Assembly: GCF_039654945.1 (NCBI RefSeq)
Contig: NW_027362008.1
Coordinates: 4,216,001 to 4,280,000 of the forward strand
Reading direction: 5' to 3'
Length of the DNA: 64,000 nt
Source of the DNA: Dendrobates tinctorius
Taxonomy: Eukaryota
This document shows, in pieces, positions 1 through 64,000 of this stretch. The notes beneath the pieces are model-generated. The model was not told the DNA's origin. It made no database searches and saw nothing but the letters and a program-made list of their open reading frames with translations. Every line of letters starts with the position of its first letter. Positions within the stretch are counted from its first letter, which is position 1. Position numbers and translations under genes: made by a program.

Positions 1-999
1 TTTATAGAACAAGATCAAAAAGAAATGAAGAATACATAAGAATTGGCAAAATAGAAAGGGAGGTTACACAATCGTTGACATAAAAAGATAGGTTATACAA
101 TGAGTTGTCAACCACATCCTCGGACACAAGATAAAATTAAATGAAAAATGACAGGAATACAGGGGTGCTTTCCAAAAGTCAATGTGCTCTAAGTTAATAG
201 TCATGAGTTCATATTCAAAAGATATTTTTCTAAAAAGATGTTAGAACATTTCACCTCAAAAGGGAAGAGAATGCATGTCCTTCAGATTTTCTGGGAATTG
301 TAGGAACTGACCATTAGCCATAGGACTGTGACCACATAGACAGATGATAACTGGATGTCACGACTAGTGACGAGTTCGCTGCCGAGCCAACACCTCCACG
401 TCGACGACCACGACGATGTGGGGTGAGCGTCCCAAGTGGGGATGGAATGTGGACCCACTGGACCACAGGGGGGACCCAGGCCTACCCAGACTAGGGAAGA
501 GTAGCGACCGGGGTCTGTGGCAGCTGAGCATGTGGACGAGGAGGCAGAATGACATGACACCGCACACTTCAGGTATAGACATAAAGTTTACTTGAACAAG
601 ACATGGTACATAAACGAAACAGTTATGCAAGGCTCCCGGTTCCGCACATCAGGGAAGGGTACATGTCTCAGGATAACAGAAGAAAGGCAGGAAGTCATTA
701 CGGGTTGAGCAGTCCAGGGTTGTCTGGCATGGGTATACTAGGGCGGCCTCTTCCTCAGTCCTCAGGGGTAGCAAAGGGTCACCAGGAGAATATCAGACAC
801 CGACCACAAACAGACTTCAGAAAATGGCAGGCATTGTCTGACATTTCAATCACATCCATACACGCAGTACTTCTGTATTCTCCCGCTACCCGTATTTTAT
901 CAAAAAAGCTCTAATGCCAATGGACAAAAACATAAATCTTATCTATTTATAGAAACTCTTGGTTGGTTCACTATATCCTCTAATTAGTGTCCTATCTGA

Positions 1000-1215
1000 G
1001 TACCCGGTTGCATGCAAAAAAATTGAGCAATTATATTCACATATTGTCTTCACGTGATTTTCCCACTTCATTACAAACTCCCACCCGGTTCCTTCCATTA
1101 GGTTTTTCCAAGGAGCAACTAACCAGAGAGTTTTATCTTAATCGCTGCTTTGAGCAACAAAAAGGCTGTTTATACACTGAGCACACATCATTTAGTCTCC
1201 ATACATCAACAGAGC
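1000..1215 (-). mobile_element. Possible highly decayed L1-type ORF2 fragment, present in each unit
   Basis: The minus strand reads VWRLND, followed by a WE.H.K-like motif resembling the post-endonuclease region of L1 ORF2. Weak. Confidence 0.3.
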
Positions 1216-1449
1216 TGCTTTACAGTAGTACGAAATGAATATGTTGAAGTGTATTTTCCTGGGCCCAACCAGTATGTGGGTACCAAGGTGTAATGGGGTG
1301 CATAGGACTATGCAGCAGGGCAGACATTGCTGTCACTCTGTAAACAAAAGAGTAGGGGAGAACCGTATGAATATGGTGAAGTGTATTTTTTTCCTGGGCC
1401 CATCCAGTATGTGGGTTCCAAGTGTTTAATGGGGTGCATATGACTATGG

Positions 1450-1727
1450 TATGAATCTCGGAAAAAAATATTTAAAGCTGTGAACTAGGAGTCAGGAATG
1501 CTTCCAGGGGCGATCCCCATGAATTCCCCATTTCATTTGAGCAGTGTTTAAATCATTTTCAGATGTTTCTAGACCTTAAAATGACCCCCTTGGGGGATCA
1601 CAGCAAAAATGCTCGGGTTTCCCATAGACTTATATTGGGCTCGTTGTTCTGTCTGAGTACCCAAGTATTACAATTTGCTCGACCCGAACAACGAGTGCCC
1701 AAGCATTTTAGTGCTCGCTCATCACTA
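1450..1727. mobile_element. Right-end remnant of an older hAT-type MITE (equivalent ends at 24363, 40321 and 54114)
   Basis: Ends in GCTCGCTCATCACTA, the same terminal class as the U2 foldback element. The left terminus was not found, so the start is approximate. Confidence 0.55.
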
Positions 1728-2157
1728 ATCCCAGTACTTAAAAAGCGATACTCAATTCATGGAGAATAACTTCTCTGAAATTCAAATTAATTGGGAAAAT
1801 CCAAACGGTTAAGCGATTTTGAATTTTGCTGATCTGACCCATGTTATAAAACAATCTTATCATATATTGTGCACGATGAATGCCGCATGAAGGGAAAAGT
1901 GAAAAACTGCTAAACTTGCTATTCTTGTTCATCTTACCTCACTAAAAAATTGAATTAAAAAAATCATGTATCCCAACGCTGTACCAAAACAACTAGTTTT
2001 GTACCCAAAAACATGTCCTCATGCAGATCTGCATTCAGAAAAATAAAAAGCAATGACTCTCAATATGACAGCTATAAAAAACATATTGTGATTTTCTTGG
2101 GTATGAACATAATCATGTCAGCACACAGAATAAAGTGAACAAGTCAATTATACTGCT
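1728..2157. repeat. Left arm of a ~430-bp inverted duplication (right arm 8986-9412), present in every unit
   Basis: Reverse-complement match, e.g. gcgatactcaattcatggagaataacttctctg versus cagagaagttattctccatgaattgagtatcgc. U3 arms 40322-40751 and 47081-47509; U4 arms 54115-54544 and 61044-61472. Confidence 0.9.
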
Positions 2158-3310
2158 TAAGTTTGAAAATCCACCAGGCTTCCCTATTTTGTAATGTAAC
2201 CTCCGTATCACCCCCTCTGATGGGTGTGTGTATTTTTTCAATTGCATACACCAGAAGTGTTTTCAGGTCATCTTTATGACATTCAATAAAATGTTTTGAC
2301 ACCTGAGATGTGTTCCTTTCCATGTTAATATTCTCTGTGTCATAGATGTGTTCCCCAATTCTTTTCTTCAGCTTGCGTTTTGTGCTTCCAACATGTTTTA
2401 GATGGCAGAAGGTGCACTCCATAATATATACCAAGGTTTTAGTGCTACAATTGATAAAGGTTTTAGTAGCAAAATTCTTGCTTTCACTAGAATCTCCAAA
2501 GCTAGAGCTCTCTTTAGTGTATTTACAGGACTTAGCGCCACACTTATAAAAACCCTTGGTTTTCTGCCAATTTGTGGATTGAATTTGAGACATATTCAAA
2601 AAACTTGGCAAAAGGCTCTGACCTAAAGATGGTGCTCTCCTAGAGACTATTCTAAATCCTTTCCCTATAATACTATCTATATCTGGATCCTCTTTTAATA
2701 CAGATAAATTATTTTGAATAATTCGTTCAATAGAGGCAAACTGGTTACTACACTGCGAGACCAATGTTACAGGAGTGACTGAATGTTCATGTGTGTTACA
2801 CTGAGGTTTGAATCGCGGTTTTTGAGCCACAATGTTTTCAGCTTTGCTTAAACTCCATTGGGTATAACCCCTTTGGGTCAATCACTGCTTAATGTTAGAA
2901 ACTTCCTGTTGATAATCTGTATTTGTGCTACAATTGCATTTCGCTCTCGTCATCTCCCCAACAGGTATACTTTTAATTGTATGTTTAGGATGATGGCTTT
3001 TTCCATGGAGTATAGCATTGCCTGCTGTGTTCTTTCTAAATTTTTGTGTTACTACAGGTTTACCTGAAATTCCTTGTAAAATCAAATAAAAAAAATCAAT
3101 GCATGAAATTTTATGGCGGACCACAAATTTTAAATTCAAGGGATTGCAATTAATATAAAAATTAAAATCCTGTATGGCAGATACATCAGAATTCCAGATG
3201 ATAATGATATCATCTATGTATCTGCCGTCCCAATAGACACAATCTTTAAATGGATTATTTACAGTATAAATATACAGCTCTTCCCACCAGCTCATTACCA
3301 AGTGAAGTTG
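2158..3310 (-). mobile_element. Penelope-like retroelement ORF remnant (RT C-terminus plus GIY-YIG endonuclease), U1; partial duplicate at 6479 to ~6830
   Basis: RYIDDIIIIW, FRKNTAGNAILHGKSHHP, LVYIMEC..HVGSTKRKLKKRIGEH and REAWWIFKL. In-frame TGA at 2882-2884. Truncated after IFKLK. Confidence 0.9.
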
Positions 3311-3769
3311 TCAAGCGATCCACTATATGACCAAGATGAAAATCTTTCTTTGCAATTGCGGCTTGTTCCCAGTCAACTTACGTGCATCGTTATATTTTAC
3401 TTTTGGTTATGTGTGTTTTTCCATGCGTTATTCATCCTGTTTTGAATGTGAATGTTTTTTCTTTGTCATCTAGGAATATTTAACACCATCCACTATATGA
3501 TTAAGATATAAAGTATTTTTCGCAATTGCGGCTTGTTCCTCGCTAGTTTATGTGGATTGTTATGCAGGAGCATATTGCTATCTGTGTTTTTTTATGCGAT
3601 GTAGATCTGGTTTTGAATCAAATTGTTTTCATTTTTGCTTTCACCTAGGTACTTTTACCCTCCTCCGCTGAAATTGTGTTTTTAGATCTGTGTCTCTTAC
3701 TATTACTCTATGACACTCAGTGTATGATAGAGAGAAATGTATTTTTCTTCTTTCTATGATTGTTATTGA

Positions 3770-6478
3770 ATCATAGAATCATAGAATCATAGAATCATAG
3801 AATCGTAGAGTTGGAAGGGACCTCCTGGGCCATCTGGTCCAACCCCCTGCTCAAAGCAGGATTCGCTAAATCATCCCAGTCAGATGTCTGTCCAGCCTCT
3901 GTTTGAAGACTTCCATTGAAGGAGAACTCACCACTTCTCGTGGCAGCCTGTTCCACTCATTGATCACTCTAACTGTCAAAAAGTTTTTTCTAATATCTAA
4001 TCTGTGTCTCTTCCCATTCAGTTTCATCCCATTGCTTCTAGTCTTTCCTTGTGCAAATGAGAATAAAGTTGATCCTTCTACAATGTGACAGCCCTTTAGA
4101 TATTTGTAGACAGCTATTAAGTCTCCTCTCAGTCTTCTCTTTTGCAAACTAAACATTCCCAAATCCTGCAACCTTTCCTCATAAGACAGGGATTGCAGAC
4201 CGGTCACCATTCTGGTCGCTCTTTTCTGAACTTGCTCCAGTTTGTTGATGTCTTTTTTAAAATGTGGTGCCCAAAACTGGACACAATATTCCAGATGAGG
4301 TCTGACCAAAGAGGAGTAGAGGGAAATAATGACTTCACGTGATCTAGACTGTATGCTTCTGTTAATACATCCTAGAATTGCATTTGCCTTTTTTGCTGCT
4401 GCATCACACTGTTGACTCATTTTCAGTCTGTGATCTATTAGTATACCCAAGTCTTTTTCACATGTGCTGTCACTTAGCCCTATTCCTCCCATTCTATATA
4501 TGCTTTTTTCATTTTTATTGCCCAGATGTAGTACTTTGCATTTCTCCCTGTTAAAAACCATTCTGTTAGTTGCTGCCCACTTCTCCAGTTTATTTAAATC
4601 TTTTTGAATCCTCTCTCTCTCTTCTCTAGTATTAGCTATCCCTCCTAGCTTTGTGTCATCAGCAAATTTAATCAGTTTACCCTCAATTCCTTCATCTAAA
4701 TCGTTGATAAAGATGTTGAACAATACAGGGCCCAGGACAGAGCCCTGTGGTACCCCACATGAGACATTCTTCCAACTGGATGTGCAGCCATTTACGACCA
4801 CTCTTTGGGTCCGATCACTAAGCCAGTTATGAATCCACCTAACAGTTGCCTTGTCCATTCCATACTTAGTCATTTTTTCAATAAGGATTGTATGAGAGAC
4901 TTTGTCAAATGCTTTGCTGAAGTCAAGATATACTATATCTACAGCATTTCCTTGATCCACCCAATCAGTGATACCGTCATAGAAGGAAATTAAGTTAGTC
5001 TGACATGACTTATTAGTTAGAAACCCATGCTGACTCTGTTTAATCACTTCATTCTTATCCAGGTATTGACATACAAGTTGTTTAATAATTTGTTCAAAGA
5101 TCTTTCCTGGTATAGAAGTCAGACTCACCGGCCTATAGTTGCCTGGGTCCACCTTCTTCCCCTTTTTGAAGATAGGAACAACATTTGCTCTTCTCCAGTC
5201 TTCTGGCACTTCTCCTGTTCTCCAAGAATTTTCAAAGATTATGGAGAGGGGTTCAAAAATTTCTTCTGCTATCTCCTTCAGTACTCTGGGGTGTAATTCA
5301 TCTGGACCTGGAGACTTGAATTCATTTAGGTTAGCTAACTGTTTCCTCACTATCTTTCTGTTTATAGATATCCTGGATTCTTCTATTCCCTTAATAGGAC
5401 AGTGAATAACAGTTGATGTTGCATTTCCTTTCTGAGAGAAAGCAGATGCAAAATAGGAATTTAAAAGTTCAGCCTTCTCAACATCCTGTCTTACCATTTC
5501 ATCATTTTCATCCTGTAAAAATCCTATAGCATCTTTGACTTTTCTTTTACTTTTGACATATCCCCAAAATCCTTTATTATTGCTTTTGACATCTCTTGCA
5601 AGCCTCAATTCATTTTCAGCTTTAGCTAATCTGATTTGTGCCCTGCAGGTTCTGCAGACAGCATTATATTCTTCTTTAGATATGCCTCCCTCTTTCCATT
5701 TTATCAACATTTTTTTCTTCCTTTTAGCATGTGCTTAAGTTCTGTGTTCATCCATCCTGGTTTCCTTAAATGCTTCCTATTCTTCCCTCTTTTCGGAATT
5801 GTTAACAACTGTGCTTTGAGAATTTCATTTTTCAAGATTTCCCATCCCTCCTGGACATTTTTGTCTTTTAGGATATCCAGCCATTGGACCCCTCCAATTC
5901 TCTTTCTGAATCCCAGTCTCTGAAGCTTCAATCTCTGTGCAGATATATGTGTTTCTAACATACAATGCGACACCCCCTCCTCGTTTATCAAGTCTGTTTC
6001 TTGCAAATAAGTTGTATCCTTCTAGTCTTGTATTCCAATCATGTGTATTGTCCCACCAAGTTTCAGTGATTCCAATGACATCATATTTCTTTTCCTGTGT
6101 TAGTAGTTCCAATTCTCCTTGTTTGTTGCCCATGCTTTGTGCATTAGTATAGAAGCATTTTAGTTTGTGATTGGTTTCTCTTTCTCCAATATTTTTATTA
6201 ATTAGATTCTTTCGTCTTTGTTCTTCCTTTCCACTTCTAATAGCAGAGTTCTCAATAGCATTTGTCAGGTGTATGGCTTTTTCTGGTCTTTTGCTTCCCT
6301 TCCCATGTTGTTCTAGTTTAAAGCTCTCCTTACAAGTGTAGCAAGGCGACTTCCAAATACATGCTTTCCAGTCTTCGTAAGGTGCACCCCATCTCTAGCA
6401 AGTAGTCCATCGTATAAGTAGTTCACTCCGTGATCCAGAAATTCAAATCGTTGCTGACGGCACCATCGACGTAGCCAG
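3770..6478 (-). mobile_element. CR1 LINE family A: 5'-truncated, chimeric, with a 464-bp internal deletion and a frameshift
   Basis: RT motifs GVPQGSVLGP and FADD, endonuclease motif ITETW, (TAGAATCA)n tail at the left end, ORF1 C-terminus at 6313-6477. Confidence 0.97.
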
Positions 6479-7293
6479 TACTTTTAATTGTATGTTTAGG
6501 ATGATGGCTTTTTACATGGAGTATAGCATTGCCTGCTGTGTTCTTTCTAAATTTTTGTGTTACTACAGGTTTACCTGAAATTCCTTGTAAAATCAAATAA
6601 AAAAAATCAATGCATGAAATTTTATGGCGGACCACAAATTTTAAATTCAAGGGATTGCAATTAATATAAAAATTAAAATCCCGTATGGCAGATACATCAG
6701 AATTCCAGATGATAATGATATCATCTATGTATCTGCCGTCCCAATAGACACAATCTTTAAATGGATTATTTACAGTATAAATATACAGCTCTTCCCACCA
6801 GCTCATTACCAAGTGAAATTAGCAAGTGAAGTTGTCAAGCGATCCACTATATGACCAAGATGAAAATCTTTCTTTGCAATTGCGGCTTGTTCCCAGTCAA
6901 CTTACGTGCATCGTTATATTTTACTTTTGGTTATGTGTGTTTTTCCATGCGTTATTCATCCTGTTTTGAATGTGAATGTTTTTTCTTTGTCATCTAGGAA
7001 TATTTAACACCATCCACTATATGATTAAGATATAAAGTATTTTTCGCAATTGCGGCTTATTCCTCGCTAGTTTATGTGGATTGTTATGCAGGAGCATATT
7101 GCTATCTGTGTTTTTTTATGCGATGTAGATCCGGTTTTGAATCAAATTGTTTTCATTTTTGCTTTCACCTAGGTACTTTTACCCTCCTCCGCTGAAATTG
7201 TGTTTTTAGATCTGTGTCTCTTACTATTACTCTATGACACTCAGTGTATGATAGAGAGAAATGTATTTTTCTTCTTTCTATGATTGTTATTGA
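6479..7293 (+). repeat. Direct duplicate of 2968-3769 on the other side of the U1 CR1
   Basis: The same ~0.8-kb segment flanks both ends of the CR1. The left copy lacks 13 bp. Confidence 0.93.
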
Positions 7294-7324
7294 GAATAAT
7301 ATAATAGAAAAAATGTCTTTGTAA

Positions 7325-7704
7325 GGCTGTGTGCCCACATTGCGCTTTTTCAGAGTTTCCGTGGTGATTTTAAACAAGTGATTCTGCCGCTGAAATGCTT
7401 AAGAAAATCATTCCATGTTATCATAATTGATTCCGCACATGTTGTGCTAATGGTGCGTATTTTACCGCTGCGGAATTGCTTAGCGGTAAAAAACACAGCA
7501 TGTTCATTAATTTTGTGGAATCGCATGCGATTATGCATACATACACTTGTATTGCAAAAGCGCATAGGAAATCGCATGTTAAAACATATGACAAATGCAT
7601 CAAAATTGCTAAAATCTTCAAAACTGCATGCGTTTTTCCAGCTAAGGGTGTGCGTTTCTCCTCAGGAATATTCTACTTCAAAACTGCAATGTGGGCACAT
7701 AGCC
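7325..7704. mobile_element. PIF/Harbinger-like MITE of ~380 bp; also at 28129-28511, 45420-45799 and 59383-59762
   Basis: TIRs GGCTGTGTGCCCACATTGC and GCAATGTGGGCACATAGCC, flanked by TAA/TGA (TTA/TAA in U2), consistent with a degenerate TWA TSD. Confidence 0.75.
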
Positions 7705-8109
7705 TGAAAGCGGCTTTTCTATCCTCTAGTCTGAGTGGATGGCTGTAATTTTTCATTCTGACGTTTGATCCATCATATGATATTCACTCTGTTCCAGAGT
7801 GAAATTGTATTTTCCTCTTTGGTTGTTTTGTAAAAACTCAACATCAATTTTTACAATTATGGTTCTTTCATTTGCTCCCTTATATAAATGTATATTTCTC
7901 TACTTCTGTACTGTGGCTGCTAAGAAGAATTTACAATATACTGCGTTTGTTCTGCGCAATTGAAATATATTCTCGCCTTTATGCCATGTGGAATTCACAT
8001 TCTTGATTTTAGCCATGTATGTCTTCACTTGTAATTCATTTACGTTAATTAGATATGTTCATTGTCTTTCACTAGTGTTCAGCATATTAGTGCTTTCTTG
8101 AACAATGCC

Positions 8110-8157
8110 TGTTATCATGACTAAGGGTGCTGGGACACCTGAAACGCGTTGATAACA
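8110..8157 (+). ncRNA. Minimal type I hammerhead ribozyme motif (A3-U8 core variant), U1
   Basis: Stem I UGUUAUC/GAUAACA, core AUGACUA, stem II AG(G)GUG-cuggga-CACCU, GAAA, palindromic stem III AACGCGUU. AATAAA follows at 8208-8213. Confidence 0.75.
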
Positions 8158-11100
8158 CAATCTTTTGTACCATTCATGCTGATATTTTATCTATTCACAT
8201 CTGAGTGAATAAAGAATTTGTGTTTTCACTTCTGGATCATGGCTTTTTTGTTACATTAGCCATACCTTTCTTTTTTGGGCAATATAGATGTAAAAGTGTT
8301 TTTTAAGTATCAGTTATATTTGTCAATACACTTTTTAAGTGGAACTTATTAGCATGATTTTATAAGCACTTTTTTGCAAGAGAAATAAAGAAAACAGTAA
8401 TTTTAACATTTATTTGTAGTTTAAAGTTTGTGTTATCTGATTTGCTGAAAAAATAACGCAGTAACTGCATTCAGTAGGTCAGTACTAATATGGTGCTGGT
8501 AAATTTGTATAATCTTAATTGTTTTTTATGTTTTGTACAATATACACTTTAAAAAAAAACCATTTTTATACTGTTTTACAATTTTTTGTTAGTGGCGTGG
8601 TATGAAGATTTATTTTTGCCTGAAAATCTGTAGCTTTTGTTGTTAACAGTTTGTTGTACATGCAACTTTTTGATCACTTTTACATTATTTAGGAGGCAAA
8701 ATGAAAGAAAAACACGTAAATTCTGAATTTGTTTTAATATTTTTTTAAACCCCAGTCAATGTTGGGTATAACTGTCGTGGTATCTTTATTTGGTGGACGA
8801 TATCATCACCATATTCTCATAAACTTCACTTATTTATTTTTTGGTTTATTGTAGGTGACGCTGATTGAGGCTTTGTTTTTGGTTATATATGCCTTTCTAG
8901 TTATTATTTATCTCATTGTTTTGCTGGGAAGCAGAAACAAACAGCTATGAATTGGAAATAGTTGTTATTTTTATGGAGTTCGTCCAGCAGTATAATTGAC
9001 ATGATCACTTTATTCTGTGTGCTGATATGATTATGTTCATATCTAAGAAAATCACAATACATTTTTTATAGCTGTCACATTGTGAGTCAATGCTTTGTAT
9101 TTTTCTGACTGCAGATCTGTACGAGGACATGTTTTTGGGTAACAAACTAGTTATTTTTTTTATAGCATCTGGATACATGATTTTTTAATTCAGTTTTTTA
9201 GTGAGATAAGATGAACAAGAATAGCAAGTTTAGCAGTTTCTCACTTTTCCCCTCATACAGCATTGATCATGCACAATAAATAAGATTGTTTTATAACATG
9301 GGTCAGATCAGCAAAATTCAAAATCGCTTAACTGTTTGGATTTTCCCAATTAATTTGATTTTCAGAGAAGTTATTCTCCATGAATTGAGTATCGCTGATT
9401 ATGTACTGGAATCTCTCCATGCTGATATTTTATCATCTTTTCAAATCTGAGTGAACAAAGAATTTGTTTTTTCACTTCATCGTTAAGCTAGGTCATCTCT
9501 TTTTTGGATTTTTTTATGCCAAGACATGGCAGTTCTGTGCTCAGAGCTTCATGATCTATTAACGCTGTGAGATGGATTGTTTTATATGTCTAATGTAATG
9601 CAACAAGTATAAAAATGTTCTATAGTGAAGGTCAAAACTGGCTCCAGTATGTAACAATAAAAATGAAATAATGTAAAAACTTTTTTCACTATCTCATAAA
9701 GCTAAATTTATAAACCTTTCCAAAAATAAAATGAGATTGGCGTACAAAATCAGCTCATCAAATAAGGAAATTCTCCCATTACACTAAAAATAAATTTGCA
9801 GAAACTGGTACATGACCTGTACCCATAGCGGTGCCATTTACTTGGTGGAAGGGATGAAATTAAAAATAAAATCATTTGAGTCAACTAAACATCCAATAAT
9901 ATTTTAAAACAAACCTGTTTTGTGACTAAAAACAGATCTGCTCATCTCTCATCAGTACATGGGTGGTAGAGGTTAGCAGTGAAACAATAGAAATTTATTT
10001 AGATGCATTTACATTGTTACATGATATGAATACAGTTATCTTAGATCTCTTGTGACTACAGGTAAATGTTCTTTACCCAATTTAATAAAAAAATCTACTT
10101 ACATCCAAATCTTCATTTCACTTGACCAAATAGTGAGATGTTGATGTAATTATCCTTTACAGAAACCTCTTGATTATGTCTTCTGCTGACATACTCACAC
10201 TTTTTAAAGAAATGTTTTTATTCAATATTGGCACGTTCACCCGTCTTAATCTAAAGTCACTGGATGCTTCTATAATTAAATGTAAATAAAAAAAAAGAAG
10301 GGGTTTCCAGATATGAAGATGCTATGCTACTGTGAAGGTAACATGGCAAATGCATTTCCAGTAGATGTAAAAACAGTAAATTTCTGAAGATCATAAAAAA
10401 ATAAACATCAATCAGCTATAAAAAGCTAACACATGTATTACATTCTTCAATATGTTGTACACTTGGACGGGATGGCCATGGGGGTGGCATTCACACCAAA
10501 TAAGTATCAACACAATATCTCAGTGCAATTTTGCACATCTTTAATATTGTATAAAATATAGAAAGCCACTTCTACTAGATGTCTAATAGCATGTAAATGA
10601 AGACTGTTATAGCTCCCATTTACATGAATTACACACGTATATACAAGATGTATGAAGCATGGAACACCTTACTATATTAACCCCTTACCTACAATTGACG
10701 TAATATTCCGTCCATGTGACCATGGACCTAATTACCATGGATGGAATATTACGTCATCGCGATCAGCGGCGCCCACGTGGTGAGCGCCGCTGATCGCGGC
10801 CGAGTGTCAGCTAATTATCATAGCTGACACCTGGCACAATGTGTCAGGGGCGGTCACGGACCGCCCCCGAAACGTTAACCCCTTGCACACCGCGATCAAA
10901 CGCGATCGCGGTGTACCGGGGGTTAAAGGGAAGCATCGGCAGGGAGGGGGCTCCCTCCGTGCTTCCCTGAGCCCCCCACGGCAGCGCAATGTGCAGCGCT
11001 GCTGCGGGGGGCTCTTTCCCTACAGGCCCCCGGATCCAAGATGGCGACGGGGGCCTGCAGGGAGCTGACTTCCTCACTGCCTGCAAAGCGCAGGCATGAG

Positions 11101-11392
11101 GAAGTCTGCAGCAGTGCCTGTGACAGATCGCTGATCTGTCACAGTGATCTGTGATGTGACAGATCAGCGATCTGTCACAGGACAGTGATGTCCCACCTGG
11201 GACAAGGTAATAAAGTAAAAAAAAAAAAAAAAAAAGTGTTAAAAATAATTAAAAAAAAATCGCTAAATAAATCAGTAAAAAAAAAAAAAATATTCCCCAA
11301 TAAATCCATTTTTTCAAAATAAAAAAAACCAAAAACAATAAAAGTACACATATTTGGTATCGCCGCGTCCGTAATGACCTGCCCTATAAAAC

Positions 11393-12563
11393 AAGGAAAT
11401 CAAGGAAATGCTGTAGATATAGTATATCTTGACTTCAGCAAAGCATTTGACAAAGTCTCTCATACAATCCTTATTGAAAAAATGACTAAGTATGGAATGG
11501 ACAAGGCAACTGTTAGGTGGATTCATAACTGGCTTAGTGATCGGACCCAAAGAGTGGTCGTAAATGGCTGCACATCCAGTTGGAAGAATGTCTCAAGTGG
11601 GGTACCACAGGGCTCTGTCCTGGGCCCTGTATTGTTCAACATCTTTATCAACGATTTAGATGAAGGAATTGAGGGTAAACTGATTAAATTTGCTGATGAC
11701 ACAAAGCTAGGAGGGATAGCTAATACTAGAGAAGAGAGAGAGAGGATTCAAAAAGATTTAAATAAACTGGAGAAGTGGGCAGCAACTAACAGAATGGTTT
11801 TTAACAGGGAGAAATGCAAAGTACTACATCTGGGCAATAAAAATGAAAAAAGCATATATAGAATGGGAGGAATAGGGCTAAGTGACAGCACATGTGAAAA
11901 AGACTTGGGTATACTAATAGATCACAGACTGAATATGAGTCAACAGTGTGATGCAGCAGCAAAAAAGGCAAATGCAATTCTAGGATGTATTAACAGAAGC
12001 ATACAGTCTAGATCACGTGAAGTCATTATTTCCCTCTACTCCTCTTTGGTCAGACCTCATCTGGAATATTGTGTCCAATTTTGGGCACCACATTTTAAAA
12101 AAGACATCAACAAACTGGAGCAAGTTCAGAAAAGAGCGACCAGAATGGTGACCGGTCTGCAAACCCTGTCTTATGAGGAAAGGTTGCAGGATTTGGGAAT
12201 GTTTAGTTTGCAAAAGAGAAGACTGAGAGGAGACTTAATAGCTGTCTACAAATATCTAAAGGGCTGTCACATTGTAGAAGGATCAACTTTATTCTCATTT
12301 GCACAAGGAAAGACTAGAAGCAATGGGATGAAGCTGAATGGGAGGAGACACAGATTAGATATTAGAAAAAACTTTTTGACAGTTAGAGTGATCAATGAGT
12401 GGAACAGGCTGCCACGAGAAGTGGTGAGTTCTCCTTCAATGGAAGTCTTCAAACAGAGGCTGGACAGACATCTAACTGGGATGATTTAGCGAATCCTGCT
12501 TTGAGCAGGGGGTTGGACCAGATGGCCCAGGAGGTCCCTTCCAACTCTACGATTCTATGATTC
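11393..12563 (+). mobile_element. CR1 family A, 1.17-kb 3' fragment nested in the piggyBac-type element
   Basis: RT C-terminal half and ATTCTATG tail. TSD TAAAAC at 11387-11392 and 12564-12569. Confidence 0.97.
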
Positions 12564-13264
12564 TAAAACTGTCCCATTAGTTAACCCCTTTAGCGAACCC
12601 CTTAAAAAATAAAAATAAAAAACGAAGCAAAAAATAATGATTTATTATCATACCAATACCGCTGAAAACGTCATCTTGTCCCGCAAAAACGATCCACCAT
12701 ACAGCATCATCCGCAAAAAAATAAAAAAGTTATAGCTCGCAGAATAAAGCGATACAAAAATAATTATTTTTTATATAAAATAGTTTTCATTGCAAAAAAC
12801 CGACAAAACATAAAAAAACGACCTAAATGAGGTATCGCTGTAACCGTACTGACCCGAAGAATAAAACCGCTTTATCAATTTTACCGCACGCGGAACGGTG
12901 TAAACGCACCCCCCCAAAAGAAATTCATGAAACGCTGGTTTTTGTTCATTCTGCGTCCCAAAAATCGGAATAAAAAGCGATCAAAAAATGTCACGTGCCC
13001 GAAAATGGTACCAATAAAAACGTCAACTCGTCCCGCAAAAAATAAGACCTCACATGACTCGGTGGGTCAAAATACGGAAAAATTATAGCTCACAATATGT
13101 GGTGATGCAAAAACTATTTTTACAATAAAAAGCGTCTTTTAGCGTGCGACAGCCGCCAAACATAAAAACCGCCATAAATCGTAAATCAAACCCCCCGTTA
13201 TCACCCCCTTAGTTAGGGAAAAATAATAAAACTAAAAGAAAATGTATTTATTTCCATTTTCCCG

Positions 13265-13389
13265 CTAGGGTTAGGGTTAGGGTAGGGGTAGGGTTAGGGC
13301 TAGGGTTAGGGCTAGGGTTAGGGCTAGGGTTAGGGTTAGGGCTAGGGTTAGGGCTAGGGTTAGGGCTAGGGCTCAGATTAGGGTTAGGG
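13265..13389 (+). repeat. Telomere-like (TTAGGG/CTAGGG)n tract inside the transposon
   Basis: About 20 hexamers read directly. Confidence 0.92.
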
Positions 13390-13419
13390 GTGTGTTGAGG
13401 TTCGGGTTGGAGTTATAAT

Positions 13420-15750
13420 TGGGGGTTTCCACTGTTTGGGCACATCAGGTGCTCTCCAAAGGCAACATGGCGTCTGATCTCAATTCCAGCCAATTCTGCG
13501 TTGAAAAAGTCAAATGGTGCTCCTTCCCTTCCAAGCTCTGCCATGTGCCCAAACAGTGTTTTACCCCCACATGTAGGGTATCAGCCTACTCAGGACAAAT
13601 TACAAAACAACTTTTGGGGTCCAATTTCTCCTGTTACCCTTAGGAAAATAAAAAATTGGGGGCAAAAATATAATTTTGCGGAAAAAAATGTTTTTTTTAT
13701 TTTCACGCCCAGGCGTTATAAACTTCTGTGAAGCACTTGGGGGTTCAAAGTGCTCTCCACACATCTAGATAAGCTCGGTGGGGGGTCTAGTCTCCAAAAT
13801 GGGGTCACTTGTGGGGAGTTTCAATAGTTTAGGTACATTAGGGGCTCTCCAAACGCATATGACACCCGCATACCAATCCATCAAAGTCTGCATTCCAAAA
13901 CGTCACTACTTCCCTTCCGAGCCCCGACGTGTGCCCATACAGTAGTTTTCTCCCACATATGAGGTATCAGCGTACTCAGGACAAATTGGACAACAACTTT
14001 TGGGGTCCAATTTCTCCTGTTACCCTTGGGAAAATAAAAAAAATGTGGACTAAAAGATGATGTTTGTTGAAAAAATACGATATTTTTATTTTCACGCCCG
14101 GTCGTTATAAACTTCTATGAAGCACTGGGGGGTTCAAAGTGCTCACCACACATCTAGATAAGTTCATTAGGGGGTCTAGTTTCCAAAATGGGGTCACTTG
14201 TGGGGGGTTTCCACTGTTTAGGTACATCAGGGGCTCTCCAAACGCAACATGACACCCGCAGACCATTCCATCAAAGTCTGCATTCCAAAACGTCACTACT
14301 TCCCTTCCGAGTCCCGACGTGTGCCCATACAGTAGTTTTCTCCCACATATGAGGTATCAGCGTACTCAGGACAAATTGGACAACAACTTTTGGGGTCCAA
14401 TTTCTCCTGTTACCCTTGGGAAAATAAAAAAATGGGGACTAAAAGATGATGTTTGTTGAAAAAATACGATATTTTTATTTTCACGCCCGGTCGTTATAAA
14501 CTTCAGTGAAGCACTGGGGGGTTCAAAGTGCTCACCACACATCTAGATAAGTTCCTTGGGGGGTCTAGTTTCCAAAATGGTGTCATTTGTGGGGGGTTTC
14601 TACTGTTTTGGTACATCAGGGGCTTTCCTAACGCGACATGGTGTCCGATCTCAATTCCAGCCAAAAACGTCAAATGGCGCTGCTTCCCTTCCGAGCTCTG
14701 CCATACGCCCAAATAGTGGTTTACCCCCACATGTGGGGTATCAGCGTACTCAGGATAAATTGCACAATATCTTTTAGGGTCCTGTTACTTTTGGAAAAAT
14801 AAGAATTGAGGGTGAAAAGATCATTTTTGTGGAAAAAATATGATTTTTTAATTGTACTGCTGTACGTTATAAACTTCTGTGAAGCCCTTGGGGGTTCAAA
14901 GTTCTCACCACACATCTAGATAAGTTCCTTGGGGGGTCTAGATTCCAAAATGGTGTCATTTGTGGGGGGTTTCCACTGTTTTGGTACATCAGGGGTTTTC
15001 CAATCGCGACATGGTGTCCGATCTCAATTCTAGCCAAAAACGTCAAATGGCGCTGCTTCCCTTCCGAGCTCTGCTATGCGCCCAAATAGTCATTTACACC
15101 CACATATGGGGTATCAGCGTACTCAGGACAAATTGCACAATAACTTTTAGGGTCCTGTTACCCTTGGAAAATTAAAAATTGGGGGTGAAAAGATCATTTT
15201 TGTGGAAAAAATATGATTTTTTAATTGTACCGCTGTACGTTATAAACTTCTGTGAAGCCCTTGTGGGTTCAAAGTTCTCACCACATATCTAGATAAGTTC
15301 CTTGGGGGGTCTAGTTTCCAAAATGGGGTCACTTGGGGGGGTTTCCACTGTTTAGGTACATCAGGGGCTCGCCAAACGTGACATGGCGTCCGATCTGAAT
15401 TCCAGCCAATTTTGCATTGAAAAAGTCAAACGGCGCTCCTTCCATTCTGAGCTCTGCCATGCGCCGAAACAGTGGTTCCCCCCCACATATCAGGTATCAG
15501 CGTACTCAGGACAAATTGCACAATAAGTCTTGCAGTCCAATTTCTCCTGTTACCCTTGGTAAAATAAAGAAAATTGAACCTGAAGTATTTTTTTTGTGAA
15601 AAAAAGTTAAATGTTCATTTTTTTTTAATATTCAAAAAATTCCTGTGACGCACCTAAAGGGTTAATAAACTTCTTGAATGTGGTTTTAAGCACCTTAAGG
15701 GGTGCAGTTTTTAGAATGGTGTCACTTTTGGGTATTTTCTATCATATAGA
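13420..15750 (+). repeat. Internal tandem array of about six units of 373-389 bp
   Basis: The anchor ttataaacttc occurs at 13716, 14105, 14494, 14867 and 15240 (periods 389, 389, 373, 373), with a degenerate copy near 15662. Confidence 0.9.
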
Positions 15751-16539
15751 CCCCTCAAAGTGGCTTCAAATGTGAAGTGGTCCCTAAAAATAAAATGGTG
15801 TTGCAAAAATGAGAAATCGCTGGTCAATTTTTAACCCTTATAACTTCCTAACAAAAAAAAATTTTGGTTCCAAAACTGTGCTGATGTAAAGTAAACATGT
15901 GGGAAATGTTATGTATTAAGTTTTTTGTGTGCCGTATCGCTGTGATTTAAGGGCATAAAAATTCAAATTTGGAAAATTGCGAAATTTTCAAAATTTTCGC
16001 CAAATTTCCATTTTTTTCACAAATAACCGCAAGTTATTTGAATGCAATTTTACCACTAACATGAAGTACAATATGTCACGAGAAAACAATGTCAGAATAA
16101 CCGGGATCCATAGAAGCGTTCCAGAGTTATGACCTCATAAAGGTACAGTGGTCAGAATTGTAAAAATTGGCCCGGTAGTTAACGTGCAAACCACCCTTGG
16201 TAGTGAAGGGGTTAATAAATAATACAATTGAGCAATTTGAAGCAAACACTGCACTCAGCAGCTATTAATCAGGTAATCATAGCAGTGGCCCTAACAATTT
16301 CAATACCATGGTCATTGCATATTTTAGAAATTTTGTCTCTTGACTTCATGAAACTATCATGAAATAATACAATGAATAACATTTCTCTCTTTAGTTTACC
16401 TAATTATCAGCACAATGGTGAATAGTATCACAGGGCACCACAGGAAATTTCTATCCCTTTGTGTTGTCCCAAACCAGCATTCTCCCTGGAGAGATTTATA
16501 AATGTCAGTTTATATGTAAATGGAGACAGTAAGTCTTGG

Positions 16540-16591
16540 CCAATGACAATATCCCACTAATTAACAACCCCCTGCTCTTCCCAGATATAAA
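16540..16591 (+). promoter_or_regulatory. Putative core promoter of kinase copy 1 (CCAAT 16540-16544, TATAAA 16586-16591)
   Basis: CCAAT and TATA are followed by an ATG-free ~150-nt stretch ending in the donor aaag|gtgaat at 16758/16759. Conserved in all four units. Confidence 0.65.
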
Positions 16592-16979
16592 CTGTTTCCT
16601 CCTCTCAGTGACATCTACTTCACTCCAGGTATTATTTGTGGTCAGAACTGGCCTCTGAGGAGCATCAAGCTGTAGACTTGTTGGTGTACAGGAGGAGTTC
16701 AGCACCGACTATCATCTCTTTCAGTAGCAGTAGACCTCTTCAATCTCCATCTACAAAGGTGAATATATGATAAGTATAGCACAGCATATAGTAGATGGTA
16801 TTACTGCAGATCCCTGGGGAATTATGCAATGCTGGAACATTATTACAGTGACTGCACACTATTATACAATTGTGCATTTCTAGTCGCAGTTTACACGAGG
16901 TGATTACAGTTTGTTATTATGGATCTCAAAGATGTTTCATGCTTTATTCAATACCATATCTCATTTCATTTTATTCAGA

Positions 16980-18638
16980 ATGTCCACCAACATCAAGGAA
17001 GCAAGCAAGAACACGGCAAAACACCTTCTTCATCTGATATCAGAAACATCCAAGAACCTGAAGATGATGGAAGTGACTGACCACTTTGAACTTTTGCTAG
17101 AACTTGGGACTGGATCTTTTGGAAATGTACACATGTGAAAACACAAACATTCAGGTGAGATGATGATGATGGATGATGACTATGAAGATGACTGAGCCAT
17201 CAGGGTGGTTTTAGATGAATGTGAAAGATGAAATTGAAATCTGCTTGTACCCTGACAAACTGTACTTGTTAACAATCATTAAGTATCACCCTAGTTGTAT
17301 CCTATCTACAACGCGTCATTAGTATTCTGCACCACTACCCTCTAGTCTTATGAATGCTCCTGTGTAAGGTGATTGATCAGGTTATTTATATGGTTTTAAA
17401 AGTGTTATGGAATATGATGATGATGACGATGAATATTAACAATTATAATGTTTATTCAACAGGACAGACCGTGGCAATTAAAATGATGGCAAAGAAGAAG
17501 ACTCCAGAAGACAACTTCTTTCTGGAATATTGCATTTCACAAACCCTCAGCATTCATCGGAACATCATATTTACTCACGACATCTTCTTCCATACCAGTA
17601 GGGATTTTGTGTTTGTTCAGGAAGTGGCACCGGCCGGAAATCTCCAGTCCATCCTTGTACCTAAAGTAAGATCTTAAGCTGTTCTCCACTTTTATATATT
17701 CTAAGCATTATTCATGCTGCTAAAGAAAAAAAAATTAGTGGTCTTTATTGTAGATCTGACATCTAACATTACCCTATTTCCCCAGAGTTAATAAACTCAT
17801 ATTTCTGTAAGTAGCAGTATGGGACCCCCATAATTAGGCCGGATTAGGTTGTATGAGTATGTGTGAGCTAGTAAAATCCTCTATGTGAGAGATATTTAAT
17901 TTTTAGTGGAAATCTCACATTATAGAGGATATCTGATTAATAGCAGAGTAGAACTGATGTCTGCAGGAATTATATCTACTAGTAGAAGATATCTATAAGT
18001 CTTCTGTTCTTTTATATCAGATATGTTTTCCTTTCTGCTGTTCAGCTGTGTAATCTTCTGTGTTGTCTTTTTCTTAGGTCGGCATGCAGGAGGACATGTT
18101 GAAGTGCTGTGTTCCTCAGATCGCCAGTGCTCTGGACTTTATGCATAACAGAGGAATGGTTCATCGGGATATCAAGACGAATAATATTCTTCTGATGGAT
18201 GCAGAATGTCACTGGATAAAGCTGGCAGACTTTGGACTCACCAGGCTCCAGGGCACATTTGTTCCTTTTGTGCCCTGGTATAAACCCTACACTGCTCCAG
18301 AGCTCTGCTGCCTTAGACCAGGAGAACAGTTGTTGCTACATCCTAGTCTTGATGTCTGGGCTTTTGGTGTAGTCATTTATTATACTCTTTCTGGACTCTT
18401 TCCTTGGCATGGGGCAAAACGCGGTGATCGAGATTATAAAGAGTTTGCCTGGTGGCAGGTTGGAAGGGATCTGTCAAAAGCTCCAAAAAAGCGGAAGAAA
18501 ATTTCAGTGGAGGCCAGAGTAATGTTCTGGGAACTGCTTCAAATAAATGCCTGTAAGAGAGGCTCTGCCATTGACATTCTAAAATTTATGCACTTGCCAT
18601 GGAAAGCCGAGGAATGTTCAGAGACCGAAGCAACCTGA
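16980..18638 (+). pseudogene. SBK1-like Ser/Thr kinase copy 1, nonsense allele. Coding exons 16980-17154, 17463-17665, 18078-18638; non-coding exon 1 ends at 16758
   Basis: GT-AG introns join the exons in frame. Motifs LGTGSFGNV, VAIK, HRDIKTNN, KLADFG, YTAPE and DVWAFG are present. The GGA (Gly) codon of the other copies is TGA at 17136-17138. Confidence 0.9.
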
Positions 18639-18728
18639 TATGTTGAATCCATGACAAACTGCAATATGATATTTGTTTTTTTATCAATAATGTCTACAAA
18701 GCAGACTGTGAACTATTGTAAATAGCTC

Positions 18729-18742
18729 AATAAATGAATAAA
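18729..18742 (+). terminator. Double AATAAA polyadenylation signal of the kinase gene (also 37458-37471 and 51227-51240)
   Basis: Two AATAAA hexamers ~90 nt after the stop codon in each complete copy. Confidence 0.65.
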
Positions 18743-20738
18743 ACAGACTTGAATCTTACTAAAGTTTGTCTCGAGTAAAACAGAATAAAATATAGAAGTT
18801 ACGGGTATACGAACATGGGACACTCCCAAAACATTTTTTAAGTCAGTTTTTTTCATAAAAGTAACAAAACATAAAAAGTGATATAGAAAAGGAATTGTCA
18901 TGGTATTGCTATTCACATTCTACATATTTCACATTGACATGCTTTAGCACTACAGAGTGCAACTTTTTTGTTTATTGAAAATGAAGGTAACTGCAGCTAG
19001 TTGGCTCCTGTTCACATTAGCTTGGAAGTGCCAGTCTTTTTGTCAGTAAAAAAATAATACTGGTACTTTATTCCCAAATTTGATAAATATGCTGAGCCTC
19101 CATCTTGCTATTTGCACTGGATATTTTGTCCATTGGTTAAGAAAACTCCCTTGGTTATACAAGACTCAAGATTTTTTACAAATACAGGATGATTTTGATT
19201 GAGAAGAATTATTGCAGCTGGTGACAATCCTTGAGCTTTTGCTTTGCACACAATTCCTTTCAATTTGCAGGACCCTGGTATAACCAGGCAGCTGATACAG
19301 CAATGGATTCATAAGTTGCCGTGACTTGTAAATATATTTTTTGGAGAAAGATACTTAATTTGAACAATCCATTTCTATTACATATCAAATTATTCTTACA
19401 ATTTAAAGACAATATTCTTATAGTAAGAAGAGATGTGTCTTTTACTTTTTGGAAAGCATGCAGTAAAAAATAAAATCATTATGAGTCAGCACAAATTCTA
19501 ATAATTTGAAAACATAACTCTTGTGTGACTGAATATGATTGCCCTTTGTGCTCAAAAATATTTTACTGCCTGAGTTCCCAATTCATAACAGATTCTGGTA
19601 TAAAATGTCTCAATGTAAAGTCTCACTATCATTCTTGTGGGTGGCCAGGACTTCCAGCATCACCAGACCTCTGACTTCACTGTGCCTTTGTGGGGAAAAA
19701 ACTTGGCGCTCATAGTAAAATCAAAGAATTTTATATTTGAATTTATTTAACATTGTCGGAGAAGAGATTTCTATTTCTACTTGGGTAGTTTCTGTCTTAT
19801 GGGTACCCATGCAATGAAGCATAATGAGAGAGACAGACTGCTCGCTGTCTTTCCAAATAGTCTCTAAGGTTTATTGACAGTGTGAACTTTTATAGAACAA
19901 GATCAAAAAGAAATGAAAAATACATAAGAATTGGCAAAATAGAAACGGAGGTTACACAATCGTTGACATAAAAAGATAGGTTGCACAATGAGTTTTCAAC
20001 CACATCCTCGGACACAAGATAAAATTAAATGAAAAATGACAGGAATACGGTGGTGCTTTCCAAAAGTCAATGTGCTCTAAGTTAATAGTCATGAGTTTAT
20101 ATTCAAAAGATATTTTTCTAAAAAGATGTTAGAACATTTCACCTCAAAAGGGAAGAGAATGCATGTCCTTCAGATTTTCTGGGAATTGTAGGAACTGACC
20201 ATTAGCCATAGGACTGTGACCACATAGACAGATGATAACTGGATGTCACGACTAGCGACGAGTTCGCTGCCGAGCTGACACCTCCACGTCGACCGACCAC
20301 GACGACGTGGGGTGAGCGTCCCAAGTAGGGATGGAATGTGGACCCACTGGACCACAGGGGGAATCCAGGCCTACCCAGACTAGGGAAGAGTAGCGACCGG
20401 GGTCTTTGGCAGCTGAGCATGTGGACGAGGAGGCAGAATGACATGACACAGCACACTTCAGGTATAGACATAAAGTTTACTTGAACAAGACATGGTACAT
20501 AAACGAAACAGTTATGCAAGGCTCCCGGTTCCGCACATCAGGGAAGGGTACATGTCTCAAGAGAACAGAAGAAATGCAGGAGGTCATTACGGGTTGATGC
20601 AGTCCAGGTTTGTCTGGCATGGGTATACTAGAGCGGCCTCTTCCTCAGTCCTCAGTGGCAGCAAAGGGTCACCAGGAGAATATCAGACACCGACCACAAA
20701 CAGACTTCAGAAAATGGCAGGCATTGTCTGACATTTCA

Positions 20739-23483
20739 TAGAATCATAGAATCGTAGAGTTGGAAGGGACCTCCTGGGCCATCTGGTCCAACCCCCTGCT
20801 CAAAGCAGGATTTGCTAAATCATCCCAGTCAGATGTCTGTCCAGCCTCTGTTTGAAGACATCCATTGAAGGAGAACTCACCACTTCTCGTGGCAGCTTGT
20901 TCCACTCATTGATCACTCTAACTGTCAAAAAGTTTTTTCTAATATCTAATCTGTGTCTCCTCCCATTCAGTTTCATCCCATTGCTTCTAGTCTTTCCTTG
21001 TGCAAATGAGAATAAAGATGATCCTTCTACAATGTGACAGCCCTTGAGATATTTGTAGACAGCTATTAAGTCTCCTCTCAGTCTTCTCTTTTGCAAACTA
21101 AACAATCCCAAATCCTGCAACCTTTCCTCATAAGACAGGGTTTGCAGACCGGTCACCATTCTGGTTGCTCTTTTCTGAACTTGCTCCAGTTTGTTGATGT
21201 CTTTTTTAAAATGTGGTGCCCAAAACTGGACACAATATTCCAGATGAGGTCTGACCAGAGAGGAGTAGAGGGAAATAATGACTTCACGTGATCTAGACTG
21301 TATGCTTCTGTTAATACATCCTAGAATTGCATTTGCTTTTTTTGCTGCTGCATCACACTGTTGACTCATATTCAGTTTGTGATCTATTAGTATACCCAAG
21401 TCTTTTTCACATGTGCTGTTGCTTAGGCCTATTCCTCCCATTCTGTATATGCTTTTTTCATTTTTATTGCCCAGATGTAGTACTTTGCATTTTTCCCTGT
21501 TAAAAACCATTCTGTTAGTTTGTGCCCACTTCTCCAGTTTATTTATATCTTTTTGAATCCTCTCTCTCTCTTCTCTAGTATTAGCTATCCCTCCTAGCTT
21601 TGTGTCATCAGCAAATTTAATCAGTTTACCCTCAATTCCTTCATCTAAATTGTTGATAAAGATGTTGAACAATAAAGGGCCCAGGACAGAGACCTGTGGT
21701 ACCCCACTTGAGACATTCTTCCAACTGGATATGCTGAAATTTACGACCACTCTTTGGGTCCGATCACTAAGCCAGTTATGAATCCACCTAACAGTTGCCT
21801 TGTCCATTCCATACTTAGTCATTTTTTCAATAAGGATTGTATGAGATACTTTGTCAAATGCTTTGCTGAAGTCAAGATATACTATATCTACAGCATTTCT
21901 TTGATCCACCCAATCAGTGATTCTGTCATAGAAGGAAATTAAGTTAGTCTGACATGACTTATTAGTTACAAACCCATGCTGACTCTGTTTAATCACTTCA
22001 TTCTTATCCAGGTACTGACATACATGTTGTTTTATAATTTGTTCAAAGATCTTTCCTGGTATAGAAGTCAGACTCACCGGCCTATAGTTGCCTGGGTCCA
22101 CCTTCTTCCCCTTTTTGAAGATAGGAACAACATTTGCTCTTCTCCAGTCTTCCGGGACTTCTCCTGTTCTCCAAGAATTTTCAAATATTATGGAGAGGGG
22201 TTCAAAAATTTCTTCTGCTATCTCCTTCAGTACTCTGGGGTGTAATTCATCTGGACCTGGAGACTTGAATTCATTTAGGTTAGCTAAGTGTTTCCTCACT
22301 ATCTTTCTGTTTATAGATATCCTGGATTCTTCTATTCCCTTAATAGGACAGTGAAGAACAGTTGATGTCACATTTCCTTTCTGAGAGAAAACAGATGCAA
22401 AATAGGAATTTAAAAGTTCGGCCTTCTCAACATCCTGTCTTACCATTTCATCATTTTCATCCTGTAAAAATCCTATAGCATCTTTGACTTTTCTTTTACT
22501 TTTGACATATCCCCAAAATCCTTTATTATTGCTTTTGACATCTCTTGCAAGCCTCAATTCATTGTCAGCTTTAGATAATCTGATTTGTGACCTGCAGGTT
22601 CTGCAGACAGCATTATATTCTTCTTTAGATATGCCTCCCTCTTTCCATTTTATAAACATTTTTTTCTTCCATTTTAGCATGTGCTTAAGTTTTGTGTTCA
22701 TCCATCCTGGCTTCCTTAAATGCTTCCTATTCTTCCCTCTTTTCGGAATTGTTAACAATTGTGCTTTGAGAATTTCATTTTTCAAGATTTCCCATCCTTC
22801 CTGGACATTTTTGTCTTTAAGGATATCCAGCCATTGGATCCCTCCAATTCTCGTTCTGAATCCCTTAAAATCTGCCTTTCTGAAATCTAACCTTGACGTC
22901 TGAGTCTTCACAGGTCTTCCTCCTCTAGTTATCCAAAATTCTAAAATAGCATGGTCGCTACCTCCTAGGGTCCCAGCCACTTTTACCTCCTCAACCATTT
23001 CCTCCCTGTTTATAAGGATTAGATCCAAGGTAGCAGTTCCCCTTGTTTTCTCCCCTACCTTTTGGAAGATAAAGTTGTCAGCAAGAGAGGATAAGAATTT
23101 CCTTGACCTGTTAGTTTTGCCTGAGAGAGATTCCCAACAAATGTCTGGATAGTTGAAATCTCCCATGACAACTATGTCATATTTTTGGGAGAACTTGGCC
23201 ATTTGATGCATAAAGAGTTCATCCATATCTTCAGCTTGCACAGGTGGCCTGTAGTAAATGCCTACAATGGTGTCCTTTCCATTGTTCTGTCCTTGTATTC
23301 TTACCCAAACAGTTTCCACAGAACTCCCAGTCTCTGAAGCTTCAATCTCTGTGCAGATATACGCGTTTCTAACATACAATGCGACACCTCCTCCTCGTTT
23401 ATCAAGTCTGTTTCTTGCAAATAAGTTGTATCCTTCTAGTCTTGTATTCCAATCATGTGTATTGTCCCACCAAGTTTCAGTGA
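20739..23483 (-). mobile_element. CR1 family A, 5'-truncated within the endonuclease; remaining ORF2 is open (854 aa in the track)
   Basis: EN motifs (GDFN, SDH), RT domain and octamer tail. Short TSD/microhomology TTCA at 20735-20738 and 23484-23487. The site is empty in U1, U3 and U4. Confidence 0.97.
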
Positions 23484-24792
23484 TTCAATCACATCCATAC
23501 GCGCAGTACTTCTGTATTCTCCCGCTACCTGTATTTTATCAAAAAAGCTATAATGCCAATGGACAAAAACATAAATCTTATCTATTTGTAGAAAGTCTTG
23601 GTTGGTTCACTATATCCTCTAATTAGTGTCCTATCTGAGTACCCGGTTGCATACAAAAAAATTGAGCATTTATATTCACATATTGTCTTCACGTGATTTT
23701 CCCACTTCATTACAAACTTCCACCCGGTTCCTTCCATTAGGTTTTTCCAAGGAGCAACTAACCAGAGAGTTTTATCTTACTCACTGCTTTGAACAGCAAA
23801 AGGGCTGTTTAGAAACTGAGCACACATCATTTAGTCTCCATACATCAACAGGGCTGCTGTACAGGAGTACGAAATGAATATGGTGAAGTGTATTTTCCTG
23901 GGCCCAACCAGTATGTGGGTACCAAGGTGTAATGGGGTGCATAGGACTATGCAGCAGGGCAGACATTGCTGTCACTGTGTAAACAAAAGAGTAGGGGAGT
24001 ACCGTATGAATATGGTGAAGTGTATTTTCCTGGGCCCATCCAGTATGTGGGTTCCAAGTGTGTAATGGGGTGCATATGACTATGGTATGAATGTCAGAAA
24101 AAAATATTTAAAGCTATGAACTAGGAGTCAGGAATGCTTCCAGGGGCGATCCCCATGAATTCCCTGTGTCATTTGAGCAGTGTTTCCATAATTTTCAGAT
24201 GTTTCTAGACCTTAAAATGACCCCCTTGGGGGATCGGGGCAAAAATGCTCGGGTCTCCCATAGACTTATATTGGGCTCATTGTTCTGTCCGAGTACCCAA
24301 GTATTACAATTTGCTCGACCCGAACAACGAGTGCCCAAGCATTTTAGTGCTCGCTCATCACTAATCCCAGTACATAAAAAGCGATACCCAATTCATGGAG
24401 AATAACTTCTCTGAAATTCAAATTAATTGGGAAAATCCAAACACTTAAGCGATTTTGAATTTTGCTGCTCTGACCCATGTTATAAAACAATCTTATCATT
24501 TATTGTGCACGATGAATGCCGTATGAAGGAAAAAGTGAAAAACTGCAAAACTTGCTATTCTTGTTCATCTTAACTCACTAAAAAATTGAATTAAAAAAAT
24601 CATGTATCCCGATGCTATACCAAAACAACTAGTTTGTTACCCAAAACCATGTCCTCATGCAGATCTGCATTCAGAAAAATAAAAAGCAATGACTCTCAAT
24701 ATGACAGCTATAAAAACATATTGTGATTTTATTTGGTATGAACATAATCATGTCAGCACACAGAATAAAGTGAACATGTCAATTATACTGCT

Positions 24793-27630
24793 TAAGTTTG
24801 AAAATCCACCAGGCTTCCCTATTTTTTAATGTAACCTCCGTATCACCCCCTCTGATGGGTGTGTGTATTTTTTCAATTGCATACACCACAAGTGATTTCA
24901 GGTCAGTACTGCAGGAATTAAGCTCTGTCATAGATAGACCATTATTTTTAATCTTTAAAGATTCCATAATAACAGGGTCTGTACCACAGGACTGGCGTAT
25001 AGCAAATGTGGGGCCAATATTCAAAAAGGGGACAAAAACTGAACTTGGAAATTATAGGCCAGTAAGTTTAACCTCAACTGTGGGTAAAATCCTGGAGGGT
25101 TTTCTAAAAGATACTATACTGGAGTATCTGGAGAAGAATAACCTCATGACCCAATATCAACATGGGTTTACAAGGGACCGTTCCTGTCAGACTAATCTGA
25201 TAAGCTTTTATGAAGAGGTAAGTTCCGGACTGGACCAAGGGAATGCAGTGGATGTGGTGTACATGGACTTTTCAAAAGCTTTTGATACGGTGCCACACAA
25301 AAGGTTGATACATAAAATGAGAACAATGGGGATAGGGGAAAATATGTGTAGGTGGGTTAAGAGCTGGCTCAGGGATAGGAAACAAAGGGTGGTTATTAAT
25401 GGAGCACACTCAGACTGGGTCACGGTTAGCAGTGGGGTACCACAGGGGTCAGTTTTGGGCCCGCATCTTTTTAACATATTTATTAATGACCTTGTAGGGG
25501 GCATAGAGAGTAGAATTTCAATATTTGCAGATGACACTAAACTCTGCAGGGTAATCAATACAGAGGAGGACAATTTTATATTACAGACGGATTTATGTAA
25601 ACTAGAAGCTTGGGCTGATAAATGGCAAATGAGCTTTAATGGGGATAAATGTAAGGTCATGCACTTGGGTAGAACGAACAAGATGTATAATTATGTGCTT
25701 AATTGTAAAACACTGGGCAAAACAGTCACTGAAAAAGACCTGGGTGTATGGGTGGACGACAAACTCACATTTAGCGGCCAGTGTCAGGCAGCTGCTGCAA
25801 AGGCAAATAAAATAGTGGGATGCATTAAAAGAGGCATAGATGCTCATGAGGAGAACATAATTTTACCTCTATATAAGTCACTAGTGCGACCACACTTAGA
25901 ATACTGTGTACAGTTCTGGTCTCCGGTGTATAAGAAAGACATAGCTGAACTGGAGCGGGTGCAGAGAAGAGCGACCAAGGTTATTAGGGAACTAGGGGGT
26001 CTGCAATACCAAGACAGGTTATTACATTTGGGGTTATTTAGTTTGGAGAATCGAAGGCTTAGGGGTGATCTTATTACAATGTATAAATATATGCGGGGAC
26101 AATACCAAGAGCTTTCTAATGATCTTTTTACTCTTAGACCTGTGATGGGGACAAGGGGGCATCCTCTACGTCTGGAGGAAAGAAGGTTTAAGCATACTCA
26201 CAGACGCGGATTCTTTACTGTAAGAGCAGTGAGACTATGGAACTCTCTGCCATATGATGTTGTAATGAGTGATTCCCTACTAAAATGTAAGAATGGACTG
26301 GATGCCTTTCTTGAAAAGTATAATATTACAGGGTATATACACTAGTTTCCTTAATATTGCGTTGATCCAGGGAGCAAGTCTGATTGCCGTATGTGGAGTC
26401 AGGAAGGAATTTTTTTCCCCAATGTGAAGCTTACTTGTTGCCACATGGGTTTTTTTTGCCTTCCTCTGGATCAACATGTTAGGGCAAGTTAGGATAGGAT
26501 ATGGGTTGAACTAGATGGACTTAAAGTCTCCCTTCAACCTTAATAACTATGTTACTATGTTACTATGTTACAAGTGATTTCAGGTCAACTTTATGACATT
26601 CAATAAAATGTTTTGACACCTGAGATGTGTTCCTCTCCATGTTAATATTCTCTTTGTCATAGATGTGTTCCCTAATTTTATTCTTCAGCTTGCGTTTTGT
26701 GCTTCCAACATGTTTTAGATGGCAGAAGGTGCACTCCATAATATATACCAAGGTTTTAGTGCTGCAATTGATAAAGGCTTTAATAGCAAAATTCTTGATT
26801 TCTCTAGAATCTCTAAAGCTAGAGCTCTCTTTAGTGTATTTACAGGACTTAGCGCCACACTTATAAAAACCCTTGGTTTTCAGCCAATCTGTGAATTGAA
26901 TTTGAGACATATTCAAAAAACTTGGTGAAAGGCTCTGACCTAAGATGGTGCTCTTCTAGAGACGATTCTAAATCCTTTCCCTATAATACTATCTATATCT
27001 AGATCCTCTTTTAATATAGATAAATTATTTTGAATAATTCTTTTAACAGAGGCAAATTGGTTACTATTCTGCAAGACCAATGTTACAGGAGTGACTGAAT
27101 ATTCATGTGTGTTACACTTAGCTTTGATTCGCGGTTTTTCAGCCACAATGTTTTCAGCTTTGCTTAAACTCCATTGGGTATAACCCCTTTGGGTCAATCG
27201 CTGCTTAATGTTAGAAACCTCTTGTTTATAATCTGTATTTGTGCTACAATTGCATTTAGCTGTCGTCATCTCCCCAACAGGTATACTTTTAATTGTATGT
27301 TTAGAATGATGGCTTTTTCCATGGAGTATAGCATTGCCTGCTGTGTTCTTTCTAAATTTTTGTGTTACTACAGGTTTACCTGAAATTCCTTGTAAAATCA
27401 AATAAAAAAAATCAATGCATGAAATTTTATGCCGAACCACAAATTTTAAATTCAAGGGATTGCAATTAATATAAAAATTAAAATCCCGTACGGCAGATAC
27501 ATCAGAATTCCAGATGATAATGATATCATCTACGTATCTGCCATACCAATAGACACAATCTTTAAATGGATTATTTACAGTATAAATATACAGCTCTTCC
27601 CACCAGCTCATTACCAAGTGAAATTAGCAA
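24793..27630 (-). mobile_element. Penelope-like remnant, U2 (interrupted by CR1-B)
   Basis: Same motifs (YVDD). It has Arg where the other copies have the stop, but is frameshifted near 26940. Confidence 0.88.
24906..26569 (+). mobile_element. CR1 LINE family B (a distinct family), 5'-truncated, inserted into the Penelope GIY-YIG region
   Basis: RT ORF open to 26345 and clearly divergent from family A. (ACTATGTT)n tail. 18-bp TSD ACAAGTGATTTCAGGTCA at 24888-24905 and 26570-26587. Confidence 0.97.
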
Positions 27631-29343
27631 GTGAAGTTGTCAAGCGATCCACTATATGACCAAGATGAAAATCTTTCTTTGCAATTGCGGCTTGTTCCCT
27701 GCCAACTTACGTGTATCGTTATATTTTACTTTTGGTTATGTGTGGTTTCCATGCGTTATTCATCCTGTTTTGAATGTAAATGTTTTTTCTTTGTCATCTA
27801 GGAAAATTTAACACCATCCACTATATGATTAAGATATAAAGTATTTTTCACAATTGCGGCTTGTTCCTCGCAAGTTTATGTGGATTGTTATGCTGGAGAA
27901 TATTGCTATGTGTGTTTTTTTTATGCGATATCGATCCAGTTCTGAATGAAATTGTTTTCATTTTTGCTTTCACCTAGGTACTTTTACCCTCCTCCGCTAA
28001 AATTGTGCTTTTAGATCTGTGTCTCTTACTATTACTCTATGACACTCAGTGCATGATAGAGAGAAATGTTTTTTTCTTCTTTCTATGATTGTTATCGAGA
28101 ATAATATAATAGAAAAATGTTTTTGTTAGGCTGTGTGCCCACGTTGCGCTTTTTGGAGTTTCCGTGGCAATTTTAAACACGTGATTCAGCCGCGGAAACG
28201 ATTAAGAAAAGCATTCCATATTATCATAATTGATTCCGCACATGTTGTGCTAATGGTGCATATTTTACCGCTGTGGAACTGCTTAGCAGTAAAAAAACAC
28301 AGCATGTTCATTAATTTTGTGGAATCGCGTGCGATTATGCATACATACACTTGTATTGCAAAAATGCATAGGAAATCGCATGTTAAAATGTATGACAAAT
28401 GCATCAAAATCGCTAAAAACCTCAAAACCGCATGCGTTTTTCCAGCAAAAAAGGATGTGCATTTCTGCTTAGGAATATTCTACTTCAAAACTGCAATGTG
28501 GGCACACAGCCTAAAAGCGGCTTTTCTTTCCTCTAGTCTGAGTGGATGGCTGTAATTTTTCATTCTATGGTTATGTGTGTTTTTCCATGCGTTATTCATC
28601 CTGTTTTAAATGTAAATGTTTTTTCTTTGTCATCTAGGAAAACTTAACACCATCCACTATATGATTAAGATATAAAGTATGTTTCGCAATTGCGGTTTGT
28701 TCCTCGCTAGTTTATGTTGATTGTTATGCTGGACCATATTGCTATGTGCGTTTTTTTATGCGATATCGATCCGGTTTTGAATGAAATTGTTTTCATTTTT
28801 GCTTTCATCTAGGTACTTTTACCCTCCATCGCGTCAAAATCGCTAAAATTGCCAAAACCGCATGCGTTTTTCCAGCAAAGGGTGTGCGTTTCTGCTCAGG
28901 AATATTCTACTTCAAAACTGTAATGTGGGCACATAGCCTAAAAGCGGCTTTTCTTTCCTCTAGTCTGAGTGGATGGCTGTAATTTTTCATTCTGACTATT
29001 GATGTATCATATGATTTTCACTCTGTTCCAGAGGGAAATTGTGTTTTCCGCTTTGGTTGGTTTGTAAAAACTCAACATCAATTTTTACAATTATGGTTCT
29101 TTCATTTGCTCCCTTATATAAATGTATATTTCTGTACTTCTGTACTGTGGCTGCTAAGAAGAATTTACAATATACTGCGTTTGTTCTGCGCAATTGAAAT
29201 ATATTCTCGCCTTTATGCCATGTGGAATCCACATTCTTGATTTTAACCATGTATGTCTTCACGTGTAATTCATTTGCGTTAATTAGATATGTTAATTGTC
29301 TTTCACTAGTGTTCAGCATATTAGTGCTTTCTTGAACAATGCC

Positions 29344-29391
29344 TGTTATCATGACTAAGGGTGCTGGGACACCTGAAACGCGTTCATAACA
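29344..29391 (+). ncRNA. Hammerhead motif, U2 (first stem I pair broken by G>C)
   Basis: Same sequence except cgtt-Cataaca. Confidence 0.6.
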
Positions 29392-30465
29392 CAATCTTCT
29401 GGATCATCTCTTTTTTGATACATTAGCCATACCTTTCTTTTTTGGGCAATATAGATGTAAAAGGGTTTTTTAAGTGTCAGTTATATTTGCCAATTGTAAC
29501 ACTTTTTAAGTGTAACTTATTAGCATGATTTTATAAGCACTTTGTTGCAAGAGAAATAAAGAAAACAGTAATGTTAACATTTATTTGTAGTTTAAAGTTT
29601 GTGTTATCTGATGTGCTGAAAAAATAGCGCAGTAACTGCTTTCAGTAGGTCAGTACTAATATGGTGCTGGTAAATTTGTATAATCTTAATTGTTTTTTAT
29701 GTTTTGTACAATATATACTTAAAAAAACCCCATTTTTATACTGTTTTACAATTTTCTGTTACTGGCGTGGTATGAAGATTTATTTTTGCCTGAAAATCTG
29801 TAGCTTTTGTTGTTAACAGTTTGTTGTACATGCAACTTTTCGATCACTTTTACATTATTTAGGAGGCAAAATGAAAGAAAAACACATAAATTCTGAATTT
29901 GTTTTAATATTTTTTTAAACCCCAGTCAATGTTGGGTATAGATGTCATGTTACCTTTATTCGGTGGATGATATCATGACCATATTCTGATAACCTTCACT
30001 TATTTATTTTTCGGTTTATTGTAGGTGACGCTGATTGAGGCTTTGTTTTTGGTTATATATGCCTTTCTAGTTATTATTTATCTCATTGTTTTGTTGGGAA
30101 GCAGAAACAAACAGCTATGAATTGGAAATAGTTGTTATTTTTATGGAGTTCGTCCAGCAGTATAATTGACATGATCACTTTATTCTGTGTGCTGATATGA
30201 TTATGTTCACATCTAAGAAAATCACAATACATTTTTTATAGCTGTCATATTGTGAGTAGTGTTGAGCATTCCGATACCGCAAGTATCGGGTATCGGCCGA
30301 TACTTGCTGTATCGGAATTCCGATACCGACTTCCGATATTTTTTCAATATCGGAATTCGGCATCGGAATCGGAAGTTCAAAGTTGATTGACGGCCTGACG
30401 TCATCATGATGCGCGGTGTGTGCGCATCATGATGCGCCGTTATTTCGGGCCTTCCGGGGGTCTCT

Positions 30466-30732
30466 GCCGGCCTGCCGGGGGGCTGTGTGGACTGCCCGGG
30501 GTCGGTACCGGCCTGCCGGGGGGCTGTGCCGGCCTGCCGGTGGTCTGTGCACCCTGTGGGGCTCTGTACCGGCCTGCCGGGGGGCTGTGCCGGCCTGCCG
30601 GTGGTCTGTGCACCCTGTGGGGGTCTGTACCGGCCTGCCAGGGGGCTGTGCCGGCCTGCCGGTGGTCTGTGCACCCTGTGGGGGTCTGTGCCGGCCTGCC
30701 GGGGGGCTGTGCTGATGTCCGGGGGTCTGTGC
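30466..30732 (+). repeat. GC-rich minisatellite (ccggcctgccggggggctgtg variants); inverted copy at 33060-33297
   Basis: Direct reading. Confidence 0.9.
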
Positions 30733-30873
30733 AAGCATCGTCCGATGGGACTACAAGTCCCATCTGGCGATGCCTGCTACCATGACAGTGATTGACACAT
30801 TAGCCAATGATGGGACAGTAGTAGTCCCATCATCCGGCTAATGTGTTAAATGTTAAAAAAAAAAAAAAAAAAA

Positions 30874-31780
30874 TACTACATACATACTACATACATACTA
30901 CATGCTACATACATACTACATATATACTACATGCATGCTACATACATACTACATGCTACATACATACTACATATATACTACATGCATGCTACATACATAC
31001 TACATGCTACATACATACTACATACATGCTACATACATGCTACATACATACTGCATGCTACATACATACTACATACATACTACATACATACTACATGCAT
31101 GCTACATACATACTACATACATACATACTACATGCATGCTACATACATACTACATGCATGCTACATGCATGCTACATACATACTACATGCTACATACATA
31201 CCACATACATACTACATACATGCTACATACATACTACATACATACTACATACATACTACATGCATGCTACATACATACTACATACATACTACATGCATGC
31301 TACATACATACTACATGCATGCTACATGCATGCTACATACATACTACATGCTACATACATACCACATACATACCACATACATACTACATACATGCTACAT
31401 GCTACATACATACTACATACATACTACATATATACTACATGCATGCTACATACATACTACGTACATACTACATGCATGCTACATACATACTACATGCATG
31501 CTACATACATACTACATGCATGCTACATGCATGCTACATACATACTACATGCTACATACATACCACATACATACTACATACATGCTACATGCTACATACA
31601 TACAACATATATACTACATGCATGCTACATACATACTACATGCTACATACATACCACATACATACTACATACATACTACATACATACTACATACATACTA
31701 CATGCTACATACATACCACATATATACTACATACATACAATACATCCATACAATACATACATAGACATACAGTACATATA
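30874..31780 (+). repeat. (TACA/TAC/TGCA) compound microsatellite, left arm; inverted copy at 32369-32921
   Basis: Direct reading. It is the source of the H/T/Y/C-rich spurious ORFs. Confidence 0.92.
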
Positions 31781-34700
31781 ACATAGAGTAACATACTTAC
31801 CAATACTTGTCACATTATTCCCCGAAGCCATTGTCTTTTCCGGAATAAATATTAACATAACAAACCACAAAAATACTCACCCACGATCCGAAGCAGTCCA
31901 CGAGTGTGTCCCACGACGATCTTGGGTAGAGAACTGCAGCATCAGATGATGCTGCCGTTCTCTACGGGCTGCAGGATTCCAATGACGGAAGGTAGGTATC
32001 CTTCCGCACTGTATTCCTCCGCCACTTAAAAAAACAAAAAGTCCCTAGTCTCACTTTATGCCATTGCTGCGTGGGAATTTCCCACACAGCAATGGCATAA
32101 AGTGAGACTAGGGACTTTTTTTTTTTAAGTGGCGGAGGAATACAGTGCGGAAGGATACCTACCTTCCGTCATTGGATTCCTGCAGCCCGTAGAGAACGGC
32201 AGCAACAGCTGATGCTGCAGTTCTCTACCCAAGATCGTCGTGGGACACACTCGTGGACTGCTTCGGATCGTGGGTGAGTATTTTTGTGGTTTGTTATGTT
32301 AATATTTATTCCGGAAAAGACAATGGCTTCGGGGAACAATGTGACAAGTATTGGTAAGTATGATACTCTATGTTATATGTACTGTATGTCTATGTATGTA
32401 TTGTATGAATGTATTGTATGTATGTAGTATATATGTGGTATGTATGTAGCATGTAGTATGTATGTAGTATGCATGTAGCATGCAGTATGTATGTAGCATG
32501 CATGTAGTATGTATGTAGCATGTAGCATGTATGTAGTATGTATGTGGTATGTATGTAGCATGTAGTATGTATGTAGCATGCATGTAGTATATATGTAGTA
32601 TGTATGTAGCATGTAGTATGTATGTGGTATGTATGTAGCATGTAGTATGTATGTAGCATGCATGTAGTATGTATGTAGTATGTATGTAGCATGCATGTAG
32701 TATGTATGTAGTATGTATGTAGTATGTATGTGGTATGTATGTAGCATGTATGTAGCATGCATGTAGCATGCATGTAGTATGTATGTAGTATGTATGTAGT
32801 ATGTATGTAGCATGCAGTATGTATGTAGCATGCATGTAGCATGCATGTAGTATGTATGTAGCATGTAGTATGTATGTAGCATGTAGTATGTATGTAGCAT
32901 GCATGTAGTATGTATGTAGTATTTTTTTTTTTTTTTTTAACATTTAACACATTAGCCGGATGATGGGACTACTACTGTCCCATCATTGGCTAATGTGTCA
33001 ATCACTGTCATGGTAGCAGGCATCGCCCGATGGGACTTGTAGTCCCATTGGACGATGCCTGCACAGACCCCCGGAGCCTGCACAGACCACCGGCAGGCCG
33101 GCACAGCCCCCCGGCAGGCCGGCACAGCCCCCCGGAGCCTGCACAGACCACCGGCAGGCCGGCACAGCCCCCCGGCAGGCCGGCACAGCCCACCGGAGCC
33201 TGCACAGACCACCGGCAGGCCGGCACAGCCCCCCGGCAGGCCGGCACAGACCACCGGAGCCTGCACAGACCCCCTGGCAGGCCGGCACAGCCCCCCGAAA
33301 GGCCCGTACAGACCCCAGAAAGGCTGTACAAAGCAAAAACAGGGTTTTTCTTATTCCGATACCGGAAGTCCCATAGACTTGAATGGGACTTCCGGTATCG
33401 GAATCGGCGATACCGATACTTTTTTTAAAGATCGGCCGATCCATTCCGATCCGATACTTTGACGTATCGGACGGTATCGCTCAACTCTAATTGTGAGTCA
33501 ATGCTTTGTATTTTTCTGACTGCAGATCTGTATGAGGACATGTTTTTTGGGTAACAAACTAGTTATTTTGGCATAGCATCGGGATACATGATTTTTTTAA
33601 TTCAGATTTTTAGTGAGGTAAGATGAACAAGAATAGCAAGTTTAGCAGTTTCTCACTTTTCCCTTCATACGGCATTCATCGAGCACAATAAATGATAAGA
33701 TTCTTTTATAACATGGGTCAGATCAACAAAATTCAAAATCGCTTAACTGTTTGGATTTTCCCTATTAATTTGATTTTCAGAGAAGTTATTCTCCATGAAT
33801 TGAGTATCGCTGATTATGTTCTGGGATCTCTCCATGCTGATATTTTATCGTCTTTTCAAATCTGAGTGAACAAAGAATTTGTTTTTTCACTTCATCGTTA
33901 AGCTAGGTCATCTCTTTTTTGGATTTTTTTACGCCAAGACATGGCAGTTCCGTACTCAGAGCTTCATGATCTCTTAAAGCGGTGAGCTGGATTGTTTTAT
34001 ATGGCTAATGTAATGCAACAAGTATAAAAATGTTCTATAGTGAAGGTCAAAACTGGCTCCAGTACGTAAAAATAAAAATGAAATAATGTAAAAACATTTT
34101 TCACTATCTCATAAAGCTAAATTTATAAATCTTTCCAAAAATAAAATGAGATTGGAGTACAAAATCAGCTCATCAAGTAAGGAAATTCTCCCAATACACT
34201 AAAAATAAATTTGCCGAAGCTGGTACATGACCTGGACCCATAGCGGGGCCATTTATTTGGTGGAAGAGATGAAATTAATATAAAAACATTTGAGACAACT
34301 AAAATTCCAATAATATTTTAAAACAAACCTGTTTTGTGATGAAAAAACATATCTGCTCATCTCTAGTCAGTACATGGGTGGTAAAGGGTAGCAGTGATAC
34401 AAATGAAATATATTTATATGCATTTACATTGTTATATGATATGAATACAGTTATATTAGATCGCTTGTGACTACAGGTAAATGTTCTTTACCCAATTTAA
34501 TAAAAAAATCTACTTAGGTCCAAATCTTCATTTCATTTGACCAAATAGTGAGAAAAGAATGGGTTACCAGCTATGAAGATGCTATGCTGCTGTGAAGGTA
34601 ACATGGCAAATTCATTTCCAGGAGATGTAAAAACAGTAAATTACTGAAGATCATAATGAAAAAAACATCAATAAGCTATAAAAAGCTAACACATGTATTA

Positions 34701-35252
34701 TATTTTTCAATATGTTGTACACTTGGATGGGATGGCCATGGGGGTGGCATTCATGCCAAATAAGGATCAACCTAATATCTCAGTGCAATTTTGTACATCT
34801 TTAATATTGTATAAAATATAGAAAGCCACTGCTCCTTGATGTCTAATAGCATGTAAATGAAGACTGTTATAGCCCCCATTTACATGAACTACATATGTTT
34901 ATACAAGATGTTTGAAGCATGGAACACCTTACTATATTAATAAATAATACAGTTGAGCACTTTGTACCAAACACTGCACTCAGCAGCTGTTAATCAGGTA
35001 ATCATAACAGATTCAATACCACGATCATTGCATAATTTCGAAATTTTGTCTCTTGACTTCATGAAACTCTCATGAAACAATACATTGAATTACATTTCTC
35101 TCTTTAGTTTATCTAATTATCAGCACAATGGTGGATAGTATCACAGGGCACCACAGGAAATTTCCATCCCTTTGTGTTGTCCCAGCCCAGCATTCTCCCT
35201 CCAGAAACTTATAAAAGTCAGTTCATATGTAAATGAAGACAGTAAGCCTTGG

Positions 35253-35304
35253 CCAATGACAATATCCCACTAATTAACAACCCCCTGCTCTTCCCACATA
35301 TAAA
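35253..35304 (+). promoter_or_regulatory. Putative core promoter of copy 2 (CCAAT, TATAAA)
   Basis: Homologous to copy 1; exon 1 donor follows 35471. Confidence 0.65.
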
Positions 35305-35692
35305 CTGTTTCCTCCTCTCAGTGACATCTACTTCACTCCAGGTATTATTTGTGGTCAGAACTGGCCTCTGAGGAGCATCAAGCTGTAGACTTGTTGGTGT
35401 ACAGGAGGAGTTCAGCATTGACTATCATCTCTTTCAGTAGCAGTAGACCTCTTCAATCTCCATCTACAAAGGTGAATATGTGATGAGTATAGCACAGCAT
35501 ATAGCAGATGGTATTACTGCAGATCCCTGGGGAATTATGCAATGCTGGAACATTATTACAGTGACTGCACACTATTATACAATTGTGCATTTGTAGTCGC
35601 AGTTTACACGAGGTGATTACAGTATGTTATTATGGGTCTCAAAGATGTTTCATGCTTTATTCAATACCATATCTCATTTCATTTTATTCAGA

Positions 35693-37362
35693 ATGGCAAC
35701 CAACATCAAGGAAGCAAGCAAGAACACGGCAAAACACCTTCTTCATCTGATATCAGAAACATCCAAGAACCTGAAGATGATGGAAGTGACTGACCACTTT
35801 GAACTTTTGCTAGAACTTGGGACTGGATCTTTTGGAAATGTACACATGGGAAAACACAAACATTCAGGTGAGATGATGATGATGGATGATGACTATGAAG
35901 ATGACTGAGCCATCAGGGTGGTTTTAGATGAATGTGAAAGATGAAAGTGAAATCTGCTTGTACCCTGACAAACTGTACTTGTTAACAATCATTAAGTATA
36001 ACCCTAGTTGTATCCTATCTAAAACGCGTCATTAGTATTCTGCACCACTACCCTCTAGTCTTATGAATGCTCCTGTGTAAAGTGATTGATCAGGTTTTTG
36101 TATGGTTGCGAAAGTGTTATGGAATATGATGATGATGACTACGAGGATGATGATGAATATTAACAATTATAATGTTTATTCAACAGGACAGACTGTGGCA
36201 ATTAAAATGATGGCAAAGAAGAAGACTCCAGAAGACAACTTCTTTCTGGAATATTGCATTTCGCAAACCCTCAGCATCCATCGGAACATCATATTTACTC
36301 ACGACATCTTCTTCCATACCAGTAGGGATTTTGTGTTTGTTCAGGAAGTGGCACCGGCCGGAAATCTCCAGTCCATCCTTGTACCTAAAGTAAGATCTTA
36401 AGCTGTTCTCCACTTTTACATATTCTAAGCATTATTCATACTGCTAAAGAAAATAAAATAGTGGTCTTTATTGTAGATCTGACATCTAACATTACCCTAT
36501 TTCCCCAGATTTAATAAACTCATATTTCTGTATGTAGCAGTATGGGAACCCATAATTAGGCAGGTTTAGGTTGTATGAGTATGTGTGAGCTGGTAACATC
36601 CTCTGTGTGACTGATATTTAATTTTTAGTGGAAATCTCACATTATAGAGGATCTATCTGATTAAGAGCAGAGTAGAACTGATGTCTGCAGGAATTATATC
36701 TAATAGTAGAAGATATCTATAAGTCTTCTGTTCTTTTATATCAGATATGTTTTCCTTTCTGCTGTTCAGCTGTGTAATCTTCTGTGTTGTCTTTTTCTTA
36801 GGTCGGCATGCAGGAGGACATGTTGAAGCGCTGTGTTCCTCAGATCGCCAGTGCTCTGGACTTTATGCATAACAGAGGAATGGTTCATCAGGATATCAAG
36901 CCGAATAATATTCTTTTGATGGATGCAGAATGTCACTGGATAAAGCTGGCAGACTTTGGACTCACCAGGCTCCAGGGCACATTTGTTCCTTTTGTGCCCT
37001 GGTATAAACCCTACACTGCTCCAGAGCTCTGCTGCCTTAGACCAGGAGAACAGTTGTTGCTACATCCTAGTCTTGATGTCTGGGCTTTTGGTGTAGTCAT
37101 TTACTATGCTCTTTCTGGACTCTATCCTTGGCATGGGGCAAAACGCGGTGATCAAGATTATAAAGAGTTTGCCTGGTGGCAGGTTGGAAGGGATCTGTCA
37201 AAAGCTCCAAAAAAGTGGAAGACAATTTCAGTGGAGGCCAGAGTAATGTTCTGGGAACTGCTTCAAATAAATGCCTGTAAGAGAGGCTCGGCCATTGACA
37301 TTCTAAAATTTATGCACTTGCCATGGAAAGCCAAGGAATCTTCAGAAACCGAAGCAACCTGA
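35693..37362 (+). CDS. SBK1-like Ser/Thr kinase copy 2 (~312 aa). Exons 35693-35867, 36187-36389, 36802-37362
   Basis: Open spliced frame (exons of 175, 203 and 561 nt; intron phases 1 and 0). VGMQEDMLKRCVPQIASALDFMH...KLADFG...PYTAPE resembles the SBK1 family. Catalytic loop reads HQDIKPNN. Confidence 0.88.
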
Positions 37363-40300
37363 TATGTTGAATCTATGACATAAAAACTGCAACATGATAT
37401 TTATTTTTTTAATCAATAATGTCTACAAAGCAGACTGTGAACTATTGTAAGTAGCTCAATAAAAGAATAAAACAGACTTGTATCTTACTATAGTTTGTCT
37501 CGAGTAAAACAGAAAAATATATAATTTGCAGGTATACGAACATGGGACACTCCCAAAACATTTTTTAAGTCAGTTTTTTTCATAAAAGTAACAAAACATA
37601 AAAAGCGATATAGAAAAGGAATTGTCATGGTATTGCTATTCACATTCTACATATTTCACATTGACATGCTTTAGCACTACAGAGTGCAACTTTTTTGTTT
37701 ATTGAAAATGAAGGTAACTGCAGCTAGTTGGCTCCTGTTCACATTAGCTTGGAAGTGCCAGTCTTTTTGTCACAAAAAAATAATACTGGTACTTTATTCC
37801 CAATTTCAATAAATATGCTGAGCCTCCATCTTGCTATTTGGACTGGATATTATGCCCATGGGTTAGGAAAACTCCCTTGGTTATACAGGACTCAAGATTT
37901 TTTACAAATACAAGATGAGTTTGATTGACAAGAATTATTGCAGCTGGTGACAATCCTTGAGCTTTTGCTTTGCACACAATTCCTTTCAATTTGCAGGACC
38001 CTGGTATAACCAGGCAGCTGATACAGCAATGGATACACCAGTTGCCGTGACTTGTAAATATATTTTTTGGAGAAAGATACTTAATTTGAACAATCCATTT
38101 CTATTACATATCAAATTATTCTTACAATTTAAAGACAATATTCTTATAGTAAGAAGAGATGTGTCTTTTACTTTTTGGAAAGCATGCAGTAAAAAATAAA
38201 ATCATTATGAGTCAGCACAAATTCTAATAATTTGAAAACAAAACTCTTGAGTGACTGAATATGATTGCCCTTTGTGCTCAAAAATATTTTACTGCCTGAG
38301 TTCCCAATTCATAACAGATTCTGGTATAAAATGTCTCAATGTAAAGTCTCACTATCATTCTTGTGGGTGGCCAGGACTTCCAGCATCACCAGACCTCTGA
38401 CTTCACTGTGCCTTTGTGGGGAAAAAACTTGACACTCATAGTAAAATCAGAGGATTTTATATTTGAATTTATTTAACATTGTTGGAGAAGAGATTTCTAT
38501 TTCTACTTGGGTAGTTTCTGTCTTATGGGTACCTATGCAATGAAGCATAATGAGAGAGACAGACTGCTCGCTGTCTTTCCAAATAGTCTCTAAGGTTTAT
38601 TGACAGTGTGAACTTTTATAGAACAAGATCAAAAAGAAATGAAGAATACATAAGAATTGGCAAAATAGAAAGGGAGGTTACACAATCGTTGACATAAAAA
38701 GATAGGTTATACAATGAGTTGTCAACCACATCCTCGGACACAAGATAAAATTAAATGAAAAATGACAGGAATACGGGGGTGCTTTCCAAAAGTCAATGTG
38801 CTCTAAGTTAATAGTCATGAGTTCATATTCAAAAGATATTTTTCTAAAAAGATGTTAGAACATTTCACCTCAAAAGGGAAGAGAATGCATGTCCTTCAGA
38901 TTTTCTGGGAATTGTAGGAACTGACCATTAGCCATAGGACTGTGACCACATAGACAGATGATAACTGGATGTCACGACTAGTGACGAGTTTGCTGCCGAG
39001 CCAACACCTCCACGTCGACGACCACGACGATGTGGGGTGAGCGTCCCAAGTGGGGATGGAATGTGGACCCACTGGACCACAGGGGGGACCCAGGCCTACC
39101 CAGACTAGGGAAGAGTAGCGACCGGGGTCTGTGGCAGCTGAGCATGTGGACGAGGAGGCAGAATGACATGACACCGCACACTTCAGGTATAGACATAAAG
39201 TTTACTTGAACAAGACATGGTACATAAATGAAACAGTTATGCAAGGCTCCCGGTTCCGCACATCAGGGAAGGGTACATGTCTCAGGATAACAGAAGAAAG
39301 GCAGGAGGTCATTACGGGTTGAGCAGTCCAGGGTTGTCTGGCATGGGTATACTAGGGCGGCCTCTTCCTCAGTCCTCAGGGGTAGCAAAGGGTCACCAGG
39401 AGAATATCAGACACCGACCACAAACAGACTTCAGAAAATGGCAGGCATTGTCTGACATTTCAATCACATCCATACACGCAGTACTTCTGTATTCTCCCGC
39501 TACCCGTATTTTATCAAAAAAGCTCTAATGCCAATGGACAAAAACATAAATCTTATCTATTTATAGAAACTCTTGGTTGGTTCACTATATCCTCTAATTA
39601 GTGTCCTATCTGAGTACCCGGTTGCATACAAAAAAATTGAGCAATTATATTCACATATTGTCTTCACGTGATTTTCCCACTTCATTACAAACTCCCACCC
39701 GGTTCCTTCCATTAGGTTTTTCCAAGGAGCAACTAACCAGAGAGTTTTATCTTAATCGCTGCTTTGAGCAACAAAAAGGCTGTTTATACACTGAGCACAC
39801 ATCATTTAGTCTCCATACATCAACAGAGCTGCTTTACAGTAGTACGAAATGAATATGTTGAAGTGTATTTTCCTGGGCCCAACCAGTATGTGGGTACCAA
39901 GGTGTAATGGGGTGCATAGGACTATGCAGCAGGGCAGACATTGCTGTCACTCTGTAAACAAAAGAGTAGGGGAGAACCGTATGAATATGGTGAAGTGTAT
40001 TTTTTTCCTGGGCCCATCCAGTATGTGGGTTCCAAGTGTTTAATGGGGTGCATATGACTATGGTATGAATCTCGGAAAAAAATATTTAAAGCTGTGAACT
40101 AGGAGTCAGGAATGCTTCCAGGGGCGATCCCCATGAATTCCCCATTTCATTTTCAGATGTTTCTAGACCTTAAAATGACCCCCTTGGGGGATCACAGCAA
40201 AAATGCTCGGGTTTCCCATAGACTTATATTGGGCTCGCTGTTCTGTCCGAGTACCCAAGTATTACAATTTGCTCGACCCGAACAACGAGTGCCCAAGCAT

Positions 40301-40751
40301 TTTAGTGCTCGCTCATCACTAATCCCAGTACTTAAAAAGCGATACTCAATTCATGGAGAATAACTTCTCTGAAATTCAAATTAATTGGGAAAATCCAAAC
40401 GGTTAAGCGATTTTGAATTTTGCTGATCTGACCCATGTTATAAAACAATCTTATCATATATTGTGCACGATGAATGCCGCATGAAGGGAAAAGTGAAAAA
40501 CTGCTAAACTTGCTATTCTTGTTCATCTTACCTCACTAAAAAATTGAATTAAAAAAATCATGTATCCCAACGCTGTACCAAAACAACTAGTTTTGTACCC
40601 AAAAACATGTCCTCATGCAGATCTGCATTCAGAAAAATAAAAAGCATTGACTCTGAATATGACAGCTATAAAAAACATATTGTGATTTTCTTGGGTATGA
40701 ACATAATCATGTCAGCACACAGAATAAAGTGAACATGTCTATTAAAATGCT

Positions 40752-41900
40752 TAAGTTTGAAAATCCACCAGGCTTCCCTATTTTGTAATGTAACCTCCGT
40801 ATCACCCCCTCTGATGGGTGTGTGTATTTTTTCAATTGCATACACCAGAAGTGTTTTCAGGTCATCTTTATGACATTCAATAAAATGTTTTGACACCTGA
40901 GATGTGTTCCTCTCCATGTTAATATTCTCTGTGTCATAGATGTGTTCCCCAATTCTTTTCTTCAGCTTGCGTTTTGTGCTTCCAACATGTTTTAGATGGC
41001 AGAAGGTGCACTCCATAATATATACCAAGGTTTTAGTGCTACAATTGATAAAGGTTTTAGTAGCAAAATTCTTGCTTTCACTAGAATCTCCAAAGCTAGA
41101 GCTCTCTTTAGTGTATTTACAGGACTTAGCGCCACACTTATAAAAACCCTTGGTTTTCTGCCAATTTGTGGATTGAATTTGAGACATATTCAAAAAACTT
41201 GGCAAAAGGCTCTGACCTAAAGATGGTGCTCTCCTAGAGTCTATTCTAAATCCTTTCCCTATAATACTATCTATATCTGGATCCTCTTTTAATACAGATA
41301 AATTATTTTGAATAATTCGTTCAATAGAGGCAAACTGGTTACTACACTGCGAGACCAATGTTACAGGAGTGACTGAATGTTCATGTGTGTTACACTGAGG
41401 TTTGAATCGCGGTTTTTGAGCCACAATGTTTTCAGCTTTGCTTAAACTCCATTGGGTATAACCCCTTTGGGTCAATCACTGCTTAATGTTAGAAACTTCC
41501 TGTTGATAATCTGTATTTGTGCTACAATTGCATTTAGCTCTCGTCATCTCCCCAACAGGTATACTTTTAATTGTATGTTTAGGATGATGGCTTTTTCCAT
41601 GGAGTATAGCATTGCCTGCTGTGTTCTTTCTAAATTTTTGTGTTACTACAGGTTTACCTGAAATTCCTTGTAAAATCAAATAAAAAAAATCAATGCATGA
41701 AATTTTATGGCGGACCACAAATTTTAAATTCAAGGGATTGCAATTAATATAAAAATTAAAATCCTGTACGGCAGATACATCAGAATTCCAGATGATAATG
41801 ATATCATCTATGTATCTGCCTTACCAATAGACACAATCTTTAAATGGATTATTTACAGTATAAATATACAGCTCTTCCCACCAGCTCATTACCAAGTGAA
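40752..41900 (-). mobile_element. Penelope-like remnant, U3
   Basis: Same RT and GIY-YIG motifs, with the shared in-frame stop. Confidence 0.88.
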
Positions 41901-42376
41901 ATTAGCAAGTGAAGTTGTCAAGCGATCCACTATATGACCAAGATGAAAATCTTTCTTTGCAATTGCGGCTTGTTCCCAGTCAACTTACGTGCATCGTTAT
42001 ATTTTCCTTTTGGTTATGTGTGTTTTTCCATGCGTTATTCATCCTGTTTTGAATGTGAATGTTTTTTCTTTGTCATCTAGGAATATTTAACACCATCCAC
42101 TATATGATTAAGATATAAAGTATTTTTCGCAATTGCGGCTTGTTCCTCGCTAGTTTATGTGGATTGTTATGCAGGAGCATATTGCTATCTGTGTTTTTTT
42201 ATGCGATGTAGATCTGGTTTTGAATCAAATTGTTTTCATTTTTGCTTTCACCTAGGTACTTTTACCCTCCTCTGCTGAAATTGTGTTTTTAGATCTGTGT
42301 CTCTTACTATTACTCTATGACACTCAGTGTATGATAGAGAGAAATGTATTTTTCTTCTTTCTATGATTGTTATTGA

Positions 42377-45300
42377 ATCATAGAATCATAGAATCATAGA
42401 ATCGTAGAGTTGGAAGGGACCTCCTGGGCCATCTGGTCCAACCCCCTGCTCAAAGCAGGATTCGCTAAATCATCCCAGTCAGATGTCTGTCCAGCCTCTG
42501 TTTGAAGACTTCCATTGAAGGAGAACTCACCACTTCTCGTGGCAGCCTGTTCCACTCATTGATCACTCTAACTGTCAAAAAGATTTTTCTAATATCTAAT
42601 CTGTGTCTCTTCCCATTCAGTTTCATCCCATTGCTTCTAGTCTTTCCTTGTGCAAATGAGAATAAAGTTGATCCTTCTACAATGTGACAGCCCTTTAGAT
42701 ATTTGTAGACAGCTATTAAGTCTCCTCTCAGTCTTCTCTTTTGCAAACTAAACATTCCCAAATCCTGCAACCTTTCCTCATAAGACAGGGTTTGCAGACC
42801 GGTCACCATTCTGGTCGCTCTTTTCTGAACTTGCTCCAGTTTGTTGATGTCTTTTTTAAAATGTGGTGCCCAAAACTGGACACAATATTCCAGATGAGGT
42901 CTGACCAAAGAGGAGTAGAGGGAAATAATGACTTCACGTGATCTAGACTGTATGCTTCTGTTAATACATCCTAGAATTGCATTTGCCTTTTTTGCTGCTG
43001 CATCACACTGTTGACTCATTTTCAGTCTGTGATCTATTAGTATACCCAAGTCTTTTTCACATGTGCTGTCACTTAGACCTATTCCTCCCATTCTATATAT
43101 GCTTTTTTCATTTTTATTGCCCAGATGTAGTACTTTGCATTTCTCCCTGTTAAAAACCATTCTGTTAGTTGCTGCCCACTTCTCCAGTTTATTTAAATCT
43201 TTTTGAATCCTCTCTCTCTCTTCTCTAGTATTAGCTATCCCTCCTAGCTTTGTGTCATCAGCAAATTTAATCAGTTTACCCTCAATTCCTTCATCTAAAT
43301 CGTTGATAAAGATGTTGAACAATACAGGGCCCAGGACAGAGCCCTGTGGTACCCCACATGAGACATTCTTCCAACTGGATGTGCAGCCATTTACGACCAC
43401 TCTTTGGGTCCGATCACTAAGCCAGTTATGAATCCACCTATCAGTTGCCTTGTCCATTCCATACTTAGTCATTTTTTCAATAAGGATTGTATGAGAGACT
43501 TTGTCAAATGCTTTGCTGAAGTCAAGACATACTATATCTACAGCATTTCCTTGATCCACCCAATCAGTGATACCGTCATAGAAGGAAATTAAGTTAGTCT
43601 GACATGACTTATTAGTTAGAAACCCATGCTGACTCTGTTTAATCACTTCATTCTTATCCAGGTATTGACATACAAGTTGTTTAATAATTTGTTCAAAGAT
43701 CTTTCCTGGTATAGAAGTCAGACTCACCGGCCTATAGTTGCCTGGGTCCACCTTCTTCCCCTTTTTGAAGATAGGAACAACATTTGCTCTTCTCCAGTCT
43801 TCTGGCACTTCTCCTGTTCTCCAAGAATTTTCAAAGATTATGGAGAGGGGTTCAAAAATTTCTTCTGCTATCTCCTTCAGTACTCTGGGGTGTAATTCAT
43901 CTGGACCTGGAGACTTGAATTCATTTAGGTTAGCTAAGTGTTTCCTCACTATCTTTCTGTTTATAGATATCCTGGATTCTTCTATTCCCTTAATAGGACA
44001 GTGAATAACAGTTGATGTTGCATTTCCTTTCTGAGAGAAAACAGATGCAAAATAGGAATTTAAAAGTTCAGCCTTCTCAACATCCTGTCTTACCATTTCA
44101 TCATTTTCATCCTGTAAAAATCCTATAGCATCTTTGACTTTTCTTTTACTTTTGACATATCCCCAAAATCCTTTATTATTGCTTTTGACATCTCTTGCAA
44201 GCCTCAGTTCATTTTCAGCTTTAGCTAATCTGATTTGTGCCCTGCAGGTTCTGCAGACAGCATTATATTCTTCTTTAGATATGCCTCCCTCTTTCCATTT
44301 TATAAACATTTTTTTCTTCCTTTTTAGCATGTGCTTAAGTTCTGTGTTCATCCATCCTGGTTTCCTTAAATGCTTCCTATTCTTCCCTCTTTTCGGAATT
44401 GTTAACAACTGTGCTTTGAGAATTTCATTTTTCAAGATTTCCCATCCTTCCTGGACATTTTTGTCTTTAAGGATATCCAGCCATTGGATCCCTCCAATTC
44501 TCTTTCTGAATCCCTTAAAATCTGCCTTTCTGAAATCTAACCTTGACGTCTGAGTCTCACAGGTCTTCCACCTCTAGTAATCCAAAATTCTAAAATAGCA
44601 TGGTCGCTACCTCCTAGGGTCCCAGCCACTTTTACCTCCTCAACCATTTCCTCCCTGTTTATAAGGATTAGATCCAAGGTAGCAGTTCCCCTTGTTTTCT
44701 CCCTTACCTTTTGGAAGATAAAGTTGTCAGCAAGAGAGGATAAGAATTTCCTTGACCTGTTAGTTTTGCCTGAGAGAGATTCCCAACAAATGTCTGGATA
44801 GTTGAAATCTCCCATGACAACTATGTCATATTTTTTGGAGAACTTGGCCATCTGATGCATAAAGAGTTCATCTATATCTTCGGCTTGCACAGGCGGCCTG
44901 TAGTAAATGCCTACAATGGTGTCCTTTCCATTGTTCTGTCCTTGTATTCTTACCCAAACAGTTTCCACAGAACTCCCAGTCTCTGAAGCTTCAATCTCTG
45001 TGCAGATATACGCGTTTCGAACATACAATGCGACACCCCCTCCTCGTTTATCAAGTCTGTTTCTTGCAAATAAGTTGTATCCTTCTAGTCTTGTATTCCA
45101 ATCATGTGTATTGTCCCACCAAGTTTCAGTGATTCCAATTACATCATATTTCTGTTCCTGTGTTAGTAGTTCCAATTCTCCTTGTTTGTTGCCCATGCTT
45201 TGTGCATTAGTATAGAAACATTTTAGTTTGTGATTGGTTTCTCTTTCTCCAATATTTTTATTAATTAGATTCTTTCGTCTTTGTTCTTCCTTTCCACTTC

Positions 45301-45377
45301 TAATAGAAGAGTTCTCAATAGCATTTGTCAGGTGTATGGCTTTTTCTGGTCTTTTGCTTCCCTTCCCATGTTGTTCT
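42377..45377 (-). mobile_element. CR1 family A, complete ORF2 region with a 1-bp frameshift near 44556
   Basis: EN and RT are split over two ORFs. Tail at the left end. TSD ATTGA at 42372-42376 and 45384-45388, plus 6 extra nt at the 5' junction. Confidence 0.97.
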
Positions 45378-46204
45378 TGAGAAATTGAGAATAATATAAT
45401 AGAAAAAATGTCTTTGTAAGGCTGTATGCCCACATTGCGCTTTTTCAGAGTTTCCGTGGTGATTTTAAACAAGTGATTCTGCCGCTGAAATGCTTAAGAA
45501 AATCATTCCATGTTATCATAATTGATTCCGCACATGTTGTGCTAATGGTGCGTATTTTACTGCTGCGGAATTGCTTAGCGGTAAAAAACACAGCATGTTC
45601 ATTAATTTTGTGGAATCGCATGCGATTATGCATACATACACTTGTATTGCAAAAGCGCATAGGAAATCGCATGTTAAAACATATGACAAATGCATCAAAA
45701 TTGCTAAAATCTTCAAAACTGCATGCGTTTTTCCAGCTAAGGGTGTGCGTTTCTCCTCAGGAATATTCTACTTCAAAACTGCAATGTGGGCACATAGCCT
45801 GAAAGTGGCTTTTCTATCCTCTAGTCTGAGTAGATGGCTGTAATTTTTCATTCTGACGTTTGATCCATCATATGATTTTCACTCTGTTCCAGAGTGAAAT
45901 TGTATTTTCCTCTTTGGTTGTTTTGTAAAAACTCAACATCAATTTTTACAATTATGGTTCTTTCATTTGCTCCCTTATATAAATGTATATTTCTCTACTT
46001 CTGTACTGTGGCTGCTAAGAAGAATTTACAATATACTGCGTTTGTTCTGCGCAATTGAAATACATTCTCGCCTTTATGCCATGTGGAAATCACATTCCTG
46101 ATTTTAGCCATGTATGTCTTCACTTGTAATTCATTTACGTTAATTAGATATGTTAATTGTCTTTCACTAGTGTTCAGCATATTAGTGCTTTCTCGAACAA
46201 TGCC

Positions 46205-46252
46205 TGTTATCATGACTAAGGGTGCTGGGACACCTGAAACGCGTTGATAGCA
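46205..46252 (+). ncRNA. Hammerhead motif, U3 (G.U wobble in stem I)
   Basis: Same core; the 3' arm reads GAUAGCA. Confidence 0.7.
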
Positions 46253-49101
46253 CAATCTTTTGTACCATTCATGCTGATATTTTATCTATTCACATCTGAG
46301 TGAATAAAGAATTTGTGTTTTCACTTCTGGATCATGGCTTTTTTGTTACATTAGCCATACCTTTCTTTTTTGGGCAATATAGATGTAAAAGTGTTTTTTA
46401 AGTATCAGTTATATTTGTCAATACACTTTTTAAGTGGAACTTATTAGCATGATTTTATAAGCACTTTTTTGCAAGAGAAATAAAGAAAACAGTAATTTTA
46501 ACATTTATTTGTAGTTTAAAGTTTGTGTTATCTGATGTGCTGAAAAAATAAAGCAGTAACTGCATTCAGTAGGTCAGTACTAATATGGTGCTGGTAAATT
46601 TGTATCATCTTAATTGTTTTTTATGTTTTGTACAATATACACTTTAAAAAAAAACCATTTTTATACTGTTTTACAATTTTTTGTTAGTGGCGTGGTATGA
46701 AGATTTATTTTTGCCTGAAAATCTGTAGCTTTTGTTGTTAACAGTTTGTTGTACATGCAACTTTTTGATCACTTTTACATTATTTAGGAGGCAAAATGAA
46801 AGAAAAACACGTAAATTCTGAATTTGTTTTAATATTTTTTTAAACCCCAGTCACTGTTGGGTATAACTGTCGTGGTATCTTTATTTGGTGGACGATATCA
46901 TCACCATATTCTCATAAACTTCACTTATTTATTTTTTGGTTTATTGTAGGTGACGCTGATTGAGGCTTTGTTTTTGGTTATATATGCCTTTCTAGTTATT
47001 ATTTATCTCATTGTTTTGCTGGGAAGCAGAAACAAACAGCTATGAATTGGAAATAGTTGTTATTTTTATAGAGTTCGTCCAGCAGTATAATTGACATGAT
47101 CACTTTATTCTGTGTGCTGATATGATTATGTTCATATCTAAGAAAATCACAATACATTTTTTATAGCTGTCACATTGTGAGTCAATGCTTTGTATTTTTC
47201 TGACTGCAGATCTGTATGAGGACATGTTTTTGGGTAACAAACTAGTTATTTTGGTATAGCATCGGGATACATGATTTTTTAATTCAGTTTTTTAGTGAGG
47301 TAAGATGAACAAGAATAGCAAGTTTAGCAGTTTCTCACTTTTCCCCTCATACGGCATTGATCATGCACAATAAATGATAAGATTGTTTTATAACATGGGT
47401 CAGATCAGCAAAATTCAAAATCGCTTAACTGTTTGGATTTTCCCAATTAATTTGATTTTCAGAGAAGTTATTCTCCATGAATTGAGTATCGCTGATTATG
47501 TACTGGAATCTCTCCATGCTGATATTTTATCATCTTTTCAAATCTGAGTGAACAAAGAATTTGTTTTTTCACTTCATCGTTAAGCTAGGTCATCTCTTTT
47601 TTGGATTTTTTTATGCCAAGACATGGCAGTTCTGTGCTCAGAGCTTCATGATCTATTAACGCTGTGAGATGGATTGTTTTATATGTCTAATGTAACGCAA
47701 CAAGTATAAAAATGTTCTATAGTGAAGGTCAAAACTGGCTCCAGTATGTAACAATAAAAATGAAATAATGTGAAAACTTTTTTCACTATCTCATAAAGCT
47801 AAATTTATAAACCTTTCCAAAAATAAAATGAGATTGGCGTACAAAATCAGCTCATCAAATAAGGAAATTCTCCCATTACACTAAAAATAAATTTGCAGAA
47901 ACTGGTACATGACCTGTACCCATAGCGGTGCCATTTACTTGGTGGAAGGGATGAAATTAAAAATAAAATCATTTGAGTCAACTAAACATCCAATAATATT
48001 TTAAAACAAACCTGTTTTGTGACTAAAAACAGATCTGCTCATCTCTCATCAGTACATGGGTGGTAGAGGTTAGCAGTGAAACAATAGAAATTTATTTAGA
48101 TGCATTTACATTGTTACATGATATGAATACAGTTATGTTAGATCTCTTGTGACTACAGGTAAATGTTCTTTACCCAATTTAATAAAAAAATCTACTTACA
48201 TCCAAATCTTCATTTCACTTGACCAAATAGTGAGATGTTGATGTAATTATCCTTTACAGAAACCTCTTGATTATGTCTTCTGCTGACATACTCACACTTT
48301 TTAAAGAAATGTTTTTATTCAATATTGGCTCGTTTACCCGTCTTAATCTAAAGTCACTGGATGCTTCTATAATTAAATGTAAATAAAAAAAAAGAAGGGG
48401 TTACCAGATATGAAGATGCTATGCTACTGTGAAGGTAACGTGGCAAATGCATTTCCAGTAGATGTAAAAACAGTAAATTTCTGAAGATCATAAAAAAATA
48501 AACATCAATCAGCTATAAAAAGCTAACACATGTATTACATTCTTCAATATGTTGTACACTTGGACGGGATGGCCATGGGGGTGGCATTCACGCCAAATAA
48601 GTATCAACACAATATCTCAGTACAATTTTGCACATCTTTAATATTGTATAAAATATAGAAAGCCACTTCTACTAGATGTCTAATAGCATGTAAATGAAGA
48701 CTGTTATAGCTCCCATTTACATGAATTACACACGTATATACAAGATGTATGAAGCATGGAACACCTTACTATATTAATAAATAATACAATTGAGCAATTT
48801 GAAGCAAACACTGCACTCAGCAGCTATTAATCAGGTAATCATAGCAGTGGCCCTAACAATTTCAATACCATGGTCATTGCATATTTTAGAAATTTTGTCT
48901 CTTGACTTCATGAAACTATCATGAAATAATACAATGAATAACATTTCTCTCTTTAGTTTACCTAATTATCAGCACAATGGTGAATAGTATCACAGAGCAC
49001 CACAGGAAATTTCTATCCCTTTGTGTTGTCCCAATCCATCATTCTCCCTGGAGAGATTTATAAATGTCAGTTTATATGTAAATGGAGACAGTAAGTCTTG
49101 G

Positions 49102-49153
49102 CCAATGACAATATCCCACTAATTAACAACCCCCTGCTCTTCCCAGATATAAA
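49102..49153 (+). promoter_or_regulatory. Putative core promoter of copy 3 (CCAAT, TATAAA)
   Basis: Homologous to copy 1; exon 1 donor follows 49320. Intron 1 is 56 bp shorter than in copy 1. Confidence 0.65.
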
Positions 49154-49485
49154 CTGTTTCCTCCTCTCAGTGACATCTACTTCACTCCAGGTATTATTTG
49201 TGGTCAGAACTGGCCTCTGAGGAGCATCAAGCTGTAGACTTGTTGGTGTACAGGAGGAGTTCAGCACCGACTATCATCTCTTTCAGTAGCAGTAGACATC
49301 TTCAATCTCCATCTACAAAGGTGAATATATGATAAGTATGGAACATTATTACAGTGACTGCACACTATTATACAATTGTGCATTTATAGTCGCAGTTTAC
49401 ACGAGGTGATTACAGTATGTTATTATGGGTCTCAAAGATGTTTCATGCTTTATTCAATGCCATATCTCATTTCATTTTATTCAGA

Positions 49486-51135
49486 ATGGCCACCAACATC
49501 AAGGTAGCAAGCAAGAACACGGCAAAACACCTTCTTCATCTGATATCAGAAACTTCCAAGAACCTGAAGATGATGGAAGTGACTGACCACTTTGAACTTT
49601 TGCTAGAACTTGGGACTGGATCTTTTGGAAATGTACACATGGGAAAACACAAACATTCAGGTGAGATGATGATGATGGATGATGACTATGAAGATGACTG
49701 AGCCATCAGGGTGGTTTTAGATGAATGTGAAAGATGAAATTGAAATCTGCTTGTACCCTGACAAACTGTACTTGTTAACAATCATTAAGTATGACCCTAG
49801 TTGTATCCTATCTACAACGTGTCATTAGTATTCTGCACCACTACCCTCTAGTCTTATGAATGCTCCTGTGTAAAGTGATTGATCAGGTTGTTTATATGGT
49901 TTTAAAAGTGTTATGGAATATGATGAGGATGAACATTAACAATTATAATGTTTATTCAACAGGACAGACCGTGGCAATTAAAATGATGGCAAAGAAGAAG
50001 ACTCCAGAAGACAACTTCTTTCTGGAATATTGCATTTCACAAACCCTCAGCATTCATCGGAACATCATATTTACTCACGACATCTTCTTCCATACCAGTA
50101 GGGATTTTGTGTTTGTTCAGGAAGTGGCACCGGCCAGAAATCTCCAGTCCATCCTTGTACCTAAAGTAAGATCTTAAGCTGTTCTCCACTTTTACATATT
50201 CAAGCATTATTCATACTGCTGAAGAAAAAAATTAGTGGTCTTTATTGTAGATCTGACATCTAACATTACCCTATTTCCTCAGATTTAATAAACTCATATT
50301 TCTGTAAGTAGCAGTATGGGACCCCCATAATTAGGCAGGTTTAGGTTGTATGAGTATGTGTGAGCTGGTAACATCCTCTATGTGAGAGATATTTAATTTT
50401 TAGTGGAAATCTCACATTATAGAGGATATCTGATTAATAGCAGAGTAGAACTGATGTCTGCAGGAATTATATCTACTAGTAGAAGATATCTATAAGTCTT
50501 CTGTTCTTTTATATCAGATATGTTTTCCCTTCTGCTGTTCAGCTGTGTAATCTTCTGTGTTGTCTTTTTCTTAGGTCGGCATGCAGGAGGACATGTTGAA
50601 GCGTTGTGTTCCTCAGATCGCCAGTGCTCTGGACTTTATGCATAACAGAGGAATGGTTCATCGGGATATCAAGACGAATAATATTCTTCTGATGGATGCA
50701 GAATGTCACTGGATAAAGCTGGCAGACTTTGGACTCACCAGGCTCCAGGGCACATTTGTTCCTTTTGTGCCCTGGTATAAACCCTACACTGCTCCAGAGC
50801 TCTGCTGCCTTAGACCAGGAGAACAGTTGTTGCTACATCCTAGTCTTGATGTCTGGGCTTTTGGTGTAGTCATTTATTATGCTCTTTCTGGACTCTTTCC
50901 TTGGCATGGGGCAAAACGCGGTGATCGAGATTATACAGAGTTTGCCTGGTGGCAGGTTGGAAGGGATCCGTCAAAAGCTCCAAAAAAGTGGAAGAAAATT
51001 TCAGTGGAGGCCAGAGCAATGTTCTGGGAACTGCTTCAAATAAATGCCTGTAAGAGAGGCTCGGCCATTGACATTCTAAAATTTATGCACTTGCCATGGA
51101 AAGCCGAGGAATGTTCAGAGACCGAAGCAACCTGA
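49486..51135 (+). CDS. SBK1-like Ser/Thr kinase copy 3 (~312 aa). Exons 49486-49660, 49963-50165, 50575-51135
   Basis: Open spliced frame with canonical splice sites. Catalytic loop reads HRDIKTNN. Confidence 0.88.
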
Positions 51136-54100
51136 TATGTTGAATCTATGACAAACTGCAATATGATATTTATTTTTTTAATCAATAATGTCTACAAAGC
51201 AGACTGTGAACTATTGTAAATAGCTCAATAAATGAATAAAACAGACTTGAATCTTACTAAAGTTTGTCTCGAGAAAAACAGAAAAAAATATAGAAGTTAC
51301 GGGTATACGAACAAGGGACACTCCCAAAACATTTTTTAAGTCAGTTTTTTTCATAAAAGTAACAAAACATAAAAAGTGATATAGAAAAGGAATTGTCATG
51401 GTATTGCTATTCACATTCTACATATTTCACATTGACATGCTTTAGCACTACAGAATGCATCTTTTTTGTTTATTGAAAATGAAGGTAACTTCAGCTAGTT
51501 GGCTCCTGTTCACATTAGCTTGGAAGTGCCAGTCTTTTTGTCACAAAAAAAATAATACTGGTACTTTATTCCCAAATTTGATAAATATGCTGAGCCTCCA
51601 TCTTGCTATTTGCACTGGATATTATGCCCATTGGTTAAGAAAACTCCCTTGGTTATACAGGACTCAAGATTTTTTACAAATACAGGATGATTTTGATTGA
51701 CAAGAATTATTGCAGCTGGTGACAATCCTTGTGCTTTTGCTTTGCACACAATTCCTTTCAATTTGCAGGACCCTGGTATAACCAGGCAGCTGATACAGCA
51801 ATGGATTCACCAGTTGCCGTGACTTGTATACTGTATATATTTTTTGGAGAAAGATACTTAATTTGAACAATCCATTTCTATTACATATCAAATTATTCTT
51901 ACAATTTAAAGACAATATTCTTATAGTAAGAAGAGATGTGTCTTTTACTTTTTGGAAAGCATGCAGTAAAAAATAAAATCATTATGAGTCAGCACAAATT
52001 CTAATAATTTGAAAACAAAACTCATGTGTGACTGAATATGATTGCCCTTTGTGCTCAAAAATATTTTACTGCCTGAGTTCCCAATTCATAACAGATTCTG
52101 GTATAAAATGTCTCAATGTAAAGTCTCACTATCATTCTTGTGGGTGGCCAGGACTTCCAGCATCACCAGACCTCTGACTTCACTGTGCCTTTGTGGGGAA
52201 AAAACTTGGCACTCATAGTAAAATCAGAGGATTTTATATTTGAATTTATTTAACATTGTCGGAGAATAGATTTCTATTTCTACTTGGGTAGTTTCTGTAT
52301 TATGGGTACCCATGCAATGAAGCATAATGAGAGAGACAGACTGCTCGCTGTCTTTCCAAATAGTCTCTAAGGTTTATTGACAGTGTGAACTTTTATAGAA
52401 CAAGATCAAAAAGAAATGAAGAATACATAAGAATTGGCAAAATAGAAAGGGAGGTTACACAATCGTTGACATAAAAAGATAGGTTATACAATGAGTTGTC
52501 AACCACATCCTCGGACACAAGATAAAATTAAGTGAAAAATGACAGGAATACGGTGGTGCTTTCCAAAAGTCAATGTGCTCTAAGTTAATAGTCATGAGTT
52601 CATATTCAAAAGATATTTTTCTAAAAAGATGTTAGAACATTTCACCTCAAAATGGAAGAGAATGCATGTCCTTCAGATTTTCTGGGAATTGTAGGAACTG
52701 ACCATTAGCCATAGGACTGTGACCACATAGACAGATGATAACTGGATGTCATGACTAGTGACGAGTTCGCTGCCGAGCCAACACCTCCACGTCGACGACC
52801 ACGACGATGTGGGGTGAGCGTCCCAAGTGGGGATGGAATGTGGACCCACTGGACCACAGGGGGGACCCAGGCCTACCCAGACTAGGGAAGAGTAGCGACC
52901 GGGGTCTGTGGCAGCTGAGCATGTGGGCGAGGAGGCAGAATGACATGACACCGCACACTTCAGGTATAGACATAAAGTTTACTTGAACAAGACATGGTAC
53001 ATAAACGAAACAGTTATGCAAGGCTCCCGGTTCCGCACATCAGGGAAGGGTACATGTCTCAGGATAACAGAAGAAAGGCAGGAGGTCATTACGGGTTGAG
53101 CAGTCCAGGGTTGTCTGGCATGGGTATACTAGGGCGGCCTCTTCCTCAGTCCTCAGGGGTAGCAAAGGGTCACCAGGAGAATATTAGACACCGACCACAA
53201 ACAGACTTCAGAAAATGGCAGGCATTGTCTGACATTTCAATCACATCCATACACGCAGTACTTCTGTATTCTCCCGCTACCCGTATTTTATCAAAAAGCT
53301 CTAATGCCAATGGACAAAAACATAAATCTTATCTATTTATAGAAACTCTTGGTTGGTTCACTATATCCTCTAATTAGTGTCCTATCTGAGTACCCGGTTG
53401 CATACAAAAAAATTGAGCAATTATATTCACATATTGTCTTCACGTGATTTTCCCACTTCATTACAAACTCCCACCCGGTTCCTTCCATTAGGTTTTTCCA
53501 AGGAGCAACTAACCAGAGAGTTTTATCTTAATCGCTGCTTTGAGCAACAAAAAGGCTGTTTATACACTGAGCACACATCATTTAGTCTCCATACATCAAC
53601 AGAGCTGCTGTACAGGAGTACGAAATGAATATGTTGAAGTGTATTTTCCTGGGCCCAACCAGTATGTGGGTACCAAGGTGTAATGGGGTGCATAGGACTA
53701 TGCAGCAGGGCAGACATTGCTGTCACTCTGTAAACAAAAGAGTAGGGGAGAACCGTATGAATATGGTGAAGTGTATTTTCCTGGGCCCATCCAGTATGTG
53801 GGTTCCAAGTGTTTAATGGGGTGCATATGACTATGGTATGAATCTCGGAAAAAAATATTTAAAGCTGTGAACTAGGAGTCAGGAATGCTTCCAGGGGCGA
53901 TCCCCATGATTTCCCCATGTCATTTGAGCAGTGTTTAAATCATTTTCAGATGTTTCTAGACCTTAAAATGACCCCCTTGGGGGATCACAGCAAAAATGCT
54001 CGGGTTTCCCATAGACTTATATTGGGCTCGTTGCTCTGTCCGAGTACCCAAGTATTACAATTTGCTCGACCCGAACAACGAGTGCCCAAGCATTTTAGTG

Positions 54101-55359
54101 CTCGCTCATCACTAATCCCAGTACTTAAAAAGCGATACCCAATTCATGGAGAATAACTTCTCTGAAATTCAAATTAATTGGGAAAATCCAAACGGTTAAG
54201 CGATTTTGAATTTTGCTGATCTGACCCATGTTATAAAACAATCTTATCATATATTGTGCACGATGAATGCTGCATGAAGGGAAAAGTGAAAAACTGCTAA
54301 ACTTGCTATTCTTGTTCATCTTACCTCACTAAAAAATTGAATTAAAAAAATCATGTATCCCAACGCTGTACCAAAACAACTAGTTTTGTACCCAAAAACA
54401 TGTCCTCATACAGATCTGCATTCAGAAAAATAAAAAGCAATGACTCTGAATATGACAGCTATAAAAAACATATTGTGATTTTCTTGGGTATGAACATAAT
54501 CATGTCAGCACACAGAATAAAGTGAACAAGTCAATTATACTGCTTAAGTTTGAAAATCCACCAGGCTTCCCTATTTTGTAATGTAACCTCCGTATCACCC
54601 CCTCTGATGGGTGTGTGTATTTTTTCAATTGCATACACCAGAAGTGTTTTCAGGTCATCTTTATGACATTCAATAAAATGTTTTGACACCTGAGATGTGT
54701 TCCTTTCCATGTTAATATTCTCTGTGTCATAGATGTGTTCCCCAATTCTTTTCTTCAGCTTGCGTTTTGTGCTTCCAACATGTTTTAGATGGCAGAAGGT
54801 GCACTCCATAATATATACCAAGGTTTTAGTGCTACAATTGATAAAGGTTTTAGTAGCAAAATTCTTGCTTTCACTAGAATCTCCAAAGCTAGAGCTCTCT
54901 TTAGTGTATTTACAGGACTTAGCGCCACACTTATAAAAACCCTTGGTTTTCTGCCAATTTGTGGATTGAATTTGAGACATATTCAAAAAACTTGGCAAAA
55001 GGCTCTGACCTAAAGATGGTGCTCTCCTAGAGACTATTCTAAATCCTTTCCCTATAATACTATCTATATCTGGATCCTCTTTTAATACAGATAAATTATT
55101 TTGAATAATTCGTTCAATAGAGGCAAACTGGTTACTATACTGCGAGACCAATGTTACAGGAGTGACTGAATGTTCATGTGTGTTACACTTAGCTTTGAAT
55201 CGCGGTTTTTGAGCCACAATGTTTTCAGCTTTGCTTAAACTCCATTGGGTATAACCCCTTTGGGTCAATCACTGCTTAATGTTAGAAACTTCCTGTTGAT
55301 AATCTGTATTTGTGCTACAATTGCATTTAGCTCTTGTCATCTCCCCAACAGGTATACTT

Positions 55360-58300
55360 AGAATCATAGAATCATAGAATCATAGAATCATAGAATCGTA
55401 GAGTTGGAAGGGACCTCCTGGGCCATCTGGTCCAACCCCCTGCTCAAAGCAGGATTCGCTAAATCATCCCAGTCAGATGTCTGTCCAGCCTCTGTTTGAA
55501 GACTTCCATTGAAGGAGAACTCACCACTTCTCGTGGCAGCCTGTTCCACTCATTGATCACTCTAACTGTCAAAAAGTTTTTTCTAATATCTAATCTGTGT
55601 CTCTTCCCATTCAGTTTCATCCCATTGCTTCTAGTCTTTCCTTGTGCAATTGAGAATAAAGTTGATCCTTCTACAATGTGACAGCCCTTTAGATATTTGT
55701 AGACAGCTATTAAGTCTCCTCTCAGTCTTCTCTTTTGCAAACTAAACATTCCCAAATCCTGCAACCTTTCCTCATAAGACAGGGTTTGCAGACCGGTCAC
55801 CATTCTGGTCGCTCTTTTCTGAACTTGCTCCAGTTTGTTGATGTCTTTTTTAAAATGTGGTGCCCAAAACTGGACACAATATTCCAGATGAGGTCTGACC
55901 AGAGAGGAGTAGAGGGAAATAATGACTTCACGTGATCTAGACTGTATGCTTCTGTTAATACATCCTAGAATTGCATTTGCCTTTTTTGCTGCAGCATCAC
56001 ACTGTTGACTCATATTCAGTCTGTGATCTATTAGTATACCCAAGTCTTTTTCACATGTGCTGTCACTTAGCCCTATTCCTCCCATTCTATATATGCTTTT
56101 TTCATTTTTATTGCCCAGATGTAGTACTTTGCATTTCTCCCCGTTAAAAACCATTCTGTTAGTTGCTGCCCACTTCTCCAGTTTATTTAAATCTTTTTGA
56201 ATCCTCTCACTCTCTTCTCTAGTATTAGCTATCCCTCCTAGCTTTGTGTCATCAGCAAATTTAATCAGTTTACCCTCAATTCCTTCATCTAAATCGTTGA
56301 TAAAGATGTTGAACAATACAGGGCCCAGGACAGAGCCCTGTGGTACCCCACTTGAGACATTCTTCCAACTGGATGTGCAGCCATTTACGACCACTCTTTG
56401 GGTCCGATCACTAAGCCAGTTATGAATCCACCTAACAGTTGCCTTGTCCATTCCATACTTAGTCATTTTTTCAATAAGGATTGTATGAGAGACTTTGTCA
56501 AATGCTTTGCTGAAGTCAAGATATACTATATCTACAGCATTTCCTTGATCCACCCAATCAGTGATACCGTCATAGAAGGAAATTAAGTTAGTCTGACATG
56601 ACTTATTAGTTACAAACCCATGCTGACTCTGTTTAATCACTTCATTCTTATCCAGGTATTGACATACATGTTGTTTAATAATTTGTTCAAAGATCTTTCC
56701 TGGTATAGAAGTCAGACTCACCGGCCTATAGTTCCCTGGGTCCACCTTCTTCCCCTTTTTGAAGATAGGAACAACATTTGCTCTTCTCCAGTCTTCTGGC
56801 ACTTCTCCTGTTCTCCAAGAATTTTCAAAGATTATGGAGAGGGGTTCAAAAATTTCTTCTGCTATCTCCTTCAGTACTCTGGGGTGTAATTCATCTGGAC
56901 CTGGAGACTTGAATTCATTTAGGTTAGCTAAGTGTTTCCTCACTATCTTTCTGTTTATAGATATCCTGGATTCTTCTATTCCCTTAATAGGACAGTGAAT
57001 AACAGTTGATGTTACATTTCCTTTCTGAGAGAAAACAGATGCAAAATAGGAATTTAAAAGTTCAGCCTTCTCAACATCCTGTCTTACCATTTCATCATTT
57101 TCATCCTGTAAAAATCCTATAGCATCTTTGACTTTTCTTTTACTTTTGACATATCCCCAAAATCCTTTATTATTGTTTTTGACATCTCTTGCAAGCCTCA
57201 ATTCATTTTCAGCTTTAGATAATCTGATTTGTGCCCTGCAGGTTCTGCAGACAGCATTATATTCTTCTTTAGATATGCCTCCCTCTTTCCATTTTATAAA
57301 CATTTTTTTCTTCCTTTTTAGCATGTGCTTAAGTTCTGTGTTCATCCATCCTGTTTTCCTTAAATGCTTCCTATTCTTCCCTCTTTTCGGAATTGTTAAC
57401 AACTGTGCTTTGAGAATTTCATTTTTCAAGATTTCCAATCCCTCCTGGACATTTTTGTCTTTTAGGATATCCAGCCATTGGACCCCTCCAATTCTCTTTC
57501 TGAATCCCTTAAAATCTGCCTTTCTGAAATCTAACCTTGACGTCTGAGTCTTCACAGGTCTTCCACCTCTAGTAATCCAAAATTCTAAAATAGCATGGTC
57601 ACTACCTCCTAGGGTCCCAGCCACTTTTACCTCCTCAACCATTTCCTCCCTGTTTATAAGGATTAGATCCAAGGTAGCAGTTCCCCTTGTTTTCTCCCTT
57701 ACCTTTTGGAAGATAAAGTTGTCAGCAAGAGAGGATAAGAATTTCCTTGACCTGTTAGTTTTGCCTGAGAGAGATTCCCAACAAATGTCTGGATAGTTGA
57801 AATCTCCCATGACAACTATGTCATATTTTTTGGAGAACTTGGCCATTTGATGCATAAAGAGTTCATCCATATCTTCAGCTTGCACAGGCGGCCTGTAGTA
57901 AATGCCTACAATGGTGTCCTTTCCATTGTTCTGTCCTTGTATTCTTACCCAAACAGTTTCCACAGAACTCCCAGTCTCTGAAGCTTCAATCTCTGTGCAG
58001 ATATATGTGTTTCTAACATACAATGCGACACCCCCTCCTCGTTTATCAAGTCTGTTTCTTGCAAATAAGTTGTATCCTTCTAGTCTTGTATTCCAATCAT
58101 GTGTATTGTCCCACCAAGTTTCAGTGATTCCAATGACATCATATTTCTTTTCCTGTGTTAGTAGTTCCAATTCTCCTTGTTTGTTGCCCATGCTTTGTGC
58201 ATTAGTATAGAAGCATTTTAGTTTGTGATTGGTTTCTCTTTCTCCAATATTTTTATTAATTAGATTCTTTCGTCTTTGTTCTTCCTTTCCACTTCTAATA

Positions 58301-58536
58301 GCAGAGTTCTCAATAGCATTTGTCAGGTGTATGGCTTTTTCTGGTCTTTTGCTTCCCTTCCCATGTTGTTCTAGTTTAAAGCTCTCCTTACAAGTGTAGC
58401 AAGGCGACTTCCAAATACATGCTTTCCAGTCTTCGTAAGGTGCACCCCATCTCTAGCAAGTAGTCCATCGTATAAGTAGTTCACTCCGTGATCCAGAAAT
58501 TCAAATCGTTGCTGACGGCACCATCGACGTAGCCAG
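55360..58536 (-). mobile_element. CR1 family A, 3.18 kb, with intact ORF2 and the end of ORF1
   Basis: TSD TACTT at 55355-55359 and 58537-58541; (TAGAATCA)n tail. The ORF1 remnant at 58371-58535 reads WLRRWCRQQRFEFLDHG...LLARDGVHLT...RRALN*, an SGNH esterase-like CR1 ORF1. Confidence 0.97.
55459..58191 (-). CDS. CR1 ORF2: apurinic-type endonuclease plus reverse transcriptase (910 aa, uninterrupted)
   Basis: Motifs ITETW, GDFN, SDH, KSPGPD, YRPVSLTS, DFSKAFD, PQGSVLGP and FADD lie in one frame. Confidence 0.93.
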   Translation of the reverse strand: MGNKQGELELLTQEKKYDVIGITETWWDNTHDWNTRLEGYNLFARNRLDKRGGGVALYVRNTYICTEIEASETGSSVETVWVRIQGQNNGKDTIVGIYYRPPVQAEDMDELFMHQMAKFSKKYDIVVMGDFNYPDICWESLSGKTNRSRKFLSSLADNFIFQKVREKTRGTATLDLILINREEMVEEVKVAGTLGGSDHAILEFWITRGGRPVKTQTSRLDFRKADFKGFRKRIGGVQWLDILKDKNVQEGLEILKNEILKAQLLTIPKRGKNRKHLRKTGWMNTELKHMLKRKKKMFIKWKEGGISKEEYNAVCRTCRAQIRLSKAENELRLARDVKNNNKGFWGYVKSKRKVKDAIGFLQDENDEMVRQDVEKAELLNSYFASVFSQKGNVTSTVIHCPIKGIEESRISINRKIVRKHLANLNEFKSPGPDELHPRVLKEIAEEIFEPLSIIFENSWRTGEVPEDWRRANVVPIFKKGKKVDPGNYRPVSLTSIPGKIFEQIIKQHVCQYLDKNEVIKQSQHGFVTNKSCQTNLISFYDGITDWVDQGNAVDIVYLDFSKAFDKVSHTILIEKMTKYGMDKATVRWIHNWLSDRTQRVVVNGCTSSWKNVSSGVPQGSVLGPVLFNIFINDLDEGIEGKLIKFADDTKLGGIANTREESERIQKDLNKLEKWAATNRMVFNGEKCKVLHLGNKNEKSIYRMGGIGLSDSTCEKDLGILIDHRLNMSQQCDAAAKKANAILGCINRSIQSRSREVIISLYSSLVRPHLEYCVQFWAPHFKKDINKLEQVQKRATRMVTGLQTLSYEERLQDLGMFSLQKRRLRGDLIAVYKYLKGCHIVEGSTLFSIAQGKTRSNGMKLNGKRHRLDIRKNFLTVRVINEWNRLPREVVSSPSMEVFKQRLDRHLTGMI

Positions 58537-60167
58537 TACTTTTAATTGTATGTTTAGGATGATGGCTTTTTCCATGGAGTATAGCATTGCCTGCTGTGTT
58601 CTTTCTAAATTTTTGTGTTACTACAGGTTTACCTGAAATTCCTTGTAAAATCAAATAAAAAAAATCAATGCATGAAATTTTATGGCGGACCACAAATTTT
58701 AAATTCAAGGGATTGCAATTAATATAAAAATTAAAATCCCGTATGGCAGATACATCAGAATTCCAGATGATAATGATATCATCTATGTATCTGCCGTCCC
58801 AATAGACACAATCTTTAAATGGATTATTTACAGTATAAATATACAGCTCTTCCCACCAGCTCATTACCAAGTGAAATTAGCAAGTGAAGTTGTCAAGCGA
58901 TCCACTATATGACCAAGATGAAAATCTTTCTTTGCAATTGCGGCTTGTTCCCAGTCAACTTACGTGCATCGTTATATTTTACTTTTGGTTATGTGTGTTT
59001 TTCCATGCGTTATTCATCCTGTTTTGAATGTGAATGTTTTTTCTTTGTCATCTAGGAATATTTAACACCATCCACTATATGATTAAGATATAAAGTATTT
59101 TTCGCAATTGCGGCTTATTCCTCGCTAGTTTATGTGGATTGTTATGCAGGAGCATATTGCTATCTGTGTTTTTTTATGCGATGTAGATCCGGTTTTGAAT
59201 CAAATTGTTTTCATTTTTGCTTTCACCTAGGTACTTTTACCCTCCTCCGCTGAAATTGTGTTTTTAGATCTGTGTCTCTTACTATTACTCTATGACACTC
59301 AGTGTATGATAGAGAGAAATGTATTTTTCTTCTTTCTATGATTGTTATTGAGAATAATATAATAGAAAAAATGTCTTTGTAAGGCTGTGTGCCCACATTG
59401 CGCTTTTTCAGAGTTTCCGTGGTGATTTTAAACACGTGATTCTGCCGCTGAAATGCTTAAGAAAATCATTCCATGTTATCATAATTGATTCCGCACATGT
59501 TGTGCTAATGGTGCGTATTTTACCGCTGCGGAATTGCTTAGCGGTAAAAAACACAGCATGTTCATTAATTTTGTGGAATCGCATGCGATTATGCATACAT
59601 ACACTTGTATTGCAAAAGCGCATAGGAAATCGCATGTTAAAACATATGACAAATGCATCAAAATTGCTAAAATCTTCAAAACTGCATGCGTTTTTCCAGC
59701 TAAGGGTGTGCGTTTCTCCTCAGGAATATTCTACTTCAAAACTGCAATGTGGGCACATAGCCTGAAAGCGGCTTTTCTATCCTCTAGTCTGAGTGGATGG
59801 CTGTAATTTTTCATTCTGACGTTTGATCCATCATATGATATTCACTCTGTTCCAGAGTGAAATTGTATTTTCCTCTTTGGTTGTTTTGTAAAAACTCAAC
59901 ATCAATTTTTACAATTATGGTTCTTTCATTTGCTCCCTTATATAAATGTATATTTCTCTACTTCTGTACTGTGGCTGCTAAGAAGAATTTACAATATACT
60001 GCGTTTGTTCTGCGCAATTGAAATATATTCTCGCCTTTATGCCATGTGGAATTCACATTCTTGATTTTAGCCATGTATGTCTTCACTTGTAATTCATTTA
60101 CGTTAATTAGATATGTTCATTGGCTTTCACTAGTGTTCAGCATATTAGTGCTTTCTTGAACAATGCC

Positions 60168-60215
60168 TGTTATCATGACTAAGGGTGCTGGGACACCTGA
60201 AACGCGTTGATAACA
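60168..60215 (+). ncRNA. Hammerhead motif, U4
   Basis: Identical to the U1 motif. Confidence 0.75.
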
Positions 60216-63040
60216 CAATCTTTTGTACCATTCATGCTGATATTTTATCTATTCACATCTGAGTGAATAAAGAATTTGTGTTTTCACTTCTGGATCATGG
60301 CTTTTTTGTTACATTAGCCATACCTTTCTTTTTTGGGCAATATAGATGTAAAAGTGTTTTTTAAGTATCAGTTATATTTGTCAATACACTTTTTAAGTGG
60401 AACTTATTAGCATGATTTTATAAGCACTTTGTTGCAAGAGAAATAAAGAAAACAGTAATTTTAACATTTATTTGTATTTTAAAGTTTGTGTTATCTGATG
60501 TGCTGAAATAATAACACAGTAACTGCATTCAGTAGGTCAGTACTAATATGGTGCTGGTAAATTTGTATAATCTTAATTGTTTTTTATGTTTTGTACAATA
60601 TACACTTTAAAAAAAAACCATTTTTATACTGTTTTACAATTTTTTGTTAGTGGCGTGGTATGAAGATTTATTTTTGCCTGAAAATCTGTAGCTTTTGTTG
60701 TTAACAGTTTGTTGTACATGCAACTTTTTGATCACTTTTACATTATTTAGGAGGCAAAATGAAAGAAAAACACGTAAATTCTGAATTTGTTTTAATATTT
60801 TTTTAAACCCCAGTCACTGTTGGGTATAACTGTCATGGTATCTTTATTTGGTGGACGATATCATCACCATATTCTCATAAACTTCACTTATTTATTTTTC
60901 GGTTTATTGTAGGTGACGCTGATTGAAGCTTTGTTTTTGGTTATATATGCCTTTCTAGTTATTATTTATCTCATTGTTTTGCTGGGAAGCAGAAACAAAC
61001 AGCTATGAATTGGAAATAGTTGTTATTTTTATGGAGTTCGTCCAGCAGTATAATTGACATGATCACTTTATTCTGTGTGCTGATATGATTATGTTCATAT
61101 CTAAGAAAATCACAATACATTTTTTATAGCTGTCACATTGTGAGTCAATGCTTTGTATTTTTCTGACTGCAGATCTGTATGAGGACATGTTTTTGGGTAA
61201 CAAACTAGTTATTTTGGTATAGCATCGGGATACATGATTTTTTAATTCAGTTTTTTAGTGAGGTAAGATGAACAAGAATAGCAAGTTTAGCAGTTTCTCA
61301 CTTTTCCCCTCATACGGCATTGATCATGCACAATAAATGATAAGATTGTTTTATAACATGGGTCAGATGAGCAAAATTCAAAATCGCTTAACTGTTTGGA
61401 TTTTCCCAATTAATTTGATTTTCAGAGAAGTTATTCTCCATGAATTGAGTATCGCTGATTATGTACTGGAATCTCTCCATGCTGATATTTTATCGTCTTT
61501 TCAAATCTGAGTGAACAAAGAATTTGTTTTTTCACTTCATCGTTAAGCTAGGTCATCTCTTTTTTGGATTTTTTTATGCCAAGACATGGCAGTTCTGTGC
61601 TCAGAGCTTCATGATCTATTAACGCTGTGAGATGGATTGTTTTATATGTCTAATGTAACGCAACAAGTATAAAAATGTTCTATAGTGAAGGTCAAAACTG
61701 GCTCCAGTATGTAACAATAAAAATGAAATAATGTGAAAACTTTTTTCACTATCTCATAAAGCTAAATTTATAAACCTTTCCAAAAATAAAATGAGATTGG
61801 CGTACAAAATCAGCTCATCAAATAAGGAAATTCTCCCATTACACTAAAAATAAATTTGCAGAAACTGGTACATGACCTGTACCCATAGCGGTGCCATTTA
61901 CTTGGTGGAAGGGATGAAATTAAAAATAAAATCATTTGAGTCAACTAAACATCCAATAATATTTTAAAACAAACCTGTTTTGTGACTAAAAACAGATCTG
62001 CTCATCTCTCATCAGTACATGGGTGGTAGTGGTTAGCAGTGAAACAATAGAAATTTATTTAGATGCATTTACATTGTTACATGATATGAATACAGTTATG
62101 TTAGATGTCTTGTGACTACAGGTAAATGTTCTTTACCCAATTTAATAAAAAAATCTACTTACATCCAAATCTTCATTTCACTTGACCAAATAGTGAGATG
62201 TTGATGCAATTATCCTTTACAGAAACCTCTTGATTATGTCTTCTGCTGACATACTCACACTTTTTAAAGAAATGTTTTTATTCAATATTGGCTCGTTCAC
62301 CCGTCTTAATCTAAAGTCACTGGATGCTTCTATAATTAAATGTAAACAAAAAAAAAAGAAGGGGTTACCAGCTATGAAGATGCTATGCTGCTGTGAAGGT
62401 AACATGGCAAATGCATTTACAGTAGATGTAAAAACAATAAATTACTGAAGATCATAAAAAAATAAACATCAATCAGCTATAAAAAGCTAACACATGTATT
62501 ACATTCTTCAATATGTTGTACACTTGGATGGGATAGTCATGGGGGTGGCATTCACGCCAAATAAGGATCAACCCAATATCTCAGTTCAACATTGTTTAAA
62601 ATATAGAAAGCCACTGCTACTACATGTCTAATAGCAAGTAAATGAAGACTGTTATTTACATGAATTACACATGTATATACAAGATGTATGAAGCATGGAA
62701 CACCTTACTATATTAATAAATAATAAAATTGAGCAATTTGAAGCAAACACTGCACTCAGCAGCTGTTAATCAGCTAATCATAGCCGTGGCCCTAACAATT
62801 TCAATACCATGGTCACTGCATAATTTAGAAATGTTGTCTCTTGACTTCATGAAACTATCATGAAATAATACAATGAATAACATTTCTCTCTTTAGTTTAC
62901 CTAATTATCAGCACAATGGTGAATAGTATCACAGGGCCCCACAAGAAATTTCCACCCCTTTGTGTTGTCCCAAACCAGCATTCTCCCTCAAGAGATTTAT
63001 AAATGTCAGTTTATATGTAAATGGAGACAGTAAGTCTTGG

Positions 63041-63092
63041 CCAATGACAATATCCCACTAATTAACAACCCCCTGCTCTTCCCAGATATAAA
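63041..63092 (+). promoter_or_regulatory. Putative core promoter of copy 4 (CCAAT, TATAAA)
   Basis: Homologous to copy 1; exon 1 donor follows 63259. Confidence 0.65.
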
Positions 63093-63479
63093 CTGTTTCC
63101 TCCTCTCAGTGACATCTACTTCACTCCAGGTATTATTTGTGGTCAGAACTTGCCTCTGAGGAGCATCAAGCTGTAGACTTGTTGGTGTACAGGAGGAGTT
63201 CAGCACCGACTATCATCTCTTTCAGTAGCAGTAGACCTCTTCAATCTCCATCTACAAAGGTGAATATTTGATGAGTATAGCACAGCATATAGTAGATGGT
63301 ATTACTGCAGATCCCTGGGGAATTATGCAATGCTGGAACATTATTACAGTGACTGCACACTATTATACAATTGTGCATTTCTAGTCGCAGTTACATGTGG
63401 TGATTACAGTATGTTATTATGGGTCTCGAAGATGTTTCATGCTTTATTCAATGCCATATCTTATTTCATTTTATTCAGA

Positions 63480-64000
63480 ATGGCCACGAACATCAAGGAA
63501 GCAAGCAAGAACACGGCAAAACACCTTCTTCATCTGATATCAGAAACATCCAAGAACCTGAAGATGATGGAAGTGACTGACCACTTTGAACTTTTGCTAG
63601 AACTTGGGACTGGATCTTTTGGGAATGTACACATGGGAAAACACAAGCATTCAGGTGAGATGATGATGATGGATGATGACTATGAAGATGACTGAGCCAT
63701 CAGGGTGGTTTTAGATGAATGTGAAAGATGAAAGTGAAATCTGCTTGTTCCCTGACAAACTGTACTTGTTAACAATCATTAAGTATGACCCTAGTTGTAT
63801 CCTATCTACAACGCGTCATTAGTATTCTGCACCACTACCCTCTAGTCTTATGAATGCTCCTGTGTAAAGTGATTGATCAGGTTGTTTATATGGTTTTAAA
63901 AGTGTTATGGAATATGATGATGATGACGATGAGGATGATGATGAATATTAACAATTATAATGTTTATTCAACAGGACAGACCGTGGCAATTAAAATGATG
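63480..64000 (+). CDS. SBK1-like kinase copy 4, partial. Exon 63480-63654; next exon starts at 63975
   Basis: Same exon sequence, with the Gly codon intact (HMGKHKHS). Truncated by the window edge. Confidence 0.85.

What the first reader, a model, noticed from the sequence alone, without database searches (positions are those of the whole stretch)
2968..7293. U1 CR1 is a chimera of two independent insertions: a fossil unequal crossover that duplicated 0.8 kb
Seen: its 3' junction (gttattga|atcatagaa, 3769) equals that of the U3 CR1 (42376), while its 5' junction (gacgtagccag|tacttttaattg, 6478) equals that of the U4 CR1 (58536). In U3 and U4 these are separate insertions ~0.8 kb apart, each with its own 5-bp TSD. 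The interval between the two sites is present twice in U1 (2968-3769 and 6479-7293). Diagnostic residues switch too. The RT half is U3-type (RLAK, QLVC, GFLT, VSCG, RLKM) and the EN half is U4-type (GGVQW, NTYIC, QEKKY). The left flank is U3-type (FKPQC, SQCS) and the right flank U4-type (VGTQP, RSGK). The crossover falls at about 5627-5847. Inference: misaligned units recombined through their LINEs, so CR1s act as recombination substrates that change kinase copy number.
Basis: partly seen in the sequence, partly recalled or inferred. Interest (0 to 1): 0.75.

Follow-up and report, generated by a model that had tools for sequence, protein, structure and literature searches.

The report
Recombinant CR1 flanked by duplicated 0.8 kb
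In a poison-frog tandem array of kinase genes, one repeat unit carries a jumping gene (CR1 LINE) stitched together from two separate insertions, which duplicated the 0.8 kb between them. This is a clear but ordinary case of recombination through repeats, and it looks more like a short copied patch than a copy-number-changing crossover.

Summary
U1 reads L-X(2968-3769)-CR1(3770-6478, minus strand)-X(6479-7293)-R. Its 3' junction matches the U3 CR1 junction, and its 5' junction matches the U4 CR1 junction. U3 and U4 each carry a complete insertion with its own 5-bp TSD (attga, tactt). U2 is empty at both sites.

Variants inside the CR1 switch cleanly between 5843 and 5848. Seven sites shared by U1 and U3 all lie at or before 5626. 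Five sites shared by U1 and U4 all lie at or after 5848. So the element is a homologous-recombination chimera, and the X duplication is its by-product.

The single-crossover reading is only partly supported. U1 turns U3-like again between 8155 and 8373. A two-breakpoint model fits far better than one (BIC 140.6 vs 161.8). The U4-like tract 5848-~8260 differs from U4 by 0.13%, against a U3-like background of 0.35-0.8%. A second U4-like patch lies at about 2041-2700.

The simplest reading is gene conversion or a double exchange between paralogues. That need not change kinase copy number.

A U1-private 460-bp deletion with tccc microhomology lies 65 bp from the switch.

No long-read check was possible, because only short-read contigs were available. 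LINE-mediated ectopic recombination is well known, so this is a new example of a known kind. The scan has a similar unchecked note about 196 kb upstream.

The parts
1..2967 (.). Left flank L of U1. Mostly U3-like (U1-U3 0.35% over 1-2040), with a U4-like patch at about 2041-2700 (U1-U4 1/660).
2968..3769 (.). X copy a (802 bp). It has a private 13-bp slippage deletion at 3298/3299. It shares two derived sites with U3's X, but is mixed overall.
3770..5845 (-). CR1a-derived 3' part of the chimeric CR1: the (tcatagaa)n tail and the RT-coding half. All 7 U1+U3 shared variants lie here.
5843..5848 (.). Left switch point. The last U3-type site is 5843 and the first U4-type site is 5848.
5846..6478 (-). 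CR1b-derived 5' part (EN-coding). It has 0/468 differences from U4, plus the 164 bp (6315-6478) that only CR1b has.
5911..5914 (.). Junction of a U1-private 460-bp internal CR1 deletion. The missing stretch is U3 44515-44973 and U4 57509-57968. There is 4-bp microhomology (tccc), and the junction lies 65 bp from the switch.
6479..7293 (.). X copy b (815 bp), with 1 difference from U4's X (private A at 6514).
7294..8260 (.). Proximal right flank, U4-like (U1-U4 2/967, U1-U3 11/967). The right switch lies between 8155 and 8373.
8261..10680 (.). Distal right flank, U3-like again (U1-U3 0.79%, U1-U4 1.84%). With U2 as outgroup, 12 sites group U1 with U3 and none group U1 with U4.
42372..45388 (-). 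Parent type a in U3: TSD attga, CR1a 42377-45377, filler tgagaa 45378-45383, TSD attga.
55355..58541 (-). Parent type b in U4: TSD tactt, CR1b 55360-58536, TSD tactt.
27284..28098 (.). X in U2. Both insertion sites are empty, which is the pre-insertion state.
20739..23484 (-). A third independent CR1 (CR1c) in U2, at a different site (equivalent to U1 position ~848). TSD tca/ttca, with a different 5' truncation point.

Best explanation
Two CR1 LINEs inserted independently, 0.8 kb apart and in the same orientation, into different lineages of a ~13.9-kb kinase repeat unit. CR1a sits at the right end of X, in the lineage leading to U3 and U1. CR1b sits at the left end of X, in the lineage leading to U4.

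Later, a CR1a-type unit (the U1 ancestor, L-X-CR1a-R) exchanged sequence with a CR1b-type unit (L-CR1b-X-R) by homologous recombination. One end of the exchange lay inside the aligned CR1s, at 5843-5848. The other end lay in the right flank, at 8155-8373.

The copied tract carried the CR1b 5' end, X and about 0.9 kb of R into U1. This gave L-X-CR1a/b-X-R.

The exchanged tract is bounded on both sides and is the youngest part of U1. The event is therefore most simply an interparalogue gene conversion, either a non-crossover or two exchanges. It is less simply a single unequal crossover.

Shown here: the structure, the two parental insertion signatures, the empty sites, the two switch points and the divergence levels.

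Inferred: the direction (U1 as recipient), the conversion mechanism, and a possible link between the exchange and the 460-bp microhomology deletion 65 bp away.
For: - Junction identities, TSDs and empty sites.
- With the U2 CR1 as fourth sequence, CR1 variants split cleanly. Seven U1+U3 sites lie at or before 5626 and five U1+U4 sites lie at or after 5848. Such an unmixed order has a chance of 1 in 792.
- In the three-sequence comparison the CR1 3' part has 15 U3-type and 5 U4-type sites, and the 5' part has 0 and 10 (Fisher p = 2e-4).
- The tract 5846-8260 has 29 of 31 sites U4-type. Distal R has 5 of 35 (Fisher p = 2e-11).
- The best segmentation has two breakpoints (BIC 140.6, against 161.8 for one breakpoint).
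- U1-U4 divergence in the tract is 3 in about 2,400 bp (0.13%). U1-U3 divergence elsewhere is 0.35-0.8%.
- A second U4-like patch at 2041-2700 shows that patchy exchange occurs in this array.
- Only U3 and U4 hold complete TSD-flanked insertions, so U1 is the derived form.
- U1 has private changes in both halves: a 13-bp deletion in Xa, a 460-bp deletion in the CR1, and private substitutions in L, the CR1 3' part, Xb and R (6, 4, 1 and 18). It is therefore not a copy of U3 and U4 themselves.
Against: - Only three comparable units lie in the window, and the array extends at least about 200 kb upstream. The true donor and recipient may be unseen units.
- A CR1b-type unit with a U3-like distal R would rescue the single-crossover reading.
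- No long read was available to confirm that both junctions lie on one molecule. The public runs are short-read contigs that break at the CR1.
- X copy a gives mixed signal: 3 sites match U3 and 5 match U4.
Confidence: 0.58

Rival explanations
1. Single unequal crossover (NAHR) between CR1a of one unit and CR1b of a misaligned unit. Later gene conversion of the distal right flank, or a parental b-type unit that was already U3-like there, hides the simple pattern. This would have changed unit number unless the partners were allelic units.
For: It gives the same structure and the same left breakpoint. The array is visibly mosaic, for example the patch at 2041-2700, so later overwriting is possible. 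An unchecked scan note reports another hybrid CR1 about 196 kb upstream.
Against: A one-breakpoint model fits much worse (BIC 161.8 vs 140.6) and does not even place its break in the CR1. The U4-like tract is the youngest part of U1 (0.13%). A later overwrite of distal R should look younger still, yet U1-U3 divergence there is 0.79%.
Confidence: 0.27
2. Assembly or haplotype-switch artefact. Two real units, one a-type and one b-type, or two alleles of one unit, were joined wrongly inside the near-identical CR1.
For: A false join inside a high-copy repeat that is about 99% identical between copies would give exactly X-CR1a/b-X. No junction is unique to U1. The short-read contigs end at the CR1 edges and cannot link the parts.
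Against: The window has 64 kb without N across units that are 96-99% identical, which implies long reads that would span a 2.7-kb CR1. U1 has private variants on both sides, so it is not built from U3 and U4 themselves. CR1a and CR1b differ about every 100 bp, which leaves little room for an undetected switch.
Confidence: 0.09
3. U1 is the ancestral state: one CR1 insertion with an 815-bp target-site duplication. U3 and U4 each lost one X copy by deletion, and U2 lost the CR1 by X-X recombination.
For: X flanks the CR1 exactly as a TSD would. Three X sites group (U1a, U3) against (U1b, U4).
Against: - It needs two independent deletions of about 0.8-1 kb, each leaving exactly 5 bp of X and thereby imitating a TSD. 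One of them must also end in the microsatellite tail.
- It does not predict the switch of CR1 variants at 5843/5848.
- The family's other insertion here has a 3-4-bp TSD.
- U2 differs from the other units by about 4-6%, while the CR1 copies differ from each other by about 1-2.6%.
Confidence: 0.02
4. Non-homologous (microhomology) joining. The 5911-5914 junction (tccc) is itself the join between a CR1a-type and a CR1b-type unit, that is, a roughly 13.5-kb deletion fusing two neighbouring units.
For: A 4-bp microhomology junction lies close to the switch. Joining U3 44514 to U4 57969 would give the U1 structure.
Against: Sites 5848, 5869 and 5889 lie on the 3' (CR1a) side of that junction and are already U4-type. 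The switch is therefore 65 bp away, inside uninterrupted homology. Distal R is not U4-type.
Confidence: 0.03

Closest known systems
LINE-LINE (L1) and Alu-mediated non-allelic homologous recombination in human genomes (Startek et al. 2015, PMC4344489; Balachandran et al. 2022, PMC9675761)
   Same: A chimeric retroelement whose two ends carry junctions and TSDs of two different insertions. The breakpoint lies inside uninterrupted homology. The segment between the two elements is gained or lost.
   Different: - The element here is a CR1-clade LINE in a frog.
- The partners lie in paralogous units of a tandem array and are offset by only 0.8 kb.
- The flanks do not stay parental beyond about 1 kb, so the product looks like a conversion patch and not a simple crossover duplication.
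Interlocus (ectopic) gene conversion and concerted evolution in tandem gene arrays (established knowledge)
   Same: A bounded tract of a few kb that is nearly identical to one paralogue sits on a background closer to another. Several patches occur in one unit.
   Different: One tract end uses homology provided by two independent LINE insertions at different positions. The conversion therefore carries in a structural difference and duplicates 0.8 kb, where ordinary conversion only homogenises.
Template switching during break-induced replication or synthesis-dependent repair (established knowledge, recalled from memory, not tested)
   Same: It would explain several switches plus a microhomology deletion clustered within 65 bp as one repair event.
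   Different: It is pure inference here. Nothing in the sequence shows that the deletion and the exchange happened together. The chance of such proximity is about 4%.

Membership tests
CR1-clade LINE (non-LTR retrotransposon) | ORF2 with an apurinic-type endonuclease followed by a reverse transcriptase | tested here: met
   Pfam Exo_endo_phos (2e-17) and RVT_1 (1.3e-36) on the U3 copy's ORFs. The U1 copy is collinear apart from the 460-bp deletion.
CR1-clade LINE (non-LTR retrotransposon) | 3' end formed by an octamer microsatellite of the ATTCTATG type instead of poly(A) | tested here: met
   On the + strand, (atcataga) x3-4 abuts the target in U1, U3, U4 and U2.
CR1-clade LINE (non-LTR retrotransposon) | Variable 5' truncation and short target-site duplications | tested here: met
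   There are three different 5' ends (CR1a, CR1b, CR1c), with TSDs attga, tactt and tca/ttca.
LINE-mediated NAHR product (single unequal crossover) | Chimeric element with junctions and TSD halves from two different insertions, with both parental configurations identifiable | tested here: met
LINE-mediated NAHR product (single unequal crossover) | One switch only, with each flank keeping its parental identity outward from the element | tested here: not met
   A second switch lies at 8155-8373 and a U4-like patch at 2041-2700. The two-breakpoint model is preferred. The parents may be units outside the window, so this lowers the claim without excluding it.
LINE-mediated NAHR product (single unequal crossover) | A reciprocal product (unit lacking X) or a change in unit number | not testable with these tools
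   No X-less unit lies in the window.
Interparalogue gene-conversion tract | A tract bounded by two switch points, closer to the donor than the background is to any paralogue | tested here: met
   The tract 5848-~8260 shows U1-U4 divergence of 0.13%, against a background U1-U3 of 0.35-0.8%.
Interparalogue gene-conversion tract | No exchange of flanking markers or unit number (non-crossover) | not testable with these tools
   This needs the whole array or pedigree or population data.

The most novel reading that the evidence does not exclude
The exchange, the 460-bp microhomology deletion 65 bp from it, the return to the original template about 2.4 kb further on, and possibly the 2041-2700 patch are footprints of one template-switching repair event. 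In that event independently inserted young CR1s served as the homology that let two differently structured paralogues pair. If hybrid CR1s recur along this array of 200 kb or more (an unchecked scan note reports another one), young CR1s would be a main driver of structural turnover in the frog kinase array.
Probability: 0.2. Interest if true: 0.45.

Novelty: new member of a known kind. Interest (0 to 1): 0.3.

Why it matters
The locus preserves all the states needed to read a repeat-mediated rearrangement: the empty site, both parental insertions and the recombinant. It shows that very young CR1 copies in a giant frog genome serve as recombination substrates inside a gene array.

It is also a caution. 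A chimeric LINE with mismatched TSDs is usually read as a crossover. Here the flanking variants show a bounded patch, so such signatures do not by themselves show a copy-number change.

The mechanism itself, ectopic recombination or conversion through dispersed repeats, is well established in mammals. The gain is therefore an example, not a new principle.

Tried and rejected
1. Read support. The look-up of sequencing runs gave 24 runs, and four were laid on 2700-7600 at 99% likeness. All are short-read contigs of about 350 bp or less in this region. They break at the CR1 edges (for example 3420-3769 and 7264-7489), and CR1 word depth is 1e5-1e6. Nothing spans the structure, so the long-read test stays open. 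A contig covering 5825-5878 has depth about 2,000, so the local variant combination is common among genomic CR1 copies and is not diagnostic.

2. The 460-bp deletion junction as the join between parents. Rejected, because three U4-type sites lie on its CR1a side.

3. The 815-bp TSD (U1-ancestral) model. Rejected on parsimony and on the variant switch.

4. Rfam at gathering thresholds on 1-16300 found nothing.

5. Pfam on the two minus-strand ORFs that cover L and X found nothing significant, so what X encodes, if anything, is open.

6. The scan's own notes gave the organism and one similar unchecked note, but no sequence from outside the window.

7. The large protein searches were not used, because no claim here rests on them.
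Full report
**Layout of the window.** A self-comparison shows a tandem array of units of about 13.9 kb.
- U1 (partial) covers 1-10680.
- A 5.5-kb spacer covers 10680-16212.
- U2, which is older and about 94-96% identical to the others, covers 16212-34940.
- U3 covers 34937-48777 and U4 covers 48774-62716.
- U5 starts at 62713.

Each unit carries protein-kinase exons. In U3 these are at 35624-37362 on the plus strand (Pfam Pkinase 9e-26). The window has no N. Notes of the scan name the genome as a poison frog.

**The observation.** The stretch called X occurs twice in U1, at 2968-3769 and 6479-7293. The copies differ by 4 substitutions and one 13-bp slippage deletion that is private to copy a. 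Between them lies a minus-strand LINE, 3770-6478.

The U3 copy of this LINE encodes an Exo_endo_phos endonuclease and an RVT_1 reverse transcriptase. It ends in the octamer microsatellite typical of CR1.

The junction print-outs show three things.
- U1's X|CR1 junction is that of U3, and U1's CR1|X junction is that of U4.
- U3 reads L-X-CR1a-R. It has TSD attga and a 6-nt filler at the 5' junction. CR1a is 164 bp shorter at its 5' end than CR1b.
- U4 reads L-CR1b-X-R with TSD tactt.

U2 is empty at both sites and carries a third CR1 at yet another site, with TSD tca/ttca. CR1a and CR1b are therefore separate retrotransposition events, and U1 holds the 3' half-signature of one and the 5' half-signature of the other.

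**Is the element a chimera?** I aligned the CR1s of U1, U3 and U4, with the U2 CR1 as a fourth sequence.
- Seven sites group U1 with U3 against U4 and U2: 4309, 4421, 4759, 5020, 5076, 5421, 5626.
- Five sites group U1 with U4 against U3 and U2: 5848, 5869, 5889, 5948, 5950.
- The two classes do not interleave. The chance of such an unmixed order is 1 in 792.

Counting all sites where U3 and U4 differ, the 3' part has 15 U3-type and 5 U4-type sites, and the 5' part has 0 and 10 (Fisher p = 2e-4). The switch lies between 5843 and 5848, inside uninterrupted homology.

U1's CR1 also lacks 460 bp that both U3 and U4 have. That junction is at 5911-5914 with microhomology tccc. Three U4-type sites lie between the switch and this junction, so the deletion is not the join between the parents. 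It is 65 bp from the switch. By chance this closeness would occur about 4% of the time, so a link is possible but is only inference.

**Does everything to the right stay U4-type?** It does not.
- X copy b differs from U4's X at one site.
- Proximal R (7294-8260) differs from U4 at 2 of 967 sites.
- From 8373 onward U1 is U3-like again. U1-U3 divergence is 0.79% and U1-U4 is 1.84%. With U2 as outgroup, twelve sites group U1 with U3 and none group U1 with U4.

I ran a likelihood segmentation of the 122 informative sites.
- The preferred model has two breakpoints, at 5843/5848 and 8155/8373 (BIC 140.6).
- The one-breakpoint model scores 161.8 and does not place its break in the CR1.
- A four-breakpoint model is nearly as good (BIC 142.4). 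It adds a U4-like patch at 2053-2646, where U1-U4 differ at 1 of 660 sites.

The U4-like tract is the youngest part of U1: 3 differences in about 2,400 bp, or 0.13%. The U3-like background shows 0.35-0.8%.

**Reading.** U1 is a CR1a-type unit that received a bounded tract from a CR1b-type unit. The tract ran from inside the CR1, through the CR1b 5' end and X, into R. Its left end paired CR1a with CR1b, which sit 0.8 kb apart relative to the unit, so X was brought in a second time.

A tract bounded on both sides is the signature of gene conversion or a double exchange. A single unequal crossover remains possible. It would require either that the b-type parent, perhaps a unit outside the window, already had a U3-like distal R, or that distal R was overwritten later. 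The second route fits poorly with distal R being more diverged than the tract. Neither reading can be settled from three units, because the array extends at least about 200 kb upstream.

The claim that this event changed kinase copy number is not shown.

**Artefact check.** The decisive test is a long read holding both junctions, and it could not be run. The public runs that hold this DNA are short-read contigs that stop at the CR1 edges. CR1 word depth in them is 1e5-1e6.

Three points argue against a misjoin.
- The window is gap-free across near-identical units, which implies reads longer than the 2.7-kb CR1.
- U1 has private variants in both halves, so it is not assembled from U3 and U4 themselves.
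- CR1a and CR1b differ about every 100 bp.

I leave about 9% for an artefact.

**Other models.** An ancestral 815-bp TSD with later precise losses needs two deletions that each leave exactly 5 bp. It also does not predict the variant switch, so I reject it.

**Comparison with what is known.** Chimeric LINEs and Alus with mismatched TSDs are the accepted mark of repeat-mediated ectopic recombination in humans (PMC4344489, PMC9675761). Patchy interparalogue conversion is the rule in tandem arrays (established knowledge). This locus is a well-preserved example involving a young CR1 in a frog, not a new kind of event. The scan holds one similar, unchecked first-reader note about 196 kb upstream (s1-369689), which I could not test.

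Noticed in passing
window 13266-13389 and 13421-15574: The spacer between U1 and U2 holds an interstitial telomere-type repeat, (TAGGGT) x20.8. A 373-bp satellite of 5.6 copies follows directly. This subtelomere-like pair sits inside the kinase array.
   Followed up: no
window 20739-23484, 42377-45377, 55360-58536, 11399-12565: Three independent CR1 insertions, in the same orientation, fall within the same homologous stretch of about 3 kb in three unit lineages (sites a, b, c). An inverted 1.17-kb CR1 fragment lies in the spacer. All copies are about 97-99.4% identical. This may be an insertion hotspot, or it may simply reflect the very high CR1 load (word depth 1e5-1e6 in short-read contigs).
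   Followed up: partly
window 2041-2700: A second U4-like patch lies in U1's otherwise U3-like left flank. All 7 informative sites are U4-type, and U1-U4 differ at 1 of 660 sites. It is evidence of ongoing patchy conversion, or part of the same event.
   Followed up: partly
window 40666-41733 (minus strand; U1 equivalent ~2050-3140): Two adjacent minus-strand ORFs of 269 and 85 aa run through L into X. CR1b inserted inside the second one. Neither has a significant Pfam match. They look like a remnant of an older mobile element, but this was not identified.
   Followed up: partly
window 8110-8213: Another first-stage note proposes a minimal hammerhead ribozyme here, which lies at the right edge of the exchanged tract. 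Rfam at gathering thresholds finds no family anywhere in 1-16300. A minimal motif could still fall below threshold.
   Followed up: partly
window 24905-26572 and 30257-33490: U2 carries extra sequence absent from U1, U3 and U4. It includes a block of direct and inverted repeats at 30498-33316 with copies 81-87% alike.
   Followed up: no
window 3619: Short-read contigs of the best-matching sample read T where the window has C, at depth 55-95. The most likely cause is other units of the array sharing the surrounding words.
   Followed up: no

What the first reader, a model, noticed from the sequence alone, without database searches (positions are those of the whole stretch)
8110..8213. Minimal hammerhead ribozyme with a compensatory A3-U8 core pair in every unit, upstream of and co-oriented with the kinase gene
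Seen: UGUUAUC-AUGACUA-AGGGUGcugggaCACCU-GAAA-CGCGUU-GAUAACA gives a perfect 7-bp stem I, a bulged stem II, the GAAA box and a self-complementary stem III (AACGCGUU), with a predicted cut after GUU at 8150. An AATAAA follows about 50 nt later. Copies are at 8110, 29344, 46205 and 60168. Established: the canonical core is CUGAnGA, in which C3 and G8 form a tertiary Watson-Crick pair, and Penelope-like elements carry minimal type I hammerheads with palindromic stem III in their pseudo-LTRs. Here both positions changed together (A3, U8), so the pair is kept but a CUGAnGA search would miss it. Inference: this is the pseudo-LTR ribozyme of the adjacent Penelope remnant. It lies ~2.9 kb 5' of the TATA box in U3 and U4 on the kinase strand, so ribozyme plus poly(A) signal could cut read-through RNA between array copies. 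That role is speculative, and such minimal motifs usually need to dimerise.
Basis: partly seen in the sequence, partly recalled or inferred. Interest (0 to 1): 0.8.

Follow-up and report, generated by a model that had tools for sequence, protein, structure and literature searches.

The report
Variant-core hammerhead relic of Penelope mini-element
The 48-base motif is real and is a Penelope-type minimal hammerhead ribozyme with the core pair swapped to A3-U8. It belongs to a short, very high-copy mobile element of this frog genome that was copied passively along with the kinase array, and nothing shows it insulates the kinase genes.

Summary
The four copies are paralogues of one insertion, carried in array units that are 94-99% identical, so "in every unit" is not independent evidence.

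Every hammerhead feature except the letters at positions 3 and 8 is present. It aligns without gaps to canonical-core (CUGAUGA) minimal hammerheads that I found in metagenome contigs. Those share its extra base after A9, the GGGUG/CACC helix II and the GAAACGCGUU segment.

In contigs of public runs, word depth over 8116-8169 is about 20-80 times that of the flanks. This holds in this species and in a second one, so the motif is the conserved block of a large repeat family. I could not read the family's letters at positions 3 and 8, because the table was truncated.

The neighbouring Penelope ORF remnant lies on the opposite strand, is 5'-truncated and is not contiguous with the motif. The motif plus a roughly 80-nt tail looks like a separate non-autonomous Penelope derivative.

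There is no sign of constraint in the array. The unit-2 copy has lost the base pair next to the cut site and the AATAAA. No RNA data were available.

The scan had already noted at least eight other A3-U8 hammerheads elsewhere in this genome. A natural U3-A8 swap is published; I found no paper describing a natural A3-U8.

The parts
8110..8157 (+). Minimal type I hammerhead-like motif, unit 1. Stem I is 8110-8116 with 8151-8157. The core A3-A9 is 8117-8123, followed by an unpaired A at 8124. Helix II is 8125-8129 with 8136-8140, and its loop is 8130-8135. G12-A14 is 8141-8143. The palindromic helix III ACGCGU is 8144-8149 and U17 is 8150. The predicted cut is between 8150 and 8151.
29344..29391 (+). 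Unit 2 paralogue. G1.1 is changed to C, so the C2.1-G1.1 pair next to the cut site is lost. The tail is deleted directly after it.
46205..46252 (+). Unit 3 paralogue. One A>G change in the stem I 3' strand turns U-A into U-G.
60168..60215 (+). Unit 4 paralogue, identical to unit 1.
8172..8250 (+). 3' tail of the mini-element. It includes the AATAAA at 8208-8213. It is homologous to the tail that follows the + strand Penelope 3' fragment. It is absent from unit 2 (8165-8228 deleted).
8986..9412 (+). 5'-truncated Penelope 3' end: the last 13 nt of the ORF plus the 3' UTR. It is 90% identical to 2157-1731 on the minus strand. It is a separate insertion, in the same orientation as the motif.
9418..9500 (+). 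Tail of that Penelope fragment. It is 88% identical to 8175-8232 over 61 nt and carries AACAAA where the motif's tail has AATAAA.
1731..3301 (-). Penelope-like remnant on the opposite strand. It comprises the RT motif C (YIDD) ORF at 2882-3301, an in-frame stop, the GIY-YIG endonuclease ORF at 2144-2881, and the 3' UTR at 2143-1731. It is 5'-truncated and split from its 0.8-kb duplicate (6479-7293) by a CR1 LINE.
3769..6478 (-). CR1-type LINE (AP endonuclease plus RT) lying between the Penelope remnant's duplicated 0.8 kb. It is not part of the ribozyme element.

Best explanation
The motif is the ribozyme block of a short non-autonomous derivative of Penelope-like retroelements: a hammerhead, about 15 nt of spacer and a Penelope 3' tail, roughly 110-145 nt in all. 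One copy inserted upstream of the kinase gene before the array units were duplicated. All four copies descend from that one insertion.

The hammerhead is of the Penelope 'min-HHR' kind, with an extra base after A9, a 5-bp helix II and a tiny palindromic helix III that needs a second copy to form a stable helix. It carries A3-U8 instead of C3-G8.

Inference: in the master elements the ribozyme processes the retroelement RNA, probably as a dimer in tandem or multimeric transcripts. The shared tail lets the Penelope reverse transcriptase copy the mini-element. At this locus the copy is a solitary passenger with no role in kinase expression.

Shown: the anatomy, the paralogy, the high copy number in two species, the tail homology, the strand relations and the neutral drift.
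Inferred: catalytic competence of the A3-U8 core, mobilisation in trans, and that A3-U8 is the family's majority state.
For: - All invariant hammerhead positions other than 3 and 8 are present, and the three helices form.
- The motif aligns without gaps to canonical CUGAUGA min-HHRs in metagenome contigs L001-L003. They share the extra base after A9, GGGUG/CACC helix II, GAAACGCGUU and the inner stem I pairs UC..GA. On this alignment 93% of cells pair, against 28-52% when the partners are slid.
- Contig word depth is 1586, 1115, 2536 and 488 in bin 8116-8169, against about 30-80 in the flanks. This is seen in runs of this species and of a second species. Similarity starts at 8115 and mostly ends at 8145-8157, with unlike flanks; some contigs run on into the tail to 8217-8231.
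- Loose-end letters of contigs in run X6 show a tail-like ...UAUGCUGA... about 15 nt after the block, so hammerhead plus tail is a family layout.
- The tail at 8175-8232 is 88% identical to 9418-9478, which follows a Penelope 3' UTR.
[quoted passage not shown] It also matches the published view that animal retrozymes are Penelope derivatives (bioRxiv 10.64898/2026.07.22.740005).
- 13 contigs in run X2 carry a head-to-head junction centred on UCAUGA with CUAAG on both arms, which means A3 and U8 in other copies.
- The motif drifts at the flank rate within the array.
Against: - The letters at 8117 and 8122 in other family copies could not be read.
- The contigs are assemblies, not reads, so depth is not a copy number.
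- No target-site duplication or empty site was found, so the element's exact ends are uncertain.
- G10.1 pairs with U rather than C.
- No cleavage or RNA evidence of any kind exists. Published Penelope min-HHRs cleave poorly even as dimers.
- The explicit double-hammerhead fold (-28.5 kcal/mol) is no better than two monomers (-27.8) and is worse than an extended duplex (-36.4).
Confidence: 0.7

Rival explanations
1. This is a decayed canonical hammerhead. The family has CUGAnGA, and this copy acquired C3>A and G8>U by neutral mutation before the array duplicated, so the apparent compensation is coincidence.
For: The copy is old and drifting neutrally. U11.1 can be explained by CpG decay of C11.1-G12. 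Canonical relatives with the same helices exist elsewhere. The family letters at positions 3 and 8 were not visible.
Against: It needs two specific transversions that happen to restore a Watson-Crick pair, while all ten other invariant core positions stayed intact. Palindromic-junction contigs from other loci show UCAUGA and CUAAG, that is A3 and U8. First readers of other windows of this genome independently listed at least eight further A3-U8 motifs (unverified leads).
Confidence: 0.13
2. One reading: this is the pseudo-LTR ribozyme of the adjacent Penelope remnant. Together with the AATAAA it cuts read-through RNA between kinase array units.
For: A Penelope remnant lies 1-5 kb to the left. 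The motif is co-oriented with the kinase ORFs. AATAAA lies 58 nt downstream.
Against: The remnant is on the opposite strand, is 5'-truncated at about 6812-6900, and is separated from the motif by non-Penelope sequence. Unit 2 lost the AATAAA and the pair next to the cut site without further consequence visible in the sequence. The homologous tail has AACAAA. There is no partner for dimerisation within 14 kb. Single min-HHRs showed no detectable cleavage in vitro. No RNA evidence exists.
Confidence: 0.05
3. It is a chance look-alike or another kind of conserved block, for example a C/D-box-like RNA or an RT-recognition or promoter element that merely resembles a hammerhead.
For: The relaxed descriptor yields about 0.5 chance hits per window. 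Rfam gives no hammerhead hit and weak C/D snoRNA hits of 14-17 bits.
Against: The full feature set occurs about once in 400 simulated windows. The motif aligns without gaps to canonical min-HHRs. The Rfam control shows that a canonical-core min-HHR also gets no hammerhead hit and the same kind of weak C/D hit, so Rfam's silence is uninformative. The snoRNA scores are far below the gathering scores of 40-60. ARAGORN finds no tRNA.
Confidence: 0.07

Closest known systems
Minimal hammerhead ribozymes of Penelope-like elements (Cervera & De la Pena 2014, PMC4209133), including their U3-A8 core covariant in Schistosoma mansoni
   Same: Both are type I hammerheads. Both have an unpaired nucleotide between A9 and G10.1, a helix II of 5 bp or more, a very short palindromic helix III that implies dimeric action, and a variable helix I. 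Both occur in very high copy number, mostly as solitary motifs, in an amphibian-type genome. Both tolerate a Watson-Crick swap at positions 3-8.
   Different: Here the swap is A3-U8, not the published U3-A8. G10.1 pairs with U rather than C. This copy is not inside a pseudo-LTR flanking an ORF on the same strand.
Non-LTR retrozymes, the non-autonomous Penelope derivatives of animals (Li, Clavereau & Pollet 2026 preprint, 10.64898/2026.07.22.740005)
   Same: Both are short non-coding elements carrying a type I hammerhead. Both show homology to a Penelope terminus. Both are abundant in amphibians and often occur as dispersed monomers.
   Different: There is no tandem repeat at this locus. No circular RNA or activity has been shown. 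The unit is at the small end of the reported range of 51-972 bp.
Canonical-core min-HHRs in metagenome contigs L001-L003
   Same: The match is column for column: UC, a 7-nt core, 1 extra nt, GGGUG, a 6-nt loop, CACC(C/U), GAAA, CGCG, UU, GA.
   Different: Those have C3, U7, G8 and G10.1-C11.1, sit in different flanks and come from an unknown host.
Engineered 3-8 base-pair exchanges in hammerheads (Przybilski & Hammann 2007; Nelson & Uhlenbeck 2008). These are cited from memory and via PMC3088659 and PMC3884650; the papers themselves are not held.
   Same: They share the principle that positions 3 and 8 form a Watson-Crick pair whose identity can be exchanged with retained activity.
   Different: Those are laboratory mutants of extended ribozymes. 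The activity of A3-U8 in a minimal Penelope context is untested.

Membership tests
Hammerhead ribozyme, type I (Penelope min-HHR) | Invariant core U4 G5 A6, A9, G12 A13 A14 | tested here: met
   8118-8120, 8123 and 8141-8143
Hammerhead ribozyme, type I (Penelope min-HHR) | Letters C3 and G8 | tested here: not met
   A at 8117 and U at 8122 in all four copies
Hammerhead ribozyme, type I (Penelope min-HHR) | Watson-Crick pairing potential between positions 3 and 8 | tested here: met
   A-U here and C-G in the aligned canonical relatives. A natural U3-A8 is accepted in the literature.
Hammerhead ribozyme, type I (Penelope min-HHR) | Helices I and II closing the core; A15.1-U16.1; H17 not G | tested here: met
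   Stem I is 7 bp and helix II is 5 bp, with A8144-U8149 and U8150. Unit 2 has lost the 1.1-2.1 pair.
Hammerhead ribozyme, type I (Penelope min-HHR) | G10.1-C11.1 pair | tested here: not met
   G8125 faces U8140, a wobble. C11.1-G12 would be a CpG, so decay is plausible.
Hammerhead ribozyme, type I (Penelope min-HHR) | Unpaired nucleotide between A9 and 10.1, and a palindromic 15.2-16.2 / loop 3 (traits listed in PMC4209133) | tested here: met
   A8124, and ACGCGU at 8144-8149
Hammerhead ribozyme, type I (Penelope min-HHR) | Match to the Rfam hammerhead covariance models | tested here: inconclusive
   No hit at E<=10. A canonical-core min-HHR control also gets none.
Hammerhead ribozyme, type I (Penelope min-HHR) | Self-cleavage after position 17 | not testable with these tools
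   No RNA run holds the locus, and all runs are kept as contigs, which cannot show ends.
Pseudo-LTR of a Penelope-like element | Lies in a direct terminal repeat flanking, and on the same strand as, an RT plus GIY-YIG ORF | tested here: not met
   The only RT/GIY-YIG remnant is on the minus strand, 5'-truncated and non-contiguous. The proposed partial tandem upstream is not significant: 95 of 500 shuffles score as well.
Non-autonomous Penelope derivative / non-LTR retrozyme | Short non-coding unit with a type I hammerhead and homology to a Penelope terminus; high copy number | tested here: met
   The tail is 88% identical to the tail after a Penelope 3' UTR. Word depth is 20-80 times that of the flanks in two species.
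Non-autonomous Penelope derivative / non-LTR retrozyme | Tandem arrangement of units; circular RNA | tested here: not met
   This is a solitary monomer, and the nearest copies are 14-21 kb away in other array units. Circular RNA is not testable.
C/D box snoRNA | Score at or above the family gathering threshold | tested here: not met
   snR75 scores 17.4 bits (gathering 40) and sR35 scores 14.1 bits (gathering 60). The same artefact appears on a canonical hammerhead.

The most novel reading that the evidence does not exclude
A3-U8 is not decay. It is the selected, catalytically competent core of a large lineage of Penelope-derived ribozyme elements in poison frogs, present in at least two species. 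It would be the second natural 3-8 exchange after U3-A8. Hammerhead censuses built on CUGAnGA would then miss thousands of copies. The UCAUGA palindrome that A3 creates might also favour the head-to-head insertions seen in this genome.
Probability: 0.4. Interest if true: 0.55.

Novelty: new variant of a known kind. Interest (0 to 1): 0.4.

Why it matters
Natural variation in the hammerhead core is rare and informative, because the 3-8 pair was only recognised from the 2006 full-length structure. A high-copy natural A3-U8 lineage would add in vivo support that only the pairing matters at these positions, not the letters. It would also show that standard descriptors and the Rfam models under-count Penelope-type ribozymes in amphibian genomes. 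For this locus the practical message is negative: the motif is a passenger repeat and should not be annotated as a regulatory part of the kinase array.

Tried and rejected
- **Rfam at gathering and at E<=10:** no hammerhead hit. A control on a canonical min-HHR shows this is uninformative.
- **C/D snoRNA reading:** rejected on score.
- **tRNA-derived SINE:** no tRNA found.
- **Partial-tandem (pseudo-LTR-like) structure**, 7993-8039 against 8193-8240: not significant, with 95 of 500 shuffles as good.
- **Target-site duplication:** none convincing.
- **Other diverged copies in the window:** none.
- **Fetching family copies through proteins:** the GIY-YIG ORF gave no hit at E<=1e-10. A 43-aa peptide read across the motif shared no words with any candidate.
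- **Viral contigs:** no match.
- **Pfam on ORFs of the metagenome contigs:** nothing found.
- **Dimer thermodynamics:** the double-hammerhead fold is feasible but not favoured by nearest-neighbour energies.
- **Papers not held:** Przybilski & Hammann 2007, Nelson & Uhlenbeck 2008 and Lunse et al. 2017.
Full report
**Observation**

A search with up to three mismatches finds four copies and no more, at 8110, 29344, 46205 and 60168, with none expected by chance.

The unit-2 copy has G>C at the first base after the predicted cut. That destroys the C2.1-G1.1 pair. The unit-3 copy has A>G in the 3' strand of stem I, which turns U-A into U-G.

A self-comparison of the window shows that the four copies lie in segmentally duplicated array units that are 94-99% identical. 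They are therefore paralogues of one insertion, and "in every unit" carries no independent weight.

Across 1 kb around the motif the four units differ at 53 of 932 ungapped flank columns. The motif has 2 variable columns where 2.7 are expected. The array therefore shows no constraint on it, although the test has little power.

**Anatomy**

- Stem I is 7 bp.
- The 5' core strand reads A3 U4 G5 A6 C7 U8 A9.
- An unpaired A follows at 8124.
- Helix II is GGGUG/CACCU (5 bp, with G10.1 opposite U11.1) and has a 6-nt loop.
- Then come G12 A13 A14, A15.1, CGCG, U16.1 and U17.
- The predicted cut is between 8150 and 8151.

ViennaRNA recovers stem I and this helix II as the minimum-energy fold (z = -2.7). 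[quoted passage not shown]

**Chance**

My own descriptor left positions 3 and 8 free. It required stems I and II of at least 4 bp, GAAA, U16.1 and H17. In the window it finds only these copies on either strand.

In 400 simulated windows built with a second-order Markov model:
- The relaxed descriptor hits 0.46 times per window.
- A Watson-Crick 3-8 pair is present in 0.10 hits per window.
- The feature set seen here (stem I of at least 6 bp, a palindromic helix III, helix II of at least 5 bp) occurs once in 400 windows.

That is rare for one window. It still implies tens of chance hits per gigabase, so the structure alone does not settle the matter.

**Evidence that it is hammerhead-derived**

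First, I scanned metagenome contigs with the motif's helix II and helix III fixed and positions 3, 7 and 8 left as N. The scan returned three contigs whose motif has the canonical core: CUC, CUGAUGA, U, GGGUG, a 6-nt loop, CACCC, GAAA, CGCG, UU, GAG.

One of these contigs carries a second canonical motif with a different helix II (GGAUAU/AUGUCC) and a CAUG palindrome in helix III.

The frog motif aligns to these without a single gap. On that alignment:
- 93% of cells form standard pairs, against 28-52% when the partners are slid.
- Six pairs show changes on both sides.
- The 3-8 pair is A-U in the three frog rows and C-G in the three others.

The frog rows are not independent of each other.

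Second, I laid contigs of four public runs on 7900-9500 at 80% likeness. Summed word depth in bin 8116-8169 is 1586, 1115, 2536 and 488, against about 30-80 in most other bins. Two of the runs are from this species, one is from a second species, and one is a further run of this species of unknown library type.

Depth at 8130 reaches 2418 and 3968. Similarity in many contigs begins at 8115 and ends between 8145 and 8157, with unlike sequence beyond. Some contigs run on into the tail, to 8217-8231.

The conserved block is thus the ribozyme from the innermost stem I pairs to the cut site. Helix I arms and flanks vary, which is the pattern reported for Penelope min-HHRs.

**What could not be read**

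I therefore cannot state the family's letters at 8117 and 8122.

The indirect evidence for A3-U8 elsewhere is as follows:
- 13 contigs of one run carry a head-to-head junction whose loose letters are the reverse complement of CUAAGGGUGC around a central UCAUGA. That means A3 and U8 on both arms.
- First readers of other windows of this genome listed at least eight further "A3-U8 hammerhead" loci, including a 146-bp mobile element. These are unverified leads.

**Surroundings**

The neighbouring Penelope remnant is real but weakly scored. It has a YIDD-bearing ORF at 2882-3301 and, after one in-frame stop, a GIY-YIG ORF at 2144-2881. Pfam gives E = 0.008, below its threshold. The ESM Atlas nearest clusters are eukaryotic GIY-YIG proteins, scoring 0.97.

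The remnant is on the minus strand. It has no RT sequence upstream of about 6812-6900. It is therefore 5'-truncated more than 1 kb short of the motif, and on the other strand.

On the + strand, 8986-9412 is a separate 5'-truncated Penelope 3' end, 90% identical to 2157-1731. The 60-80 nt after it (9418-9500) are 88% identical to 8175-8232, which is the sequence following the motif.

Loose-end letters of contigs in run X6 show the same tail start about 15 nt after the ribozyme block.

Taken together, the motif plus its tail is a short non-autonomous element that shares the Penelope 3' end. This matches the recent proposal that animal retrozymes are Penelope derivatives. I found no convincing target-site duplication, and a suspected partial tandem upstream is not significant.

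**Function**

Published single min-HHRs show no detectable cleavage, and dimers cleave only weakly.

At this locus the nearest partner copy is 14-21 kb away. By nearest-neighbour energies:
- The explicit double-hammerhead fold is -28.5 kcal/mol.
- Two monomers total -27.8 kcal/mol.
- An extended duplex is -36.4 kcal/mol.

Unit 2 has lost 8165-8228, including the AATAAA, by a deletion at a CTT microhomology. It has also lost the pair next to the cut site. The homologous Penelope tail has AACAAA. No run on record as RNA holds the locus, and all runs are kept as contigs, which cannot show RNA ends.

The proposed insulator role therefore has no support. The most likely account is a passenger relic.

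**Comparison with what is known**

Penelope min-HHRs and a compensatory U3-A8 core are published, with about 1300 copies in Schistosoma mansoni (PMC4209133). Several further U3-A8 examples are reported in PMC3088659, which also states that covarying 3-8 mutants were already known to be active in vitro.

Searches of the held library for a natural A3-U8 found nothing. Three key papers are not held, so absence from the literature is not proven.

Rfam is blind to this class. It finds no hammerhead even in the canonical-core control.

**Verdict**

This is a real Penelope-type minimal hammerhead in a high-copy mini-element, with an apparently undescribed A3-U8 version of a known kind of core covariation. 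It is ordinary at this locus. The scan has met the same variant repeatedly elsewhere in this genome.

Noticed in passing
window 9352-9411: This is a second short block with very high contig depth: 352-760, against about 75-160 in the bins either side. Dozens of contigs diverge at 9352 and at 9386-9388 into flanks that agree with each other (agreement 0.6-0.77). It therefore seems to be a piece shared with another abundant repeat family. It is not hammerhead-like.
   Followed up: no
window 8115-8120, and contigs of run X2: With A at position 3, the start of the ribozyme reads UCAUGA, a perfect 6-nt palindrome. 13 contigs show head-to-head copies joined exactly there. The palindrome may favour the inverted 5' junctions typical of Penelope insertions. 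A canonical C3 would not give a palindrome.
   Followed up: partly
window 29396-29400 (unit 2), equivalent to 8165-8228: A unit-2-specific 64-nt deletion removes most of the tail, including the AATAAA. It is bounded by a CTT microhomology.
   Followed up: yes
L003 32-71 (+) and 4449-4488 (-); L001 1180-1221 (-); L002 4380-4419 (-): Metagenome contigs, probably eukaryotic host DNA, carry canonical-core minimal hammerheads. L003 has two on opposite strands 4.4 kb apart, with different helix II and helix III palindromes. ORFs of 100 aa or more have no Pfam hit.
   Followed up: partly
window 2882-2884: A single in-frame stop separates the YIDD (RT) and GIY-YIG reading frames of the Penelope remnant. 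The minus-strand 3' UTR homology ends at about 1731, where a different repeat begins.
   Followed up: partly
window 30843-32950 (unit 2 only): This is a block of degenerate tandem repeats with an inverted copy (30873-31806 against 32348-32922, 82-88% identical). Its ORFs hit left-handed beta-helix / hexapeptide Pfam models (LbH_EIF2B, E = 1.3e-14). That is probably a repeat-translation artefact.
   Followed up: no
window 8116-8157 against Rfam: Minimal hammerheads, both this one and the canonical control in L001, draw weak C/D-box snoRNA hits. The cause is that CUGAUGA/AUGA and CUGA mimic the C and D boxes. This is a recurring false lead for annotation.
   Followed up: yes
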